In this document: positions 1 to 64,000 of the stretch, piece after piece | How positions within the stretch are numbered: position 1 is the stretch's first letter | Layout of the letters: each line of letters opens with the position of its first letter | Assembly: GCA_963976765.1 (NCBI GenBank) | Contig: CAXBME010000002.1 | Location: 248,001 to 312,000, forward strand | Length of the DNA: 64,000 nt | Reading direction: 5' to 3' | Source: an uncultured Planctomycetaceae bacterium | GTDB taxonomy: Bacteria; Planctomycetota; Planctomycetia; Planctomycetales; Planctomycetaceae | Notes under the pieces: model-generated | Told to the model about the DNA's origin: nothing | The model's database searches: none | What the model saw: the letters and a program-made list of their open reading frames with translations, nothing else | Translations under genes and position numbers: made by a program

Positions 1-120
1 AAGCAGTTCGTCCTGTCCAAGAATTGCCTTGCCAAGTCCAGCAAGCAACGACTGAATTGTCGTCTGAGCGCGGCTGACGTCGTCCGGCGACAGAAGTTGA
101 GAACCTGCAGAATCTGACAT
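1..120 (-). CDS. 5' part of a probable MoxR-family AAA+ ATPase (continues beyond window)
   Basis: Manual translation from ATG at 120 gives MSDSAGSQLLSPDDVSRAQTTIQSLLAGLGKAILGQDELL. The 'xIxGQxE' N-terminus is typical of MoxR. Confidence 0.55.
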   Translation of the reverse strand, partial: MSDSAGSQLLSPDDVSRAQTTIQSLLAGLGKAILGQDELL

Positions 121-159
121 GCAGCACCTTTGCTAACTTTTCGGCGTTCGACCGTGATC

Positions 160-690
160 TCAACCCTGCAGAACCTGAATCATGCCTCGACAGAAATCCG
201 GAAGGTCGTCCGGTTTGCGACTCGACACAAAATGCCGATCCACCACCACCGCCGCATCCTCAAACTCCGCACCAGCGTTCACAAGATCGTCCTTGATCCC
301 CGGCGAACCGGTCACTTTGACGCCTGAGTAAACTTTCGCTGAAATCGGAATCCAGCCACCGTGGCAGATCGCGGCGACAAGTTTGCCGGCGTCTGCAAAT
401 TCACGAACCAGCTCCAGAACTTTCGGATCCCGGCGAAGTTTATCCGGCATAAAACCGCCGGGACACAGCACCCCGTCGAAGTCAGCAGAGTTCATGTCTG
501 AGATGGCCGCATCGGAAACGCAGGGGTAACCATTCTTGCCGGCATAAGTTCGCCCGGCTTCCGGCCCGGCAATGACGACGTCGGCTCCGGCCTCGATCAG
601 TCGAAGCTTCGGGTACCAAAGTTCGAGGTCTTCGTAGATGTCGCCCACGAAGGCGAGAACTCGTTTGCCCTGCAAAGGCAGATTGGACAT
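160..690 (-). CDS. PfpI/DJ-1 family type 1 glutamine amidotransferase-like protein
   Basis: YEDLELWYP, PGG, AAICHGGW nucleophile elbow and SRKPDDLPDF. Confidence 0.9.
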   Translation of the reverse strand: MSNLPLQGKRVLAFVGDIYEDLELWYPKLRLIEAGADVVIAGPEAGRTYAGKNGYPCVSDAAISDMNSADFDGVLCPGGFMPDKLRRDPKVLELVREFADAGKLVAAICHGGWIPISAKVYSGVKVTGSPGIKDDLVNAGAEFEDAAVVVDRHFVSSRKPDDLPDFCRGMIQVLQG

Positions 691-1082
691 GGAAAGCTTC
701 CTGAGAACTATTGAAAGGACGTTTCTGCAAACCAGTCGGAAGTAATCGCCATCGCAATCATTTGATCATGCCGGTTCTTCCGAATCTGCAAGGATCGCTG
801 GTCGGCGATGACAGAGCAACCGTCAACGTCTGAGCGTCGCCAGACATGCAGGCCAGACGCCCTGTCCGTCGCGGGCGTATTTTCGGCACAAACGGACGAC
901 TCGCCGGCCGTTGCTCAGGCTTCGCTGACCGATCGACTTTGCTGAAAGTTTCAAACCGTCCGAACCCGATCAACATTCTCAGCAGAAACTGTCTCCGCCA
1001 CCTGTCGAAACGCGTCGGTTCAGACGCTCGGCCAGTGAGCGATTGATTGCTGGCCCGGAATTACTGTTGAGCCAACCTGACT

Positions 1083-1580
1083 ATGAGCGACTTCAAAAAC
1101 AATCTGGTTCAATCTGCCGACGCAGCCGCACGAGTGGGCGTGCTGTTTGTTGCCGTCGCCCTGTTCGCGGCGATGTGGGAGTCAGACTCGCCCCCAGCCG
1201 AAGCGAGTGACAACCACTGGCTGGCTCGTCGCGCCGGAGCTTTGACGATTGACGCGGCAGGAAACGAGCCTGCCGAGTCCGTCAACCAGACTCGAGACCA
1301 GATCAAAGCTCAGCCGGTCTTCGAGCCGGTATCGCACCCGGCAGTCATCACCCAGCCGTACCCGATGCCGGTTGGCATCGCTCCTGGCGAATATCGCGTC
1401 GTCGACTCGCGAGGCATGACCGAAACATTGAACGTGAGCGCCGAAATGGTTTCGATGCAGAAGTTTGACGAAAATCGAGACCAGTACATCATCGAAAATG
1501 GCGATCGGAAAATTTTCTTCATCCGAATCCGGAATGAAAACGCAACAGCCAGCAGGCACTCCGGACCGATTCGAAGATAA
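1083..1580 (+). CDS. Hypothetical membrane-anchored or exported protein
   Basis: 165-aa ORF with an N-terminal hydrophobic segment (VGVLFVAVALFAAMW). Confidence 0.6.
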   Translation: MSDFKNNLVQSADAAARVGVLFVAVALFAAMWESDSPPAEASDNHWLARRAGALTIDAAGNEPAESVNQTRDQIKAQPVFEPVSHPAVITQPYPMPVGIAPGEYRVVDSRGMTETLNVSAEMVSMQKFDENRDQYIIENGDRKIFFIRIRNENATASRHSGPIRR

Positions 1581-1652
1581 GCACTGTCACGCTCAGAGCT
1601 TCAAACGGGAAAGCAACGTGGGGAATGGGCATCGCCCACCGTCCCTGTCCAT

Positions 1653-3608
1653 CTACTGCTGAGCTTCCCAGAGCCGCACGATGACGCGCCAGCGTTCTGA
1701 CGAAGAAGGCAACCCGGCAGCTCGCAGCAAACGTTCGACGTGCGGCCACTTGATTGGTTGCTTCGCTTCCACACGATAAAGATCGCGGAGCAGGACTGAG
1801 TAATTAAACGGGAGCCGTTTGGCGAACGCTCGTAGAGTTGGGGCAACCTCGGCGATCAGCAACCGCAACTCGACCGCCAGCAACGAATCGCTCTTCCTCT
1901 TAAGCTGTTCGCGGTAGCGGTGGATCCAGTTAATGTGGACGTCGCCGAGTCTCGTGACGCCGCACGATTCCGCAATACCGTGCAGCAACGACCAGCTGGG
2001 AGTCTCTTCCTCCTGAAGATACGAACGCAATCTTGGCGGCGAAATTCCGGCGAGATTCGCGTCTCGAAGCTTTCGGCTGAGCGGCACCAGACCGCCTTCG
2101 CGGACAGCCAGCAGCTGAATCATTTCGGAAACAGAACCGGGAGATTTCCAGGCAACACGTTTTGAGTCCCGCCTGCTGCGACGCTTGAAAATCTCGGCAA
2201 CCTTCCTGTGTCCGGCTTCGGCGAGTGCCTGCAGAATCCGGCTTCGAGCTGAATCTGAAAGCTGCTCGATCCCTCGTTCGATTTTCTGATATTCCAGACT
2301 CGTATAGCCGAGCACTTGTGCCGCATCGTTCACATCGAAACCGAAGAACTCTCGCTGCAACCGGAGATCAAGCTGCATCTCCGGACGATGTCTCAGGTGA
2401 AATCGGATGCGGCGTTGCTCCCAAAGCGTTCGCAGTTCGAGACATTCTTCAATCGCCAACCGGCTGGCGACATCCGTGATTACTGCGTTCTCACAATCGT
2501 CACCGGACTCGTCGTCCGCTGAGACAGCAGCATTGATAGAGTATGCCGTTCCGTTATTCGGAGTTTTTGCATGTCCATTCCTTGGAGTCGCCCGATCGGC
2601 TTCGAGTTGAAAATTCTCCTCGGGGGCAATCAGCGAGTCTGCCAGCAGCGCGATCAGCCCTGCCGGAAACGCCTGCTGAGAATAGTGACCATCCTCTTCG
2701 ATATGCTTGATGATCCGAGCTGGCTTTTTTCCACCGACCAGAAACAGGTCTGACATTTCCCGCCGAGTGACGCTCTGCTGTTCACGCAACTTCTTAAGCC
2801 GCAAGCCAAACGCGTGCAGCCCTTCGTCCTTTTGACGGCGATAATCTTCCTGCCACAGCTCACGCAGATGCCGCAGCTCAGCGTCGTTGCGGCACATTGT
2901 TCTGGCAACGCTGGCAATGCGTGCCCACGGAAGCAGTTCGAGGTAGCACAAACGTCGGAGCTGCGCCGTCCCGAGTCCCAGTTCCAGCAGATCCGATTCT
3001 GCATGCCCGGCCCGCAGCCTCAACATGCAGAATTCAGCCATCGATTCCGGATAACCTCGTTGCCGAAAGCGGTCGCGTTCGGAATCCTGCCAGACAGGCT
3101 CAACATCCTCGAATTCGACTTTCAGCGTCTCGCACATTTTCTTCAGGATTTCGTGCGGGACGGGAAAATTGCCGCGACGGTACTCCCAGAGAGTAGCAGC
3201 GCTGATGCCGACCTTTCTGGCAAGTCGAGGCGATGACCCGGCTTTCAGTTCCAGCCGCGCGATCACGTTTTCCATCGAGTCAGCCGGCCCTGCATACAGA
3301 TCCCGCAGCTCGTCCAGCCGCTCTTCGGGAACGCCGGCCTTGTTGCTGAACTTGATGAATCGTTCAAGCGTGTTTCGAGTCGGCGTGTGAATTCCCAGCT
3401 CCAGATCCCGCAACGCTCCACGGCTGATCCCTGACTTCCGAGCCAGCTCGATCCGCGTCATGCCGAGGTCCGAAACACGGACTTCCACGGCTTTTCGCGC
3501 TAGCGGCGGAGCGCTCACTGACCGCTTCAGCGATCGCTGACGCAGATTCGCGTTTCGCAGCGCGTGTCCGGTTAATGGCTCAGATTTCTGAACACGCCCC
3601 CGCGGCAT
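1653..3608 (-). CDS. Large protein of tandem XRE/Cro-like helix-turn-helix domains
   Basis: Repeated HTH-like segments, e.g. LGMTRIELARKSGISRGALRDLELG, LARKVGISAATLWEYRRG, FGLRLKKLREQQSVTRREMS, AAQVLGYTSLEYQKIERG. Start is ATG 3608 or GTG 3620. Confidence 0.75.
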   Translation of the reverse strand: MPRGRVQKSEPLTGHALRNANLRQRSLKRSVSAPPLARKAVEVRVSDLGMTRIELARKSGISRGALRDLELGIHTPTRNTLERFIKFSNKAGVPEERLDELRDLYAGPADSMENVIARLELKAGSSPRLARKVGISAATLWEYRRGNFPVPHEILKKMCETLKVEFEDVEPVWQDSERDRFRQRGYPESMAEFCMLRLRAGHAESDLLELGLGTAQLRRLCYLELLPWARIASVARTMCRNDAELRHLRELWQEDYRRQKDEGLHAFGLRLKKLREQQSVTRREMSDLFLVGGKKPARIIKHIEEDGHYSQQAFPAGLIALLADSLIAPEENFQLEADRATPRNGHAKTPNNGTAYSINAAVSADDESGDDCENAVITDVASRLAIEECLELRTLWEQRRIRFHLRHRPEMQLDLRLQREFFGFDVNDAAQVLGYTSLEYQKIERGIEQLSDSARSRILQALAEAGHRKVAEIFKRRSRRDSKRVAWKSPGSVSEMIQLLAVREGGLVPLSRKLRDANLAGISPPRLRSYLQEEETPSWSLLHGIAESCGVTRLGDVHINWIHRYREQLKRKSDSLLAVELRLLIAEVAPTLRAFAKRLPFNYSVLLRDLYRVEAKQPIKWPHVERLLRAAGLPSSSERWRVIVRLWEAQQ

Positions 3609-3924
3609 GGCTCCCTCCACACTGGTATATCACTGACGAAAATCGACGGCACGATCGTATCGGCACACTCCGATATGATCAACGCAACTCGATATGTTGA
3701 TCCGTGTGACCACGAAGGATTGCAGCAGACCGCAGGCAGCTGTCGCGACGGAGTGCTGACACGTATCCTGTTCCCGGAAGTCGACACGCGTTGCTTCGCC
3801 CTGGCTGAGTCCAACGTGTAGGCTGAAACAGGCTTCGCACCATTCCAGCATAAAAAACTCAATCTGAATAACGGAACGGCGCGGAGCCTGTTCCAGCCTG
3901 TTGCCTCATACTTCGACGCAAACC

Positions 3925-5943
3925 ATGACCGATTCGCCGCCCTCTCAAACCGAAATCCCGCCAGCACCGAAGCCGAACCGACTTCCAATTGTGCTGCTGC
4001 TCGGGGTGCTCATTATTGGAGCGGGCGAAGCAGCCCGGCGTTGGATCACGCAGGAAATCGACCCGGCAGTCACCACGCAGACCGACAACCGGCTGATGGA
4101 AAGCGAAGGACTGATTCTTGACCTGACGCCGCGTCTGAAAGAGCTGCTCAACACCAGCGTTATGAATCTGTCGTTGCCCGACGCGCTCGGCGTTGAATTG
4201 TTTGCCGAGGATGCGAGCATCGTCGATCTGGCCGACGAGCCACCGCACGGGAAAAAGAATCTCCCCGCCTTGCAGCTCCGCAAGTTTTCCTGGGCCATTG
4301 ACGGCACCGGGTCAAAGACGCCCCGAAGCGAGCTTTCACTGTGGCGTGCGTTGTTCAAGTCTGTCGACTACTTCGAACGAGCTGGCTTCAAGTTTGTACG
4401 AAGCCATTTCGACGATGTCGACTCCGACCTGCTGCATTCGGACGTTGCCTTCGAGGGGCTTGCTCGCGACAGAACCGGGCACCTTGTTCTGGTAAAAGCC
4501 GAGCAAAGCTTGAGCTGGCGTACAAAACTCGAAACGCCTGAATCGTCAGTCAACGCGCGGGCAGACACAGGCAAGGAAAACGCGACGGCGGGTGGGAAGC
4601 CTTCGGCTGCCGACCAGTGGCAAATTGTCGCCTGGACGCAAACGAACCTCGAAACGATTCTCGCGGAGCAGACATTCTTTTCAGAAACTCTCGACGCGGC
4701 AGTTCCTGATGCCGAACTTCGAAACCGCCTGCGGGACAGCCTGCACGAGCGGTACATCCTCAGCCGCTACGAGGCTCTGTCAAAGCACGAAGAATGGAAA
4801 GGGCCGCACCCGTATTTTTCAGTCGTTTCGCAGGACCGGCATCCGTCGCTCTCGGTCGTCGACATCGATCAGGATGGCCTCGACGACATCTACGTCATGG
4901 CACGCTGGGGAAAGAACATCCTTCTGCATAACAAAGGCGGATACTTCGAGGACGTCGCCGCGCAGTACGGTCTGGACATCGACGGTCATTGCTCCAGCGC
5001 TTTGTTTGCCGATTTTGATAACGACGGCGACGACGATCTCATGCTCGGTCGCACGCTCGTTCCCAGCCAGTATTTGGAAAACGACAACGGCCACTTTGTC
5101 GACCGAACTGAATCGCTGGTCGACGGTGGACTTCCCTCGCTCGTGACATCGGTTTCAGCCGCTGATTACAACGGCGACGGACTGCTCGACGTCTACCTTT
5201 CCACTTACGCGGCCAACATGCTGGAAGACGAAAACCGAGATCGTGGGCCGCCACTGAAAAATCCCGACGCACCGGGAGTACTGACTGACTTTCTGCCCGA
5301 ATCCGACGCCGTCGCACTTCAGGAACGCTTGTCGAAGCGTGACAACCACCGCTACCTCAATAACTTTGGCCCGCCGAATCTGTTGCTGGTCAATCGTGGC
5401 GGACGATTTGAAACCGCTCCTGAAAACAAACAGGTCGCTGCCTGGCGGCACACTTATCAGGGATCGTGGAGCGACTACGACCAGGATGGCGACCCCGACC
5501 TTTACATCGCCAACGACTTCGCCGTGAACTCGCTGATGAGAAACGACGGCGACGCTGGCTTCGTCGACGTCGCCAGAGAATCCGGCACGACGGACATCGG
5601 CTTCGGCATGGGTGCATCCTGGGGCGACTACGACAACGATGGCCGAGCCGACCTGTACGTCTCCAACATGTTCAGCAAAGCCGGTCGACGCATCACCGGA
5701 TCGCTCAAAGGGATCGACGATCGCTTCGCCCTGATGGCGAGGGGCAACTCGCTGTTTCACAATTCGGAAACGAGCTTCGAAAAGGTCTCCGGACTTGAAG
5801 AACCGACACTGCAAGTAGAAAAGGCCGGCTGGTCATGGTCAGGCCAGTTCGTCGATTTCGACAACGACGGCTGGCTCGATGTGCACGCGCTGAGTGGCTA
5901 TTACTCGGCGCCACCGGAAGTCGCCGTGCAGGTCGATTTGTGA
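3925..5943 (+). CDS. FG-GAP/VCBS repeat (CRTAC1-like) protein, N-terminal part; probably reads through UGA 5941-5943 as selenocysteine into 5944-7176
   Basis: N-terminal TM segment and many DxDxDGxxD repeats (DIDQDGLDD, DFDNDGDDD, DYNGDGLLD, DYDNDGRAD). The stop is TGA, in frame with the next ORF. Confidence 0.85.
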   Translation: MTDSPPSQTEIPPAPKPNRLPIVLLLGVLIIGAGEAARRWITQEIDPAVTTQTDNRLMESEGLILDLTPRLKELLNTSVMNLSLPDALGVELFAEDASIVDLADEPPHGKKNLPALQLRKFSWAIDGTGSKTPRSELSLWRALFKSVDYFERAGFKFVRSHFDDVDSDLLHSDVAFEGLARDRTGHLVLVKAEQSLSWRTKLETPESSVNARADTGKENATAGGKPSAADQWQIVAWTQTNLETILAEQTFFSETLDAAVPDAELRNRLRDSLHERYILSRYEALSKHEEWKGPHPYFSVVSQDRHPSLSVVDIDQDGLDDIYVMARWGKNILLHNKGGYFEDVAAQYGLDIDGHCSSALFADFDNDGDDDLMLGRTLVPSQYLENDNGHFVDRTESLVDGGLPSLVTSVSAADYNGDGLLDVYLSTYAANMLEDENRDRGPPLKNPDAPGVLTDFLPESDAVALQERLSKRDNHRYLNNFGPPNLLLVNRGGRFETAPENKQVAAWRHTYQGSWSDYDQDGDPDLYIANDFAVNSLMRNDGDAGFVDVARESGTTDIGFGMGASWGDYDNDGRADLYVSNMFSKAGRRITGSLKGIDDRFALMARGNSLFHNSETSFEKVSGLEEPTLQVEKAGWSWSGQFVDFDNDGWLDVHALSGYYSAPPEVAVQVDL

Positions 5944-7176
5944 AGCCTCTGGTGGCGCACGGTCGTGCGAAATGACTTTAACGGAAGCATGCAGCTCGGT
6001 GGCAAATTTGCCACTGAGGAAGAAGAACAAAGCTGGAAAGAGGATGAGAAAGACCTTTCCAATATCACTCACCCATTCAGCGGCAACGAACGGAATCATC
6101 TCTTTCTGAGCAGTCACGGCGAGAGCTTTCTGGACGTGTCGGGCATCTCCGGAGTCGACTCACCGTCAGATGGCCGCGTCTCTGTCTGGCTGGACATGGA
6201 CCGCGACGGACGACAGGACCTGGCCGTCGTGAACAGCAACCGTCCGCTGTTCCAGCTTTACCGAAACCAGACCGGCGACGCTGCATCCAGGAATGGCAAC
6301 TTCATCGCGTTGAGGTTTGTCGGCGGCAATGATTCGGCAGAAGTTTCGTCTGAGTTTTCCAACCGCAATGGTTTTGGAACGCGTGTCGTCGTGCAGGTCG
6401 GCGAACGTCAGATTACCCGCGAGCATTACTGCAGTCAGGGGTTCGCCGGCCAGAATTCGTCGACCATGCTGATCGGTCTGGGAGACGCCACCACGATCGA
6501 TCAACTTTCCATCACCTGGCCGTCGAAATTGAAACAACAATTCTCGAACCTGACAGCTGGCAAGCTGATGATCCTTTTCGAACGCCCCGCAGCGAACGCT
6601 CAATCACCACCTCAAACAGACAGCGCCGCGGCGGGAATCACCATCACGGAATACCCAGGGGTTACCCCGGCAGATTCTCGAACCGAACAACCAGCGAACG
6701 CCGTTCAAAATCCTGATTCACTCCCGACTCTGATGCCCGCACAACTGGCTGCGGGAGTTGAGACATCCGCCAACAATCTTCGAGCGGACGATTCAAAACT
6801 CGTCGTACTGACCACAATGGCAAGCTGGTGTGTTTCGTGCGCGAAGCATCAGCCATTGCTCAAAGCGATGAACAAAGAGTTTGAAACGTCGCAGGTATCG
6901 TTTGTCGGCTTCGCGGGGGATCCCGACGACCCTGCCGCCGATCTGCGAGGATTCATCGATCGACTCGGCATCGATTATCCCGTCGCCGCTGAGCCTGATG
7001 CTTCACTGCGTTCGACCGTGGAAGCGATCCTGAACTCCGGCGATGGAGCCGACGTTCTGCCGTCAACAATCATCCTCGACGGCCAGGGAAAAGTTCTGGC
7101 GACTCACCGGGGAATTCCGACCGCGTCAGAAATTCGCAAGCTACTTGCAGCGATCAAATTCGAGTCACCCCAATGA
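5944..7176 (+). CDS. ASPIC/UnbV domain plus C-terminal TlpA-like thioredoxin domain (C-terminal part of the putative selenoprotein)
   Basis: FSGNERNHLF, GFAGQNSSTMLIGLG (ASPIC/UnbV-like), and ASWCVSC...LPSTIILDGQGKV (CxxC redoxin). Open and in frame directly after the TGA. Confidence 0.8.
   Translation, partial: SLWWRTVVRNDFNGSMQLGGKFATEEEEQSWKEDEKDLSNITHPFSGNERNHLFLSSHGESFLDVSGISGVDSPSDGRVSVWLDMDRDGRQDLAVVNSNRPLFQLYRNQTGDAASRNGNFIALRFVGGNDSAEVSSEFSNRNGFGTRVVVQVGERQITREHYCSQGFAGQNSSTMLIGLGDATTIDQLSITWPSKLKQQFSNLTAGKLMILFERPAANAQSPPQTDSAAAGITITEYPGVTPADSRTEQPANAVQNPDSLPTLMPAQLAAGVETSANNLRADDSKLVVLTTMASWCVSCAKHQPLLKAMNKEFETSQVSFVGFAGDPDDPAADLRGFIDRLGIDYPVAAEPDASLRSTVEAILNSGDGADVLPSTIILDGQGKVLATHRGIPTASEIRKLLAAIKFESPQ
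5956..5969 (+). promoter_or_regulatory. Candidate bacterial SECIS hairpin
   Basis: CGCAC-GGTC-GTGCG stem-loop starting 12 nt after the in-frame TGA, with a G-first GGUC apical loop as in E. coli fdhF SECIS. Confidence 0.6.
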
Positions 7177-8450
7177 GCAACCACTCGGCAACCAGACACT
7201 CGCTCTGGCGCAAACTCTGGAACCTGGCTGACGACGTCGCGTATCTGAATCACGGTTCCTTCGGTCCATCGCCGATCGTCGTTCAGGAATCGTACGAACG
7301 CTGGACAAGGCAACTTGAACAGCAGCCGATGAATTTTTTCCTGCGGGAAATGGAGCCGGCCTTCGAAGAATCGCTGTCGGTACTGGCTGACTTCGTCGGC
7401 GCTTCGCGCGGCAATCTGATTTTTGTCGACAACGCAACGTTCGGCATGAACATCGTCGCCGCGTCAGCGAGTCTCGAAAAGGACGACGAAGTCCTGATCA
7501 ACGATCACGAGTACGGCGCGGTGACTCGTCTCTGGCGACGAACCTGCCAACAGGCCAGAGCGAGACTCGTCACGAGCGAACTCGCGGCGCCGATCACGGA
7601 CCCGGCAGCAATCGTGGAGCAACTTTTCGCTCGCGTGACCTCGAAAACAAAACTCATCGTCGTCAGCCATGTCACCTCGCCGACGGCCCTGGTGATGCCT
7701 GTCGAAGAAATCTGTCGCCGAGCGAAAGAACTCGAAATTCCAGTCTGCATCGACGGACCGCACGCCGTCGGAATGATCCCGCTGAATCTGAGAAAGATCG
7801 ACTGCGATTTCTACACAGCCAGTTGTCACAAATGGCTGAGCGCACCGTTCGGCAGCGGTTTTCTTTACGTTGCCCCGCGTCAACAGAAAAGAGTCAAGCC
7901 GGCAGTCGTCAGTTGGGGAGGCAGCATCGGCGGCCGGCAACCGAGCTGGAAGGACGAGTTCAACTGGCTGGGAACCCGCAACCCGGCCGCATTCCTGGCA
8001 ACGGCGGACGCCGTTCGGTTTCTGAAATCAAGCGTTGCTTCGATGAATCAGGCAATCGGCGCCACGGCAGTCTCCGACGACCCACGAACGATGCTCGACG
8101 AGTTTCGCCAGTCCGCCAGCACGATGATCAATCATGCCGTCGCCGAACTTGGTCGCACCGTCGGAACGAAACCGCTGATCGACAACCTCGAGTTACGAAG
8201 CGAAACGATGATCAGCCTGATGCTGCCCGACCGGTTTTCAGACAACGACGATTCCGTCGGCAAAGCCGGACAGCGCCACCCGCTCCAGGACTGGTTATGG
8301 AAAAAGCATCGAACCGAAGTCCCAATCATCAGCTGGAACAACCGTCTGATGATCCGCCTCTCCGCCCACCTCTACAACTCGCCATCTGAGTATTCCAACC
8401 TGGCAGCCGCCGTTCAGTCATTCGCCCAGTCAAACACTCGCATGGACTGA
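7173..8450 (+). CDS. PLP-dependent class V aminotransferase-fold enzyme (isopenicillin N epimerase / cysteine or selenocysteine lyase-like)
   Basis: YLNHGSFG, IDGPHAVG and ASCHKWL (PLP lysine). ATGA overlap with the upstream ORF. Confidence 0.9.
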   Translation: MSNHSATRHSLWRKLWNLADDVAYLNHGSFGPSPIVVQESYERWTRQLEQQPMNFFLREMEPAFEESLSVLADFVGASRGNLIFVDNATFGMNIVAASASLEKDDEVLINDHEYGAVTRLWRRTCQQARARLVTSELAAPITDPAAIVEQLFARVTSKTKLIVVSHVTSPTALVMPVEEICRRAKELEIPVCIDGPHAVGMIPLNLRKIDCDFYTASCHKWLSAPFGSGFLYVAPRQQKRVKPAVVSWGGSIGGRQPSWKDEFNWLGTRNPAAFLATADAVRFLKSSVASMNQAIGATAVSDDPRTMLDEFRQSASTMINHAVAELGRTVGTKPLIDNLELRSETMISLMLPDRFSDNDDSVGKAGQRHPLQDWLWKKHRTEVPIISWNNRLMIRLSAHLYNSPSEYSNLAAAVQSFAQSNTRMD

Positions 8451-8459
8451 AGCGAGGCT

Positions 8460-8921
8460 TTACTGAACCGTGCTGCCGCTGAGTCGGCGAGACAGTTCAT
8501 TGCGGTGTTGCTCGCGGATTTCGCTGTAGGCTTCAACCAGTGCCCAGGAATCTGTTTCGCGGCTGGCTTCGACCAGTAGTGCCGGCCCACTTGCCGGAGA
8601 CCCCAGAGGGAACTGAGCCATTCTGGCCGGCTCGACCTGAGCCACCGCTTCGGCCTGAGTCGCGTCGTTGCTCGGCCCAAAGACAACCAGCATTGCCGCC
8701 AGCATGAACGAAGCCATCACCGTCAGGCGGCTGGCCAGTTCTCGACCACGGTCAACCCGGTCGAGCTGAATCAGGATTTCGGTTCGCAATCCGGCTCGCG
8801 GATCCGGAGCGTCGTTGCAGAAGTAGATTAATTCTTCTTCGGCGGCGAATTCCCAGTCGGTGGGTTCAAACTCAGGGACTTCAGCCCCCAGTGCCGCGAA
8901 CAATCGTTCGGTTTCAGACAC
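8460..8921 (-). CDS. Putative single-pass membrane anti-sigma factor
   Basis: Overlaps the end of the ECF sigma gene and has one TM helix (LTVMASFMLAAMLVVFG). Confidence 0.55.
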   Translation of the reverse strand: MSETERLFAALGAEVPEFEPTDWEFAAEEELIYFCNDAPDPRAGLRTEILIQLDRVDRGRELASRLTVMASFMLAAMLVVFGPSNDATQAEAVAQVEPARMAQFPLGSPASGPALLVEASRETDSWALVEAYSEIREQHRNELSRRLSGSTVQ

Positions 8922-9606
8922 GACGCACCTCCTGTCGAATGCTTCGGTCCGTTGTCGACTTCGCAGCCGTCAGCGCGTCGGAACTGACATCTCTACTGGC
9001 ATGATCGATCGGCGGCGTTTGAGCCGGCTGGTCGATATCCGCCCTGGCCGAATCGACCAGCGGTTGCAGATGCCGCGAGAGCTTTTCCAGAGCGTAGCGG
9101 TAACGACTGGCGGCGGTGTTAGGCGACTCGCCGATCAGCTCGGCGATTTCAGCAAACGTGAACTGTTCCCAGATCTTCAGGACGACGACTTCCGCCTGCT
9201 CTGCCGGAAGTCTGGCAACCGCCTGCTGGACCTTTTCGCGAGACTCCTGCTGCTCAAGCGGGCACTCGACCGGTCGCCACGCCTGAAGCAGACTCGCCAG
9301 CGACGCAATCGGCTTCCGCCGACCAATCACCTTCAGAGCCTCATTCCGCACCACTCGGACCAGATAAGCCCACGGTTTGTCCGCATTGGCCAGCTGCTTC
9401 GGCTTCCGAGCCACCTTGACCAGAGCCGATTGCACGGCATCCTCAGCGTCCGCCCGATTTCGAGTCAGCGTCTCGGCGTACCTCAACAATCGAGACGCCG
9501 CGACATCGTAAAGCCGACTCAGCGCAGACCGATCGCCCCGCCCGAGGTCAGCCGCAACTGCAGCCACCTCTGTCCAGATCGAAGTTTTCGTCGCCAGATC
9601 GCTCAA
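8914..9606 (-). CDS. ECF RNA polymerase sigma-70 factor
   Basis: Region 2 (DAEDAVQSAL, WAYLVRVVRNEAL) and region 4 (LPAEQAEVVVLKIWEQFTFAEIAELIGESPNTAASRYRYA). Confidence 0.92.
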   Translation of the reverse strand: MSDLATKTSIWTEVAAVAADLGRGDRSALSRLYDVAASRLLRYAETLTRNRADAEDAVQSALVKVARKPKQLANADKPWAYLVRVVRNEALKVIGRRKPIASLASLLQAWRPVECPLEQQESREKVQQAVARLPAEQAEVVVLKIWEQFTFAEIAELIGESPNTAASRYRYALEKLSRHLQPLVDSARADIDQPAQTPPIDHASRDVSSDALTAAKSTTDRSIRQEVRRV

Positions 9607-10241
9607 ATGATGTCTCCAGCTTCGAGGCCGTCGTTGCTGAATTCACAGCCTGCCGCGGGTGGGAATGCTTCATTGACGCATCCGGCCCCCCCGTTTGTCT
9701 ACCGAAACCGCGATTTTATTTGAAAAGATTGAACTGCGTTGGCGCGACACGAGCCAATTCCACTGTCGCACGACAACCCGCCTCGGCGAGCACCCGGATT
9801 TCCGTTGCCCATTTTTGATTTTTTAGTGATCGCACTGACAGGAATTTGTTCAGGACAAAAAGTACACTCACCAAAAAGAGTAAACTCGTCCACAGATCAT
9901 TAACAAACCAGTGAGGGCACTATGACTGATTCTTCAACACTTGTTCGCCACCTGAAACGGTTGCGACAAAGGCCAGCCCCACACCCCGGCAGTTGCGTCA
10001 GTGACGACAAACTGCCGGCTCCGCATCACGGCATGGTTGGAGTAGCGACCGTACTGCACCTCGGTTGCCGTCTTCTGAAGTCTCAGTGCGCGACGGCGCT
10101 GTGGAAACCGGCTCAATCGGCGTTTGTCAAATTGTCGCGGCAATCCAGCCCGCCGGCTCCCAAATACCCAGACCCCCTTGCGACGCCATTTCCTGCACCG
10201 ACTGGTAAGTTGCCGCGCAGAAAACCTCGAACCAGCCGCAC

Positions 10242-10283
10242 AAAAGCCCCACCGCGAGTCTCCACTCACGACGGGGCTTTTTT
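10242..10283 (-). terminator. Intrinsic terminator downstream of the mini-array (possibly bidirectional)
   Basis: Minus-strand RNA AAAAGCCCCGUCGUGAG-UGGAGA-CUCGCGGUGGGGCUUUU pairs fully with three G-U wobbles. On the plus strand these are A-C mismatches, followed by T6. Confidence 0.7.
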
Positions 10284-10307
10284 CGTGCGAGACGGTGAAA
10301 CCGCCTG

Positions 10308-10410
10308 GCATCAATGGGGCCGCGGTTTTGAGGCCGCGGAAAACTCGCCACAAGCGACATCCTCATCTCATCGCCAAGGCTTCAATGGGGCCAGGCCGTG
10401 AACCTGGAAT
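10308..10410 (-). CRISPR. One-spacer CRISPR mini-array (crRNA-like regulatory RNA, CreR/CreA-type)
   Basis: On the minus strand: degenerate repeat ATTCCAGGTTCACGGCCTGGCCCCATTGAAGC (10410-10379), 35-nt spacer (10378-10344), and near-consensus repeat TTTTCCGCGGCCTCAAAACCGCGGCCCCATTGATGC (10343-10308, 34/36 identical to the array repeat). Confidence 0.9.
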
Positions 10411-10519
10411 TGCTGGCAGCCGAGAGCCGTTACATCCCTGAACCCGATTTTCGAACTGGTCGTCCGACATAGCACAGAAAACAAAACAACTCACAAAAAC
10501 TTGCGTCGACAGCTACAGA

Positions 10520-10548
10520 ACAATAACCTGCTTGTATATATTTTTCAA
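10520..10548 (-). promoter_or_regulatory. Candidate sigma70-type promoter for the mini-array
   Basis: TTGAAA (10548-10543), 17 nt, TATTGT (10525-10520) on the minus strand in an AT-rich intergenic region. Confidence 0.4.
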
Positions 10549-10570
10549 TCCTCATTTCATCTCCAAGAAA
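10548..10570 (-). promoter_or_regulatory. Protospacer and PAM targeted by the mini-array spacer
   Basis: Minus strand TTT|CTTGGAGATGAAATGAGGAT versus spacer 5' end CTTGGCGATGAGATGAGGAT: 18/20, with mismatches at positions 6 and 12. Confidence 0.85.
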
Positions 10571-10645
10571 CATGAATAATTCATTCTCCTTGAAACGTCC
10601 TGTATCACAGGGGGCCGTTAAATTCTTCAGACGCGGAGACAAGCG

Positions 10646-11104
10646 ATGACTCAGGACGATTACGTAAAACTGCTGAAAAAGTTTGTGGATGAGGATGCAT
10701 TGCAGCAGGCATGGCTTGAGCTTCAGGCCAGAGATCCCGGTCTTGACCTGCAAAGCATCGATCGTCGGCTCCTCATTGGCCGGGCAAAATTTCGAATTGC
10801 CGATCAACACCGTCGGCGGCGGCGTGCAGGTTACGGCACGCTGGCGTCCCTGCTTAATTTCTCCTCGGACGAGAAGGATCCCGTAGTCTCTTCAGCAATC
10901 GACAAGGAGACAAAGGAAGAAGTACGGCGAGCAGTGGAAACGTTGAGCCCCACGTTTCGGGAAATCGCCATTCTGCTGTGGTTTGACGGACTGACTCCGG
11001 AAGAAGTCGCACTTCGAACTGGATTGAAACGGAAGACTGTTTACACGCGAAGACGACGAGCCGTGCAGCGTCTCCGAACACGCCTGACCACCCGTGGCCT
11101 GTGA
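10646..11104 (+). CDS. Minimal ECF-like sigma-70 family factor, first gene of the cas operon
   Basis: GGAG SD, region-2-like EDALQQAWLEL...RAKFRIADQHRRRRR, and region 4 AVETLSPTFREIAILLWFDGLTPEEVALRTGLKRKTVYTRRRRAVQRLR. Confidence 0.8.
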   Translation: MTQDDYVKLLKKFVDEDALQQAWLELQARDPGLDLQSIDRRLLIGRAKFRIADQHRRRRRAGYGTLASLLNFSSDEKDPVVSSAIDKETKEEVRRAVETLSPTFREIAILLWFDGLTPEEVALRTGLKRKTVYTRRRRAVQRLRTRLTTRGL

Positions 11105-11122
11105 ATACAAAGGAGTCCCCAA

Positions 11123-11329
11123 ATGAATTTGATGGCCCTTCGAGATACGTGGCTGATGTTCCAGCGCGAGCAAGGATGCTCCGTCGATCGGATGCTGTGC
11201 CGCCCCGAGTTACGGGAAGAGTACATCGCAGCCGCCCGCACGGTCTGCGGCTGCAATGACGAGGAAACGATCCTCTGGAACACCGTCAACCTGCGGAAAA
11301 AGAAGACGCTGCCAAGCGTCCTGAAGTAG
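11123..11329 (+). CDS. Small hypothetical protein (68 aa) between the sigma gene and cas3
   Basis: Strong SD (AAGGAG) upstream; tight 18-bp and 36-bp spacing to its neighbours. Confidence 0.75.
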   Translation: MNLMALRDTWLMFQREQGCSVDRMLCRPELREEYIAAARTVCGCNDEETILWNTVNLRKKKTLPSVLK

Positions 11330-11365
11330 CTCTCGGGACGCCAATTACTCGAATGAGAATGCACC

Positions 11366-14017
11366 ATGACGTACGACGAATTCTTTCAAACAGCGCTGGC
11401 TGGCCAGAAGTACGCGCCGCGTGACTGGCAGCGGAAACTGGCAGAGGCCGGTGAACCTCGCAATCGTCTGATTCGCATTCCGACCGGAATGGGTAAGACG
11501 GCTGGCGTGCTGGCCGCCTGGCTCTGGAACGCTGTCAGTGATCAAAGCGGTGGTTCTCGCGAGGTCTGGCCGCGACGACTGGTGTGGTGCCTGCCAATGC
11601 GGGTGCTTGTTGAGCAGACTGCTGATGTTGCGCGGGACCTCGTCCTGCAGGCCGGATTGGAATCGCGGGTCGGCGTGCATTGCCTCATGGGCGGCGTCGA
11701 GTCGGACGAGTGGCATCTTCATCCAGAGAAGCCCGCGATTCTCGTCGGGACTCAGGACATGCTGCTGTCGCGAGCGCTCAATCGCGGTTACGCGTCCGGT
11801 CGGGCGCGGTGGCCGCATGAGTTCGGGTTGCTCAATCACGACTGCCTGTGGGTGATGGATGAAGTGCAGTTGATGGATGTCGGACTGGCGACGTCCGCGC
11901 AGTTGCAGGCGTATCGCGATGAAGAGTCGTCAAAAGGATTACGACCGTGCTTGACCTGGTGGATGAGCGCGACGCTGCAGCCCGAGTGGCTTCGCAGTGT
12001 GGATACGCAGAGCCGCTTCGAGGACTGGTGTCGCGATCCGTGCGTCATCGCGTCTGCTGAGCGAGTCGGCGGTTTATGGGACATTCCCAAACCGCTGGCG
12101 ACGACGTCGATTGAGGCAAAGAACGCCGCAGCCTTTGCGGCGAGGATTCTCGACGAACACGCGGCCATCGAGGCAGGCGAATTCGGACGCGTGACACTCG
12201 TCGTCTGCAACACCGTTGAGCGAGCCTGCCAGACCCATGCGGCACTGCAGAAAGCCGGTCGAACTGAGAATCTGGAGCTGGTTCACAGCCGGTTTCGACC
12301 ACACGAACGCTCGGGCTGGAGCCGCTACCTGAACCGCGACGCCTGCGGTCGCGACGCCGATCGCATCATCGTGGCGACGCAGGTAATCGAAGCCGGAGTT
12401 GATCTGTCCGCCGGATGCCTGGTCACTGAACTCGCTCCCTGGCCGAGCCTTGTGCAGCGTTTCGGACGCTGTGCCCGTTACGGAGGACAGGGGCGAATGC
12501 TCGTCGTGGATCGTGGTCAGAACGAGCAGTCAGCGCGCCCCTACGAGGTGACCACGCTCACCGCCGCCTGGGACGCGCTGCAGCGGCTGGATGATGCGGG
12601 GATCCGGTCGCTCGAAGAGTTTGAAGCGGGGCTCGATGACGAGCAGCGCGGGCTGCTTTATCCCTACTCGCCGAACCATCTGCTGATGCGGGACGAGTTC
12701 GTCGAACTGTTTGACACAACACCGGACCTGACCGGCGCGGACCTCGATATCAGCCGCTTCATCCGGTCGGGTACGGAGCGGGATCTGCAGGTCTTCTGGA
12801 TCGCCGTTCCCAAAGGCGACGCTCCCGACGATCGACTTCAGCCTCGCCGAGATGAACTGTGCAGCGTCCCGTTTCTCGCGGCTCAGGACTGGCTGTGCGG
12901 GAAAAAGTCCGTCGCCGAGCGGGCGTGGATCCGGGACTGGCTGGACGGTCAGTGGGTACCCGTCCGGCGCGAGATGCTGTTGCCTGGACGCGTGATCTGC
13001 GTCGCGGCCGAACGCGGTGGCTATGTTGCGGAAGCGGGATTCGCTCCGCACTCGAAAGTGCCCGTGCCGCCTGTTCCGACCGATCCAGAAATCACGTCGG
13101 ACTCGGTGGAGACGGCTTCCGGCAGGTCGGACAGTCAGCAGGATGACGAGTCGCTCAGCCGCAACGACTGGAAGTCGATCGCCTTTCACAGTCAGGAAGT
13201 CGCCGAAGAGGCCGCGTCCATCTGCTCAGAGCTGCAACTTCCGGACGACGTGTCGGAGCTACTGCAGCTTGCCGCCCGGTGGCACGATCTGGGCAAGTCG
13301 CATCCAGCGTTTCAGGGCATGCTGCGAGACAGAGAAAACGAGCAGCGTCCCGACCGAAGCGACCTCGCCAAAGGACCGGATGCCGCGTGGGAGACCGACC
13401 GCCAGAAGTTCTACACGTACCCCAACGGCTCTGATCAGCGGCGAGGCTTCCGGCACGAACTGGCCAGTGCACTGGCGATGTTCTCCGTGCTGAAGACGTT
13501 TGCGCCGCGACATCCCGCGTTGCTGGGACCGTGGGTCGAGCTGCTCGAATCGCTGTCCCACCCGGTGCCTGACGCTGCTGCGGAAGTCTCGCATCCGGAA
13601 ATTCAACGACTCATCGATTGCTCGGCGGATGACTTCGATCTGCTCGCGTATCTCGTGGCGAGTCATCACGGCAAGGTCCGGGTTGCTCTGCATGCGGCTC
13701 CGGCTGATCAGGACTACCAGCCGACCGATGGCGATCCGCACGGCCTGCCGATCCGCGGTGTTCGCACTGGTGACGTGCTGCCGTCGATCGCGCTGACTCC
13801 CGACGGTCTGCCACTGCCCGAGTTACCGCTCACGCTGGAACCCGCGGCGCTGGGCCTGTCGTTTGAAACCGGAGCAAGCTGGCGAGAGCGGACGCTGAAG
13901 CTCATCGAGCGGCTTGGTCCATCGCGACTGGGATTCCTCGAAGCCGTACTGCGCTCCGCCGACGTCCGGGCCTCCCAAAGGACAACAAGTGACCAGGCAT
14001 TCGAAACGGCGACATGA
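11366..14017 (+). CDS. cas3: Type I-G Cas3 (N-terminal SF2 helicase, C-terminal HD nuclease)
   Basis: PTGMGKT, DEVQ, SAT, ATQVIEAGVD and QRFGRCAR helicase motifs; C-terminal WHDLGK, RHELAS, SHHGK and LRSADVRAS. Confidence 0.95.
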   Translation: MTYDEFFQTALAGQKYAPRDWQRKLAEAGEPRNRLIRIPTGMGKTAGVLAAWLWNAVSDQSGGSREVWPRRLVWCLPMRVLVEQTADVARDLVLQAGLESRVGVHCLMGGVESDEWHLHPEKPAILVGTQDMLLSRALNRGYASGRARWPHEFGLLNHDCLWVMDEVQLMDVGLATSAQLQAYRDEESSKGLRPCLTWWMSATLQPEWLRSVDTQSRFEDWCRDPCVIASAERVGGLWDIPKPLATTSIEAKNAAAFAARILDEHAAIEAGEFGRVTLVVCNTVERACQTHAALQKAGRTENLELVHSRFRPHERSGWSRYLNRDACGRDADRIIVATQVIEAGVDLSAGCLVTELAPWPSLVQRFGRCARYGGQGRMLVVDRGQNEQSARPYEVTTLTAAWDALQRLDDAGIRSLEEFEAGLDDEQRGLLYPYSPNHLLMRDEFVELFDTTPDLTGADLDISRFIRSGTERDLQVFWIAVPKGDAPDDRLQPRRDELCSVPFLAAQDWLCGKKSVAERAWIRDWLDGQWVPVRREMLLPGRVICVAAERGGYVAEAGFAPHSKVPVPPVPTDPEITSDSVETASGRSDSQQDDESLSRNDWKSIAFHSQEVAEEAASICSELQLPDDVSELLQLAARWHDLGKSHPAFQGMLRDRENEQRPDRSDLAKGPDAAWETDRQKFYTYPNGSDQRRGFRHELASALAMFSVLKTFAPRHPALLGPWVELLESLSHPVPDAAAEVSHPEIQRLIDCSADDFDLLAYLVASHHGKVRVALHAAPADQDYQPTDGDPHGLPIRGVRTGDVLPSIALTPDGLPLPELPLTLEPAALGLSFETGASWRERTLKLIERLGPSRLGFLEAVLRSADVRASQRTTSDQAFETAT

Positions 14018-14086
14018 ATCCACGATGGCGCACGACGCGAACCACCAACCGCAATCCAGAACCACCGACCACGATCCAAAAACATC

Positions 14087-14191
14087 GGTCGCGTAGCGAC
14101 CAAATGCCGGTAGCCGGGGGTTTCAACCCTCGGTCAGGGAACATCAATGCCACACATCGATGTTCATCCGGAACGCGTCGCGTAGCGACGC
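14087..14191. repeat. REP-like palindromes left of the Y1 transposase
   Basis: GGTCGCGTAGCGACC, GTAG-CCGGGGGTTTCAACCCTCGG (14110-14133) and GCGTCGCGTAGCGACGC (14175-14191). Confidence 0.85.
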
Positions 14192-14240
14192 CTGATGCTC
14201 ACGACCTCAACGGCGAACGCAACAACATCAGAGAATCACA

Positions 14241-14693
14241 ATGGCCAACACCTACACGAGCCTGCGTTACCACATCGTCTTCAGCACGAAGGAACGCCGT
14301 CCGCTGATCGCCGCGGACATTGAACAGCGAGTGTGGGAATACCTTGGTGGCATCGCCCGACAGAACGGGATGCAGCCACTTCAGGTGGGAGGCATCGAGG
14401 ATCACATCCACATCGTGGTTAGCATTCCACCGACAATGGCGGTGAGCAAAGCCGTGCAACAGATCAAAGGCGGGTCGTCGAAATGGATCCATGAGACGTT
14501 TCTGGACCTCAACGACTTCGCATGGCAGGACGGATACGGAGCGTTTTCCGTCAGCCGGTCTCAGTTATCGACAGTCATCAACTACGCCGCCACGCAACGG
14601 GAGCATCACCGCGAGCGGAATTTTCAGGACGAATATCGATCGATCCTGGAGCGCCACGAAATCGAATACGACGAGCGATACGTCTGGGGCTGA
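14241..14693 (+). mobile_element. tnpA: IS200/IS605-superfamily Y1 (HUH) transposase, REP-associated (RAYT-like), no tnpB
   Basis: YHIVFSTK, DHIH (HUH motif), WQDGYGAFSVS and catalytic Tyr in NYAATQREHH; flanked by GTAG-containing REP hairpins. Confidence 0.9.
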
Positions 14694-14724
14694 CCGGAGA
14701 CCGCGATCAATGACAAATGAGTGC

Positions 14725-14980
14725 GGTCGCGTAGCGACCACATGCCGGTAACCGGGGGTTTCAACCCCCGGGCGTGCGGCAACCCCATCAACGCCATCGG
14801 GTACCCGGAACATTCACGACGCGTCGCGTAGCGACGCATGACAAACACGGATCGCACATGCATCGGCCATTCATCATGCGTCGCTACGCGACGCGTCCAA
14901 CAACCGAATCTCAAACGCGCGCGACACATGCAAACCGGGGGTTGAAACCCCCGGCTACCGGCGGGTTGTCGCTACGCGAC
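14725..14980. repeat. BIME/REPIN-like inverted cluster of REP palindromes
   Basis: Arrangement A-B-B'-A'. A = GTCGCGTAGCGAC..GTAACCGGGGGTTTCAACCCCCGG (14725-14771), B = GACGCGTCGCGTAGCGACGCATGA (~14818-14841), B' is its inverse (~14874-14897), A' = CCGGGGGTTGAAACCCCCGGCTAC..GTCGCTACGCGAC (~14935-14980). Confidence 0.85.
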
Positions 14981-15030
14981 GTGTGCCGATTCATCCGAAC
15001 GTCAATGACGGCACCTGCAAGGACTTCAGC

Positions 15031-17334
15031 ATGACACAACATCTGCATCATCTCCGAGGCTGTGCTCCGGCACCGCTGGCGTTGTATCTGAAGGCAATCG
15101 GCATCCTTCGCCTGATCGCCGAACAGGCCGACCCCGACGCACGCGGCTGGTGGCAGGACGAACATTTCTGCCTGCTCACGAAGCTCGATCGGGGCGAGAT
15201 CGAATCGTTCTTTCTGAATGACTACTCGCCCACACCTTTGCTCGCGCCTTGGAATGGTGGTTCAGGATTCTTCAGAACGTGGGACGCAAAGAGCGGGAAA
15301 CTTCGTAACAGCAAGAATGCCGCAGCGCTTGAATCGCTTCTCGAAACAAACGACCAGCGAGTTATCCAGCTTCGACTAGCAGCAAGTGAGGTCACGACAA
15401 CTCTGCCTGCGTATTGCGTACGCACGGACGTCTCAAAACTTTCGGCGAAGGAACGAAACAAACTGCTTGTCTTACCGGTTGGTGATGGCCCGACATTTCC
15501 GGTCATTCCCAAGGATGACTCTGGAAAACTGCAGGTGCAACGAACACTTCTCCGAATGTCCAGAGAGACTCCTTTCTATAGAAGCGCTCTCGTCGAAGTC
15601 GCGGAGAACATGAAAGGTCCGTGGCTTTGGGGAAGCGCAGGCAATGATGGCAACATCGACTACACCGGTCGATTTTTCGAAAATCTCAATTTGATTCTGA
15701 CGCCAAAGGACGTGGCGAAAAACGAGCGATTGCTGAATTGCTCACTGTTCGAGGAATCCACACACGGACTCCTTACGAACGCGGCGGGAAAAGTCGGACA
15801 ATTCTTTCCGACTGGTGCGGGTGGCCCTAATGTCACAACCGGTCCCGGGACACAGAAAGATACTTGTCTGAATCCTTGGGATTTCGTTCTCATGCTGGAA
15901 GGAGCCGTAGCCTTTAGTTCGAGCACTACGCGTCGTCTGGATCCGACTGCGATTCACCGATCAAGTTCACCATTCGTCGTTCAGTCACACACAGTGCGAA
16001 AGTCCACTGCACTGCACGAAAAAGACGAACGTGGCGAACAATGGATGCCATTGTGGAACAGGCCAGCATGCTTTCCTGATCTTTCTGCGTTAATAGCGGA
16101 GGCGCGATTACAAGTTGGGCGACGACCGGCCAAACGCCCGATAGATGCGGCCCTTTCGATTGCTCGGCTCGGGACTGCGCGAGGGCTTTCAGGGTTCGTT
16201 CGGTACAGTTTCCGAGAACGCAACGGAAGATCGCATCTCGCCGTCCTACTTGGGCGTATCAAGGTCAAACATCGACCCAATGCCACGCTTATTGATAACA
16301 TTGCGCCGTGGCTGGACCAGTTGCAGCGAATGTCACGTGATAAGAATGCTCCAGCACGCTTTGTTCATGCGGAGCAACGACTCGCTGATGCCGTGTTTGC
16401 CGTGCTCACTCACGATGAGACATCGGCACGGTGGCAGGCGGTCCTCGAAGCGGCGGTGGGTATTGAGTCGATTCAGGTTGGTGACACCGCCATCAAAGCC
16501 GGTCCGATTCCGTTCTTGTCGCCGGGCTGGATCAAAGCTGCCGGAACAGGAGACGGCTCGGCGGAATTCCGCCTCGCTCTTGCACTGGGCAGCGCGGCTC
16601 GGGGTTTTCCCAAAGGCCGGCGACCGATTGATTCTGTCCGGCATCACTGGCTGCCGCTCGAACCCGGAGCGTTCCGATTCTCAGTCTCGGACAAGCGATT
16701 GGCGCATGATTCGCGCGTCGTCATCTCCGGTCGCGATCCGGAAGCCGACTGTGCGGCGATCGTGCGACGGCGACTGATCGAAGGCGAACGCGACAGTGCC
16801 CGCTCGCTGCCGCTGAAGGCCGCGTTTGGATGCGACGCCCGGTTGAACGACCTCGCGGCATTGATCAACGGCGAAGTCGATCTCGATCGAGTGCTCACGC
16901 TGGCTCGCGCCTTCATGGCGATCGACTGGAAGAACTGGTCGGGCAAAGAGGTTCATTCAAACCTTCCAACACTACCGTCACGTGACAATCGACCAGTTCC
17001 TGACGATGCCTGGCTCGCGCTGCGACTCGCCTGTCTACCGAGCCTGAAAAAGAGCGGTCAGGCATCCGGCAACGTCGTCTCGAAAGACAACATCACGATC
17101 CCGGCGGAACCATCGCTCGTGTCCCGCCTGCTGTCGGGTGACGGCAGCGAAGCCGTCCGCATTGCCACTCGTCGGCTTGGTGCGTCCGGCATTCGGACAC
17201 CGTTCACGTCGGCGATCACCGATCCCGAAACCGCGCGCCGTTGGGCGGCGGCTCTGGCCTTTCCCATTTCGCTCCACAGTGCTCGTCGCGCTGTGGAGAT
17301 TCTCGTGCCTGACTTCTTTGGAGAGACTCGATGA
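15031..17334 (+). CDS. csx17: Type I-G large subunit Cas8g (Csx17/Cas8u1)
   Basis: LRGCAPAPLALYLKAIG N-terminus, YSPTPLLAPWNGGSGF, NPWDFVLMLEGA and EQWMPLW; position between cas3 and cas7. ATG 15031 is preferred over GTG 14983. Confidence 0.9.
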   Translation: MTQHLHHLRGCAPAPLALYLKAIGILRLIAEQADPDARGWWQDEHFCLLTKLDRGEIESFFLNDYSPTPLLAPWNGGSGFFRTWDAKSGKLRNSKNAAALESLLETNDQRVIQLRLAASEVTTTLPAYCVRTDVSKLSAKERNKLLVLPVGDGPTFPVIPKDDSGKLQVQRTLLRMSRETPFYRSALVEVAENMKGPWLWGSAGNDGNIDYTGRFFENLNLILTPKDVAKNERLLNCSLFEESTHGLLTNAAGKVGQFFPTGAGGPNVTTGPGTQKDTCLNPWDFVLMLEGAVAFSSSTTRRLDPTAIHRSSSPFVVQSHTVRKSTALHEKDERGEQWMPLWNRPACFPDLSALIAEARLQVGRRPAKRPIDAALSIARLGTARGLSGFVRYSFRERNGRSHLAVLLGRIKVKHRPNATLIDNIAPWLDQLQRMSRDKNAPARFVHAEQRLADAVFAVLTHDETSARWQAVLEAAVGIESIQVGDTAIKAGPIPFLSPGWIKAAGTGDGSAEFRLALALGSAARGFPKGRRPIDSVRHHWLPLEPGAFRFSVSDKRLAHDSRVVISGRDPEADCAAIVRRRLIEGERDSARSLPLKAAFGCDARLNDLAALINGEVDLDRVLTLARAFMAIDWKNWSGKEVHSNLPTLPSRDNRPVPDDAWLALRLACLPSLKKSGQASGNVVSKDNITIPAEPSLVSRLLSGDGSEAVRIATRRLGASGIRTPFTSAITDPETARRWAAALAFPISLHSARRAVEILVPDFFGETR

Positions 17335-18341
17335 CCGACCTGTCACCACTCAACGGCGTCAATCGCCTGCTGTTTACCGTCCCGCTGAAGCCCTTGCAGT
17401 CTGATCGCTTTCAACCGACCGGGTTCCCAAATCTCGGAGCCGCCACTTATCAGACGAGCGCCGGTCAAAAGCTGCTCGTTGAGAGCGCTCAGAGCATGGC
17501 CAACCGACTGGAAACCGTCTGCTGGGACACCGTCAACAATCAGCCCGTCGCCGACCTGAAGGGCATCAGCCACGTCACGGTCACGCGTCAGGGAAAATTC
17601 CTGACGGACACGATGCTTGAGGCGCATCGGCTCAACAGTGCGTATCTACTCGAAGGAAAAGACAAAACGTTTCTCACGCGACTCAGTGAAGAACTAGGGG
17701 ATTTCGAAGTGGGGCCGATCGATCGACATCGCTTCGCCCGAACGTTGCTGCGATTCGATGTCGGGAGCCTGATTCATGGCGTGTTTCTCGCGAAAAAGGA
17801 TCTTGCTGGTGGACGACTTCGAATGGCTCGTGCCGTTTCCGCGTTCATTGAAGCGACGGGAGTCCGAGTTGCTGCTTCCGGGGGCGTTAAGAACGACCAT
17901 GTTCATCCTTCAAAGGTAAAAGGCGATTCGAAGAATCACTTCGGCAATATCCCATTCGCCCGGGATGAGTTCACTGCTGATTCGATCGACTGTCACATCA
18001 ACATCGACCTCGCACAGATCCGTGGCTATGGGCTCGATGAGCGTGTTGAGCGGATGCTGATTCTGCTCGCACTTTTCCGTGTTCGCCGGCTGCTGGATGG
18101 CGACCTCCGTCTCCGAACCGCGTGCGATCTAACACCCGTCGATGGTGACTCAATCAGGGCGAGTCGCCCGTCTGGCTTCATGTTGCCATCGTCGAGCGAG
18201 CTCGATGCCTCAGTCGCAGAAGCCATCACCCCGTGTTGCGAATTAATGAGCCATGAGACAATCACTTTTGAAGACAAACTTGAGAAAGCGCAAGACGACA
18301 CGTCCGACGATGACAGTGACGCCAAGACCGACGAGGAATAG
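17331..18341 (+). CDS. csb1: Type I-G Cas7 (Csb1/Cas7u)
   Basis: RFQPTGFPNLG, LLVESAQSMANRLE, EAHRLNS, SGGVKND and LRLRTACDL. Confidence 0.92.
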   Translation: MTDLSPLNGVNRLLFTVPLKPLQSDRFQPTGFPNLGAATYQTSAGQKLLVESAQSMANRLETVCWDTVNNQPVADLKGISHVTVTRQGKFLTDTMLEAHRLNSAYLLEGKDKTFLTRLSEELGDFEVGPIDRHRFARTLLRFDVGSLIHGVFLAKKDLAGGRLRMARAVSAFIEATGVRVAASGGVKNDHVHPSKVKGDSKNHFGNIPFARDEFTADSIDCHINIDLAQIRGYGLDERVERMLILLALFRVRRLLDGDLRLRTACDLTPVDGDSIRASRPSGFMLPSSSELDASVAEAITPCCELMSHETITFEDKLEKAQDDTSDDDSDAKTDEE

Positions 18342-18344
18342 CCG

Positions 18345-20009
18345 ATGCCAACCATCGAACTACGGTTCCCTGGCGGTCGCTATCACGCGACGCCCTGGGG
18401 CCATCACGTCAATGAGGGACAGATCGAATGGCCGCCCTGTCCCTGGCGACTGCTGCGCGCTCTGATCGCGACAGGTTTCGCCACACAGCACTGGCTGGAA
18501 CTGCCAGACGTCGCCCGCTCGCTCATCGAGCGGCTGGCGTCAGTGTTGCCCACGTACGAGCTTCCACCGGCCAGTGCGGCACACAGTCGTCACTATATGC
18601 CGACGGGCGAACTCTCAAAGGGCAGCGAAAAGACGACGCTTGTCTTCGACACCTGGGCCAACGTCGAAGCCGGCCTCCTGAGAGTCCGCTGGGACTGCGA
18701 ACTCGACGACGAGCAGCGTGACTTGTTCACACGACTCGTTGAGTCGCTTGGCTATCTCGGTCGCAGCGAAAGCTGGGTCGAAGGCAGCGTCATCGCAGAC
18801 GATGTCGAACTGGCTACGGGTCGGTTCGCTGTTCCTCATCAGGAAGGCGAACTACGTGGCCCCGAGTGGGAACAGGTCTCGCTGATGGCTGCGGTTCCGG
18901 CTGAACCGTACGCCGCGTGGTCGGAACAACGCGGATCCGACGCACTCAAGGAACACCCTCTGCCGGACGGGAAGAAGAAGCCGAGCAAGGCGCTGCTGAA
19001 GAAACGCGAACAGGCTGTCGCTCCGTATCCGCGCGACCTGATCGAGTGCCTGACGAAAGACACCGTCTGGTGGAAGAAGCAGCACAACTGGAGCCAGCCG
19101 CCCGGTTCACGCCGCGTACTTTATTGGCGCAGAACGAACGCTCTGGTCGTCGCTCCGCCGCGCGATCGCGCCCGACGCAACGGACGCCAGGTCGAACATC
19201 GTGTCGAGGCGATGCTGCTGTCGCTGTCGACTCCCAGTCGCAACTCGTCGGCACTCCCGCACGTGACGCGGACTCTTCCGCAGGCTGAGTTGATGCATCG
19301 GGCTTTGGTCGGTCGCGCTGGACACGGCGGCAGAGTCCACTGCCCGGAACTCACCGGCAAAGACGAACACGGCCAGCCGCTGCGGGAGGGGCATCAGCAC
19401 GCACATGTGCTGCCGCTCGACCTCGACGGCGATCAGCACCTCGATCACGTCCTCGTCTTCACCCGGAGAGCCGACGACGGTGGGATGCTGCTGGGTGAAG
19501 TCGCACAACAGGCCATTGCCGGTCTGAGAAAAACGTGGACCAAAGGCCGTGACGCCGATCTGCAGGTCTCGCTGATCGGACGCGGCACTGTGGATTCACT
19601 CCGTCGCCTGCCCGAGCCGCTCACGTCTGGAATCAACAGTCTGCTGGGCGAGGCCGCTGGCTCGCGTTTCTGGATCAGTGCGACCCCGTTTGTTCCGCCG
19701 CGTTATCTCAAACGCAACGGGAAGAACACGCTGGAGGGGCAGATTGCCGCCGAACTGGCCTCGCGGGGACTCCCGGAGCTGGTCCGTTTCGAACTGCTCA
19801 CCCAGTCAGCCAGTGAGCCCGATCATGAACGAGCAAGGATACTCCGACACCATGTCCGCGTTCGTGGGCATGGCGGCCAGGCTCCCCCGATGGATGCCGG
19901 GTTTGCATTGAAAATCGAACTGGCACGCCCCTGTTCCGGGCCTCTTTTACTGGGCTACGCATCCCACTTCGGCCTGGGGCTGTTTCAAGCGACCGATGAG
20001 CAGATCTGA
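18345..20009 (+). CDS. csb2: Type I-G Csb2 (Cas5-Cas6 fusion, crRNA processing)
   Basis: GRYHATPWG, EWPPCPWRLLRAL, YLGRSESW, WISATPFV and the C-terminal G-rich loop GPLLLGYASHFGLGLF. Confidence 0.93.
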   Translation: MPTIELRFPGGRYHATPWGHHVNEGQIEWPPCPWRLLRALIATGFATQHWLELPDVARSLIERLASVLPTYELPPASAAHSRHYMPTGELSKGSEKTTLVFDTWANVEAGLLRVRWDCELDDEQRDLFTRLVESLGYLGRSESWVEGSVIADDVELATGRFAVPHQEGELRGPEWEQVSLMAAVPAEPYAAWSEQRGSDALKEHPLPDGKKKPSKALLKKREQAVAPYPRDLIECLTKDTVWWKKQHNWSQPPGSRRVLYWRRTNALVVAPPRDRARRNGRQVEHRVEAMLLSLSTPSRNSSALPHVTRTLPQAELMHRALVGRAGHGGRVHCPELTGKDEHGQPLREGHQHAHVLPLDLDGDQHLDHVLVFTRRADDGGMLLGEVAQQAIAGLRKTWTKGRDADLQVSLIGRGTVDSLRRLPEPLTSGINSLLGEAAGSRFWISATPFVPPRYLKRNGKNTLEGQIAAELASRGLPELVRFELLTQSASEPDHERARILRHHVRVRGHGGQAPPMDAGFALKIELARPCSGPLLLGYASHFGLGLFQATDEQI

Positions 20010-20407
20010 GGAAGCTCGCAAACGACTTCGATCAATCTCGTGGTTTCTACCAGCCCAAGTTCTTTGACAATCTGGAAAAAGTTCTTGAGGTTTTCTGTTG
20101 ATCGTGGCAGAGTGGATGTCTGTTTCGTTCTGCCGCTGCCTGGTGGGTATCAGGCAGCGGCGGGATGGTGAAGTCCTGGTCGGAAGCAGTACGCACTCGG
20201 AGGCGGCTGTCGGGCTTTGCGGGATGGAGAAACGTCGCTTCCGAATGAGCCGATTCAACACGCGGCGGCCTGTCAGGAATGCGTCTGGAATAAGTTTCCG
20301 AATCTGATGGTGAAGCTTTTCTGGACTCGTTCTTCGGCAGCCGACCGCTGCCTGTTCGGTTCATTTCGCGGCGGCACATTTCCCGCTCGCTGCTCCGGAA
20401 CCTGACC

Positions 20408-22333
20408 ATGATTTCGCCTCGCGATGTGGCGTCCCTCGACGCTTCACCCTCGTCTCCCTACCGTCCCGACGAGACTCACTTCGATGTGCCGGACCTTATC
20501 CCGGCGCGAATGCTCAACGAGTTCGCCTACTGCCCGCGACTCAGTTATCTCGAATGGGTGCAGAGCGAGTGGGCCGATAATCTGGAAACCGACCAGGGAA
20601 CCTTCGGGCATCGCGTAGTCGACAAGCCGTCGCGTGGAGCCGTTCCCGAAGGAGCCGAGGCAAAGGAGTCCAACAACGAGGAACAGGAGTCGGCGAACGC
20701 AGCATCGAAGCAGGAGCAACCCGCCGCAGAAAGTCCTGGTCCCTCGTCTCCTGACTCTCCAACTACTACCGACCCTCCGCCGTCGATTCACGCTCGGTCG
20801 ATGACGCTGTCCGCGCCGGAAGAAGGACTGATCGCCAGACTTGATCTGCTGGAACTCGACGGCAACTTCGCGACTCCGGTGGACTATAAACGCGGCAAGG
20901 CTCCCGACATTCCCGAAGGAGCTTACGAACCCGAGCGAGTTCAGGTCTGTGCTCAGGCTCTGATCCTGCGAGAAAATGGCTTCGAGGTCACCGAGGGAAT
21001 TCTGTACTTCATCGCGTCCCGTCAGCGAGTCGTCATTCCGATCGATGATGAGCTTGTCGAGCGGACTCGCGAACTGATCAAGCAGTTGCGTTTCACGGCG
21101 GACGAAGGTGTGATTCCTCCGCCGCTTGAAGACAGCCCGAAGTGCCCACGCTGTTCGCTGGTCGGTATCTGTATGCCGGACGAACTGAACTGGCTGAGGA
21201 GGGACGAGGGGCAAGGGCGGAAGGACGAGAGTCAGAAAACGGCGACAAAACCAAACGACTCGAGCGGGCAACTCTCGTTCAACTTTGAGGCAGCATCCGA
21301 AACGAAGACTCCCCGACAACTGCTCGTCACACGCGACAACGCTTTGCCGCTGTATCTGCAGGAGCATGGCCTGTCTCTGGGAAAAACCGGTGAGCAACTG
21401 GCGGTCAAAAAGAAAGGCAGCCTGATTCAGAAGGTGCGGCTGCTGGACGTCTCGCAGGTCTGTCTGTTCGGCAGCATTCACATCACCGAACCGGCCTTGC
21501 GCGAGCTGATCACTCGCGGCGTTCCGGTCTGCCACTTTTCCTACGGCGGCTGGTTCTACGGAATCACCACCGGGCTGGTTCATCGCAACATCGATTTGAG
21601 AATTCGTCAGTACGCGGTGGCGGCTTCGGAGGGCGAGTCGCTGGAATTCGCTCGGCGATTCGTTAGTGGAAAAATCCGAAACTGTCGGACGCTGCTGCGA
21701 CGTCACCTGCAGAGCGATGATCGCGACCGGCTGCTGTTTCAGTTAAATGATCTCATTGGCAAGGCGGAACGCGCCGATTGTGTGGCGAGCCTGCTCGGCT
21801 TCGAAGGGATGGCCGCGAAATCCTACTTCGGCGGATTTTCCAAACTGCTCAAAGGCGGCTCGGCGTTCGACATCAACGGTCGAAACCGTCGCCCGCCTCG
21901 CGATCCAACCAACGCTTTACTGTCATTCGTCTATGCGCTGCTGACGAAAGAACTCACCGTTGCCGCGCAGTCGGTCGGCTTCGATCCGATGCTTGGCTTC
22001 TACCACCGACCTCGCTACGGACGACCGTCACTGGCTCTGGATGTCTGCGAAGAATTTCGTCCGCTGCTGGCCGACTCGACCGTGCTGACACTCATCAACA
22101 ACGGAGAAGTTACCGAGTCCAGCTTCATCAGTCGTGCCGGAGCAGTCGCACTGACAGCAGCCGGCCGGCGAGCCGTCATGGCTGCCTTCGAACGACGCAT
22201 GCAGTCAGAAGTGACTCACCCGCTGTTCGGATACCGGATCAGCTATCGGCGCATTCTTGAAGTGCAGTTGCGACTGCTCGCTCGCACTGTTCTGAAGGAA
22301 CTCGACGAGTACCCGTCGTTCTGCACGCGGTAA
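20408..22333 (+). CDS. cas1: Cas4-Cas1 fusion
   Basis: Cas4 part: YCPR, PVDYKRG, QVCAQ and CPRCSLVGIC Fe-S cysteines. Cas1 part: LLGFEG, RNRRPPRDPTNALLSF, GFYH and LALDVCEEFR. Confidence 0.95.
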   Translation: MISPRDVASLDASPSSPYRPDETHFDVPDLIPARMLNEFAYCPRLSYLEWVQSEWADNLETDQGTFGHRVVDKPSRGAVPEGAEAKESNNEEQESANAASKQEQPAAESPGPSSPDSPTTTDPPPSIHARSMTLSAPEEGLIARLDLLELDGNFATPVDYKRGKAPDIPEGAYEPERVQVCAQALILRENGFEVTEGILYFIASRQRVVIPIDDELVERTRELIKQLRFTADEGVIPPPLEDSPKCPRCSLVGICMPDELNWLRRDEGQGRKDESQKTATKPNDSSGQLSFNFEAASETKTPRQLLVTRDNALPLYLQEHGLSLGKTGEQLAVKKKGSLIQKVRLLDVSQVCLFGSIHITEPALRELITRGVPVCHFSYGGWFYGITTGLVHRNIDLRIRQYAVAASEGESLEFARRFVSGKIRNCRTLLRRHLQSDDRDRLLFQLNDLIGKAERADCVASLLGFEGMAAKSYFGGFSKLLKGGSAFDINGRNRRPPRDPTNALLSFVYALLTKELTVAAQSVGFDPMLGFYHRPRYGRPSLALDVCEEFRPLLADSTVLTLINNGEVTESSFISRAGAVALTAAGRRAVMAAFERRMQSEVTHPLFGYRISYRRILEVQLRLLARTVLKELDEYPSFCTR

Positions 22334-22376
22334 CCCTCGATTCCGGACTTAAGTCACTCAACACGGGACCGTTATC

Positions 22377-22670
22377 ATGAGAACCGTTTACCTGATCGCT
22401 TACGACATTCGTGACCCCAAACGCTGGCGACAGATTTACCGCATCATGTGCGGCGCCGGTGACCCGGTTCAGTACTCTGTCTTCCGCTGCGAGCTGACGG
22501 CTCTGGAACTTCAGCGAATTCAATCGGCGCTCTGGAGTGAGCTGAACCTGAATGAAGATCGCATCATGGTGGTGGACCTTGGCCCGATCGATGGGCGAGG
22601 CGACGGCTGCATCGAGTACTGGGGAAACCCGAAGGTTGAACCTTCCGACCGATCCGCGACAATCATTTGA
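22377..22670 (+). CDS. cas2: CRISPR-associated endonuclease Cas2
   Basis: YLIAYDIRDPKRWR and VQYSVF motifs; 97 aa. Confidence 0.95.
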   Translation: MRTVYLIAYDIRDPKRWRQIYRIMCGAGDPVQYSVFRCELTALELQRIQSALWSELNLNEDRIMVVDLGPIDGRGDGCIEYWGNPKVEPSDRSATII

Positions 22671-22972
22671 CGGACTTACCCGTCAGGAGAAATGCAGCAA
22701 GGCGATCGACGGTGAGTGCCGTCAGAATTGATGGTGTTTCTGCAGTTCGCCTGTCACTGACCATCGTTGTCTGGCGGGCTGCTCGCTCAAATTAGACATC
22801 GAGCGGTCCAGTGGCGTAAAAACCCCCGTGACCTCTCGCCGCAACAACCTCTGACAGGAAAGGAATTTACGAATTGCCCCTCACTGAACGGCCCCCGTCT
22901 GAGGCGTCAACATCGCACCCCTCGAAACACCGCACGCAAGTCTGTACCAGCCAACAGGATCGGACGCGAGCG
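22671..22972 (+). promoter_or_regulatory. CRISPR leader
   Basis: Non-coding 302 bp between cas2 and the first repeat. The only variant repeat is at the far end of the array. Confidence 0.7.
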
Positions 22973-25900
22973 GTTTCCGCGGCCTCAAAACCGCGGCCCC
23001 ATTGAAGCCGCAACCTGCCACCAAGTCAATTCAAGTCAATTCAAGTCGTTTCCGCGGCCTCAAAACCGCGGCCCCATTGAAGCGAGATTAGAAAGAAGAA
23101 GGAGCAAATAGAAGGCGAAAGCGAGTTTCCGCGGCCTCAAAACCGCGGCCCCATTGAAGCACATCGGAAAAAGGATTTTCCAATGGCAGACGAACTGTTT
23201 CCGCGGCCTCAAAACCGCGGCCCCATTGAAGCCCGCTCCCTACGGCTCGTTTCGGTTCATCGGCCTGGTTTCCGCGGCCTCAAAACCGCGGCCCCATTGA
23301 AGCTTCCAATGCTTCGCAGTACATCTGCAAAGCGTGAGGTTTCCGCGGCCTCAAAACCGCGGCCCCATTGAAGCGGCGATTATCAAAACCGGGCGGCTGT
23401 CCGCGAGTGGTAGTTTCCGCGGCCTCAAAACCGCGGCCCCATTGAAGCGCCTCCCGCATTCTGACGGTGTTCCTGACCATCACCACGTTTCCGCGGCCTC
23501 AAAACCGCGGCCCCATTGAAGCTGTCAGCTTTTCGTCTGGCGGGATCATGTAGCGTTTTGTTTCCGCGGCCTCAAAACCGCGGCCCCATTGAAGCTTGGT
23601 GACTCGGAGCTGATCGTCGTCGTCGTCTCCGGTTTCCGCGGCCTCAAAACCGCGGCCCCATTGAAGCGTTGCTGAGGAGCATCAGGGCGAGATTGCCCAC
23701 AACGTTTCCGCGGCCTCAAAACCGCGGCCCCATTGAAGCAACTTCCAGCTTGGCGTGTTCTCGACCAATCGCACCGTTTCCGCGGCCTCAAAACCGCGGC
23801 CCCATTGAAGCGAGCGACGTTCTGGTTGAGGTCGGGAACCGGCTCGACGGTTTCCGCGGCCTCAAAACCGCGGCCCCATTGAAGCGTGCTTTATCAGGCT
23901 TGTCCACTGAGTGGCAATCGCTGTTTCCGCGGCCTCAAAACCGCGGCCCCATTGAAGCAGGTTGTCGCGCTGTTGTCGCGCTGCGTCGGCGGCGGCGTTT
24001 CCGCGGCCTCAAAACCGCGGCCCCATTGAAGCGTGGCCACTCTGCTGAGGATGGCTCGCCCGCTCCGTTGTTTCCGCGGCCTCAAAACCGCGGCCCCATT
24101 GAAGCTTTGGACCAAATCTTGTGTCTGCCGACACCTGCTCAGTTTCCGCGGCCTCAAAACCGCGGCCCCATTGAAGCACGTCGATCGGCGTTTCGCCAGA
24201 TGCCGGCGGCGGAAGTTTCCGCGGCCTCAAAACCGCGGCCCCATTGAAGCTCGAAAGCACGCCCACTGACGAGAACAGTTTCATCGCGTTTCCGCGGCCT
24301 CAAAACCGCGGCCCCATTGAAGCTCACGGGCGACGAAATAACTGTGCCGGCCAACACCGGTTTCCGCGGCCTCAAAACCGCGGCCCCATTGAAGCGACTA
24401 CCCGGAATTCTACGACTGGATCGCTACGACGTTTCCGCGGCCTCAAAACCGCGGCCCCATTGAAGCCGCACAGCGATGGGACTGAGCTGGCCAACTACTC
24501 GTGTTTCCGCGGCCTCAAAACCGCGGCCCCATTGAAGCGCTGATTCATGACTTCGCGTTCCGTCACGATTTTCTCGTTTCCGCGGCCTCAAAACCGCGGC
24601 CCCATTGAAGCCCCTGAATTCTCGGCAGCCCTTCACCGTGCCAGACATTGTTTCCGCGGCCTCAAAACCGCGGCCCCATTGAAGCACCGACATCAACCGG
24701 CTGATTGCTGCCAGCCAGCTTGTTTCCGCGGCCTCAAAACCGCGGCCCCATTGAAGCTACCGGGCACAGTCCGAGCAGCATTTCGGTTCGCCGTTTCCGC
24801 GGCCTCAAAACCGCGGCCCCATTGAAGCCTGAGAGACGCCGACACAGGATTGATGATCGGCAAGTTTCCGCGGCCTCAAAACCGCGGCCCCATTGAAGCT
24901 GTGAGCGTCCGAGCTCTTTCGCCGCTCCGGACAGGTTTCCGCGGCCTCAAAACCGCGGCCCCATTGAAGCGTCTTGTGCCGATCTGCACCACGGTGCAAA
25001 CTGGCTCGTTTCCGCGGCCTCAAAACCGCGGCCCCATTGAAGCGTGTTCGGTTAAGTCATTGCCAGATTCGAGACCTGGTTTCCGCGGCCTCAAAACCGC
25101 GGCCCCATTGAAGCCACGCTGAAGCCTTCTGGAACTCCATTGCCCGGCTCGTTTCCGCGGCCTCAAAACCGCGGCCCCATTGAAGCCTCAGTTGAGCCAG
25201 AATGCGGCTACACCTAACCAAAGTTTCCGCGGCCTCAAAACCGCGGCCCCATTGAAGCCTGTTGCTTCGTCAGCGTGGTCATACCTGGCTTCAGGTTTCC
25301 GCGGCCTCAAAACCGCGGCCCCATTGAAGCACCATTATCACGGACGAAACATGGACGACATTATCACGTTTCCGCGGCCTCAAAACCGCGGCCCCATTGA
25401 AGCATCGTGTACGCGGCTTCGTCTTCATGGACTACGGTTAGTTTCCGCGGCCTCAAAACCGCGGCCCCATTGAAGCGGCCAGCGTGCTTCGCACGCAGGC
25501 CCAACACGATCGGGTTTCCGCGGCCTCAAAACCGCGGCCCCATTGAAGCACGGACGAAACATGGAAGACATTATCACGGCGGGTAGTTTCCGCGGCCTCA
25601 AAACCGCGGCCCCATTGAAGCGATTATTGGGTCAGAATGGACGAGGAAGGTCCGAGTGTTTCCGCGGCCTCAAAACCGCGGCCCCATTGAAGCCCGCTCT
25701 TCGGCTGTCCTCCCGTTGATCGTGTACGGTTTCCGCGGCCTCAAAACCGCGGCCCCATTGAAGCCCAGTGTCGCTGATCCGGCTGCTGGCTGGGCAAATC
25801 GTTTCCGCGGCCTCAAAACCGCGGCCCCATTGAAGCTTCATGAACAGGTTTGACGGTTTGTTTGCCATTGTGGTTTCCGCGGCCTCAAAACCGCGGCCCC

Positions 25901-28900
25901 ATTGAAGCCCTTAAACATGGGTTGATAGGAGGAAGGAACGGCGTTGTTTCCGCGGCCTCAAAACCGCGGCCCCATTGAAGCAGCAACTGTCCGCTCTTCG
26001 CGGAGCACTCGAAGCGGGATGTTTCCGCGGCCTCAAAACCGCGGCCCCATTGAAGCGGACCAGACGGTATCACGTCGTTGCTTGTGCTGGACGTTTCCGC
26101 GGCCTCAAAACCGCGGCCCCATTGAAGCACATTTGATGAGGTACGATAATGGCCCAGGTAGGATCGTTTCCGCGGCCTCAAAACCGCGGCCCCATTGAAG
26201 CTTAGTGCTTTACAGTCTTCTGATCATCCTCGGGTGAGTTTCCGCGGCCTCAAAACCGCGGCCCCATTGAAGCTCTTCTCACTCACTCACTCACTCACCA
26301 GCTCGACCCGTTTCCGCGGCCTCAAAACCGCGGCCCCATTGAAGCGTCCACCCTGATTTTGCGTCGACTTTGTTATCGGACTGTTTCCGCGGCCTCAAAA
26401 CCGCGGCCCCATTGAAGCCGATAGGCGGGAAGGATTCCCGCAACAGGCCAGTCCGTTTCCGCGGCCTCAAAACCGCGGCCCCATTGAAGCGGCTCCCTTG
26501 CACGGTTTGTGCGGGCATCCATGCCCGGTTTCCGCGGCCTCAAAACCGCGGCCCCATTGAAGCGTGGAACATGACCACGATTGATTTTCGTATCACGGTG
26601 TTTCCGCGGCCTCAAAACCGCGGCCCCATTGAAGCCTGCATACGAACCATTTCCCAGAGCGATAGCCGAATAGTTTCCGCGGCCTCAAAACCGCGGCCCC
26701 ATTGAAGCCTGACGACGGTGTGATTGACGATTCCGATTCGGCGTTTCCGCGGCCTCAAAACCGCGGCCCCATTGAAGCTTCGACTTCGAGACCGTTCCCG
26801 ACGAAGAGAAGTGGGTTTCCGCGGCCTCAAAACCGCGGCCCCATTGAAGCAGACTTTGCGTATACTGCTGCACTCTTAATTCCCAGTTTCCGCGGCCTCA
26901 AAACCGCGGCCCCATTGAAGCTTTACTCTTTTGCGATTTTCTGGATTTTCGTACCCGTGTTTCCGCGGCCTCAAAACCGCGGCCCCATTGAAGCTCTCAA
27001 ATCGCAAGTCTTAAGGATTGCAGCGACTCGTTTCCGCGGCCTCAAAACCGCGGCCCCATTGAAGCCCGTCAATCTGTTTATCGGACGTTCTTCTGTTTCG
27101 CGTTTCCGCGGCCTCAAAACCGCGGCCCCATTGAAGCGTTGCAGCGTATTGCGCCGGATTGCGCCGGATTGAGGGTTTCCGCGGCCTCAAAACCGCGGCC
27201 CCATTGAAGCATTAGTTGTGTCCGTCGGAAGCGGTGGTACTCGTCGGGTTTCCGCGGCCTCAAAACCGCGGCCCCATTGAAGCGTAACCATTTCACACAG
27301 CGATGGGACAGAGCTCGCCGTTTCCGCGGCCTCAAAACCGCGGCCCCATTGAAGCTAAAGCAGGGAAACCAGAGCATGGCCCCAGCGTCATGCGTTTCCG
27401 CGGCCTCAAAACCGCGGCCCCATTGAAGCGACCAACTGGCGACTGAAGGCCAGAACGCCCGTACCGCGTTTCCGCGGCCTCAAAACCGCGGCCCCATTGA
27501 AGCTGGCTCACTGAGCGGTCGAGATTGAGGCTCTGGCTGACGTTTCCGCGGCCTCAAAACCGCGGCCCCATTGAAGCCCAGTAGCGGACCAGTGTCCGGT
27601 ACCCCGACCAGGACGTTTCCGCGGCCTCAAAACCGCGGCCCCATTGAAGCCTGAATCAAAGGCTGGAGTTTCTGAATCAGGACACGGTTTCCGCGGCCTC
27701 AAAACCGCGGCCCCATTGAAGCGCGGCGACGGATCGTCGAAGTCTCCCGAGGTGATCGCGTTTCCGCGGCCTCAAAACCGCGGCCCCATTGAAGCCCGCC
27801 CGGCGATGATTGTTCCCGGCCCAAAATTGCGGTTTCCGCGGCCTCAAAACCGCGGCCCCATTGAAGCGACCTTGAGCCGATCGGCTGGATCGAGTTCGAC
27901 TGGGTTTCCGCGGCCTCAAAACCGCGGCCCCATTGAAGCTCGGCGGCGAGACGATCGCTGCCTCCGACGGGTAATGGCGTTTCCGCGGCCTCAAAACCGC
28001 GGCCCCATTGAAGCGTATTCGGATCGCTCCCGTTCCGTGAGCGATCTGAGTGTTTCCGCGGCCTCAAAACCGCGGCCCCATTGAAGCAGCGACTTCGTCT
28101 CGGTATCGATTCTCGCCTGCTTGTTTCCGCGGCCTCAAAACCGCGGCCCCATTGAAGCAGTTTCAACTTCAGTTTTAACTTCAGTTTCAGAAAAGAGTTT
28201 CCGCGGCCTCAAAACCGCGGCCCCATTGAAGCGGGTTTGCTGTCGAAGATGATCAGGGTAGGTTTCAGGTTTCCGCGGCCTCAAAACCGCGGCCCCATTG
28301 AAGCCAGGCGACGCTGCCCGTTATTGCTACCAAGACGCTTGTTTCCGCGGCCTCAAAACCGCGGCCCCATTGAAGCAATAATGCCGATCGCATTGAACGG
28401 GCCGCCGCCAAGTTTCCGCGGCCTCAAAACCGCGGCCCCATTGAAGCCTGCTCTGTTTCGGTGACTGTTGGTTCGATGGCGGATGTTTCCGCGGCCTCAA
28501 AACCGCGGCCCCATTGAAGCTGGAGAGGCTAAAGCCGAAGGTTGCGATTGCTGAGGTTTCCGCGGCCTCAAAACCGCGGCCCCATTGAAGCGATTGTGAT
28601 TACGATGAGCGGTGGCGGATGCTGGATTGTTTCCGCGGCCTCAAAACCGCGGCCCCATTGAAGCGCCCCAAACATCTCGATAGCTGCCGACTGTGCCATG
28701 TTTCCGCGGCCTCAAAACCGCGGCCCCATTGAAGCAGGAACATTTCGTTCTCGGGCAGCATTACGCTCTAGTTTCCGCGGCCTCAAAACCGCGGCCCCAT
28801 TGAAGCTCATATTGATGACGTTGCCGCGTTCGTCGGTATTCTCGTTTCCGCGGCCTCAAAACCGCGGCCCCATTGAAGCCGAACTTTTGCTGCACCGTCC

Positions 28901-29683
28901 AATGGTGGGTTGGTGATGTTTCCGCGGCCTCAAAACCGCGGCCCCATTGAAGCTACTCAGAACTATGCGTTGTACGTTCACGAAATTCCGGTTTCCGCGG
29001 CCTCAAAACCGCGGCCCCATTGAAGCTTACTATTGTCGGTCCTGGTGACCGCCACTAAGCCGGTTTCCGCGGCCTCAAAACCGCGGCCCCATTGAAGCGT
29101 CTCCCCAACTTGGGAAGAGCATTTTATATTTTGGCGTTTCCGCGGCCTCAAAACCGCGGCCCCATTGAAGCACGGTCAGAGCCATTCAGACGATCCAATG
29201 GCTGAAACGTTTCCGCGGCCTCAAAACCGCGGCCCCATTGAAGCGCAGTGGTCTGAGATATCGCCTGCTGATCCAGTAACGAGTTTCCGCGGCCTCAAAA
29301 CCGCGGCCCCATTGAAGCAGCCTGGCGGCGATGGGCAATCCTCACGCGGACGTGTTTCCGCGGCCTCAAAACCGCGGCCCCATTGAAGCGACATCCGACG
29401 ATTCGACGTCTGACACTTCTGATACGTGTTTCCGCGGCCTCAAAACCGCGGCCCCATTGAAGCACGCCCAACAGCAGTCACAGTGACCGTCCGCCCTGTG
29501 GTTTCCGCGGCCTCAAAACCGCGGCCCCATTGAAGCGTCACTTGGAATTGCATTGCTGAGTCCCTTGAGTCGTTGTTTCCGCGGCCTAAAAACCGCGGCC
29601 CCATTGAAGCTTGTCCGTCGAGGCGCAACCGACGTTGACTTTTCCGCGTTTCCGCGGCCTCAAAACCGCGGCCCCATTGAAGC
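22973..29683 (+). CRISPR. Type I-G CRISPR array, 93 repeats / 92 spacers (manual count)
   Basis: 36-bp repeat GTTTCCGCGGCCTCAAAACCGCGGCCCCATTGAAGC with spacers of about 34-41 nt. The penultimate repeat (29575) has one C>A change. The 3' ATTGAAGC handle indicates + orientation. Confidence 0.99.
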
Positions 29684-29941
29684 ACGGTCACAGAAGTCAA
29701 CGCTCGCCGGCGAGCCATTCGACGTACTTCTTGTCACTGAATACTGCGACGCCCCTTTCCCAGACTCCTTTCTGGAGCCCGACATAAGAGAATCGCCTGT
29801 TCACACGACAGTCACCACCTCAGCTGGGGCACAAAATAAAGCGTTGCGGTCACTGCCAGGCATTCCAGAGCGTTGCCCTAACGGGGCAGACTTCCGACAC
29901 AAGGCAGTGGAACTCAGGACTTGTCGGCAAGCAAATCTGAA

Positions 29942-29977
29942 AACGAAAACGGCCCGGAAAACCGGGCCGTTTTCGTT
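29942..29977. terminator. Bidirectional intrinsic terminator between the array and the tRNA
   Basis: AACGAAAACGGCCCGG-AAAA-CCGGGCCGTTTTCGTT, a perfect 16-bp inverted repeat. A second hairpin AGGAGTTTTCACA-CT-TGTGAAAACTCCT lies at 29986-30013. Confidence 0.8.
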
Positions 29978-30020
29978 ACCTGATAAGGAGTTTTCACACT
30001 TGTGAAAACTCCTGAAAAAG

Positions 30021-30093
<73 letters not shown>

Positions 30094-30791
30094 AAAGTAT
30101 TACACCACTTCATGTTACAGTGAAAATCCACCCGCCACATGAGCCGTGTATCCATAACCGATCGCTGCCAGACAGGCACTCACTGGACAGTTTGAGAATC
30201 GATCAGTTCGTCCTTGAGGGGCGAAGATTAGAATGAAGTATTGCTGTCATCAACCCTGCGGACTTCGAAGCGGAAACTGGCTGAATTGCGTTCAGCCGTT
30301 TCAACGATCAGTTTACGAGAGCTTTCCAATAGTTGTTCCTGTCGTCTCCGTGCATGACGGCTTGAACATCCCGCCATGCGGTTCGCTCAACGGACTTTCC
30401 AGCGTGCCTCAATCCGCCTCAAACAACGGTCGATCGGGTTCCTGCACGCTCCTTCGACCTGACAGCGGTCGATCAGGCGTTCACGCGGCAACTGCGACCT
30501 CGATTGGTCGATCATGAGGCTGCTGGTACGATAATCGGCCAGCAATTTCAGGCATTGAGTGACCGGCAACGAGCAGAACTCTGTTTTGGCGCAAAGCAGC
30601 GAAGACATAAAGAACTACATGGCGACGCTATCACTTTGCGAAGCTCGTACTCGCCTGCTGGCTTTTCTGACAAGAAGCATCTTCCGACGACGGAGCACTC
30701 GGACTGATCACGGAAGAGGTGATTCCTTTCCGTGTCATACCGTTTCTTCCATGGCTTAGTCCCATCACGGCAAAGCAGTGCGAGCTCATCC

Positions 30792-33700
30792 ATGCAATTC
30801 TTCAAAGCACTTGTGACTGGATTCGCCCTCTGGCTCTCTGGGGAATGTCAGCTCGCCAGCGCGGCCGAGCCGGTTGACTTTGCGAAGCAGATCAAACCGA
30901 TCCTTCAGAAGTATTGCGTCAGTTGTCACGGGGGCGAGACGGTTGAGTCTGGTTTTCGCGCAGACTTCGGCAGTCTGATGCTGGAAGGCGGTGATCGAGG
31001 AACGGTAATCGTTCCGGGCAATGCGAAAAAAAGTTCGCTTTATCAGGTGCTGGTCGGCGAGGGCGACGTCGCGCAGATGCCGTTCGAATTGCCAAAGTTA
31101 TCGGACCAGCAGATCTCGCTGGTGAAAGACTGGATCGACCAGGGAGCAAAAGCCGCCGCCGATGACAAACCATCGACCGATGGGCGACCGACCAGCAATC
31201 ACTGGGCGTTTCAGACAATCCGCCGCCCGACTCTACCCGAGGTGAAGAATGCCAGCTGGCTGCTGAACGAAGTCGACGCGTTTGTGCTGGCGAGGCTCGA
31301 ATCTGAAGGACTGCGACCTTCACCCGAAGCATCCCGATCGACACTCATCCGCAGGCTGTATCTCGACCTGCTGGGAATCCTGCCGACTCCGGAAGAAAGT
31401 CGAAACTTCGTGAACGACGATCAGCCGTTCGCCTACGAACGACTTGTCGATCGACTGCTCGTTTCGCCTCGGTACGGCGAGCGTTGGGGGCGGCACTGGC
31501 TGGACATCGCGCGTTACGCCGATTCCAACGGCTTCACGATCGACGGTGCGAGGTCCATCTGGCCGTACCGCGACTGGGTGATCAACGCGACGAATGGAGA
31601 CATGCCCTTCGACCAGTTTGTTATCGAGCAACTCGCTGGCGACCTCCTGCCGAAACCAACCACCGATCAAATTGTGGCGACCGGTTTTCATCGCAACACA
31701 CTGATCAACCAGGAAGGCGGTACGGACCAGGAACAGTTTCGAGTCGAAGCTGTCGTCGATCGGGTCAACACAACCGGTGCGGCGTTTCTCGGCCTGACAG
31801 TCGGGTGTGCTCAGTGCCACGTCCATAAGTATGACCCGATCACTCAGCGGGACTTCTACAGACTGTTTGCGATTTTCAACAACTGCGACGAGCCCAACAT
31901 TCCCCTGCCTTCCGAAACTCAAGCCGCCGCCCAGGCTCGGGTGAAAGCTGGCCTGGCGGAAGTTGCAAAGCAACTGAAAGAGCATGACGCGCAACGAGCC
32001 AACGGGCAGCCAGACTGGGAGACAAAGCAGGCTGCGATTCCGGTTTCGGCCTGGAAATTCCTGAAACCCATTGAGGCCGTCTCGAAGGCCGGCGCGACGC
32101 TGAACAACGTTGACGAGCACACGCTGCTGGTCGGCGGCAACGGCAATATCCCGGCTACGGACGTCTACACTGTCACGACAGAATTGCCTGCCGGGCGAGT
32201 CACTGCTTTTCGACTCGAAACTCTGACCGGTCCGTTGCTCCCCAAAACCGGCCCGGGCTGGGCCGACAACGGCAACTTCGTACTGAACGAGTTCCAGGCG
32301 ACGAGCCAACCGCTCGATTCCCAAACCAATGCGTCGATGACGAAGCTGGTGTTTGCAACGGCGGCGACCGACTGGCAACAGGAAGGATACCCTGCCGAGC
32401 ACGCCATCGACGGAAACATGACAACCGGATGGGCCATTAACGGCACGAAGAAAAGTTCGGCCAACGTCAACCGCGAAGCCATCTTTGTCCTGAAAGAGCC
32501 GCTCAAGACCGATGCTCCGCTGAAGATTACTTTCACACTGCATCAAAAGCACAACGCTCCGAAATATCTGATTGGAACGTTCCGACTTTCGGCGACTGAT
32601 GCCGCACCGGAACAAATCATCGTGCCACCATCGATCCACAACATTCTGCAAGTCGCCGCCGACAAACGTGACGACGGGCAAAAAGAGTTGCTCGCAGCGG
32701 CGTACGGTCGGAGCGATGTCAGCCGGAAACCGCTGGAAGCAGAACAGGCCAGACTCAAGAGTGAGGAAAACGCTCTCAAAGCCGCTATTCCAACGACAAT
32801 GGTTCTGCGGGAGCGAGCGAAGAATCCTCGCACCACTCACATCCATATTCGCGGAAACTTCCTGGAGAAAGGGGCTGTGGTTCAGCCGGACGTTCCTTCG
32901 ATTCTTCCACCACTTGAGTCTGCGGAAACACCCGTCAACCGCCTCGAATTTGCCCGGTGGCTGTTCACGCCCGAGCATCCGCTGACGTCACGAGTCACGG
33001 TGAACCGAATCTGGCAAAGGCTGTTTGGAATCGGTCTGGTTGCCACTGAAGATGATTTCGGGACACAAGGCGCCCTGCCGTCGCACCCGCAATTACTTGA
33101 CTGGATCTCCAGTGAGTTTATGCGGATCGGCTGGAGCCAGAAGCGACTGATCCGCCTGATTGTGACTTCGGCGACGTATCGGCAGTCGTCGCGCGTCACA
33201 CCAGAGTTGCTGGCACGCGACCCGCGTAACCGATTACTGGCTCGGCAAAGCCGAGTTCGTCTGGAAGCCGAAGGAGTTCGCGACGTCGCTCTGTCAGCGA
33301 GCGGCCTGCTGTCTCAGAAGATGCTCGGACCGGGCGTTTACCCGCCACAGCCTCAGGGCATTTATGTGGTGACTCAAGTGTCGAAGCAGTGGCCCGAGAG
33401 TAAGGGCGATGATCGTTATCGCCGCGGTCTTTACACTTACTTCTGGCGGTCGAGTCCGTATCCGATGTTGCCGACCTTCGACGCTCCCGACGCCAACGGA
33501 ACATGCACTCGCCGCAACCGATCGAACACTCCATTACAGGCGCTCACGCTGGCCAACGACGGCGCTTTCATGGAATTCGCAAAGGCGCTTTCCGATCGAA
33601 TTCTGAACGAGTCGTCGGACTACGATGAGGCGAAAATCAGGTTTGCGTTTGACGCCGTCCTCGCGCGGCAGCCCAGCGACTTCGAGAAAGAGCGACTGCT

Positions 33701-33866
33701 GGCCTTCGTCGCTGCCCAACGAGAACATTTTGAATCAAACGCCGAAGCCGCTAAAGCTGCCGCATCAACAAGCCGTCCAGAATCAGCCGACGAAGCCGCA
33801 TCCGCTACATGGACGGCGTTTGCGCGAGTCGTGTTGAACCTTGACGAATTCATCACTCGCGAATGA
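30792..33866 (+). CDS. Planctomycete cytochrome c / DUF1549 (PSCyt2) / DUF1553 (PSD1) protein
   Basis: Signal peptide, CVSCH, HWAF, YGERWGRHWLDIARYAD, CAQCHVHKYDP, HPQLLDW and TPLQAL. Confidence 0.93.
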   Translation: MQFFKALVTGFALWLSGECQLASAAEPVDFAKQIKPILQKYCVSCHGGETVESGFRADFGSLMLEGGDRGTVIVPGNAKKSSLYQVLVGEGDVAQMPFELPKLSDQQISLVKDWIDQGAKAAADDKPSTDGRPTSNHWAFQTIRRPTLPEVKNASWLLNEVDAFVLARLESEGLRPSPEASRSTLIRRLYLDLLGILPTPEESRNFVNDDQPFAYERLVDRLLVSPRYGERWGRHWLDIARYADSNGFTIDGARSIWPYRDWVINATNGDMPFDQFVIEQLAGDLLPKPTTDQIVATGFHRNTLINQEGGTDQEQFRVEAVVDRVNTTGAAFLGLTVGCAQCHVHKYDPITQRDFYRLFAIFNNCDEPNIPLPSETQAAAQARVKAGLAEVAKQLKEHDAQRANGQPDWETKQAAIPVSAWKFLKPIEAVSKAGATLNNVDEHTLLVGGNGNIPATDVYTVTTELPAGRVTAFRLETLTGPLLPKTGPGWADNGNFVLNEFQATSQPLDSQTNASMTKLVFATAATDWQQEGYPAEHAIDGNMTTGWAINGTKKSSANVNREAIFVLKEPLKTDAPLKITFTLHQKHNAPKYLIGTFRLSATDAAPEQIIVPPSIHNILQVAADKRDDGQKELLAAAYGRSDVSRKPLEAEQARLKSEENALKAAIPTTMVLRERAKNPRTTHIHIRGNFLEKGAVVQPDVPSILPPLESAETPVNRLEFARWLFTPEHPLTSRVTVNRIWQRLFGIGLVATEDDFGTQGALPSHPQLLDWISSEFMRIGWSQKRLIRLIVTSATYRQSSRVTPELLARDPRNRLLARQSRVRLEAEGVRDVALSASGLLSQKMLGPGVYPPQPQGIYVVTQVSKQWPESKGDDRYRRGLYTYFWRSSPYPMLPTFDAPDANGTCTRRNRSNTPLQALTLANDGAFMEFAKALSDRILNESSDYDEAKIRFAFDAVLARQPSDFEKERLLAFVAAQREHFESNAEAAKAAASTSRPESADEAASATWTAFARVVLNLDEFITRE

Positions 33867-33873
33867 GACCACG

Positions 33874-34989
33874 ATGAAAATAGTAAGTATCGACGTGATT
33901 CCTCTGACCGGAGCGACCGTCGACGGTGGCTGGCCCCAGGGTCACGAGCCTCAGGAAAATCTGCACACGCTCATCGAGATTCACACGGAGGATGGAATTT
34001 CGGGAGTCGGCAGTTGCTTCACATCGGGCAAGCTAGTTCAAGGTGCCGTTGATCTGCTGTGGCCACTGCTGAAAAACCAGTCGGCTGTCGAACCCGAACG
34101 CGTCAGTGAGACCTTGCGACAGGCATCATTCTGGCAGGGCCGCGGCGGATCAGTTGAGCACGCGATTTCGGGAATCGACATTGCCCTGTGGGATATCATG
34201 GGCAAGGCCTGCGGACAGCCGGTGTCGAGACTGCTCGGCGGAAATTATCGCAACCGGATCCGGCCGTACGGATCGATGCTGTTTGACGAACCGGACGCGC
34301 TGCGGGCGTCGCTCGAAGCAACCGTCAGCCGAGGCTTCAAATCGATCAAACTCGGCTGGCGACCGTTCGGTCGGCGAGATCGAAAGTTCGACGAACTGCT
34401 GGTCCGCACGGCGCGAGAAACTGTCGGCGAGAAAGTCGAATTGATGGTCGACGCCGGAGGCAGCGAGCAGTTCTGGCCGCACGGTTTGAACTGGGCGAGG
34501 GAAACGGCGCGAATGCTGGCGGATTATGACATCGTCTGGTTCGAAGAACCGCTGCCTCCGGACGATCTTGAAGGACATATCGAGCTGACTCGACAGTCGC
34601 CGGTGCCCATCGCAGGAGGCGAAGTCCTGACTCGAAGACAGTCTTTTCAACCGTGGCTGGAGCGGCGGGCTGTCGATATTATCCAGCCGGACGTGACCAA
34701 AAACGGCGGGTTAAGCGAGTCTCGAAAGATCGCGTGGCTCGCCTTTGACCACAACGTTCAGATGGTTTCGCACGGATGGAATACGGCGATTGGTCTGGCC
34801 GCCGATCTACAACTGGCTGCGGCCATGCCGGTTGCCCGATATGTCGAGTACCTGACGCCGTGTGCGTATCTTGAAGAGCTGACGGTTGAACCGTTTGTGA
34901 TCGACGACGACGGTTGCCTTGAGATTCCCGATCGTCCGGGTCTGGGTATCGAACTCGACCGCGACCGATTGAAACAATTTATCCGCTGA
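33874..34989 (+). CDS. Mandelate racemase/muconate lactonizing enzyme family protein
   Basis: AISGIDIALWDIMGK, KSIKLG, LMVDAG, WFEEP, GGE and DIIQPD. Confidence 0.92.
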   Translation: MKIVSIDVIPLTGATVDGGWPQGHEPQENLHTLIEIHTEDGISGVGSCFTSGKLVQGAVDLLWPLLKNQSAVEPERVSETLRQASFWQGRGGSVEHAISGIDIALWDIMGKACGQPVSRLLGGNYRNRIRPYGSMLFDEPDALRASLEATVSRGFKSIKLGWRPFGRRDRKFDELLVRTARETVGEKVELMVDAGGSEQFWPHGLNWARETARMLADYDIVWFEEPLPPDDLEGHIELTRQSPVPIAGGEVLTRRQSFQPWLERRAVDIIQPDVTKNGGLSESRKIAWLAFDHNVQMVSHGWNTAIGLAADLQLAAAMPVARYVEYLTPCAYLEELTVEPFVIDDDGCLEIPDRPGLGIELDRDRLKQFIR

Positions 34990-35025
34990 AGCCCTCCGCA
35001 GAATTAACTGACGCCCCGATGGGAC

Positions 35026-35973
35026 ATGGAACTCGCTCGAATGGAACTGCTGAGAGGTTTTGATTCACTGGACTCGTTCCGCGGCGGATTTCTGTCGATC
35101 GGGAACTTCGACGGCGTACACCGCGGGCATCAGCAGATGTTCGCCTGCCTGGTTCGCCACGCCAAAGAGCACAGTGTTCCGTCGTGCGTGTTCACGTTCG
35201 AGCCACACCCGATTCAGCTCCTGCGACCGGAACAGTGCCCACCCGCACTGACATCGCTTGAGCAGAAAGCCGAATTGATCGCGGCCTGCGGCGTCGATTG
35301 CATGGTCGTTTACCCGACGGATCTTCGACTGCTGAACCTGTCGGCGGAAGACTTTTTTCAGGCGGTGGTGCTGGGCGAATTCGATGCGACCGGCATGGTC
35401 GAAGGTCCGAATTTCTACTTTGGTCGTAACCGATCGGGCACCGTCGAACACCTGGCTGACTTCTGCAAAGCGGCATCGATCGAACTGGATACGGTCCCGC
35501 CGGTCTTCGTCGGGACACAAATGGTTTCTTCCAGCGTGATTCGTGGCCTGCTGATCGAGGGCGAAGTTGAAGAAGCCAGCGATCTGCTCGGACATCGTTA
35601 CCGGGTTGCCGGGCAGGTGATGAAGGGAGCGGAACGGGGCCGAACCATTGGCTTTCCAACCGCCAACCTCGGACAGATTGTCACCGTATTGCCACTTGAC
35701 GGAGTGTACGCGGGAGTGGCCATTCACAACGGCAGGAGCTGGCCAGCCGCGATCAATCTTGGCCCGAACCCGACGTTCGGCGAGCGACGACGAAAGCTCG
35801 AAGTTCACCTGATCGGCTTCGAAGGCGACCTCTACGACCAGCCGCTGGAAGTCGAGTTTGTCTCGCGACTTCGAGACACGTTGGAGTTCCCTGATGTTGC
35901 TGCCCTGACGACGCAGCTCGAACAGGACATTCAACAAGCCGTGGCGGTCGTCACCCGAAACTCAAATCGTTAG
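35026..35973 (+). CDS. ribF: Bifunctional riboflavin kinase/FAD synthetase (start may be 35041)
   Basis: GNFDGVHRGH, VSSSVIR, GRTIGFPTAN and LEVHL. Confidence 0.95.
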   Translation: MELARMELLRGFDSLDSFRGGFLSIGNFDGVHRGHQQMFACLVRHAKEHSVPSCVFTFEPHPIQLLRPEQCPPALTSLEQKAELIAACGVDCMVVYPTDLRLLNLSAEDFFQAVVLGEFDATGMVEGPNFYFGRNRSGTVEHLADFCKAASIELDTVPPVFVGTQMVSSSVIRGLLIEGEVEEASDLLGHRYRVAGQVMKGAERGRTIGFPTANLGQIVTVLPLDGVYAGVAIHNGRSWPAAINLGPNPTFGERRRKLEVHLIGFEGDLYDQPLEVEFVSRLRDTLEFPDVAALTTQLEQDIQQAVAVVTRNSNR

Positions 35974-36061
35974 TCTTTCGCCGCCCGAGAGTGACTCGGA
36001 ACAAGATTACGGACTGGTCGGGATCGACCGCTCTATTCGCCTGATCGTCTGAAAGATTGCG

Positions 36062-37054
36062 ATGTCCATCGACTGGTCGCCTCTGATTGAGATTGTGAAT
36101 TCACACGAACGCTTTGTGCTTTCCAGCCATGTTCGACCGGACGCCGACGCCATCGGTTCAGAACTCGGATTGGCCTGCGCGCTGGAATCGCTGGGCAAGA
36201 ACGTTCGCATCGTCAACCCGTCGGAAGGCTCTGCGAACATCGCCTTCCTGGATCCAGATAGAAAGGCGAGGAAGCTGGGCGACGGCATTTCTGCGGACGA
36301 AGCCCGCGACACCGACGTCCACATCGTCGTCGACACAAGCGCCTGGGTTCAGCTTCAGGATGTCGGCTCGGTCCTGAAAACGACTAAAGCCAAACAGACG
36401 GTCGTGATCGATCATCACGTCAGCTCGGATAATCTGGGAGGGTTGGAATTCAAAGAGACAACCGCTGCGGCAACAGGCGAGCTGATCTATGAACTCGCTC
36501 AGGCTCTGGGGGCGACGCTGGATGAGCGAGCTGCCAATGCGCTCTATTGTGCCATCGCGACGGACACCGGCTGGTTCCGATTTCCGTCAACAACCAGCCG
36601 AACAATGAGGATTGCTGGCGAGTTAATTGACCTGGGCGCGAAACCGCATGTACTTTATCAGCTGCTTTACGAGCAGCACTCGGCCGCTCGCATGCAACTT
36701 TTCGGAAGAGTCCTCAGTCGGATGACCATCGAAACAGACGGGTGTCTTGCCTATCTGACGGTCACTCAACAGGACTTCAGAGAAACGGGAGCCGCTCCGG
36801 CGGACACCGAAGAGCTGGTGAATCAGTGTTTGCGGATTGCTGGAGTCAAGGCAGCGTTCATCGCCATCGAGCAACCCAATCAAACAATCAAAGTGAGTTT
36901 TCGAAGTCGATTAGACACGAACGTGGCAGCCGTCGCCGAGCAGTTCGGGGGTGGAGGTCACAAACAAGCCGCTGGAGCCGTCCTGCCCGCACCTCTGGCA
37001 GACGCTCTGGCAAAAGTCCTCCCACTCATGCGGCAGGTGGTTACTCCCGATTAA
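36062..37054 (+). CDS. DHH/DHHA1 phosphoesterase (NrnA-like)
   Basis: HVRPDADAIGS, IDHH, IATDTGWF and GGGGHKQAAG. Confidence 0.93.
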   Translation: MSIDWSPLIEIVNSHERFVLSSHVRPDADAIGSELGLACALESLGKNVRIVNPSEGSANIAFLDPDRKARKLGDGISADEARDTDVHIVVDTSAWVQLQDVGSVLKTTKAKQTVVIDHHVSSDNLGGLEFKETTAAATGELIYELAQALGATLDERAANALYCAIATDTGWFRFPSTTSRTMRIAGELIDLGAKPHVLYQLLYEQHSAARMQLFGRVLSRMTIETDGCLAYLTVTQQDFRETGAAPADTEELVNQCLRIAGVKAAFIAIEQPNQTIKVSFRSRLDTNVAAVAEQFGGGGHKQAAGAVLPAPLADALAKVLPLMRQVVTPD

Positions 37055-37240
37055 CGCCTGAAGCAACCAGCCAGAACAGACGTCCTGAAACGGGCGTCTG
37101 TTCAACGATCAACCTTGTAGATATCTGACAGTAAGTTTGAAACATCTTCGTTCGGTGCCGCGCTGACACTTGTCGCGTTGTCACCGTTCCTGTTTGTCTT
37201 CCGGTGCCGAATTCCCGTCACCACTCACCGAGGTATCGGC

Positions 37241-37918
37241 ATGAGCGAAAATCAAAACGCCACTCCTGACGCTGATGACACTCCGCCAGCAGAAAGCGCC
37301 AGCGAAACCTGTTGCGGCACTTCACCCTCGGATGAATCAGATTGCTCAGGGAAACCTCGCCGGAACTTCGTTGTTGAATTCGCAGCGGCCGCTGTAGGTG
37401 CTCTGGTCGGAATTGTCCCGGCGGCGATTGGGGGTCTCTTCTTTCTGGACCCGCTGGTTCGCAAAGGCGACAAGCAGGCCGACCCTGCCGGCAACAGCGA
37501 AGACACCGGCGGAGTGGTCAAGGACGCTCAGGGGTTCATCCGACTGACTCTCGGAATCGACGCACTGCCCGAAGACGGAACGCCAGTCCGTTACACGGTT
37601 CGCGATGACATCGTCAACGTCTGGAACAAGTTTCCCAACCAGCCAATCGGTTCTGTGTGGCTGCGAAAAATTCAGGACCAGGTACTTGCTTTCAACACAG
37701 TCTGCCCGCATCTCGGCTGTGCAGTCGACCACCGCCCCAGCGAAGGCGATTTCTACTGTCCCTGCCATACCAGTGCGTTTGATCTTGATGGCAAGCCGCT
37801 CAATGTAATTCCGCCACGAGCGATGGACACTCTCGAAGCAGAAGTCCGCGACGGTGGCCGAATCTGGTTGAAGTATCAGGAATTCCGTGGAGCTACCAGC
37901 GAAAAGGTGCCTGTATGA
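37241..37918 (+). CDS. Rieske 2Fe-2S subunit of a Rieske/cytochrome b complex
   Basis: RRNF Tat-like motif plus TM, CPHLGC and CPCH. Confidence 0.92.
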   Translation: MSENQNATPDADDTPPAESASETCCGTSPSDESDCSGKPRRNFVVEFAAAAVGALVGIVPAAIGGLFFLDPLVRKGDKQADPAGNSEDTGGVVKDAQGFIRLTLGIDALPEDGTPVRYTVRDDIVNVWNKFPNQPIGSVWLRKIQDQVLAFNTVCPHLGCAVDHRPSEGDFYCPCHTSAFDLDGKPLNVIPPRAMDTLEAEVRDGGRIWLKYQEFRGATSEKVPV

Positions 37919-39861
37919 TCCGCTCACTCCTCGCGTGGCTCGACAATCGAACTGGGTGTAACGGCCTGATCCACGAAGCGCTTTATGAAAAAGTGCCCGG
38001 CGGAGCCCGCTGGCGATACGTCTGGGGCAGCACGCTGGTCTTTACGTTCGTCCTGCAGATGATCACCGGAATCTTTCTCTGGACAGCGTACAGCCCCAGC
38101 GCTCAGACCGCCTGGGAAAGTGTGTATTACATTCAGGAAGTGATGTTCCTTGGCAAGATCGTCCGAGGAATGCACCACTTTGCCGCTCAGGCAATGGTCG
38201 TTCTGCTGGCCATTCACCTGATCCAGGTGATTATCGACGGAGCCTATAAAGCGCCGCGGGAGATCAATTTCTGGCTCGGTCTGGTCCTGATGAAAATTAT
38301 TCTGGGACTCAGCCTGACGGGCTATCTGTTGCCGTGGGATCAGAAGGGCTATTACGCGACACAGGTCTCGACAAAAATTATGGGCGCAACACCGGTTGTC
38401 GGTGCGCAGCTTCAGGAAGTCGTCCAGGGCGGAGCACAGTACAACCACCACACACTGACTCGATTCTTCGCCATGCACGCGGGAATTCTACCAGGCCTGC
38501 TGATCGGCTTCCTTGCTCTGCATCTGTACGTCTTCAGACGTCACGGTCTGACGGTTCATCAACCGAAGAAAAAGCCAGACACCACGTTCTGGCCTGATCA
38601 GGTTCTTAAGGACGGTGTCGCATGTCTGGGCGTTCTGGCAGTTGTGCTGCTCTTTGCAATTTTCAAAGGAGCGGAACTCAGCCCACCTGCTGACGCCGCC
38701 AAGGCGTACGCAGCCGCACGACCGGAATGGTATTTCCTCTTTCTGTTCAGATTCCTCAAGTTCGAAGCGGTCGAACATCTGGGACTCGCCTTCGGAGCGA
38801 TCTACGTGCCCGGTGCGCTGATGGGCATTCTTTTCATGATGCCTCTGACGGCGAAAATGAAAGCTGGCCATCGATTCAATGTGGCGTTTACCTGGCTGGT
38901 CACGTTCGGCATCGTCGTGCTGACAACGATGGCGTTTTATGAAGACGCCAACAACGAGGATCACCAGGCAGCCATCGCCGAAGCCGAACGCGACGCACAC
39001 CGCATCAAAGAACTGGCAAGCCGGCCATCAATGATTCCGGTCGAAGGTGCGGTCTCACTGCTCCGCGAGGACCCGTTCACTCAAGGACCGGTTCTCTTCG
39101 CCAAGTACTGCGCAAGTTGCCACCGCTACAACGGCCACAATGGTCGAGGTGTGGTTCTGAAACAAACGGACAAGGACACGAAAAAAGTATCCACTGTAAT
39201 TCCCGAGGCTACAGACCTGGCAAACTTCGGCAGCCGAGACTGGATGAAGGCGATCATCACGGACTACGGCAATCACTTCTCGCCATTGAAAGATGCTCAA
39301 TGGTATCCCGGAGCGGATGACGCCGAGTTCAATCTTGACGATTCAGAAATGGCGAGTGCTTCTGAAGAATACGCCGAAGCCTTCACCTCTCCTGAAAACG
39401 CCAACGACCTGAACGCTCTGGTTGAAGCTCTGGTGGCCATGCGAGGCTGGAAGGGCGACGAGGAAACCATTGATGCAAAACTGGTTGCACGAGGTCAGCA
39501 GATTCTTGATGGCGAACCACTCGCTGACGGAACTGAAATCTCATCCTGTACCGATTGTCATGACACGATCGGTTCTGACTTCGAAATCACGGGCGAGGGA
39601 TACGGGTATCCTGACCTCGCCGAATACGGCTCCGCAAAATGGCTGAAAGCATTCATCAGTGATCCGGGTTCTGACCAGTTCTACGGAGCGAAGAACCACA
39701 TGCCGGCTTATGCAGACAAGATGAACTCCACGGATCTCGATCTTCTCGTTCGATGGATGACGGGCAACTATCACGAGACTCATGTTGAAGATTACCCATC
39801 ACGAATTCCCGAAGTCTTCGGCGCAGGTGCACAGCCAGCGGCACCGTCCGCTGACGAGTAG
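37915..39861 (+). CDS. Cytochrome b fused to a C-terminal di-heme cytochrome c
   Basis: GMHH, GYLLPWDQ and PEWY; CASCH and CTDCH heme c motifs. Confidence 0.93.
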   Translation: MIRSLLAWLDNRTGCNGLIHEALYEKVPGGARWRYVWGSTLVFTFVLQMITGIFLWTAYSPSAQTAWESVYYIQEVMFLGKIVRGMHHFAAQAMVVLLAIHLIQVIIDGAYKAPREINFWLGLVLMKIILGLSLTGYLLPWDQKGYYATQVSTKIMGATPVVGAQLQEVVQGGAQYNHHTLTRFFAMHAGILPGLLIGFLALHLYVFRRHGLTVHQPKKKPDTTFWPDQVLKDGVACLGVLAVVLLFAIFKGAELSPPADAAKAYAAARPEWYFLFLFRFLKFEAVEHLGLAFGAIYVPGALMGILFMMPLTAKMKAGHRFNVAFTWLVTFGIVVLTTMAFYEDANNEDHQAAIAEAERDAHRIKELASRPSMIPVEGAVSLLREDPFTQGPVLFAKYCASCHRYNGHNGRGVVLKQTDKDTKKVSTVIPEATDLANFGSRDWMKAIITDYGNHFSPLKDAQWYPGADDAEFNLDDSEMASASEEYAEAFTSPENANDLNALVEALVAMRGWKGDEETIDAKLVARGQQILDGEPLADGTEISSCTDCHDTIGSDFEITGEGYGYPDLAEYGSAKWLKAFISDPGSDQFYGAKNHMPAYADKMNSTDLDLLVRWMTGNYHETHVEDYPSRIPEVFGAGAQPAAPSADE

Positions 39862-39942
39862 AGGTTAGAATCTGCAGGGTGGTCACCTCCCGCCAGTTTC
39901 TCTGGTGAGCAGTGTTCGCCCTGCGTGCTTACCGGTCAAAGA

Positions 39943-41244
39943 ATGCTCGAACCTGCAGAACCCGCGCCGCAACAACTGAAACGTGTCGTCGGATTGCCCG
40001 GCGCAGTGACGCTGGGGCTTGGGTCAATTCTGGGCACCGGCGTTTTTGTGAGCCTGTTGTTCGCCGTGAATCTGGCTGGCGAGTGGGCAGTTCTGTCCGT
40101 AACGATTGCTGCCGGACTCGCTGTCTGCAACGGACTGAGTAGTGCTCAACTTGCGGCCAGTCACCCGGTCAGCGGCGGAGCGTACGAGTATGGTTACCGA
40201 TTTCTGACGCCGGTCCTGGGTTTTAACGCCGGGTGGATGTTTCTGATCGCCAAAGGCGCCAGTGCTGCAACGGCGGCATTGGCTTTTGCAGAAGGCATTC
40301 AACACCTGACACCAGCGGCAAAGAACATCGACGTTCGATTTCTCGCGGCTGCAATCATTGCTGCTGTGACCGCTCTGGTTCTGTCAGGTGTTCGGCGTTC
40401 GGTCCGCGTTAATGGCCTTATCGTCGGTCTCGTCCTGCTGGCTCTTGGCACATTTTCGTTCTGCGCCTTATCCAACCCGGTAACGATTCTGGAACTTAGC
40501 TCCGTGTCGTTTTCCTGGCGAAATGTCTTTCACGCGGCAGCACTTTCTTTCGTGGCTTACACCGGCTACGGACGGGTAGCGACGATGGGGGAAGAGATTC
40601 GCGAACCGGCTCGCAACATTCCTCGAGCAGTCATTGCCACACTCGCGACCACGTTCGTTGTTTACCTGATCGTAACAGTGGCGATCGTCGCTCTGGTCGC
40701 GCCGATTCCGAACATGCAGGTTGACGGTGTTGGGAATTCGCTCGACCAACTGCTGGAGAATGGGCAAGCCGGTCCCGTTGCTGCGTCAATAGTTCGAGGC
40801 GGCGCCATGCTTGCCATGCTCGGCGTATTGCTGAACCTGGTTCTGGGGCTTTCCCGAGTGGCCCTCGCGATGGCACGACGCCGTGATCTGCCTTCGAGCT
40901 TTGCGTCGCTGAGTGCTGATGGCGACTCGCCTCATCGTGCGGTTCTGCTGGTGGCTGTCATGATCTCGCTGCTCACCTTGAGTGGTGACGTGTTTCGAAC
41001 GTGGTCGATGAGCGCCTTTGCCGTTTTGATCTACTACGCAACAGCGAACCTGTGCGCACTGCGGCAACCTGCAGAAGAGCGACGGTATCCTCGCCTGGTC
41101 TCAGTCGCTGGACTTTGCGGGTGTCTTGGCCTGGCACCGTTTATCGATCTAAAAACGATCTTCGGATGTGTGGTCCTGATGATCGTTGGGCTACTGATCA
41201 AGCTTGTCGCCAACTTCAGACAACGAAAACGCCCCGCAGCCTGA
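39943..41244 (+). CDS. APC-family amino acid permease
   Basis: GSILGTGVF, PVSGGAYEY and FVAYTGY..EEIREP; about 12 TM segments. Confidence 0.88.
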   Translation: MLEPAEPAPQQLKRVVGLPGAVTLGLGSILGTGVFVSLLFAVNLAGEWAVLSVTIAAGLAVCNGLSSAQLAASHPVSGGAYEYGYRFLTPVLGFNAGWMFLIAKGASAATAALAFAEGIQHLTPAAKNIDVRFLAAAIIAAVTALVLSGVRRSVRVNGLIVGLVLLALGTFSFCALSNPVTILELSSVSFSWRNVFHAAALSFVAYTGYGRVATMGEEIREPARNIPRAVIATLATTFVVYLIVTVAIVALVAPIPNMQVDGVGNSLDQLLENGQAGPVAASIVRGGAMLAMLGVLLNLVLGLSRVALAMARRRDLPSSFASLSADGDSPHRAVLLVAVMISLLTLSGDVFRTWSMSAFAVLIYYATANLCALRQPAEERRYPRLVSVAGLCGCLGLAPFIDLKTIFGCVVLMIVGLLIKLVANFRQRKRPAA

Positions 41245-41308
41245 AGTCAGGGCGGGGCGAGATGAGTTGGTGTGTCGAGACGCACCCTGCGGGACAGGAC
41301 CCGCCGAA

Positions 41309-42181
<873 letters not shown>

Positions 42182-42270
42182 GGGAAAACTCCTGTCAATT
42201 TAGTCGGCCGCAATGAAAGCTGCCGTGTTTGTTTCTGATGAATTCGGGACATCGTCAGGCAGAGCCCGAC

Positions 42271-42693
42271 CTACAGGGAGATCGTGACAGCTCGCGAGAC
42301 AGTTGCTCGTTGTGCGTCGTTCGGTGGGTAGTTGATAGTGATCGCAACTCGCCGCTCGTTTGTCTTGCCCTCGACCGGTTCGACAGAAATTTTTGCGAGT
42401 GCATCCGAATTCTGACCGAGCGACGAGGCTGTCATCGTCCATTCTTCGCCGGTGTATTCGGCGTTTGATTTCAATTCGGTTGAGGCGCGGGCCACTGCCG
42501 ACTGAAACAGCCATTCAGACTGAATCCGCAGTTCATTGCTTTTCACCATGCTGCGTTGCAGCAGCGTCACTCGAAGCATCGCAGCCCCAGTCAGAGTGAG
42601 CATGGCCAGGCTAACCATGAAGATCACCAGAACTGTGCCCTGGCGGTTGTGATGGTGAATTCTGGCAGTTGGCGAACACTGAATCTTCGTCAT
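42271..42693 (-). CDS. Putative minor pseudopilin (K/X-like)
   Basis: RQG/TVLVIFMVSL class III-like signal without E5; located in the pilus operon. Confidence 0.6.
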   Translation of the reverse strand: MTKIQCSPTARIHHHNRQGTVLVIFMVSLAMLTLTGAAMLRVTLLQRSMVKSNELRIQSEWLFQSAVARASTELKSNAEYTGEEWTMTASSLGQNSDALAKISVEPVEGKTNERRVAITINYPPNDAQRATVSRAVTISL

Positions 42694-43304
42694 GGCTGCT
42701 CCTCCGTCGTTGCGGCTGACGCGAGAAAACGATGGTCGAGACCAGCCGTTGCCACCGCGACCTTCGGAGGCAGTCCCCCGCCATTTGCAGTCAGCATCGG
42801 AGAAATTTCAATCGACGCCACCGAAGCTGCTCCGGCTGCTCCGGCTGCCCCGACGGTGAGTGAAAGCTGAGCGACGCTTTCTGGAAACACAAACTGCTCT
42901 CCGGGCAGGCGGGCGATGGCTGTAGTGTCGGCGGCGTCCGTCAATTCCAGGCTTTGAGTGATTCGCCGGATCTTCTCGCCATCAGCCAGCCAGGTCACCG
43001 GCCCCTCGGCGGTGACAAGGTCAAGCCGATTGCTGTTACCCGTCTGTTTAATCGTGAGGGCCGAGTGAACGTCCTCGCGAAAATCCTGAGTCAGCCTCAG
43101 CCAGGACGACGTCTGAAACGCTCGCTCGACCATGCGGGATTCCTGGCGAAACATCTGGAACAAGGATGTCGACGCAATCGTCATCAGGACGCTCATCACG
43201 GTCATTGTGACGACAACCTGAACCAGCCAGCTGCCTCGTCGCGAATGTCGACGTCGATTCAGGAACAGGCACGAAGAACGTTCAGCGGGGCGGCGACGTT
43301 TCAT
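42690..43304 (-). CDS. Putative minor pseudopilin (J/W-like)
   Basis: RRG/SWLVQVVVTMTVMSVL type IV pilin-like N-terminus. Confidence 0.6.
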   Translation of the reverse strand: MKRRRPAERSSCLFLNRRRHSRRGSWLVQVVVTMTVMSVLMTIASTSLFQMFRQESRMVERAFQTSSWLRLTQDFREDVHSALTIKQTGNSNRLDLVTAEGPVTWLADGEKIRRITQSLELTDAADTTAIARLPGEQFVFPESVAQLSLTVGAAGAAGAASVASIEISPMLTANGGGLPPKVAVATAGLDHRFLASAATTEEQP

Positions 43305-43759
43305 TGAATCCCCCCTTCCGACTCAAGCGGGAACCACGCTGTCAGCCGCTTTGGTTCGACAGACATCCCGGCGTCATTCACCCAGGCAATCGAAAGCGTG
43401 ACCCGTTGAAGTCGATCCTTGTCGGGTTCAAGTGTTGCTGTCAGTTTTGCCTCAGGAATCATCGTTCGAGTCGACTCGGACAGAGTCAGTAATTGCAGTT
43501 TGTCTTTCGTAATCTGCGAAGGGAGCAGGGCCGCCAGCTGTTCCATTTGCGTCGAGAGTTCTTCCATCGCAAACTGATGCCGATCGCTGGTCCGTTTGGA
43601 TTCGCGAATCCAGCGGAACATAGGACCGACGCTGCTCAGAAAGATCCCCAGCAAAACGGCGCCGACGACGACTTCTACCATGAAGGCACCGGAACGATGA
43701 TTCGACAGCCGCGAATTCGCAGGCCGATTCACGTTTCGATTGTTTGATGAATGACGCAC
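43301..43759 (-). CDS. Putative minor pseudopilin (I/V-like)
   Basis: RSG/AFMVEVVVGAVLLG pilin-like N-terminus with E5. Confidence 0.65.
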   Translation of the reverse strand: MRHSSNNRNVNRPANSRLSNHRSGAFMVEVVVGAVLLGIFLSSVGPMFRWIRESKRTSDRHQFAMEELSTQMEQLAALLPSQITKDKLQLLTLSESTRTMIPEAKLTATLEPDKDRLQRVTLSIAWVNDAGMSVEPKRLTAWFPLESEGGIQ

Positions 43760-43774
43760 AACAAGCCTCGTTGA

Positions 43775-45295
43775 TCAGGAAAGGTCGTTCACAAGCTTCA
43801 CGACAGGCATAAACATGGCGATGCAGACCCAGCCAACGAACAGCCCTACCGCAATAATGGGAACCGGTCGAAAGAGTTGCACCAGCGTGTCGACACGAAA
43901 GATGAAACGCTTTTCGCGAACGTCAGCGATTTCTCGAAGAGCCCACGGCAGGTTGCCGACTCGTTGCGCTGCTTCGATCAACGCCAGGTCGCGCCGCGAC
44001 AGGAAGCCTTGTTTCAACAGTGCTTTCCAGCAGTCGCCGCCGGATTCTGTGTCGACGTAAACCTCTGCAATTGATTCGGCGACGGTCGGTCGATGATACG
44101 AATTGGCAATCGCCAGTAGACTGTCGGGGAGTGTTTTTCCCTTCTCGATCATCCGAGCCAGGTGCCGCATGATCGGCGACGAGTCATACCGAGTATAAAA
44201 CTTTCGGAACAATCGTGTGCGAACATTCCGCCAGCCCGAATGATCAAACCGAAGCAACCCCAACACGCCAATAAATGAGACGCCCATCAGCGGAACATAC
44301 AGATAGAAATAGCGAACGACATGGTCGCTGAAAGACAGAAAACCTTCAGTGATCCCCGGCATTTCAGCGCCGAAGCCTTCGAAGATATATTTCATTTTCG
44401 GCACGATGAAGTATGTCATGAAAGCAATTGGCCCGATGATGACCCACGGGTAGCAGGCCAGGTAAATCAGAAGGCTGCCGACGGCCCCTGTCCGGAACCT
44501 TTCTTTCATCCAGTTGAGCTGCGTCGTCGCGCACTCGTTCAGAACCTCGCTGAGTGTGCCTGTCTCGTCACCAATTTTGATCGAGGCGATTACCCAGCAG
44601 GGTAGCAGGCCTGGAACGCGTTCCAGGGCCACGCCAAGTGGTCGGCCGGCTTTCAGGTAAACAGCCAGTTGCCGGAGACGTGCAGCGTAAGAGCCGGACC
44701 ATGTCGCAGCATGGTCGTCGACTTCCTGAGCAAGGTCGTGGTTGTTGCGAACGCTCAGCGCCAGCAGCCAGAGAAACTGCCCCTCGCGCCCTCGGCGTCG
44801 CTGCCAGAGCAACAGCGGAATCAGCCCAAAGAAGAAGGCCGATACGAGAAACAGTCCAAAGCTCATCAACATCGCGAAAGCAGAAACGAGAATGGCAACG
44901 GTCCACCAGAGTGTGATGCCAAAGCTCTCGGACACCGGCCGTGGCACGTTGGGCACGGAATAGTCGTCATCATCGGTCACGGTGCGGAGACTGGTTCGAA
45001 TCCTGAAGAGAGGACGCGTAGCAAGGCTGAGAGCAATTCCAAACACGGTATAAAAAGCGAAGATGACGCGATGGTCACCGTCAGTGGCGACAGTCATCAC
45101 TAGCCCGACCAGCGTGCAGCAGATGGCAATCCCAACATTAATAACGATGAGGGGCGTCACCTTCCGCGCGAGAAAGCGAGTGTTGTGCGGAGTGCGTTGT
45201 TCCGGAATTAGCGTGGCGCGCCACCAGCAGAACCCGGATACCAGAACTGGTACCAGAATAATTGCGGCGAGAAAAAGAAGTTCTTCGAATTGCAC
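43775..45295 (-). CDS. GspF/PilC-family platform protein with extra N-terminal TM helices
   Basis: IGDETGTL, YFIVPKMKYIFEGFGAEMP and AMFMPVVKLVNDLS. Confidence 0.85.
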   Translation of the reverse strand: MQFEELLFLAAIILVPVLVSGFCWWRATLIPEQRTPHNTRFLARKVTPLIVINVGIAICCTLVGLVMTVATDGDHRVIFAFYTVFGIALSLATRPLFRIRTSLRTVTDDDDYSVPNVPRPVSESFGITLWWTVAILVSAFAMLMSFGLFLVSAFFFGLIPLLLWQRRRGREGQFLWLLALSVRNNHDLAQEVDDHAATWSGSYAARLRQLAVYLKAGRPLGVALERVPGLLPCWVIASIKIGDETGTLSEVLNECATTQLNWMKERFRTGAVGSLLIYLACYPWVIIGPIAFMTYFIVPKMKYIFEGFGAEMPGITEGFLSFSDHVVRYFYLYVPLMGVSFIGVLGLLRFDHSGWRNVRTRLFRKFYTRYDSSPIMRHLARMIEKGKTLPDSLLAIANSYHRPTVAESIAEVYVDTESGGDCWKALLKQGFLSRRDLALIEAAQRVGNLPWALREIADVREKRFIFRVDTLVQLFRPVPIIAVGLFVGWVCIAMFMPVVKLVNDLS

Positions 45296-45442
45296 GGGAT
45301 TGACCTGGTCCAGGGCTATGACGGGCTGCCAGATTGCAGCTCAGTTTTCCGTAAGGATTAACGATAATTCACGCAGTGACGCAGGCTGGTTCCTGAGCCA
45401 GCAATTCCTCAAAGCCAGGTCTCGACCCAGCCTGCTTTTTCT

Positions 45443-46669
45443 TCAACTCAAATCGTTCAGCAGTTTGATCAGCGGCATAAACAGCGCAAGCACCGTAATG
45501 CCGATCATTCCTCCGGCAATGATGACAGTGGCAGGTGTGACCATACCGGCAATGCTTCGGCCCGTGATCTCACTCTGAAGAACAAACACCTCGCTGGAGA
45601 CTCGCAGCGACTCGACAAGACTCGAATCGTCGTTTCCCCAGCCAGGAACTCTCAGTAACTCGTCAGGAATTCCTCGAACAACGCCTCTCAGATCGGTGAA
45701 TGAATCTCCGGCTTCGATCAGCTTTGCGGCGAGCCGGGCTCCTTCGGAAAGGTTGGGATCGCGAACGGCGCCGCCAACCAGCTTGAGCGCCGCGGGCAGC
45801 GGCATTCGTGCCTCGATCATCAGTGCCAGTAGCTGAGAGAACTCAGCCAGCGCCGACTGCTTGAAAACTCGACCGATCAGCGGAATCTGGTACACGAGTC
45901 TGCGAACACCGGCGGCCCCGAAAATCAATTTCGACAGGAACCACAACGCGAGAGCCGAACTCCAGAAAATGAGCAGGGTCATTGGCCAGTAAAGAATCAT
46001 GGTCTCGACGACAGAACTCAGGGCAAGGATCATCTCGGTAATCTTTGGAAGCTCTGTTCCGAAGCCTTCAAAGACTTCACGAAAATCCGGGATCACCAGA
46101 TGGCACAGAAATGTGCAGACAGCCAGGCCGGCAACGAGAAGAATCACGGGGTAAATCATGCTGATCAGTAGTTTGATCCGAATGCCCGCTCGCAGACGGC
46201 TGAACTCGATGAAATGCTGAATGCACTCGGGCAGGCGTCCGCTTTTTGTGCCCGCCTCAAAAACTGCCGACAGCCATTCCGGAAGATCGCTGGATTCTGA
46301 CTGAAGCACATGTTCCAGAGTCTGGCCTCGATCGAGTCCTGCACTCAGTCGATCGAAAACTTTCCGCAACCGCCTGGACGGAACTTCTTCACTGAGCGTT
46401 CTCAATCCGGCCGCCAGAGGAAGTCCTGCGGAAACAAGATGCCCGATCTGGCCGACGACTTCGACATGCTCGTCCGTCGTCATCCAGACAGAATCGCCTG
46501 ACCGTTGCGATTGAGCATTGCCTTCAGTCGACACAGTCAGCTCAACCGATTCCGCAACAATGCCCTGTTCGGCAAGCAGATTTCGAGCGGCCTCTTCGCT
46601 GCCAGCTTCGATGTAGCCCAGCCGAAGTTCGCCGTTCTCGTCAGAACTTGTGTACTGATATTGAGGCAT
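45443..46669 (-). CDS. GspF/PilC-family platform protein
   Basis: MPQYQY..GYIEA, AGLPL, SMIYP, VIPDFREVFEGFGTELP and ALFMPLIKL. Confidence 0.9.
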   Translation of the reverse strand: MPQYQYTSSDENGELRLGYIEAGSEEAARNLLAEQGIVAESVELTVSTEGNAQSQRSGDSVWMTTDEHVEVVGQIGHLVSAGLPLAAGLRTLSEEVPSRRLRKVFDRLSAGLDRGQTLEHVLQSESSDLPEWLSAVFEAGTKSGRLPECIQHFIEFSRLRAGIRIKLLISMIYPVILLVAGLAVCTFLCHLVIPDFREVFEGFGTELPKITEMILALSSVVETMILYWPMTLLIFWSSALALWFLSKLIFGAAGVRRLVYQIPLIGRVFKQSALAEFSQLLALMIEARMPLPAALKLVGGAVRDPNLSEGARLAAKLIEAGDSFTDLRGVVRGIPDELLRVPGWGNDDSSLVESLRVSSEVFVLQSEITGRSIAGMVTPATVIIAGGMIGITVLALFMPLIKLLNDLS

Positions 46670-46744
46670 GCTGCTTTGTCAGAATCAGGCAGAGGAATTG
46701 ATGTTCGAACGCTGGTCGTAACTCAACGAAAACCAAACTGGAAT

Positions 46745-47875
46745 CTATCTGAGAACCGGATCGCCGAGCCTGTCGTACAGTTCTCGGATCGGTGCGAAAA
46801 GGATCACTCCATAAAGCAGAGTCACGCTGCCGGCAACAAACACCGTCAACACAACCGGCAGCACGACTCGCAGCAACTCCGCGCGTCGTGAAGCTCGCTT
46901 TTCGTAGACGTCGGCGGCCAGTTTTAATGTTTCACTCAGCTTGCCGTTCTCTTCGCCCGAGCGAAGCATCCAGCAGAGGAACCGAGGCAACCGCTTTGCG
47001 GCTTCCAGAGAATCCTTTAGTGAATCGCCTTGCTGGAGCCGCTGGCCAACTTCGGATGAGTCCTGGATGATTCTCCGATTGCCGGTTGAGTAGCCGGCCA
47101 GAACCATTGCCTCATGCAACGGAGTTTCATGTTCAACCAGCAACGCCATGATCTTGAGAAAGGTTGCGTTGTCGTAGTTATTGACGACACCCGGAACCCA
47201 GGCAAAACGATGCAGCCGACTTTCGACCAGACGTCCGGCTGGCGTTTCACTGTTTCGACTGCCGGCCACTCGCAGCCAGACGAACGCCACAATGGCCAGC
47301 ACGGGGGCACCGATTCCCCAGTACGGCATTGTCTCACGAATCGTCGCGAGCATTCGTATCGCTGGCCCTGATTCCAGCCGAAGAAATTCCCAGGTGTGAA
47401 GCAGTTGCGGAACGATGAAATCCGCAAAACCGAGCAGCATCAACCAGACAAGAGTCAGCACGATCGCCGGGTAGATCAGCGAGGCGATGATCTGACGATG
47501 CAGTTTCAGCAGAACGCGAGCAACGACCGACAAAGACTCCAGCGCTTCCGGCAACCGACCTGCCCGGATCCCCGCTTCGACGATAGCTCGGTAAATCCCC
47601 GGCAGGTGGTCGCCTTCCTGATCAATCGCGGCCTGCAACGTGTCGCCCGATGAAATGCGATCGGCAAGACGATTCGATAGTTTTCCCAGCGCCGCGGAAA
47701 TTGCGTGTCGCTCTTTGCGTTCGCCAGGAATACCGGGTTGACTGAGCGTTCCGTACTGCCGCAGGCCAAGGTCCAGCGGCACGCCAGCTCGAATCAACGC
47801 ACCGATCTCTTCGTTGAGAGCGAGCAACTCTTCGAGTCGGATAGAGGCTGAAGTTCTGGCTGGCTGATCGGACAT
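46745..47875 (-). CDS. GspF/PilC-family platform protein
   Basis: AGVPL, AGIRAGRL, SLIYP and SGEENGKL. Confidence 0.88.
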   Translation of the reverse strand: MSDQPARTSASIRLEELLALNEEIGALIRAGVPLDLGLRQYGTLSQPGIPGERKERHAISAALGKLSNRLADRISSGDTLQAAIDQEGDHLPGIYRAIVEAGIRAGRLPEALESLSVVARVLLKLHRQIIASLIYPAIVLTLVWLMLLGFADFIVPQLLHTWEFLRLESGPAIRMLATIRETMPYWGIGAPVLAIVAFVWLRVAGSRNSETPAGRLVESRLHRFAWVPGVVNNYDNATFLKIMALLVEHETPLHEAMVLAGYSTGNRRIIQDSSEVGQRLQQGDSLKDSLEAAKRLPRFLCWMLRSGEENGKLSETLKLAADVYEKRASRRAELLRVVLPVVLTVFVAGSVTLLYGVILFAPIRELYDRLGDPVLR

Positions 47876-48033
47876 TGCGAGGTCTGCTGATGCCTTGTCA
47901 AACGGAAAATTGCAGCGAGGTCAATATATGGATGCAGTTAAAAAGTCGGCAAGAACATGAAGTGTGCCACGTTGAATTTGTTTATTGATCGATTCTCAAC
48001 AGACAGTTCATGCGACACTCGAATCGTCGTTAC

Positions 48034-49242
48034 CTAACGCGAAAACCCGAACACACGTCGCACTTCGGCTGGACTGGTCTCACCACTTTTGACGGCTTCA
48101 ACAGCCCGCTCCCACCGCGTCGTCATGCCTGCCGAAACAGCCAACGCTTCCAGTTCATCCGAGTCGCTTTGTGAGAGGATTGCTCGACCGACTTCCGATG
48201 ATTCCGTTCGCAGAAACTCTGCCAGTAACAACCGACCGTGATAGCCGGTCCCGCGACACTTTTCACAACCCACCGGAACATGACAACTGGCCAGGTCGAG
48301 CCCCAGCAGGCTATCACTGTCTGAAGATTCGTTTGAGCATTCACAAAGCTTTCGAACCAGCCGTTGAGCAACAATTCCCAGCAGGCCCGTCCGCAAAAGG
48401 TAAGGTTCGATTCCCATGTCAGACAGACGACAGATGGCTCCCGTCGCGCTGCCCGCATGAAACGTCGTCAGGACCAGATGTCCCGTCAACGCTGCCTGAA
48501 AGACCGTTTCCGCCGCCACTCGATCTCGAATCTCGCCGACCAGGATGACTTCCGGATCCTGCCTCATCAGCGACTTCAACCCCGTTTCGTAGTTGAAACC
48601 TGCCGTTGGATTAATTTGCGACTGAGCCACTCCGGGAATCACCGCTTCGATCGGGTCTTCCAGACTGACTAGACTCCGCTGCGATCCGAATTTGTCTGCC
48701 AATTCTCGAAGACAGGCATAAATAGTTGTCGTCTTGCCGCTGCCGGCCGGTCCGCAATCGAGAATCACGCCACCGGATTCCAGCAGAAGATCGCTCAATC
48801 CGGTCTGAACATCTGCCGGCAAACCAAGTGTCGCCAACCTTTGATACTGCCCCGAACCGGCGAACAGCCGAACGACAGCCTTCTCTCCAAACATCGTCGG
48901 AAACGTGCTGACGCGCATTTCGACATCGTCGGCTGCGGAGTTTTGAATACGACCTTCCTGCGGAGTCTCGCTGCGGTAAGTCAGCAATCCGGCCAGCACT
49001 TTAAGTCGTGAGACCACATTGGTGGCAACATTCGCTCGCAGGTTTTCGATCGGATGCAGGACGCCGTCGATTCTCCACAACACGTCCAGACCCGACTCGA
49101 CTGGAATCAGGTGAACATCGCTCGCCCCGGATTCGCGAGCGGCTTCCAGAACGCTGTCGACAATCTCGACCGCCGTTGCCGCCTTGCCCGCCGTTTTACC
49201 GGCCAGCACTGCGTAGTAACGATCGCTCAACGATACCGGCAT
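48034..49242 (-). CDS. GspE/PilB-family assembly ATPase (short form)
   Basis: ASDVH, PQEGR, GPAGSGKTT, LEDPIE, RQDPEVILVGEIRD, TGHLVLTTFH and tetracysteine motif. Confidence 0.93.
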   Translation of the reverse strand: MPVSLSDRYYAVLAGKTAGKAATAVEIVDSVLEAARESGASDVHLIPVESGLDVLWRIDGVLHPIENLRANVATNVVSRLKVLAGLLTYRSETPQEGRIQNSAADDVEMRVSTFPTMFGEKAVVRLFAGSGQYQRLATLGLPADVQTGLSDLLLESGGVILDCGPAGSGKTTTIYACLRELADKFGSQRSLVSLEDPIEAVIPGVAQSQINPTAGFNYETGLKSLMRQDPEVILVGEIRDRVAAETVFQAALTGHLVLTTFHAGSATGAICRLSDMGIEPYLLRTGLLGIVAQRLVRKLCECSNESSDSDSLLGLDLASCHVPVGCEKCRGTGYHGRLLLAEFLRTESSEVGRAILSQSDSDELEALAVSAGMTTRWERAVEAVKSGETSPAEVRRVFGFSR

Positions 49243-49482
49243 GTGATCTTTCGGTCGGGATTCTACAGATCGAGACTTTGCGGGATGGCAGTAGGATCAC
49301 TCGATGCACTCAATTTGTCTAACAACCTTCGGCTCGACCCTAAATTCGCCATTCAAATCACAAATTCATCAGCTCGACAGGACCGAATTCCTTCGCTGCG
49401 TTTTCTGTGACCAACCAGCTCACCTAGAATCGGCAGTTCATTCTCGAACTTTCTGTGAACTGTCGAATTGGCGCACTGCCCC

Positions 49483-49740
49483 ATGAAATCAATCGTCTGG
49501 CCGCTGCTGGCCCTGCTCGTGATCCTGCATCACGACTTCTGGTTCTGGAACGATCCAACGCTCGTCGTCGGGTGGATTCCGATCGGACTTCTGTACCACG
49601 TCGGCCTGTCGCTTGTGGCAGCTGGCTTCTGGCTGGTGGCCATTAAGTATGCCTGGCCAGGCTATCTCGACGATGACCAGGCTGCTCTTTCAATTAATGG
49701 CTCGTCTGCGGGTGACTCTGCGGAGGTACAACAGCCATGA
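49483..49740 (+). CDS. Small membrane partner of a sodium:solute symporter (DUF3311-like)
   Basis: Two TM segments, LHHDFWFW..PIGLLYH; ATGA overlap with the symporter. Confidence 0.75.
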   Translation: MKSIVWPLLALLVILHHDFWFWNDPTLVVGWIPIGLLYHVGLSLVAAGFWLVAIKYAWPGYLDDDQAALSINGSSAGDSAEVQQP

Positions 49741-51251
49741 CCTCACTTGTCATTATCGGAATTTATCTGAGCATCCTGCTTCTGCTTGGCCTTTGCGCGG
49801 GACGTCTCTTCAAAGGCACAAGTCTCGATTACATGCTGGCCAGTCATTCGATCGGCCCGTTCCTGCTGCTGATGTCTCTGTTCGGAACGACGATGACCGG
49901 CTTTTCAATGGTCGGTTCGTCGTCCGCGTCGTACCGGGTCGGCATCGGCATATACGGACTGATGGCTTCTTCCAGCGCAATCCTGCATCCGCTCTGTTTT
50001 TTTCTGATCGGACTGAGACTCTGGTCGCTGGGACATCGGCACGGATACTCGACGCAGATCGAATTCTTCCAGGACCGACTGCAAAGTCCACGAATAGGCT
50101 GGGCCTTGTTTCCGGTTGTGGTCGGACTGGTTATTCCGTACGTGCTGGTCGGAATTATTTCGGCGGGAGCCGTCTTCAACGGAGCCAGTCTCGGCCTGTT
50201 TGAAACGGCGTTTGCCGACTACGGCCACGGCATCCCGCCCTGGCTCGGCTCGCTGGTTGTGTGCCTGGTCGTGCTGACCTATGTCTTCTTTGGAGGCATG
50301 CGAGGGACCGCCTGGGCCAATGCGTTTCAAACGTGCGTTTTCATGGCTCTGGGAGTCATCTCGTTCTTTGTTCTGGTCAAAGGAATCGGTGGTCAGGAAG
50401 GTTTCCTCGAAAGTCTCAAGTCTGCCAGTTCGGCGGTTGACCCGGCAAAGCTGTCCCGCGAGAAAATGCCGCACCGCGAATACTTCGCGTTTCTGTTGAT
50501 TCCGTTTTCGATCGGCATGTTCCCCCACATCTTTCAGCACTGGCTAACCGCCAGGAACGCGGCTGCTTTCAAACTGCCGATCGTCGCTCACCCGGTATTT
50601 GTGACGATCGTCTGGGCTCCGTGTGTGCTGATCGGAACCTGGGCATCGGCTGACGGAGTGTTACCCGCAGGCGTGAATCCAAACGCGTTGCTCAGCTATC
50701 TGGTAAGTGCACACTCCGGAGAAGTTCTGGCTGGACTGCTGACTGCCGGAATTCTGGCAGCGATCATGTCGTCACTCGACAGCCAGTTTCTCTGTCTGGG
50801 CACGATGTTCACAAAAGACATCCTCAAGCGCAAAACGGGCACCGATGAAGAAGACCGACGCACCGTCCTGCTGGCTCGAACGTTCGTCGTCGCCGTCGTG
50901 GCCGTCTGCTACCTGCTGAGCCTTGTCGTGCCCGGCGGAGTCTTCAACCTGGGCGTCTGGTGCTTTACCGGTTTCTCGGCATTGTTCCCGCTGGTTGCCG
51001 CCGCCTTGTACTGGCGAGGCCTGACCGCTTCCGGCGTCTACGCAGGCATCCTCGTCACGGCAGCGTTGTGGTGTTACGAGTTCTGGCAGTCGGGATACGG
51101 AGTCGACAAACATTACGAATTTCTGGGCATCCACCCCGTCGTCTCGATTGTCGCCGGTTCAACCATCGCCATGATCGCCGTCTCGCTGGTCACAAAACGT
51201 CCGGACGAAACGACGCTCGCCAGATTCTTCCCCGAACACCGCTCAAATTGA
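49737..51251 (+). CDS. Sodium:solute symporter (SSS family)
   Basis: GGMRGTAW and AAIMSSLDSQ; about 13 TM segments. Confidence 0.92.
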   Translation: MTSLVIIGIYLSILLLLGLCAGRLFKGTSLDYMLASHSIGPFLLLMSLFGTTMTGFSMVGSSSASYRVGIGIYGLMASSSAILHPLCFFLIGLRLWSLGHRHGYSTQIEFFQDRLQSPRIGWALFPVVVGLVIPYVLVGIISAGAVFNGASLGLFETAFADYGHGIPPWLGSLVVCLVVLTYVFFGGMRGTAWANAFQTCVFMALGVISFFVLVKGIGGQEGFLESLKSASSAVDPAKLSREKMPHREYFAFLLIPFSIGMFPHIFQHWLTARNAAAFKLPIVAHPVFVTIVWAPCVLIGTWASADGVLPAGVNPNALLSYLVSAHSGEVLAGLLTAGILAAIMSSLDSQFLCLGTMFTKDILKRKTGTDEEDRRTVLLARTFVVAVVAVCYLLSLVVPGGVFNLGVWCFTGFSALFPLVAAALYWRGLTASGVYAGILVTAALWCYEFWQSGYGVDKHYEFLGIHPVVSIVAGSTIAMIAVSLVTKRPDETTLARFFPEHRSN

Positions 51252-51354
51252 ACTCAGCAATCGACCGATTGCCACTCTTAAGAGGCAAAGGATGCGAACC
51301 ACGAAAGTCACTGAGCACCATCTCTTCCAAAAATACTCCCGGAGACTTTTCCTC

Positions 51355-52509
51355 ATGCATTTCCAAAGACGAATTGCCGCGACGAGTTTCGCGTTAATCG
51401 TATCCTTAACAACTCTGATCCAGGCAGCCGACAAGCCGTGGAAGAAGCACGTTGTCCACCAAGGCGAACGATGCAACACCGCCGTCGCTGCTGATTTCAC
51501 CGGAGACGGCAAGCCGGACATCATCGCCAACAGCGGCGGTAAGACACGGCTGTTTATCGCTCCGAACTGGACTGAACATATCATCGACGAAACTAAAGGC
51601 CACAACTTCATCCACAGCGAACACTTCGACGTTGATGGCGATGGTGACGAAGATTTTATCGGTGCGCGTTATCAGCCTGGACTGGTCGCCTGGCTGGAAC
51701 GTCCGGACGACCCAACTGCTGGAACATGGAAAGTCCGCATCGCCGATCAGGAGATCAACGGAATTCACGGACTGCTCAAAGGCGACGTGGACGGTGACGG
51801 CAAGGTCGACCTGCTTGCCAACAGCGCTCAGCCTGTCGGAGCGTTCCCCAACTCGGGAGCGTGGTTGAAAGTTCCAAAGAACCCGCGTGCAGCAGAATCA
51901 TGGCAGCGCAACATCTTTGCCCGAAACGACGCGCCAGGACTGAGCCATTATCTCGGCTTTGGAGACGTCAACGGTGACGGTCGCGCGGACATCGCCATGG
52001 GAGCCAAAGGCGGCGAACAGGATAAGTCCGGTCTGGGCGAATGGTTCTACTGGTGGGAAGCCTCCAGCGATCCCACGAAACCGTTCACTCGACATGAGCT
52101 GCCCGGCAAGCATCCCGGCGCCACCAACATTCAACAGGCCGACGTCAACGGCGATGGCAAAGTGGACTTCATTGCGACTCGCGGCCACGGTCGGGGAGTC
52201 ATCTGGTTCGAAGCTCCGACCTGGAAGATTCACGACATCAACCCGGACCTCGAATTTCCACACTGCCTCCAGGTCGTTGACATGGACGACGACGGCGACA
52301 TTGACGCCGCCACCTGCGCCTACGGAAGTCAGATTGCCGCCTGGTTCGAGAATGATGGCAAAGGGAATTTCAAAACGCACATCGTCGCGACGGAGCAAGC
52401 CGCCTACGACATCCGGGCGGTCGACATCGATTTGGACAAAGACCTTGATCTACTGATCGCTGGCCAGCAAAGCCAGAACGTCGTCTGGTACGAAAACCCT
52501 CGCAAGTAG
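51355..52509 (+). CDS. Secreted VCBS/FG-GAP repeat protein
   Basis: Signal peptide and repeated DxDGDG motifs ending in W(F/Y)E. Confidence 0.88.
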   Translation: MHFQRRIAATSFALIVSLTTLIQAADKPWKKHVVHQGERCNTAVAADFTGDGKPDIIANSGGKTRLFIAPNWTEHIIDETKGHNFIHSEHFDVDGDGDEDFIGARYQPGLVAWLERPDDPTAGTWKVRIADQEINGIHGLLKGDVDGDGKVDLLANSAQPVGAFPNSGAWLKVPKNPRAAESWQRNIFARNDAPGLSHYLGFGDVNGDGRADIAMGAKGGEQDKSGLGEWFYWWEASSDPTKPFTRHELPGKHPGATNIQQADVNGDGKVDFIATRGHGRGVIWFEAPTWKIHDINPDLEFPHCLQVVDMDDDGDIDAATCAYGSQIAAWFENDGKGNFKTHIVATEQAAYDIRAVDIDLDKDLDLLIAGQQSQNVVWYENPRK

Positions 52510-52684
52510 CGAACCCGGTCGCTGTTCGCCGAGTCTCGACTGGTCAAACTAGTTTTTGAACGCAGACCCCGCAGAGGGAAATACGCAAAGGCCAAAGAGC
52601 GTGCTCTCCTTCATCTCTGTGAGTCCTCGGCGATCTCTGCGTTCCCTTTCCGTGCCTCAGTTTCAACGCGCCGCAAAGGTCACG

Positions 52685-53662
52685 ATGCCCAGTCTTCCCG
52701 TTGCCTATGAAGATGTGATGGAGGCGTTGCCTCGGGTTCGGTCCGTTTTGAAACCAACTCTGCTCAATGAGTGGTCCGGCCTGAGCGAACTGCTCGACTG
52801 TCAGTACTTCGTCAAGCACGAGAATCACCAGCCGGTTGGAGCGTTCAAGATTCGCGGCGGCATCAATCTGGTTTCGACGCTGACTGAAGAAGAACGATCT
52901 GCCGGCATTCTGGGATGCTCAACCGGAAATCACGGGCAGTCACTGGCCTACGCTGCTCGAAGATTTGGAGTCGAATGCACGATCGTCGTGCCTGCCGGAA
53001 ACAATCCGGGCAAGTGTGACGCCATCCGTCGACTTGGCGCCAGGCTGATCGAACACGGCCGAGACTTTGACGAAGCGCGAGCGTACGTCGAAAACGAACT
53101 CGCTCAATCGGGACTTCGCTACGTCCACTCGGCCAACGAACCAAAGCTGATTGCCGGAGTCGGCTCCATGGCCGTCGAAATATTCGACGACCTGCCCGAT
53201 CCTGATGTGATCCTAGTCCCGATCGGTCTGGGTAGCGGAGTGGCCAGTACCTGCATCGTCGCGAAACACCTTCGTCCCGAAACAACGATCATCGGTGTGC
53301 AGTCCGAAGGAGCTCCGGCCGTGGCCATGTCCTGGAAGAACAGTCACATCGGAACCGACTATCCATGCAACACCTGGGCGGAGGGCGTCGCGACGCGAGT
53401 ACCAGCTGAAATGACGCTCGACATTATGAACGAACTGCTCGACGACGTGATTCTGGTCAGCGATGACGAAATGCGACAGGCCGTGTACTGGCTTCTCGAA
53501 CACACTCACAACCTGGCCGAAGGCGCGGGAGCCGCAACACTCGCCGCCGCATGGAAAGAACGGTCGAAGTTCGCAGGACAGAAAGTCGTGGGAGTTCTCT
53601 CGGGAGGAAACCTCGACCTCGCTCAGTTGCCGAAGATTCTTGAACTCAGTCACACGCTGTAG
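52685..53662 (+). CDS. PLP-dependent threonine/serine dehydratase family protein
   Basis: KHENHQPVGAFKIRGG, STGNHG, PIGLGSG and LSGGN. Confidence 0.92.
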   Translation: MPSLPVAYEDVMEALPRVRSVLKPTLLNEWSGLSELLDCQYFVKHENHQPVGAFKIRGGINLVSTLTEEERSAGILGCSTGNHGQSLAYAARRFGVECTIVVPAGNNPGKCDAIRRLGARLIEHGRDFDEARAYVENELAQSGLRYVHSANEPKLIAGVGSMAVEIFDDLPDPDVILVPIGLGSGVASTCIVAKHLRPETTIIGVQSEGAPAVAMSWKNSHIGTDYPCNTWAEGVATRVPAEMTLDIMNELLDDVILVSDDEMRQAVYWLLEHTHNLAEGAGAATLAAAWKERSKFAGQKVVGVLSGGNLDLAQLPKILELSHTL

Positions 53663-53790
53663 GGACCAGACTTCAGCGAGGCTTTGCCGCAGACAACTGG
53701 TTCCAGGTTGAGACAACTCATTGCTGCCCACGAGCTGAACTTTCCACACCTCACCGATATGCTGCATCCCTTCGGCGTTTCAAGGAAGGT

Positions 53791-55398
53791 GTGGACATGC
53801 AGCATCGTTTGATCACTCGTCACGCCCTGACGATTATTGCCGCAGCTCCCGTCGGTGCAGCAGCACTCGGGAGCCTCTTCAACATCTGGTACAACGTCAC
53901 TCAGGTTGACCCGTTATTGAGTGCGCCACAGCGAGCACTCTTTACAAATGGCATTCTTCTGTACAACGCTGCTGTCTATCCGTTGCTGATTATCGTCTGG
54001 CTGTGGACGGTCCGGCCGATTCAACAGACGTTTCCCGTTCTCTACCGTGGCGGCGAGGTCGCCCCTCAGGCATTGCGCCGCGCTCAGAAGCGGGCGATCA
54101 ATTTGCCATGGTGCCTGGGAGCCATTCTCGGACTTGGCTGGGCACTCAGCGTGCCCGCTTTGCTGGCCGCCTTAAGCCAGAGTTCTGAACCTGTCGATAC
54201 GCGAGTTCTGTTTCATCTTCCGGTTTCAATCGTGATCGCGTCACTGATCACCATGACTCATGGTTTCTTCATCGTCGAATTGCTGATAGAGCGGCTGCTG
54301 TTTCCGACACTGTTCGGTAGCGAAAGTCCGTCCGGAATTCCTGGCACCATCAGCCTGCCGTTGAATCGTCGAAACCTTCTGTGTGCCGTAGCGGTGTGCG
54401 TTTGCCCGATCCTGTCACTCGTGCTGCTGGCGTTTGTTGATGCCGACTCACTGAACGACCTGAACTGGTTCATGGTTTACGTTGGCGGCGTGGGGATTCT
54501 ACTGGGAATGTTCTGCTCGTGGATGGTGAGTAATCATGTCGTCGTCCCAATTAACGCCCTGAAGAACTCAGCCCAGAAGATCGCGTCCGGCAGTCTGGAT
54601 GCGAAGATTGAACTCCGTCGAGCTGATGAATTCGGCCCTTTGATCGACGAGTTCAATTTCATGATCGATGAAATGCAGGCCAAGCGGGAACTCCGCCAGC
54701 GATTCGGCCTGCATGTCGGTCGCCACACCGCCGAACTGATCCTTGCACAGGATGCAGGTCTGACAGGCACAGAACAGGACATCACCGTCATGTTCTGCGA
54801 CATTCGAAATTTCACAGCTCGTTGCTCCGTTACGCCAGCTCGTGAAATCGTCCCCCTGCTGAATCGATTTCTGACGATGATGGTGAAAGTTGTGGAAGAC
54901 CATCATGGCGGCAATGTGAATAAGTTCCTTGGTGACGGATTTATGGCTCTATTCGGGATCGGGCTGGACTCTCGCAAAAACGCCGACGGAACCCAACACG
55001 CCAGAGCAGCCGTCCACGCCGGTCTGGAAATGATTCGGCAACTCGAACAGATGAATTCAGAACTGGCCGGAGACCATGTTCCTGATCTGGGCATCGGCAT
55101 CGGCCTGCACTGCGGGTCGGCGATTGTCGGCAGCATCGGATCAAGCGACCGCCTTGAGTACACTGCCATCGGCGACACCGTCAATCTGGCTTCGCGAGTG
55201 GAAGGTTTGACGAAACTCGTTGGCAGTCCGCTGCTGGTGACTCGCGCTGTGCGGGAACGGCTGGGCGATGAGTATGTCCTCAACGAGCTCGATCCTCAGA
55301 ATGTCAAAGGCCAGTCGCAGCCAATTGAGATCTTCAGCGTTGGCCCTGGAAAAAACGAACCAACCTCGCAATCTTCGACAGGTGACACCGGCCAGTAA
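53791..55398 (+). CDS. Membrane-bound class III adenylate/guanylate cyclase with HAMP domain
   Basis: About six TMs, HAMP (DEFG..FN), FCDIRNFT, KFLGDG and IGDTVNLASRVE. Confidence 0.92.
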   Translation: MDMQHRLITRHALTIIAAAPVGAAALGSLFNIWYNVTQVDPLLSAPQRALFTNGILLYNAAVYPLLIIVWLWTVRPIQQTFPVLYRGGEVAPQALRRAQKRAINLPWCLGAILGLGWALSVPALLAALSQSSEPVDTRVLFHLPVSIVIASLITMTHGFFIVELLIERLLFPTLFGSESPSGIPGTISLPLNRRNLLCAVAVCVCPILSLVLLAFVDADSLNDLNWFMVYVGGVGILLGMFCSWMVSNHVVVPINALKNSAQKIASGSLDAKIELRRADEFGPLIDEFNFMIDEMQAKRELRQRFGLHVGRHTAELILAQDAGLTGTEQDITVMFCDIRNFTARCSVTPAREIVPLLNRFLTMMVKVVEDHHGGNVNKFLGDGFMALFGIGLDSRKNADGTQHARAAVHAGLEMIRQLEQMNSELAGDHVPDLGIGIGLHCGSAIVGSIGSSDRLEYTAIGDTVNLASRVEGLTKLVGSPLLVTRAVRERLGDEYVLNELDPQNVKGQSQPIEIFSVGPGKNEPTSQSSTGDTGQ

Positions 55399-55437
55399 CC
55401 GACAACCGTACTCAATGGCAACGGCGTGAGACTCATC

Positions 55438-58400
55438 TCACTCAACTTTGGCGAACGCGTCCCGCAGTTTGAGTTCAATTGGCTCCGCCTCGCTTTCCGC
55501 CAGAACCGCAAACTCGACACTGCCGATAAAATGCGGTCTCGGCAGCCCCGACGAGAACATTTGCCCTTCGGTCCACGCGTCGTAGCCGCTGACGATGGCG
55601 ACGTATCTGCCTGGTTCGAGTGCATCCGTTTCGAACTTTCCGTCGTTGCATTGGTGGGCGTCGAAAACCGTAACGTCCAGACCTCGTCCTCTGTCCGTGT
55701 CCTTCGCGTTGGGACTGCAGATTTCGATGATTGTTCGGTTCGGCTTGAACTCGGCCATGTTCGTGACGAGGCCTTTAATTCGTTGCCCCTTTGCCCGTGC
55801 AAAAATGATCTGTTTCTTATCACCAGCCTTCAGCGTGAACAGTTGACGGTCCAGATAAACTCCCGAGTTGACTCGCGGTCCCTTTGGATCGTTCTCGCCA
55901 CCGACCAGCGTGATGATCTCCACTTCGCGATACCGAAAGACCTGGTAATCTCCCGGAATGAGCTTGTTGAGCTGCAAAAATTCTCCGACTTTTAACGGCG
56001 TGTACCTCATCATGCCCTGCTGCCAACTTCCGATATCACTGTCCTGAACGCTGGTATTCTGAATGCGGATCCGTGCTTCTTTGTCGCTGTCCTGAATGTC
56101 GTACTTCACAGTCAGCCCCGCATACCTTGCCTCAGCTTGTTCAAAGTCAGCAGGTTTCAACAAAGCCGTTGGCGGCTTGTTCGTGGCAGCAGCGTTTTCT
56201 TCCTTATCGGGAGCCGCTGCGAGATCGATCGTGACGGTCGTTGACTCGCCCGCTCCGACGCGCACAGTCTGCTGCTTACGAAGTGCCCCTTTGATACCAA
56301 CGTCAATGATGACATCCTCGTCAGGAGCGACTCGCTGGATGACGTGTTCCGGGCCCTGCTTCGGGATGCTGATCACGAACCCCGGATCGCGCACTCCAAG
56401 CTTTTCGAATTCGGCAGCCCGCGCGTATTTCACGGTCAGGCTGCGAGCGTCCCAAGGAATGATTCTCTCACCTGCTTTCACGACGAGACGGATCGTGCCG
56501 CTCTGCCGAAAACGAACGACGACCTCATCACCGTTGCGATTGACATCGCTCAGTGACAACCCGGTGCCCGGTGCGGGTGCAGAACCAACCGTCCTCTGCC
56601 AGACCGTCGCGATCTCCTGCGGGCAATTCGTCGTAATCGTCGCCGCCCTGCCCCGCCGAACCCACAAACGATACCGGCCAGGATCTTCTTCAACAGGTTC
56701 GCTGGTCACGCCGCGATAAGGTTCGGAGCCCGTCCAGAACTGCCGGTTCAGAACTGGACTGCCGTCTTCCGCATACGCCGTGACGGTGACAACATCGGAC
56801 TGAGCCTGCCTGATGATCGCGGGCTTTGCTTCTCCTGATTTCGGCAGATTCACCGTTGCACCAATGAACGGCCGAGTGAGTGTGCGGCCTCGGAAAGTTT
56901 CGGTCAGAGGATCAATAAAACTGTCCGTCGTCGAGACTCGATATTCGCCCGGAGGCGACGGAGTGAATGCGAATTTTCCGTCGGCATTCGTCTCCGCATA
57001 AAGAACCGGCACGGTCGTTCCAGTAAAGGCTTGAACGAATATGCCGGCAAGGCCCTTACCGTCCTGATCAACAACGCTGCCGGTCAGGCGAGGTCCGTTC
57101 TTCAACCGGATTGTGCCCTGGTCACCAAACGTGATCGGCTCTGGATTGTCCGTTGCCTTTTTCAAAGCGACCGAGTCACTGACAAAATTCTCGGGGAACC
57201 AGTGCAGACGTTTCGGCCAGCTCGATGTCGTCGCAAGCCGGTACCGCCCCTCAGCGTCCGTACGACCAATCACGTCTCCGCGAAATCCGGCGCCGGGAGC
57301 GTCGCGGCTGCGCGAAACCATGATTGGAAGATTCGCTGCCGGAGTTCCATCGGGATTCACAAACCGCCCTGTCACCGGCACACCAGGGAGCAGTTTAAGG
57401 TGTCGCAAATCGGACCACGCTGGTTTCGGAGCGTCGGGCAGAGTCAGCCGCGTGCCCACGTCCTTCTTCGGAAGAAAGTCCGAGTGCTGAACCTCGAATT
57501 CCGTCGTCATCTGGGCAAACTCAAACACCGCACGCGGCAGTGCAACGGTGTAACGTCCCTTCGCATCCGTGGTGAATCGCTGTTCGAACATCGGCAACTC
57601 GTCTCTCTTGAACGGAATTCGACGGACCCGCCACAGAACTTCTGCGCCGACGATCGGTTCTCCCGTTGTCTCATCCGAGACGTCGCAGTCATACGTCAAC
57701 ACCGAGACAGGGGGCACCATCGCTCCGCGGATGGCATCAGCAATCATGGTCAGTTCATCGTTGGAAAAGCTTCCCGTGATGACAAATTCCCGACTGATCT
57801 CGCTACGCACGATCGGTGCCGAAATGACAACGCCGTTGACGATGATGGCTAACTGCTGATTCATGGACGCCTTCGAAAGCCGTTGCAGATGAAGGCCGCC
57901 GAGCTGGTCAAGTTTCACTCGGATGTTGCGTTGTCCGAAGTCGTCATCCTGAACTTCCACCTCTAAAACATGCCATGAGCCATCGGCGGTCAGAACGTGG
58001 TCTGGAGCATCGCTGAGCAGGCCAGTCTGGAAGTTGCCATTCATTCCCGATACCGGAATGTCGACCGTGCCGTGCTCCTTTTTCTGAATCGGGAACCAGG
58101 CAAATCCTGCGTCGTTTGCAGAGCCCATCCCTTGAACCGTGCCGTCACGATAGTGCGACTTGCTCCAGTCTTCTGGAACGTGAACCTTCGCGTTGGAATC
58201 AGGAAGTCCGGGAACGACTCTCAATTCGAAAGCAGGTGTGTTCGCCGGAATGAGCACGCCGCCAGGTTGAATCTCAAACGTCAGGTGAGCCTGCTGAACG
58301 ATCTGATCAATCAATGCCCGAACGGTTATGTCCTCAACGTCGAGTGTGATCGGCATTTGCGGATCAACGCCGCGCATCAGGAAATCATCCAGGTTGACCG

Positions 58401-59910
58401 TCACCGGAACGCCGCTCAGCTTTTCAACGGCATCGAGCACGGCGATCAGCGGCATGTTTTCAACGTGTAGTTCGGCTGGCTCTTGCAGTTTTCGCTTCAC
58501 ATTCGATTGTTCTTCTTTTGCATCTTCCGCCTGCGACCCTTGATCCACTGAAGCTTCTTCAACCATAGCCGGATTCGACGCAGCATTGAGTTGCCTGTCG
58601 GAGATGCCAGGCAACACAGGAACCAACGACAAGGCAATCGCCATTGCGGAAGCGACCAGAGCGAAAGTCGCGCGACTCTGGTTCAGTCGTACGCCCGGTT
58701 CGTCGTTGCTCTGGACAATTCGCTGAATTCGTTGCCTCAATTTCGAAGGATCACCGCCATCGACTGCCAACCGAGCAATCTGCCGCGCACGATAGTCGTC
58801 ACCGACTCGCATTTCAGCGACACGTAACAACGATCGAGCGTAGTCCATACGGTCGGTGCCACCCTGAATGACGAGGTCGTCGCAGGCCTCTTCCCGCAGA
58901 TCATGGATCCGCCGACCGAGCCACCACACAGCTGGATGAAAAAACAGCACAGCTTCCAGAAACCGCTGCACGACAATCAGAACGTGATCAAACCGTTTGA
59001 CGTGAGCAAGTTCGTGCGCGAGTACGGCTGCCAGTTCCTGAGAGCTAAGTCCGGTCAGCATCGCGGTCGGTATCAGAATGACCGGTTTAAGAACTCCCAC
59101 AACGACAGGCACGGCAACGCGTTCGCAAGTCGCGACCATCGGCGCCGCTTTCAGAGTCAACCGCATTGCCTGCGTTGCCACCACGTCAAGCATCGACGGA
59201 TCGGCGACGGGTAACCCGAACGAGGTCAGTCGCTGACCACCACAGAGCGCAGCAGCCAGACGTACCAGCATCATTAGAACTCCACCGACGTAGACAATCG
59301 CAATCATCGGGGCGACGTTTCGAAGCTGGTTCAGAAATGTTGTCAGCGGCGAAGCTGAATTTCCGTCTGGCTGAGCGACTACGGTCAGTAATTCCTGTGC
59401 AGACCGCGAGGCAGGCTTGTTCTCCGTTTTCAACGTTTCAGTATTTGCCGCCTCACTGAGTGTCGCGTCGGGAACCAGACGCGAAGATCCCACAGGATCG
59501 GTTTCGGATATCACATTTGAAACTGAAGCCCCGGTTTGCTGTGCGGAATCTCTCACCACGAGAAACGTGATCGGCAGAGTCGCCGCGAGCGTGACCAGCG
59601 CGGTCATGTTCAGCCAGTAGCGGGCTCTGGCGTTTGCCGATCCGAAACTGCTGGACGCTGTATCGCTCGCCCCTCTCGCTAAAATTCGATCGCAGGAAAC
59701 GGCCAACGCAGCGATAACGGTGCCGATCCACAGAACGTGCATCAGCGTTAGTGTGAGTTGCCAGGCGAGCAAAGCCCCAATGTCCGCAAACTGTGAAAAA
59801 GTGAGTGCCATCATGAGTGCGTCTCCGGAATTCTCAAGGCAGGCATTGCTCACCACCCCTGAAGCTGGCGGGCAGCGCTCACCCCTGCATGTTTCGAACA
59901 GTTGGGCCAC
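55438..59910 (-). CDS. BlaR1/M56 peptidase sensor with a large extracytoplasmic region
   Basis: AHELAH zinc motif, FFHPAVWW and REEACDD. The start may be ATG 59814. Confidence 0.9.
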   Translation of the reverse strand: MAQLFETCRGERCPPASGVVSNACLENSGDALMMALTFSQFADIGALLAWQLTLTLMHVLWIGTVIAALAVSCDRILARGASDTASSSFGSANARARYWLNMTALVTLAATLPITFLVVRDSAQQTGASVSNVISETDPVGSSRLVPDATLSEAANTETLKTENKPASRSAQELLTVVAQPDGNSASPLTTFLNQLRNVAPMIAIVYVGGVLMMLVRLAAALCGGQRLTSFGLPVADPSMLDVVATQAMRLTLKAAPMVATCERVAVPVVVGVLKPVILIPTAMLTGLSSQELAAVLAHELAHVKRFDHVLIVVQRFLEAVLFFHPAVWWLGRRIHDLREEACDDLVIQGGTDRMDYARSLLRVAEMRVGDDYRARQIARLAVDGGDPSKLRQRIQRIVQSNDEPGVRLNQSRATFALVASAMAIALSLVPVLPGISDRQLNAASNPAMVEEASVDQGSQAEDAKEEQSNVKRKLQEPAELHVENMPLIAVLDAVEKLSGVPVTVNLDDFLMRGVDPQMPITLDVEDITVRALIDQIVQQAHLTFEIQPGGVLIPANTPAFELRVVPGLPDSNAKVHVPEDWSKSHYRDGTVQGMGSANDAGFAWFPIQKKEHGTVDIPVSGMNGNFQTGLLSDAPDHVLTADGSWHVLEVEVQDDDFGQRNIRVKLDQLGGLHLQRLSKASMNQQLAIIVNGVVISAPIVRSEISREFVITGSFSNDELTMIADAIRGAMVPPVSVLTYDCDVSDETTGEPIVGAEVLWRVRRIPFKRDELPMFEQRFTTDAKGRYTVALPRAVFEFAQMTTEFEVQHSDFLPKKDVGTRLTLPDAPKPAWSDLRHLKLLPGVPVTGRFVNPDGTPAANLPIMVSRSRDAPGAGFRGDVIGRTDAEGRYRLATTSSWPKRLHWFPENFVSDSVALKKATDNPEPITFGDQGTIRLKNGPRLTGSVVDQDGKGLAGIFVQAFTGTTVPVLYAETNADGKFAFTPSPPGEYRVSTTDSFIDPLTETFRGRTLTRPFIGATVNLPKSGEAKPAIIRQAQSDVVTVTAYAEDGSPVLNRQFWTGSEPYRGVTSEPVEEDPGRYRLWVRRGRAATITTNCPQEIATVWQRTVGSAPAPGTGLSLSDVNRNGDEVVVRFRQSGTIRLVVKAGERIIPWDARSLTVKYARAAEFEKLGVRDPGFVISIPKQGPEHVIQRVAPDEDVIIDVGIKGALRKQQTVRVGAGESTTVTIDLAAAPDKEENAAATNKPPTALLKPADFEQAEARYAGLTVKYDIQDSDKEARIRIQNTSVQDSDIGSWQQGMMRYTPLKVGEFLQLNKLIPGDYQVFRYREVEIITLVGGENDPKGPRVNSGVYLDRQLFTLKAGDKKQIIFARAKGQRIKGLVTNMAEFKPNRTIIEICSPNAKDTDRGRGLDVTVFDAHQCNDGKFETDALEPGRYVAIVSGYDAWTEGQMFSSGLPRPHFIGSVEFAVLAESEAEPIELKLRDAFAKVE

Positions 59911-59917
59911 TGCGGGA

Positions 59918-60313
59918 CTACTGGTTCAGCTCGCGAGTCTTGCGGGAAATGAGCTTACGGATGGCAGCCAGTTCTTCGGAGTCGACGTCCGACGATTCAA
60001 ACAGTTCAAGCATGACAGCGCTCGCTGATCCGTCGAACACTCGATCGACAATGTCGCCCAGCATGCGGCGACCAACGCTCTGCTGCTCGATCAGCGGCGT
60101 AAATTCAAATGCCCGCCCGGCCTTTTCACGTTTGAGATACTGCTTGCGGACCATGATATTCATCATGGTGATCACCGAACTGTGAGCGAGTTCCCGCCCA
60201 GCCGCAGCCAGTTCATCTCGAACATCCTGCACCGTCTGCGGCGATTTCTGCCACAAGACTTTCAGGATTGCCAGTTCCAGTTCCGTAGGATTCTCAGAAG
60301 GTGGGCGAGCCAT
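59918..60313 (-). CDS. BlaI/MecI/CopY-family repressor
   Basis: PTELELAILKVLW, SVITMMNIMVRKQYL and VFDGSASAVM. Confidence 0.93.
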   Translation of the reverse strand: MARPPSENPTELELAILKVLWQKSPQTVQDVRDELAAAGRELAHSSVITMMNIMVRKQYLKREKAGRAFEFTPLIEQQSVGRRMLGDIVDRVFDGSASAVMLELFESSDVDSEELAAIRKLISRKTRELNQ

Positions 60314-60344
60314 ATGGCATAACTCCAGAAGTTGCCGAATCAAC

Positions 60345-60410
60345 TTTTAATTCGTTCGGAGTTTAAGCGGACTGGCTGGTCGGTCAAGTCGAAAATCGAA
60401 CGAATTAAAA
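60345..60410 (-). promoter_or_regulatory. blaI promoter bracketed by a 14-bp inverted operator pair
   Basis: TTTTAATTCGTTCG (60345-60358) and CGAACGAATTAAAA (60397-60410) flank minus-strand TTGACC-16nt-TAAACT. Confidence 0.65.
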
Positions 60411-60653
60411 CTCAACTGAGCCGCAGCAGGCTTGACGAACCACAGATACCACTCTGATTTAAAGCGGATCAGTCAGGATGCGAACTGGCGTTCTGCGCAC
60501 TTATCGCAAAAGCCAATGATGTCGAGGAGCCCGTTTCGGGCAGTGGTGACCTCGGCAACCGATCGCCCAGGCAAGCAGGGATCGCCCATTGGCGCATCCT
60601 TCCTCACCCGTACATCGCCGAGTAATCCGTGATCAAAACCTGCAGGAGACCAT

Positions 60654-63600
60654 CTACTTGCCGAGGCAGATGACGGTTCCGTCCTGTGTGGACAGGTAGA
60701 GCTGCCCTCGAGCGGCGGCCATGCCGTCCCAGATGGGGAGCACTTCGAGTTGCATACTCGAAAGGGTCGAGCCGTCTTTGGCAGAGACTGCCCGGAGAAG
60801 CGAACCTTCTGAGCCGTTCAGCAGGGCGTCCTGCCTGGCGAGTATGGCGTCGACGGTAACGTCGCGGTTCTTCAGCTTCTCGAAGGTTTCCGCTTCGTCG
60901 ACGATGTCTGGCGGCCCGACGATGAACAGGTTGGAGCCGGCTTTGACCATCGCTCGTACAAACAGAGGTGCGTCTTTCGTCCAGTGAGGCTCGACGAACG
61001 AACCGGATGACTTCGCTCCGCCCCTCGCCGCGCCGGAAAAATGTAATGCTTTTCCCGAACGACCAACGACGGCGGTCGCGGCGACGATTGATCCGTCGTT
61101 GCCGAGGCCGGATTCATCCGTTGCCTTGCCGCTGGTGAATGAGCTGGCAAAGACGGTTTTCCCCTTCAGGGCTTCCGGAGCCTCGATGTGCTCTTCGACG
61201 TCGGCGGCCGTGAACGATCCGTGGATAATCCTCACGTCGTCGATGACGGCTGTGATACCGAAAGGCGACTGGTAGTCGGCAACGGCGCTGCCATCGTCTG
61301 CTCCAATTTCAATTCCCTGTGCCGGAGTTTTTGGAATCAGGCCTTCGACTTTCGCAGAAGCAACCATCGAACCGTTGACATAAAGGACCACCTTGCCATC
61401 GCTGGTAATGGCTCCAGCGAGTTTCGCCCACTTGCCGACGACCGACTCTTTGCTGGAAACCTGAAACAGCTTTTCGTTGATCCGAGCGGCAAACTGCGGT
61501 CGACCTTTTTGGATAAACAGCGAGTACCCGTTCAGAGGGCCGCCGTGAGCAACGACGACTCCCTGAGGTTTCTCAACGTTGGTCCATGCTTCGACGAAGA
61601 TCGACTTGTTGGTCGGGTCAACTTTCTTTGACAGCGGAACACGAACCATCGCGGCGCTGCTGGCTTTGCCTCGACGTACAGATTTTGCAGATTCAGGAAC
61701 GACGGGTGCTTCGCGAGGCGCGGAAAAAAGTTGATGTTCCAGGACCGTCGTCCAGCGCAGGTGATCGGGTTTTCGACCGAAGCCGTAAACGTTGTCTTCG
61801 TCGAAAACGAGGATCCGCCCGGATGGAGCGAACTTGCCCGCCTGGTAATAGCCTGCGTGGCCGCCGGCGAAGCTCTTGCCGTAAACCCAGTAGGAACGAT
61901 GAAACCAGGTGTCGTCCAGAAAGCCCATCGGTGCGAAGAGGTGAGCGTGCTTGCCGACATGGACCGATGCCTGACCAGCAAAGTCACCCGAGTTTGGTCC
62001 GATGTCGTAGCGTTTACCTTCCTGGTCGAGCCGTTGTGACTTCATGTAAACGTTTTCGCCGTCGCTCGACAGAATGTCCGGCAGACCCACCGGCATCTGC
62101 AACGTTTCGTGACGCATCTGAAGGTTGTTGCCGGTTTCCGGATCGATCTCGTCGATGATCGATTCAGCGACCATGCTGCCGGTGCGAGCGTCGAGTTTCA
62201 AGAAACGCAGACCGCCGTCCAGGAAATTGGACCGACCGGCAACTCCGAAGACAAAACCGCTCTGCACGAGCACGCTGCCGTGTACTGGCCAGACAGATTC
62301 AAGCTGTTCGAATGCCATCAGTCGACGATCTTCGGGAGCGGCGAGGTATCGCCAGACGAGTTCTCCATCGGTCGCGCGGACGCAGTAGATCCAGCCGTCG
62401 TTCGCGCCGAAATAGGCTCGTCCGTCTTCGATGGTTGGCGGCGAATCGACTCGGCTGCCGGCAGTGAATGTCCAGACTTTCTTACCGGTGGCCGCGTCGA
62501 GCGCGTGAACTCGGTGTTCGTCGATCTGTGCTACGAAAAGTTTTCCCTCGGCGACGGTGACGGCTGATAATCGCCCGCCCAGATTCGTGGTCCACTTCGT
62601 CGCAAGCTCCGTCGGAACTTCAGTAAGCGATGTGCCGCTGCGAGTCTGGTCGTGGCGGAAGGTTGGCCAGTCATCGGCGACGGACGACGCCGTGATTGAG
62701 TCTCCGAACGCCGGACCTTTGACCAGGCGAGCTTCTTCAGGCACGTCCTTCGGTGTCTCTCGCGAGGCAGTTGCGGGAGCCAGCGCATTGAAGCCGTACA
62801 GTTTGGCTTCCGGGTAGCACGCACAATTGTGAGGCGGGGCATAAACCAGACCGTTGCACGGCATGATCCCATAGAGACAGCCACCTCGAACCCAGTGGTT
62901 GATGTCCCAGCTCTTCTCTTTCGTATCGACGAATTCGATGCCCGTTCGCGACGGCATGATGAAGTTTTCAGTCGCCTTGGCGATGTAGCAACGGTGGTGA
63001 AACCAGTAAGCACTGACGTCGGGCGGGAAGGTGATCTTCACTTCGCCGGTTTTGAAGTCGCGAGCGGTGAAGGCACCCGAGTCGCCTCCACTGGTCGTCG
63101 GCGCGGACCAGACGAGGTCTTTCACGATGAGCAAATCTTCCGGCGACTGATAGCCCGATCGGTCGTGCGGAGCTTCCCACAGAACGTTGCCGGTTTTCAC
63201 GTCGAACGCTTTCATCGTGCGTTCGCCGCCAGCGTAAAGCAGAATGCCTTTGTGGATGACCAGTCGCGGTCCGAAGTTGTAGGTGATCGTGCGGCGCCGC
63301 GCGGCTGGTTCGGAACTCCACTCCATGTCGCCGGTAACTCGATTCAGACAAACGACCTTTGTTCCATCGTGAAGGTAGACTCGCTCGGCGTCTGCCGTAA
63401 GGGTCAGCGGTGCGACCTGCGTACGGCGTTGCCAGTTTGTCTTGCCGGATGCTGCGTCGATAGACATGACGATGACGGGCTTTTCGTTCCAGCGCCAGTT
63501 CTTGCCGACGTCGCCCTGGTCTCCGACGACAGGATTCAACGGTGCGTACTTGACGAGGTCCGATTCTTCCTTGTTGACTGTCAGAAAAAGCGTTCCGTTG

Positions 63601-64000
63601 TCGTGCAGAATTTCTTCAGTCGACGCCGTGCCGTCGTAGGTGCGAAGAATTTCTCCAGTCGCGGCGTCGATGGCGGACAGCGGAGCGTCGATGCCCAGCG
63701 TGGCATAAACCTCGTCCTTCGTCGCGACCAGACGTCGAGCGAGCTGAGTCGGGCCACTCTTCAGCGGCCACAGATGACTGTGCCATTTCGGGATGTCCTG
63801 CTTCCAAAGGACCGTCCCGTTAAATGCGTCGCGACCGACGAGCTTCCAGCTTGGTGGAAGCTGAATCGAAACCCGCGAGCCTTCGTCCATGATATAAAAC
63901 AGCCGACCGGCGGCAGAGACCAGAGCACTCATGCTGGCCATGCGGTCGTGGTGTCGCGACCAGCGAGGGCTGCCCAGCCATTGCAGATGCCGAGGCGGGC
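60654..64000 (-). CDS. PQQ-like beta-propeller repeat protein with a LamG-like insertion (5' end outside window)
   Basis: The frame is open to the window edge. Repeated DAxTGxxxW motifs, HHRCY, RGGC and WPTFRHD; LamG-like LYVNG segment. Confidence 0.85.
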   Translation of the reverse strand, partial: PPRHLQWLGSPRWSRHHDRMASMSALVSAAGRLFYIMDEGSRVSIQLPPSWKLVGRDAFNGTVLWKQDIPKWHSHLWPLKSGPTQLARRLVATKDEVYATLGIDAPLSAIDAATGEILRTYDGTASTEEILHDNGTLFLTVNKEESDLVKYAPLNPVVGDQGDVGKNWRWNEKPVIVMSIDAASGKTNWQRRTQVAPLTLTADAERVYLHDGTKVVCLNRVTGDMEWSSEPAARRRTITYNFGPRLVIHKGILLYAGGERTMKAFDVKTGNVLWEAPHDRSGYQSPEDLLIVKDLVWSAPTTSGGDSGAFTARDFKTGEVKITFPPDVSAYWFHHRCYIAKATENFIMPSRTGIEFVDTKEKSWDINHWVRGGCLYGIMPCNGLVYAPPHNCACYPEAKLYGFNALAPATASRETPKDVPEEARLVKGPAFGDSITASSVADDWPTFRHDQTRSGTSLTEVPTELATKWTTNLGGRLSAVTVAEGKLFVAQIDEHRVHALDAATGKKVWTFTAGSRVDSPPTIEDGRAYFGANDGWIYCVRATDGELVWRYLAAPEDRRLMAFEQLESVWPVHGSVLVQSGFVFGVAGRSNFLDGGLRFLKLDARTGSMVAESIIDEIDPETGNNLQMRHETLQMPVGLPDILSSDGENVYMKSQRLDQEGKRYDIGPNSGDFAGQASVHVGKHAHLFAPMGFLDDTWFHRSYWVYGKSFAGGHAGYYQAGKFAPSGRILVFDEDNVYGFGRKPDHLRWTTVLEHQLFSAPREAPVVPESAKSVRRGKASSAAMVRVPLSKKVDPTNKSIFVEAWTNVEKPQGVVVAHGGPLNGYSLFIQKGRPQFAARINEKLFQVSSKESVVGKWAKLAGAITSDGKVVLYVNGSMVASAKVEGLIPKTPAQGIEIGADDGSAVADYQSPFGITAVIDDVRIIHGSFTAADVEEHIEAPEALKGKTVFASSFTSGKATDESGLGNDGSIVAATAVVGRSGKALHFSGAARGGAKSSGSFVEPHWTKDAPLFVRAMVKAGSNLFIVGPPDIVDEAETFEKLKNRDVTVDAILARQDALLNGSEGSLLRAVSAKDGSTLSSMQLEVLPIWDGMAAARGQLYLSTQDGTVICLGK

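Follow-up and report, generated by a model that had tools for sequence, protein, structure and literature searches.

A one-spacer mini-array lying beside a type I-G CRISPR-Cas operon in a planctomycete genome is probably a crRNA-like regulator of that system, of the CreR type. As judged from sequence, its guide RNA most likely parks the organism's own Cascade on the control region shared by the mini-array and the operon. What the sequences show is the anatomy of the mini-array, the single occurrence of its target site, and, over 26 loci, selection for both Cascade-type pairing and the PAM. This kind of self-brake is already known and was predicted earlier for subtype I-U/I-G; the loci described here extend RNA-guided CRISPR-Cas self-regulation to type I-G with unusually clean comparative support.

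Anatomy of the mini-array and its target site

All positions refer to the window, the whole 64,000-nt stretch of DNA that was analyzed. The mini-array lies on the minus strand and reads, in RNA sense, from a degenerate first repeat (10414 to 10379) through a 35-nt spacer-like guide (10378 to 10344) to a second repeat (10343 to 10308). These coordinates confirm the arrangement given in a preliminary description, namely, a degenerate repeat, a 35-nt spacer, and a near-perfect repeat on the strand opposite the main array and approximately 12.6 kb from it. The first repeat is made up of a CCAGG/CCTGG hairpin, CCCC, and ATTGAAGC, and its final 12 nt are identical to those of the array repeat. The hairpin, identified from the sequence and from a centroid RNA fold, is compensated and 5 bp long, with its base located 4 nt before the intact 8-nt handle. 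In the accessible part of the report by Shangguan (2022; PMC9638904), the type I-G system is described as having a TTN PAM, an 8-nt handle left by Csb2, which cuts 4 nt downstream of the base of the hairpin, and a guide with each sixth base flipped out; the first and last of these facts had been cited in the preliminary description and are borne out by that text. Thus, the 5-bp hairpin, 4-nt gap, and 8-nt handle of the first repeat fit the published geometry of Csb2 cleavage.

The 35-nt guide falls within the size range of the main-array spacers (34 to 41 nt). The second repeat is identical to the array repeat, GTTTCCGCGGCCTCAAAACCGCGGCCCCATTGAAGC, at 34 of 36 positions, and a search with the array repeat returned it as the sole reverse-strand match (1 mismatch in that search). 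It retains the full CCGCGG hairpin, which would become the 3′ hairpin once the RNA is mature, and its handle portion is changed (ATTGATGC). On the minus strand, the Rfam model CRISPR-DR16 matched the second repeat at 25.9 bits, which is below the gathering score of 35.

A motif scan predicted a σ70-like promoter for the mini-array on the minus strand (10548 to 10520; 9 of 12 matches), consisting of a −35 element (TTGAAA, 10548 to 10543), a 17-nt gap, and a −10 element (TATTGT, 10525 to 10520). At the other end, a candidate bidirectional intrinsic terminator (10240 to 10283) would stop minus-strand transcription of the mini-array as well as plus-strand transcription of the upstream gene. It contains an 18-bp hairpin (10246 to 10277) with a T-run on either strand, and in the RNA fold of the minus strand the hairpin is followed by UUUUGU. 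A simple terminator scan made no call at 10240 to 10283, where the loop and stem fall outside the rules of that scan.

The guide has a partial match in the AT-rich divergent control region ahead of the operon. Spacer nucleotides 1 to 20 all match the minus strand at 10567 to 10548 apart from positions 6 and 12, and no match continues past position 20; pairing here spans 17 to 20 of the 35 guide nucleotides. The site is flanked by 5′-TTT (10570 to 10568), giving a protospacer-like feature of 10548 to 10570 on the minus strand, and this flank agrees with the TTN PAM reported for type I-G in the accessible text of PMC9638904. At its PAM-distal end, the site is touched or overlapped by the −35 element of the mini-array promoter. 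The match had been noted in the preliminary description with the same mismatches, flank, and end point, all of which were reproduced. Its distance of approximately 80 bp upstream of the first operon gene also held (the site lies 79 nt ahead of the ATG at 10646), but that gene encodes a σ70/ECF-like protein rather than a Cas protein.

Comparable matches were found in 0 of 100 shuffles of the window and 0 of 300 shuffles of the spacer. Across the whole 8.57-Mb genome, this site alone matched all 15 of the positions that would pair within guide nucleotides 1 to 17 (nucleotides 1 to 5, 7 to 11, and 13 to 17). No genomic site matched at 14 of these positions, and of ten sites matching at 13, none was flanked by TTN.

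Guide-site pairs in related loci

Forty-two loci were compared, yielding 35 unique spacers; for 26 of them, a site close by agrees with the spacer at no fewer than 13 of the same 15 paired positions. A plain seed scan had missed sites with one extra mismatch (G308, G150, and G176), and these were recovered by the 15-position scoring. The spacers of the 26 loci differ and are unrelated to one another. Paired positions matched in 369 of 390 cases, and the flipped positions 6, 12, and 18 matched in 7, 6, and 3 of the 26 loci, respectively (pooled, 16/78, which is chance level); guide positions from 23 onwards also matched at chance level. TTN flanked every site (TTC in 13, TTT in 7, TTA in 4, and TTG in 2). 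This pattern corresponds, on comparison of the sequences, to the 5+1 pairing signature of Cascade, and selection thus acts on the pairing. When spacers were scored against the sites of other loci, the mean was 4.85 of 15 and the maximum 11 (650 pairs), as opposed to at least 13 at their own sites, and so spacer and site co-vary. Covariation in homologous I-G loci had been put forward in the preliminary description as a check on its central proposal, that Cascade loaded with a crRNA-like RNA sits on its own control region. The 26 unrelated pairs keep their pairing, and together with the TTN flanks and the retention of handle and hairpin they support that proposal.

These data also bear on whether the mini-array could be the inert remains of a former array, with a resemblance to the site that arose by chance or local duplication. 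Its degenerate first repeat and single spacer would suit such an origin. Duplication, however, should have retained positions 6, 12, and 18 along with their neighbors, and it is these positions that match no better than chance. Of 2,600 decoy spacers, 40 reached 13 or more paired positions and 4 did so with a TTN flank, compared with 26 unrelated natural pairs that are all TTN flanked. The relic, chance, and duplication readings are thus contradicted by the flanks, the position-specific matching, and the decoys, and we consider them scarcely credible.

Sampling that was independent of the mini-array also supports the regulator reading. Thirty unique loci were anchored on the conserved 68-amino-acid gene described below; 23 gave a clear pair, 2 were borderline (12/15, with TTN), and 5 were without a mini-array. 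With one extra mismatch allowed, pairing in the relatives extended over 13 to 21 nt. The conserved core is 17 nt, and the closest relative (L082) is without the match at nucleotides 18 to 20. The first repeat of the relatives retains the 5′-handle nucleotides and a hairpin with ATTGAAGN; in the second repeat, found in 22 of the 26 loci, it is the hairpin that is preserved, not the handle. On these comparisons, the mini-array arrangement is conserved in many Planctomycetota.

Many type I-G loci of the same order are without the mini-array module, which, like the five anchored loci that have none, counts against the regulator reading. A relaxed search for guide-site pairs in loci where no mini-array had been detected (L057, L071, L094, L039, L042, L043, and L092) flagged no pair. 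In G078 (L041), a mini-array is present and its best site, flanked by TTT, matches at 11 of 15 positions, a score that does not stand out from shuffles (73 of 300). Tandem heptamers were observed at locus L076.

The position of the site relative to promoter-like motifs was also recurrent. A minus-strand promoter-like pair with its −35 element adjoining the site was identified in 20 of the 26 loci, irrespective of the strand of the site (16 minus and 10 plus); the same geometry occurred at 23 of 5,200 random positions and 15 of 2,132 shifted positions. The σ-like open reading frame (ORF) could be called usably in 24 of the 26 related loci, where the site precedes it by 18 to 99 nt, compared with 75 nt here. 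In at least seven of these 24 loci the gap was below 50 nt, too short for a separate promoter. On the plus strand, no convincing operon promoter was found; a strict scan was positive in 3 of the 26 loci, and these three calls overlap the palindromic −10 element of the minus-strand promoter. By eye, the operon side offered only −10-like motifs.

Such fixed spacing could be read as a sign of RNA-guided activation, in which Cascade bound at the site would recruit the σ-like protein and RNA polymerase and start transcription at a fixed distance, as dCas12f does with σE. There is precedent in Hoffmann et al. (Nature 2026; PMC13472631), where, in the accessible text, an ECF-type σ gene likewise shows genetic linkage to an RNA-guided DNA-binding effector, with a guide site adjoining the genes under control. 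The dCas12f effector, a nuclease-dead protein of class 2, activates transcription directionally and needs no promoter motifs. The system here is an intact type I-G, with a Cas3g that carries both helicase and HD domains. Its sites vary in orientation, and ordinary −35/−10 motifs are present in most of the loci. Activation is accordingly given very little weight.

The operon, the σ-like and 68-amino-acid genes, and the main array

The locus is type I-G and comprises Cas3g, Cas8g (Csx17), Cas7g (Csb1), Csb2 (a Cas5-Cas6 fusion), a Cas4-Cas1 fusion, Cas2, and an array. The cas genes all lie on the plus strand and scored above the NCBIfam cutoffs: cas3g (11366 to 14017), cas8g1/csx17 (14983 to 17334), cas7g/csb1 (17331 to 18341), csb2 (18345 to 20009), cas4-cas1 (20408 to 22333), and cas2 (22377 to 22670). 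As a protein query at an E value of ≤1e−20, Cas3g fails to retrieve its divergent counterparts in Cas8g2-type loci. An IS200-family transposase gene (14241 to 14693, plus strand), also above its NCBIfam cutoff and with palindromic repeats on its flanks, has inserted between cas3g and cas8g, and the Cascade genes may consequently no longer run from the regulated promoter.

The main array (22973 to 29683, plus strand), identified by repeat search, contains 93 repeats and 92 spacers; the genome has no other array. Ninety-two of the repeats are exact copies of the array repeat and one, near the distal end, is a C-to-A variant; CRISPR-DR16 matched them on the plus strand below threshold. Searches for protospacers of the 92 spacers gave only short chance matches in the organism's own genome, only array-to-array repeat matches among the matches listed for 398 genomes of the order, and no match in 50,697 phage records. 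These searches thus gave no protospacer from which to derive the PAM of the array spacers.

The first gene of the operon (10646 to 11104, plus strand) encodes a σ70 family, ECF-like protein of 152 amino acids. TIGR02937 of NCBIfam aligned to residues 11 to 147 at 50.3 bits (cutoff, 42.9), and Pfam identified region 4 only (Sigma70_r4_2 and Sigma70_r4), with region 2 appearing weakly in one relative. Genes for σ-like proteins occupy the same place in the relatives examined, and the proteins are poorly conserved (15 to 41% identity beyond the nearest relative). Between this gene and cas3g lies a gene for a conserved 68-amino-acid, four-helix protein (11123 to 11329, plus strand), with 45 homologues sharing 57 to 100% identity. 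It matched no Pfam or NCBIfam family. AlphaFold2 modeled it with a pLDDT of 91, and comparison of the predicted fold with the PDB gave no match at an E value of ≤0.001, only weak Myb- or trihelix-like ones; the model resembles a small helical, possibly DNA-binding, domain. The three genes are on one strand, separated by gaps of 18 and 36 nt.

One interpretation of this gene order is a two-tier circuit. Guide-loaded Cascade would mainly control the σ-like protein, perhaps with the 68-amino-acid protein, and the σ-like protein would in turn switch on cas or other genes, with loss or inhibition of Cascade firing the σ regulon instead of just derepressing a single operon. The σ70/ECF-like gene is the first after the site both here and in the relatives examined, with the 68-amino-acid gene next, and a precedent is available in DdvS, an ECF σ factor that controls CRISPR-Cas in Myxococcus xanthus, as described in the accessible part of PMC6061681. 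Nonetheless, given the tight spacing on one strand, plain cotranscription with cas3g suffices as an explanation, and the poor conservation of the σ-like proteins also counts against this circuit. The two-tier circuit is regarded as unlikely.

The original study of CreTA reportedly concerned RNA toxin-antitoxin pairs of type I-B. An addiction module of that type would be present if the RNA repressed a gene, σ-like or 68-amino-acid, that turns harmful once Cascade is gone, thereby safeguarding the cas genes. CreA RNA has the same anatomy as CreR (accessible text of bioRxiv 10.1101/2023.03.10.532045), and repression of protein toxins through a CRISPR effector is reported in the accessible part of another preprint (10.1101/2024.01.05.574328). 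However, the short gap between site and ORF leaves no space for a separate small toxin gene. Neither the σ-like nor the 68-amino-acid protein matches a toxin family in NCBIfam or Pfam, and the predicted fold of the latter looks rather like a small, possibly DNA-binding, helical domain. Addiction is therefore seen as a very unlikely function.

Proposed autorepression and relation to known systems

In the CreR-type reading, the mini-array would have its own σ70-like promoter, which would drive minus-strand transcription. Csb2 would cut 4 nt past the degenerate first hairpin and remain on the second, yielding an RNA composed of 5′-ATTGAAGC, the 35-nt guide, and a 3′ hairpin. Cascade carrying this RNA would recognize the TTT-flanked site at 10548 to 10570, pairing over three Cas7 segments only (nucleotides 1 to 5, 7 to 11, and 13 to 17, here up to nucleotide 20). 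Parked there, the complex would cover the −35 element of the mini-array and the start of the divergent operon (σ-like, 68-amino-acid, and cas3g onward), and we propose that both would consequently be repressed while free Cascade is plentiful. That the effect is repression is inferred by analogy. Loss or inhibition of Cascade, or its occupation by ordinary crRNAs, would lift the repression. The negative feedback relieved by anti-CRISPRs that the preliminary description had proposed is, as far as the accessible text goes, the published CreR model (bioRxiv 10.1101/2023.03.10.532045).

One element of this scheme counts against it. Partial pairing had been presented in the preliminary description as an established way of avoiding Cas3 cleavage, a standing that it does not have in type I-G: in the one characterized I-G effector, Cas3 is a stable subunit of Cascade that is needed for stable binding to double-stranded DNA and nicks near R-loop position 8. 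Parking on 17 nt of self-DNA would hence have to escape a nuclease that travels with the complex.

According to the accessible text of Liu et al. (bioRxiv 10.1101/2023.03.10.532045), CreR was validated in types I-B, I-E, and V-A, and a manual search reported it in I-D, I-C, I-E, I-F, and I-U. As described there, CreR loci lie beside the cas operon and consist of a single spacer-like sequence between two degenerate repeats, of which the first retains the 5′-handle nucleotides and the second the 3′ part with its hairpin, as was found here. The 5′ part of the CreR spacer matches a PAM-flanked site at or adjoining the cas promoter, which corresponds here to the divergent intergenic region (a predicted location), and the autorepression model, with relief through crRNA competition or anti-CRISPRs, would be shared. 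Relative to that text, the present case differs in its subtype (I-G, formerly I-U), in having σ-like and 68-amino-acid genes rather than effector subunits nearest the promoter, and in a site that also adjoins the −35 element of the RNA's own promoter. It differs further in that Cas3 is integral to the characterized I-G effector. The same preprint cites CreTA of type I-B. In CreTA, a crRNA-like RNA is reported to guide Cascade to a partly matching promoter; here, no separate toxin gene is evident.

The regulatory mini-arrays of types I-E and I-F1 (Shmakov et al. 2023; PMC10120712) are likewise transcribed away from cas3 and have a partial, PAM-flanked target. In a validated I-F1 example, guide positions 6 and 12 are mismatched too. 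A table of that paper gives a mini-array fraction of 0.04 for 235 I-G loci, the sole mention of I-G in the text searched; the Planctomycetota module with σ-like and 68-amino-acid genes goes unmentioned in that text, where the word "sigma" occurs 0 times. DdvS/DdvA of the Myxococcus type III-B system also ties an ECF-type σ factor to CRISPR-Cas expression. In the accessible part of PMC6061681, it differs in having a membrane anti-σ partner and no guide-RNA feedback, and its σ gene is not the first of the cas operon.

The 26 independent pairs expose, straight from natural sequences, the 5+1 rule, TTN as the PAM, and a limit of 17 nt on pairing. Given that Cas3 travels with Cascade in type I-G, the loci amount to a natural experiment on how much self-DNA pairing is tolerated uncut, which bears on the use of I-G for gene silencing versus genome editing. 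More speculatively, and with considerable doubt, guide-loaded Cascade in Planctomycetota I-G systems may, beyond throttling its own operon, gate the σ-like factor and the 68-amino-acid protein, such that its loss or inhibition (e.g., by an anti-CRISPR) would fire a dedicated transcription program, and three-segment pairing over 17 nt may be the length below which the built-in Cas3 is unlicensed to cut. As far as the searches show, the σ-like and 68-amino-acid genes as constant first controlled genes are apparently undescribed, "sigma" being absent from the mini-array literature searched. They offer a handle on the wiring of defense expression in Planctomycetota.

The window's type I-G locus and its mini-array

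The plus strand of the window encodes a complete type I-G system, comprising cas3g (11366-14017), cas8g1/csx17 (14983-17334), cas7g (17331-18341), csb2 (18345-20009), cas4-cas1 (20408-22333), cas2 (22377-22670) and a main array of 93 repeats (22973-29683), the sole CRISPR array of the 8.57-Mb assembly. Two small genes lie upstream of cas3g on the same strand: a 152-aa sigma-70/ECF-like gene (10646-11104; TIGR02937 at 50.3 bits, cutoff 42.9; Pfam region 4) and, between it and cas3g, a 68-aa gene without family assignment (11123-11329). In the main array, the last repeat but one (29577-29612, plus strand) has a C-to-A change in its loop (GCCTAAAAACC), which accords with an old trailer at the distal end. 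Within cas7g, a 20-nt string (17834-17854, plus strand) reproduces the first 9 and last 9 nt of the CRISPR repeat (GTTTCCGCG..CATTGAAGC), and its exact form occurs once in the genome. As it encodes AVSAFIEA, a Cas7g motif kept in all relatives, the resemblance is probably fortuitous and due to coding, not the mark of a hidden repeat.

The mini-array lies on the minus strand. Its degenerate first repeat (10414-10379) has a hairpin altered on both sides (CCAGG/CCTGG, against CCGCGG/CCGCGG in the array), and its last 12 nt, CCCCATTGAAGC, are unaltered. A 35-nt spacer (10378-10344), a second repeat with 34/36 identity to the array repeat (10343-10308) and a long terminator hairpin followed by UUUUGU complete the arrangement. 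Spacer nt 1 to 20 differ from 10567-10548 (minus strand) at just two positions, 6 and 12, with TTT (10570-10568) as the 5′ flank; beyond nt 20 spacer and site do not match. No match of such quality arose in 100 shuffles of the window or 300 of the spacer. Across the 8.57-Mb genome, this was the only site pairing at all 15 scored positions of nt 1 to 17 (6 and 12 left out as flipped-out bases); none reached 14/15, and none of the ten at 13/15 was TTN flanked. Sequence, shuffles and genome scan thus bear out the preliminary description in its mini-array, target match, two mismatches, TTT flank and stop after nt 20. An upstream ORF of 25 codons (10572-10649, plus strand) begins 2 nt past the PAM, and its terminal ATGA overlaps the sigma-like start. 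Since its counterpart in L082, the closest relative, stops after 14 codons, this ORF is unlikely to be a gene.

Guide-site pairing across related loci

Related loci were collected by a Cas3g search of 398 genomes from the same order and, blind to the mini-array, by a search for the conserved 68-aa protein in GTDB species genomes and metagenome contigs. In each locus the handle motif was sought on the strand opposite the cas genes, and the next 36 nt were compared with 1.2 kb of surrounding sequence, the score being based on the 15 Cascade-pairable positions of nt 1 to 17 alone. The 42 loci yielded 35 unique spacers, 26 of which had a site at ≥13/15. TT occupied −3/−2 in all 26 sites (TTC, 13; TTT, 7; TTA, 4; TTG, 2). 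Decoy "spacers" from the same regions reached ≥13/15 in 40 of 2600 cases, 4 of them also TTN flanked. Anchoring on the 68-aa gene gave 30 unique loci, of which 23 were clear and 2 borderline (12/15, with TTN); five showed nothing (L071, L076, L078, L094 and L092, the last with only 786 nt upstream). L076, part of a Thermoguttaceae MAG, yielded no mini-array; its 68-aa gene is preceded by long tandem runs of 7-nt units (GGTGTTA, GGGAGTT and variants) at 50-400 and 1160-1270.

We regard the position-by-position pattern across the 26 pairs as the decisive signal. Guide positions 1 to 5 matched in 25 to 26 pairs, 7 to 11 in 22 to 26, and 13 to 17 in 20 to 26, falling to 7 at position 6, 6 at position 12 and 3 at position 18; positions 19 to 22 matched in 9 to 13 pairs and those from 23 onward in 3 to 10. 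Pooled, positions 6, 12 and 18 agreed in 16/78 cases, which is chance level, against 369/390 for their neighbors, and this value is unbiased because those positions were left out of scoring. A duplication or relic origin would have retained them and was rejected. Their loss is what selection acting through a Cas7 backbone that flips out each sixth base would be expected to produce, and by these alignments the conserved core is three five-base segments. L082 carries the same guide as the window with the match lost past nt 17, and the match at nt 18 to 20 in the window is probably incidental. The spacers are mutually unrelated (mean, 4.81/15), and against the sites of other loci they average 4.85/15 (maximum, 11). 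Since each matches its own site, guide and site have co-varied many times; such covariation in homologous I-G loci, a check proposed in the preliminary description, was seen in 26 pairs. The anatomy of the mini-array is directly evident, and its pairing with the site is under selection.

The first repeat varies freely in sequence, and most loci keep a hairpin ending 4 nt before ATTGAAGN. The second repeat retains a strong canonical hairpin with a decayed handle part (ATTGAGGT, ATTGGTGT, ATTTGTGA and others). CreR, a Cas-regulating crRNA-like RNA, shows the same split of conservation (bioRxiv 10.1101/2023.03.10.532045). In the characterised I-G effector, Csb2 cleaves 4 nt to the 3′ side of the hairpin's base and then remains bound to the 3′ hairpin, giving an RNA with an 8-nt 5′ handle; TTN serves as the PAM, and 5+1 nucleotides are held per Cas7 (PMC9638904). 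The repeat anatomy agrees with one mature crRNA-like product.

Site position, promoters and a feedback reading

The site lies between mini-array and sigma-like gene in all 26 loci, 56 to 193 nt from the handle and 18 to 99 nt upstream of the sigma-like ORF (24 loci with a usable ORF call; 75 nt in the window). Its strand varies (16 minus, 10 plus). In 20/26 loci, with the site in either orientation, it is adjoined by a minus-strand promoter-like pair, TTGnnn-N16-18-TAnnnT, whose −35 starts 3 nt inside to 11 nt past the site edge, compared with 23/5200 random and 15/2132 locally shifted positions. The pair in the window comprises TTGAAA (10548-10543) and TATTGT (10525-10520). Cascade bound here would therefore mask the −35 of the promoter predicted for the RNA itself. 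As the site is <50 nt from the sigma-like ORF in several loci, the operon promoter must overlap it or lie just upstream; the only candidates, identified by eye, are −10-like motifs of the TGAATAAT type a few bases past the PAM.

The best reading is CreR-type feedback, for which we infer transcription, processing, binding and sign of effect. The guide RNA would vie with ordinary crRNAs for Cas proteins, and the loaded complex would park on the divergent control region, lowering transcription of the mini-array and of the operon, from the sigma-like gene through the 68-aa gene to cas3g and beyond. The brake would be released once Cascade is lost or inhibited. The published CreR model is the one proposed here and in the preliminary description (bioRxiv 10.1101/2023.03.10.532045). 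In the characterised I-G effector, Cas3 is a stable subunit without which dsDNA is not stably bound, and it nicks close to position 8 of the R-loop. The rule that partial pairing means no cutting rests on other subtypes and would hold for I-G by extension only; the conserved 17-nt limit may be an answer to self-cutting by a Cas3-containing effector.

This kind of self-regulating mini-array is already known. CreR has been validated in types I-B, I-E and V-A, and a manual search reported creA-like elements in I-U (now I-G) as well (bioRxiv 10.1101/2023.03.10.532045); Shmakov et al. gave a mini-array fraction of 0.04 for 235 I-G loci, and their validated I-F1 mini-array has mismatches at positions 6 and 12, as in the window's guide (PMC10120712). 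Added here are the wide conservation across Planctomycetota, where records from Kuenenia, Pirellulales and Planctomycetaceae are represented, a pairing rule and PAM read directly from natural covariation, the fixed geometry of the site relative to the RNA's own predicted promoter, and the constant sigma-like and 68-aa genes.

Between cas3g and cas8g lies an inserted IS200-family transposase gene (14241-14693), which may have uncoupled the Cascade genes of this genome from the regulated promoter. Palindrome-rich repeats of ∼48 nt flank it (14086-14133 and 14724-14771; inverted copy, ∼14933-14975), and the whole (14086-14975) looks like a REP-associated transposase unit. An IS200-like gene also occurs in a second I-G locus (L059, 4075-4851), between the 68-aa gene and cas3g.

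The linked sigma-like and 68-aa genes

Downstream cas genes checked in anchored loci were all type I-G, with both Cas8g1 and Cas8g2 represented; in L060 and L083, cas7g and csb2 directly follow the 68-aa gene. The mini-array literature searched, including the CreR preprint and PMC10120712, does not mention the two linked genes ("sigma" occurs 0 times). Their linkage gives rise to three other readings. A sigma-driven second tier is unlikely, and an addiction module would be distinctly improbable. RNA-guided activation of the dCas12f-sigma-E kind, for which we see very little chance, is opposed by the variable site orientation, the ordinary promoter motifs and an intact Cas3g. CreR-type feedback is the preferred reading.

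The sigma-like proteins diverge fast (15 to 41% identity, nearest relative excepted). The 68-aa protein is well conserved, with 45 homologues at 57 to 100% identity, almost without exception unnamed proteins of Planctomycetota or metagenomic origin, and invariant residues including D8, T9, C19, S20, D22, R23, C26 and W52. It belongs to no Pfam or NCBIfam family, and its confidently predicted four-helix fold (pLDDT 91) had no significant match in the PDB. As a lead only, ESM Atlas placed the predicted fold within Planctomycetota proteins bearing GIY-YIG, N6/N4 DNA methyltransferase or TIR domains.

The family occurs in 30/398 genomes of the order. The gene is apparently frameshifted in genome G076 (L040, 4093-4347), where the mini-array is kept with a match of only 13 nt, and truncated in G131 (L039/L078, ∼4013-4123), where no mini-array was seen; this co-occurrence suggests that the 68-aa gene and mini-array decay as a unit. 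Weak matches to the protein also lie inside ORFs of 250 to 420 aa in six genomes (G078, G055, G352, G085, G126 and G025).

Follow-up and report, generated by a model that had tools for sequence, protein, structure and literature searches.

A conserved sigma factor-ORF68 cassette at the head of type I-G cas operons in planctomycetes, with a predicted guide RNA target beside its promoter

In a 64,000-nt stretch of planctomycete DNA (the window), a minimal ECF-type sigma factor gene and a 68-aa open reading frame (ORF68) precede the cas genes belonging to a type I-G CRISPR locus, and the guide of a nearby CRISPR-like mini-array pairs with their promoter region. Judged by its recurrence across sequenced loci, this cassette is real and conserved. 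The arrangement is read here, with slightly better than even confidence, as a Cascade-gated positive-feedback switch of the cas operon, in which guide-loaded Cascade would restrain a self-amplifying sigma factor in place of an anti-sigma. Braking by RNA is already known from CreR, and the sigma wiring is absent from the literature searched. Visible in the sequence itself are a mini-array with its target and PAM, the order of the genes, and three elements that resemble promoters; the functional steps are inferred.

The sigma gene (10646-11104, + strand; 152 aa) is separated by 18 bp from ORF68 (11123-11329, +), which is preceded by an AAAGGAG ribosome-binding site 7 nt 5' of its ATG and followed after 36 bp by cas3g (11366-14017, +; TIGR02621); these coordinates agree with the two ORFs, gaps, and Shine-Dalgarno sequence given in a preliminary description of this DNA. 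A complete type I-G locus lies 3' of ORF68, in which cas3g is followed by an IS200-family transposase gene (14241-14693, +), the I-G Cascade genes cas8g1/csx17, cas7g, and csb2 (14983-20009, +; profile matches), cas4g/cas1g and cas2 (20408-22670, +; profile matches), and a main CRISPR array of 93 repeats (22973-29683, +). The genes between 8460 and 22670 are those of a type I-G locus and do not make up the set required of type III-E (Cas7-11, the Csx29 protease, and the Csx30 anti-sigma). The IS200 element (14018-15030) has flanking inverted repeats and lies inside the cas operon; because it separates cas3g from cas8g, read-through into the Cascade genes is not assured. Elsewhere, IS200 copies are found immediately 3' of ORF68 (locus L001) and an IS200 fragment upstream (L005). 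The 398-bp gap ahead of cas4/1 (20010-20407) holds a TTGACA hexamer, possibly a separate promoter for the adaptation genes. Main-array spacers compared with their own genome gave matches of 16-21 nt only, none of them repeated.

The two-repeat mini-array is divergent from, and upstream of, the sigma-ORF68-cas operon. It comprises an upstream degenerate repeat (10379-10414, −; 18/36 identical, 8-nt handle intact), a 35-nt guide or spacer (10344-10378, −), and a downstream repeat that would form the 3' hairpin of the guide RNA (10308-10343, −; 34/36 identical to the main CRISPR repeat). A hairpin with T-runs on both sides (10242-10283, −), indicated by sequence and RNA folding and conserved in L022, is the likely terminator. 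The guide target and its TTT PAM occupy 10548-10570 (−), where the guide pairs over 20 nt (10548-10567) with mismatches at positions 6 and 12 only. This is the best site in the genome; 23 genomic sites share the 11-nt seed of the guide, and the second best pairs over 13 nt. In Cascade, every sixth base stays unpaired, and short guide pairing leads to repression without cutting. The mini-array has the marks of a CreR/crlRNA, namely a first repeat that keeps its handle, a hairpin-forming second repeat, and a partial, PAM-flanked match to a cas promoter. A TTN PAM and an 8-nt handle are the norm for type I-G (10.1101/2022.08.08.503147), and repression without cutting by short pairing is stated in the CreR preprint (10.1101/2023.03.10.532045).

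When guides were compared with promoter regions in a search that demanded the seed and TT, a match to the locus's own promoter region was found at 29/29 tested loci and in none of the cross-locus controls (0/808). Since guides differ from locus to locus, guide and target covary. The own-promoter matches cover 12-15 of 15 scored positions, taking the best of 1-3 repeat candidates per locus; per-position matches fall to 6/29, 5/29, and 5/29 at positions 6, 12, and 18, and fade after position 17. The tested set includes the window and L062; left aside were L013 and L032, which lack upstream DNA, and the sigma-less L017 and L019. Another guide scan demanded neither seed nor TT. These counts argue for guide control of the sigma-cas promoter, as had been proposed from the window sequence.

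Three predicted promoters surround the target. P1, a predicted housekeeping-type promoter of the sigma-ORF68-cas operon (10501-10529, +), has its −35 at 10501-10506 and, after 17 bp, its −10 at 10524-10529. It overlaps, around the guide target, a predicted housekeeping-type mini-array promoter (10520-10548, −) whose −35 touches the target. In intervals picked after the sequences had been viewed, the P1 position recurs in 15/29 loci (shuffled mean 0.7) and that of the mini-array promoter in 25/29 (shuffled mean 1.0). P2, a predicted ECF promoter of the form TGAATAAT-N15-CGTC (10573-10599, +), begins 2 bp from the PAM. A CGT −10 box and positive autoregulation typify ECF sigma factors (PMC8103513); predicted P2 has the bipartite layout and the CGT box, and its −35 reads AAT, not AAC. 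A matrix built from six other loci, with the window and its nearest relative left out, placed 10573 ahead of every other position in the window, and within the best 25 of 17.1 million positions genome-wide.

Similar elements at other loci follow the sigma clades. Under motif rules drawn up after the sequences were viewed, and among related loci that share ancestry, motif A occurs in 7/12 window-clade loci and 0/19 others, motif B in 5/8 clade-B loci and 0/23 others, and motif C in three loci, after which it was recovered in the held-out locus L126, whose sigma is nearest clade C. A de novo motif search separated clearly from shuffles for clade B (14.2 vs 10.2-10.8), slightly for clade A (10.6 vs 9.0-9.9) and clade C (11.2 vs 9.3-10.2), and not for clade D. 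Additionally, sigma similarity correlates with promoter similarity (Mantel rho 0.22, p 0.0005, 30 loci; upstream control 0.08, 27 loci). The suggestion that guide-loaded Cascade may stand in for an anti-sigma gains support from the predicted ECF-type promoter, which lies next to the PAM and varies together with the sigma clade. The conserved cognate promoter also makes it less likely, as far as sequence can tell, that the sigma factor is itself a toxin, an alternative raised in the preliminary description.

For the protein encoded by the sigma gene, Pfam returned matches to region 4 only (3.6e-08) and none to Sigma70_r2, and the protein exceeds the TIGR02937 sigma70-ECF cut-off (50.3 vs 42.9 bits). 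The best PDB matches of its AlphaFold model (pLDDT 86) are the ECF sigmas SigL, SigH, and sigmaE (E 1e-4 to 8e-4). TIGR02937, the model, and the PDB matches together indicate the ECF architecture of sigma2 and sigma4 domains only, joined by a short linker. Region 2.1 is shortened, with a D-A-L-Q motif and acidic patch retained (DEDA-L-Q in the window protein); the acidic core-binding motif of region 2.2 is present, its DxxQ being altered in many relatives; and the region 2.3 tryptophan is absent from the window sigma. These results bear out the earlier assignment of an ECF-like sigma with shortened region 2 and intact region 4. The gene is under purifying selection (dN/dS 0.23-0.29 in 4/8 pairs, those with estimable dS), and beyond two close relatives the cassette sigmas share only 13-39% identity. 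A quick tree drawn from cassette sigmas (28) and genome sigmas (59) yielded five groups with an open backbone.

No membrane anti-sigma partner was found beside the cassette sigma. ORF68 is without a hydrophobic segment (max 0.26), and the sole nearby ORF with one (8460-8921, −; 153 aa; max 1.93) follows an ordinary divergent ECF gene (8914-9606, −), in line with the previously noted absence of an adjacent membrane anti-sigma. Among the 40 loci retrieved with ORF68, this divergent ECF and its neighbour occur only in L021, an identical copy of the window locus. With similarity confined to region 4 and no counterpart at other loci, the pair was rejected as part of the cassette.

One rival reading has plain CreR autorepression of the cas genes, with the sigma gene and ORF68 as passengers in a cargo slot. 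Profile scans with an ORF68 alignment gave the 40 loci, of which two were discarded as false matches (L020 and L040), one is the identical copy, and six are duplicates, leaving 31; named records among these are planctomycetes, a few unclassified ones apart. A sigma-family ORF lies directly upstream of ORF68 in 27/31, and the other four comprise a frameshifted sigma (L008), a candidate without a family match (L033), and two loci with no sigma (L017 and L019). I-G cas genes, in several variants, are found in 23/23 loci having downstream DNA, the other eight ending too soon. These counts (27/31, 23/23, and, for the mini-array match, 29/29) bear on the co-occurrence of mini-array, sigma, small ORF, and I-G cas3 asked about in the preliminary description, and support the link to cas loci. 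The passenger reading draws on the cargo hotspots described behind mini-arrays (10.1101/2023.03.03.530964) and on the absence of the cassette from most I-G loci, but gene order is fixed over the 31 loci, a clade-specific promoter adjoins the target, and both genes are under purifying selection (for ORF68, dN/dS 0.10-0.33 in 4/7 pairs, those with estimable dS); it is considered very improbable.

The cassette is a minority feature among I-G loci. For instance, cas3g is present in 48/401 genomes of the phylum and a close ORF68 relative in three of the same 401, and among 30 cas3g loci inspected with 1.5-kb flanks, where cas3g is not always the first gene, three have ORF68 and three a matching mini-array, the window counted. 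The cassette also moves between cas operons: the window (10200-11330) and L022 (4560-5667) are about 77-82% alike across the cassette (sigma 79%), whereas their Cas3 proteins are 34% identical. Some loci appear to be in decay: in L008 (6472-6932), the sigma is frameshifted and the guide match is the weakest seen, and L017, L019, and L081 have a broken ORF68, no sigma, and no matching mini-array. HTH-WYL-WCX regulators are often encoded just upstream of the mini-array (L003, L009, L014, L019, L022, and L035).

The preliminary description had also proposed that the sigma factor turns on a regulon elsewhere, such as backup defence or dormancy genes. The ECF-type fold and promoter would suit such a role, and CASP-sigma has predicted targets both inside and outside its own locus (PMC10028731). 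However, a genome-wide scan for P2, itself weak, placed the cassette's own promoter on top while its matches were intergenic at the background rate (62/617 vs 10.6% non-coding sequence); five of the best 24 sites are intergenic, the own promoter being one of them. Within the locus, a matrix scan found no strong P2-like site ahead of cas8g, cas4/1, or the leader, and no sequence is common to the sigma promoter and the gaps before these three. Movement of the cassette between cas operons also argues against a distant regulon, which is regarded as improbable.

ORF68 has 45 clusters of close relatives, 58-87% identical, and belongs to no named family. Its model is a confident four-helix fold (pLDDT 90.5). 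Foldseek returned nothing at E<=0.001, and the best solved match was VIA Z 6.5; in an atlas comparison, ORF68 reached TM 0.67 to a Myb_DNA-bind_3 cluster. With no clear match among solved folds, ORF68 bears a weak resemblance to Myb/winged-helix folds, a hint that it may bind DNA. The ORF68 domain also occurs with TIR domains, and GIY-YIG nucleases and N6/N4 methylases contain it as tandem copies (L078 5793-6761, L079 5783-7696, L080 1662-4156). Some of these nucleases have signal-peptide-like N-termini, and in L080 nuclease and methylase are adjacent as a pair. Among 95 candidate stretches, no ORF68 in a viral contig was confirmed.

A class-wide search found ORF68 relatives in 29/401 genomes. 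The 27 loci obtained from it include six with a sigma gene, two with a WYL-type neighbour, and 19 that are distant and sigma-less; in L122 (6472-7488), an HTH-WYL-WCX regulator occupies the place of the sigma. Thirteen sigma-less loci were extended, and nine lie at cas genes (eight I-G, one I-C), the other four being without cas genes among the ORFs scanned. As ORF68 thus also precedes cas genes without any sigma, ORF68 is, on this sequence evidence, the constant Cas-linked part, and the sigma its partner in one branch. A guide target lies 23-40 nt before ORF68 at two of the 13 (L114, 15/15; L116, 14/15), with none at ten and one further match lacking a TTN PAM. The sigma-less ORF68 genes of L112, L113, L117, and L118 have in common an element of GAACT and CGGAAC blocks lying about 20-60 nt ahead of them, which could be a site for ORF68 or an ECF promoter. 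HerA-like ATPase genes lie beside distant relatives (upstream in L111, L112, L113, L123, and L124, downstream in L120), five of them followed by cas4g/1g.

This distribution bears on a further reading of ORF68, as the sigma's soluble anti-sigma or co-factor. Within the close family it always follows the sigma directly (27/27 within 67 nt, 11 overlapping), and one sigma-ORF68 fusion protein (P0198) was found, on a single contig where a sequence error is possible. ORF68 is nevertheless conserved while the sigma diverges, and at some loci it has no sigma beside it or a WYL gene takes the sigma's place, so such a partnership is judged quite improbable.

Alternatively, ORF68 could be a growth-arrest toxin that is freed when Cascade fails and amplified by the sigma, a CreTA-type safeguard in protein form that would be compatible with the switch as an addition to it. 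ORF68 is far more conserved than the sigma (58-87% vs 13-39%), which suggests a conserved host target; it stands immediately behind a guide target without a sigma in L114 and L116; loci with a decayed ORF68 (L017, L019, and L081) have neither sigma nor matching mini-array; and DevI offers a precedent (10.1101/2023.07.26.550624). At the I-G locus L057 (4410-4730, −), the slot taken elsewhere by sigma and ORF68 lies behind a mini-array (13/15 match, TTC PAM) and holds a 106-aa ORF for an HNH nuclease, a candidate CRISPR-repressed toxin. However, ORF68 matched nothing in searches of toxin families and PADLOC, 4/13 sigma-less distant relatives have no cas genes among scanned neighbours and 10/13 no guide target, and the ORF68 domain doubles as a tandem module of nucleases and DNA methylases. 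A toxin role is accordingly given a minority chance.

Under the favoured Cascade-gated switch, the mini-array RNA would be cut by Csb2 and loaded onto I-G Cascade, which, by pairing over 17-20 nt, would occupy 10548-10570 without cutting. There it would block P1 transcripts, cover the −35 side of P2, and damp the mini-array promoter. Were Cascade inhibited or titrated, P1 would leak, sigma would be made, and P2 would fire, amplifying sigma, ORF68, and the cas genes until newly made Cascade shut the loop, giving a pulse. ORF68, probably DNA-binding, would be co-induced with sigma and the cas genes. Counting against this switch are the sigma's missing Pfam region-2 match and region 2.3 tryptophan, the altered DxxQ of many relatives, the post hoc motif rules and shared ancestry of the loci, the IS200 between cas3g and cas8g, and the recurrence of P1 in only 15/29 loci. 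Of the interpretation first put forward, the cas linkage, guide control, and anti-sigma substitute are supported, whereas the sigma regulon elsewhere is not and the sigma-toxin is less likely. More tentatively, at somewhat under even confidence, the RNA-guided anti-sigma substitute may convert anti-CRISPR attack into a self-amplifying, self-ending cas burst with an ORF68 effector that halts or reprograms the cell, the clades providing orthogonal sigma-promoter sets. Known CreR circuits act as simple brakes; the addition of an autoregulated sigma would make for a switch or a pulse responsive to loss of Cascade. If true, Cascade gating would be a new way to control an ECF sigma, and the planctomycete locus would amount to an alarm, predicted to reset itself, against the CRISPR inhibitors of viruses. 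ORF68 adds a new Cas-associated small protein family, and several compact sigma-promoter-guide sets are open to direct testing in reporters.

Literature searches, in which subscription journals were thinly covered, returned no paper describing a cas-operon sigma factor under repression by a guide. In CreR/crlRNA mini-arrays (10.1101/2023.03.10.532045; 10.1101/2023.03.03.530964), as here, two degenerate repeats, the handle in the first, accompany a partial PAM-flanked match to the cas promoter. For other subtypes, autorepression guided by CreR has been shown, as has its relief by Acrs and by competing crRNAs, and I-U (I-G) examples are mentioned (10.1101/2023.03.10.532045). The first controlled gene here is instead a sigma factor with its own predicted promoter beside the PAM; the word "sigma" is absent from the main texts of both preprints, whose supplements may list such loci. 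CreTA/CreP (10.1101/2024.01.05.574328) and CRISPR-supervised defence (10.1101/2024.12.27.630466) likewise place Cascade-repressed, anti-CRISPR-released cargo in the cas locus. That cargo is a toxin or a defence system, and term searches of the available text found no sigma factor, I-G, or planctomycete there; "sigma" is absent from the searchable text of 10.1101/2024.12.27.630466 and 10.1101/2024.10.29.618823 and occurs only in a vendor name in that of 10.1101/2024.01.05.574328.

Other systems share the sigma factor or the small protein. Type III-E CASP-sigma/Csx30 (PMC10028731) has an ECF sigma that is encoded in a CRISPR locus and predicted to autoregulate the genes there positively, but its control comes from a protein anti-sigma that an RNA-activated protease cleaves, and not from Cascade on DNA. 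In Myxococcus xanthus, DdvS/DdvA (PMC6061681) drives a cas operon with an ECF sigma, but with a membrane anti-sigma, in type III-B, and without guide RNA control. In the devI/DevTRS system of the same species (10.1101/2023.07.26.550624), a small protein is first in a type I cas operon and held down by Cascade subunits; DevI, inhibitory when overproduced, has 40 aa and no sigma, and is likened to ORF68 by position and control. Finally, dCas12f-sigmaE (PMC12259091, PMC13472631) joins an RNA guide and an ECF sigma in one circuit, although in that case activation comes about through recruitment of the sigma by the guide complex, whereas here Cascade is predicted to block it.
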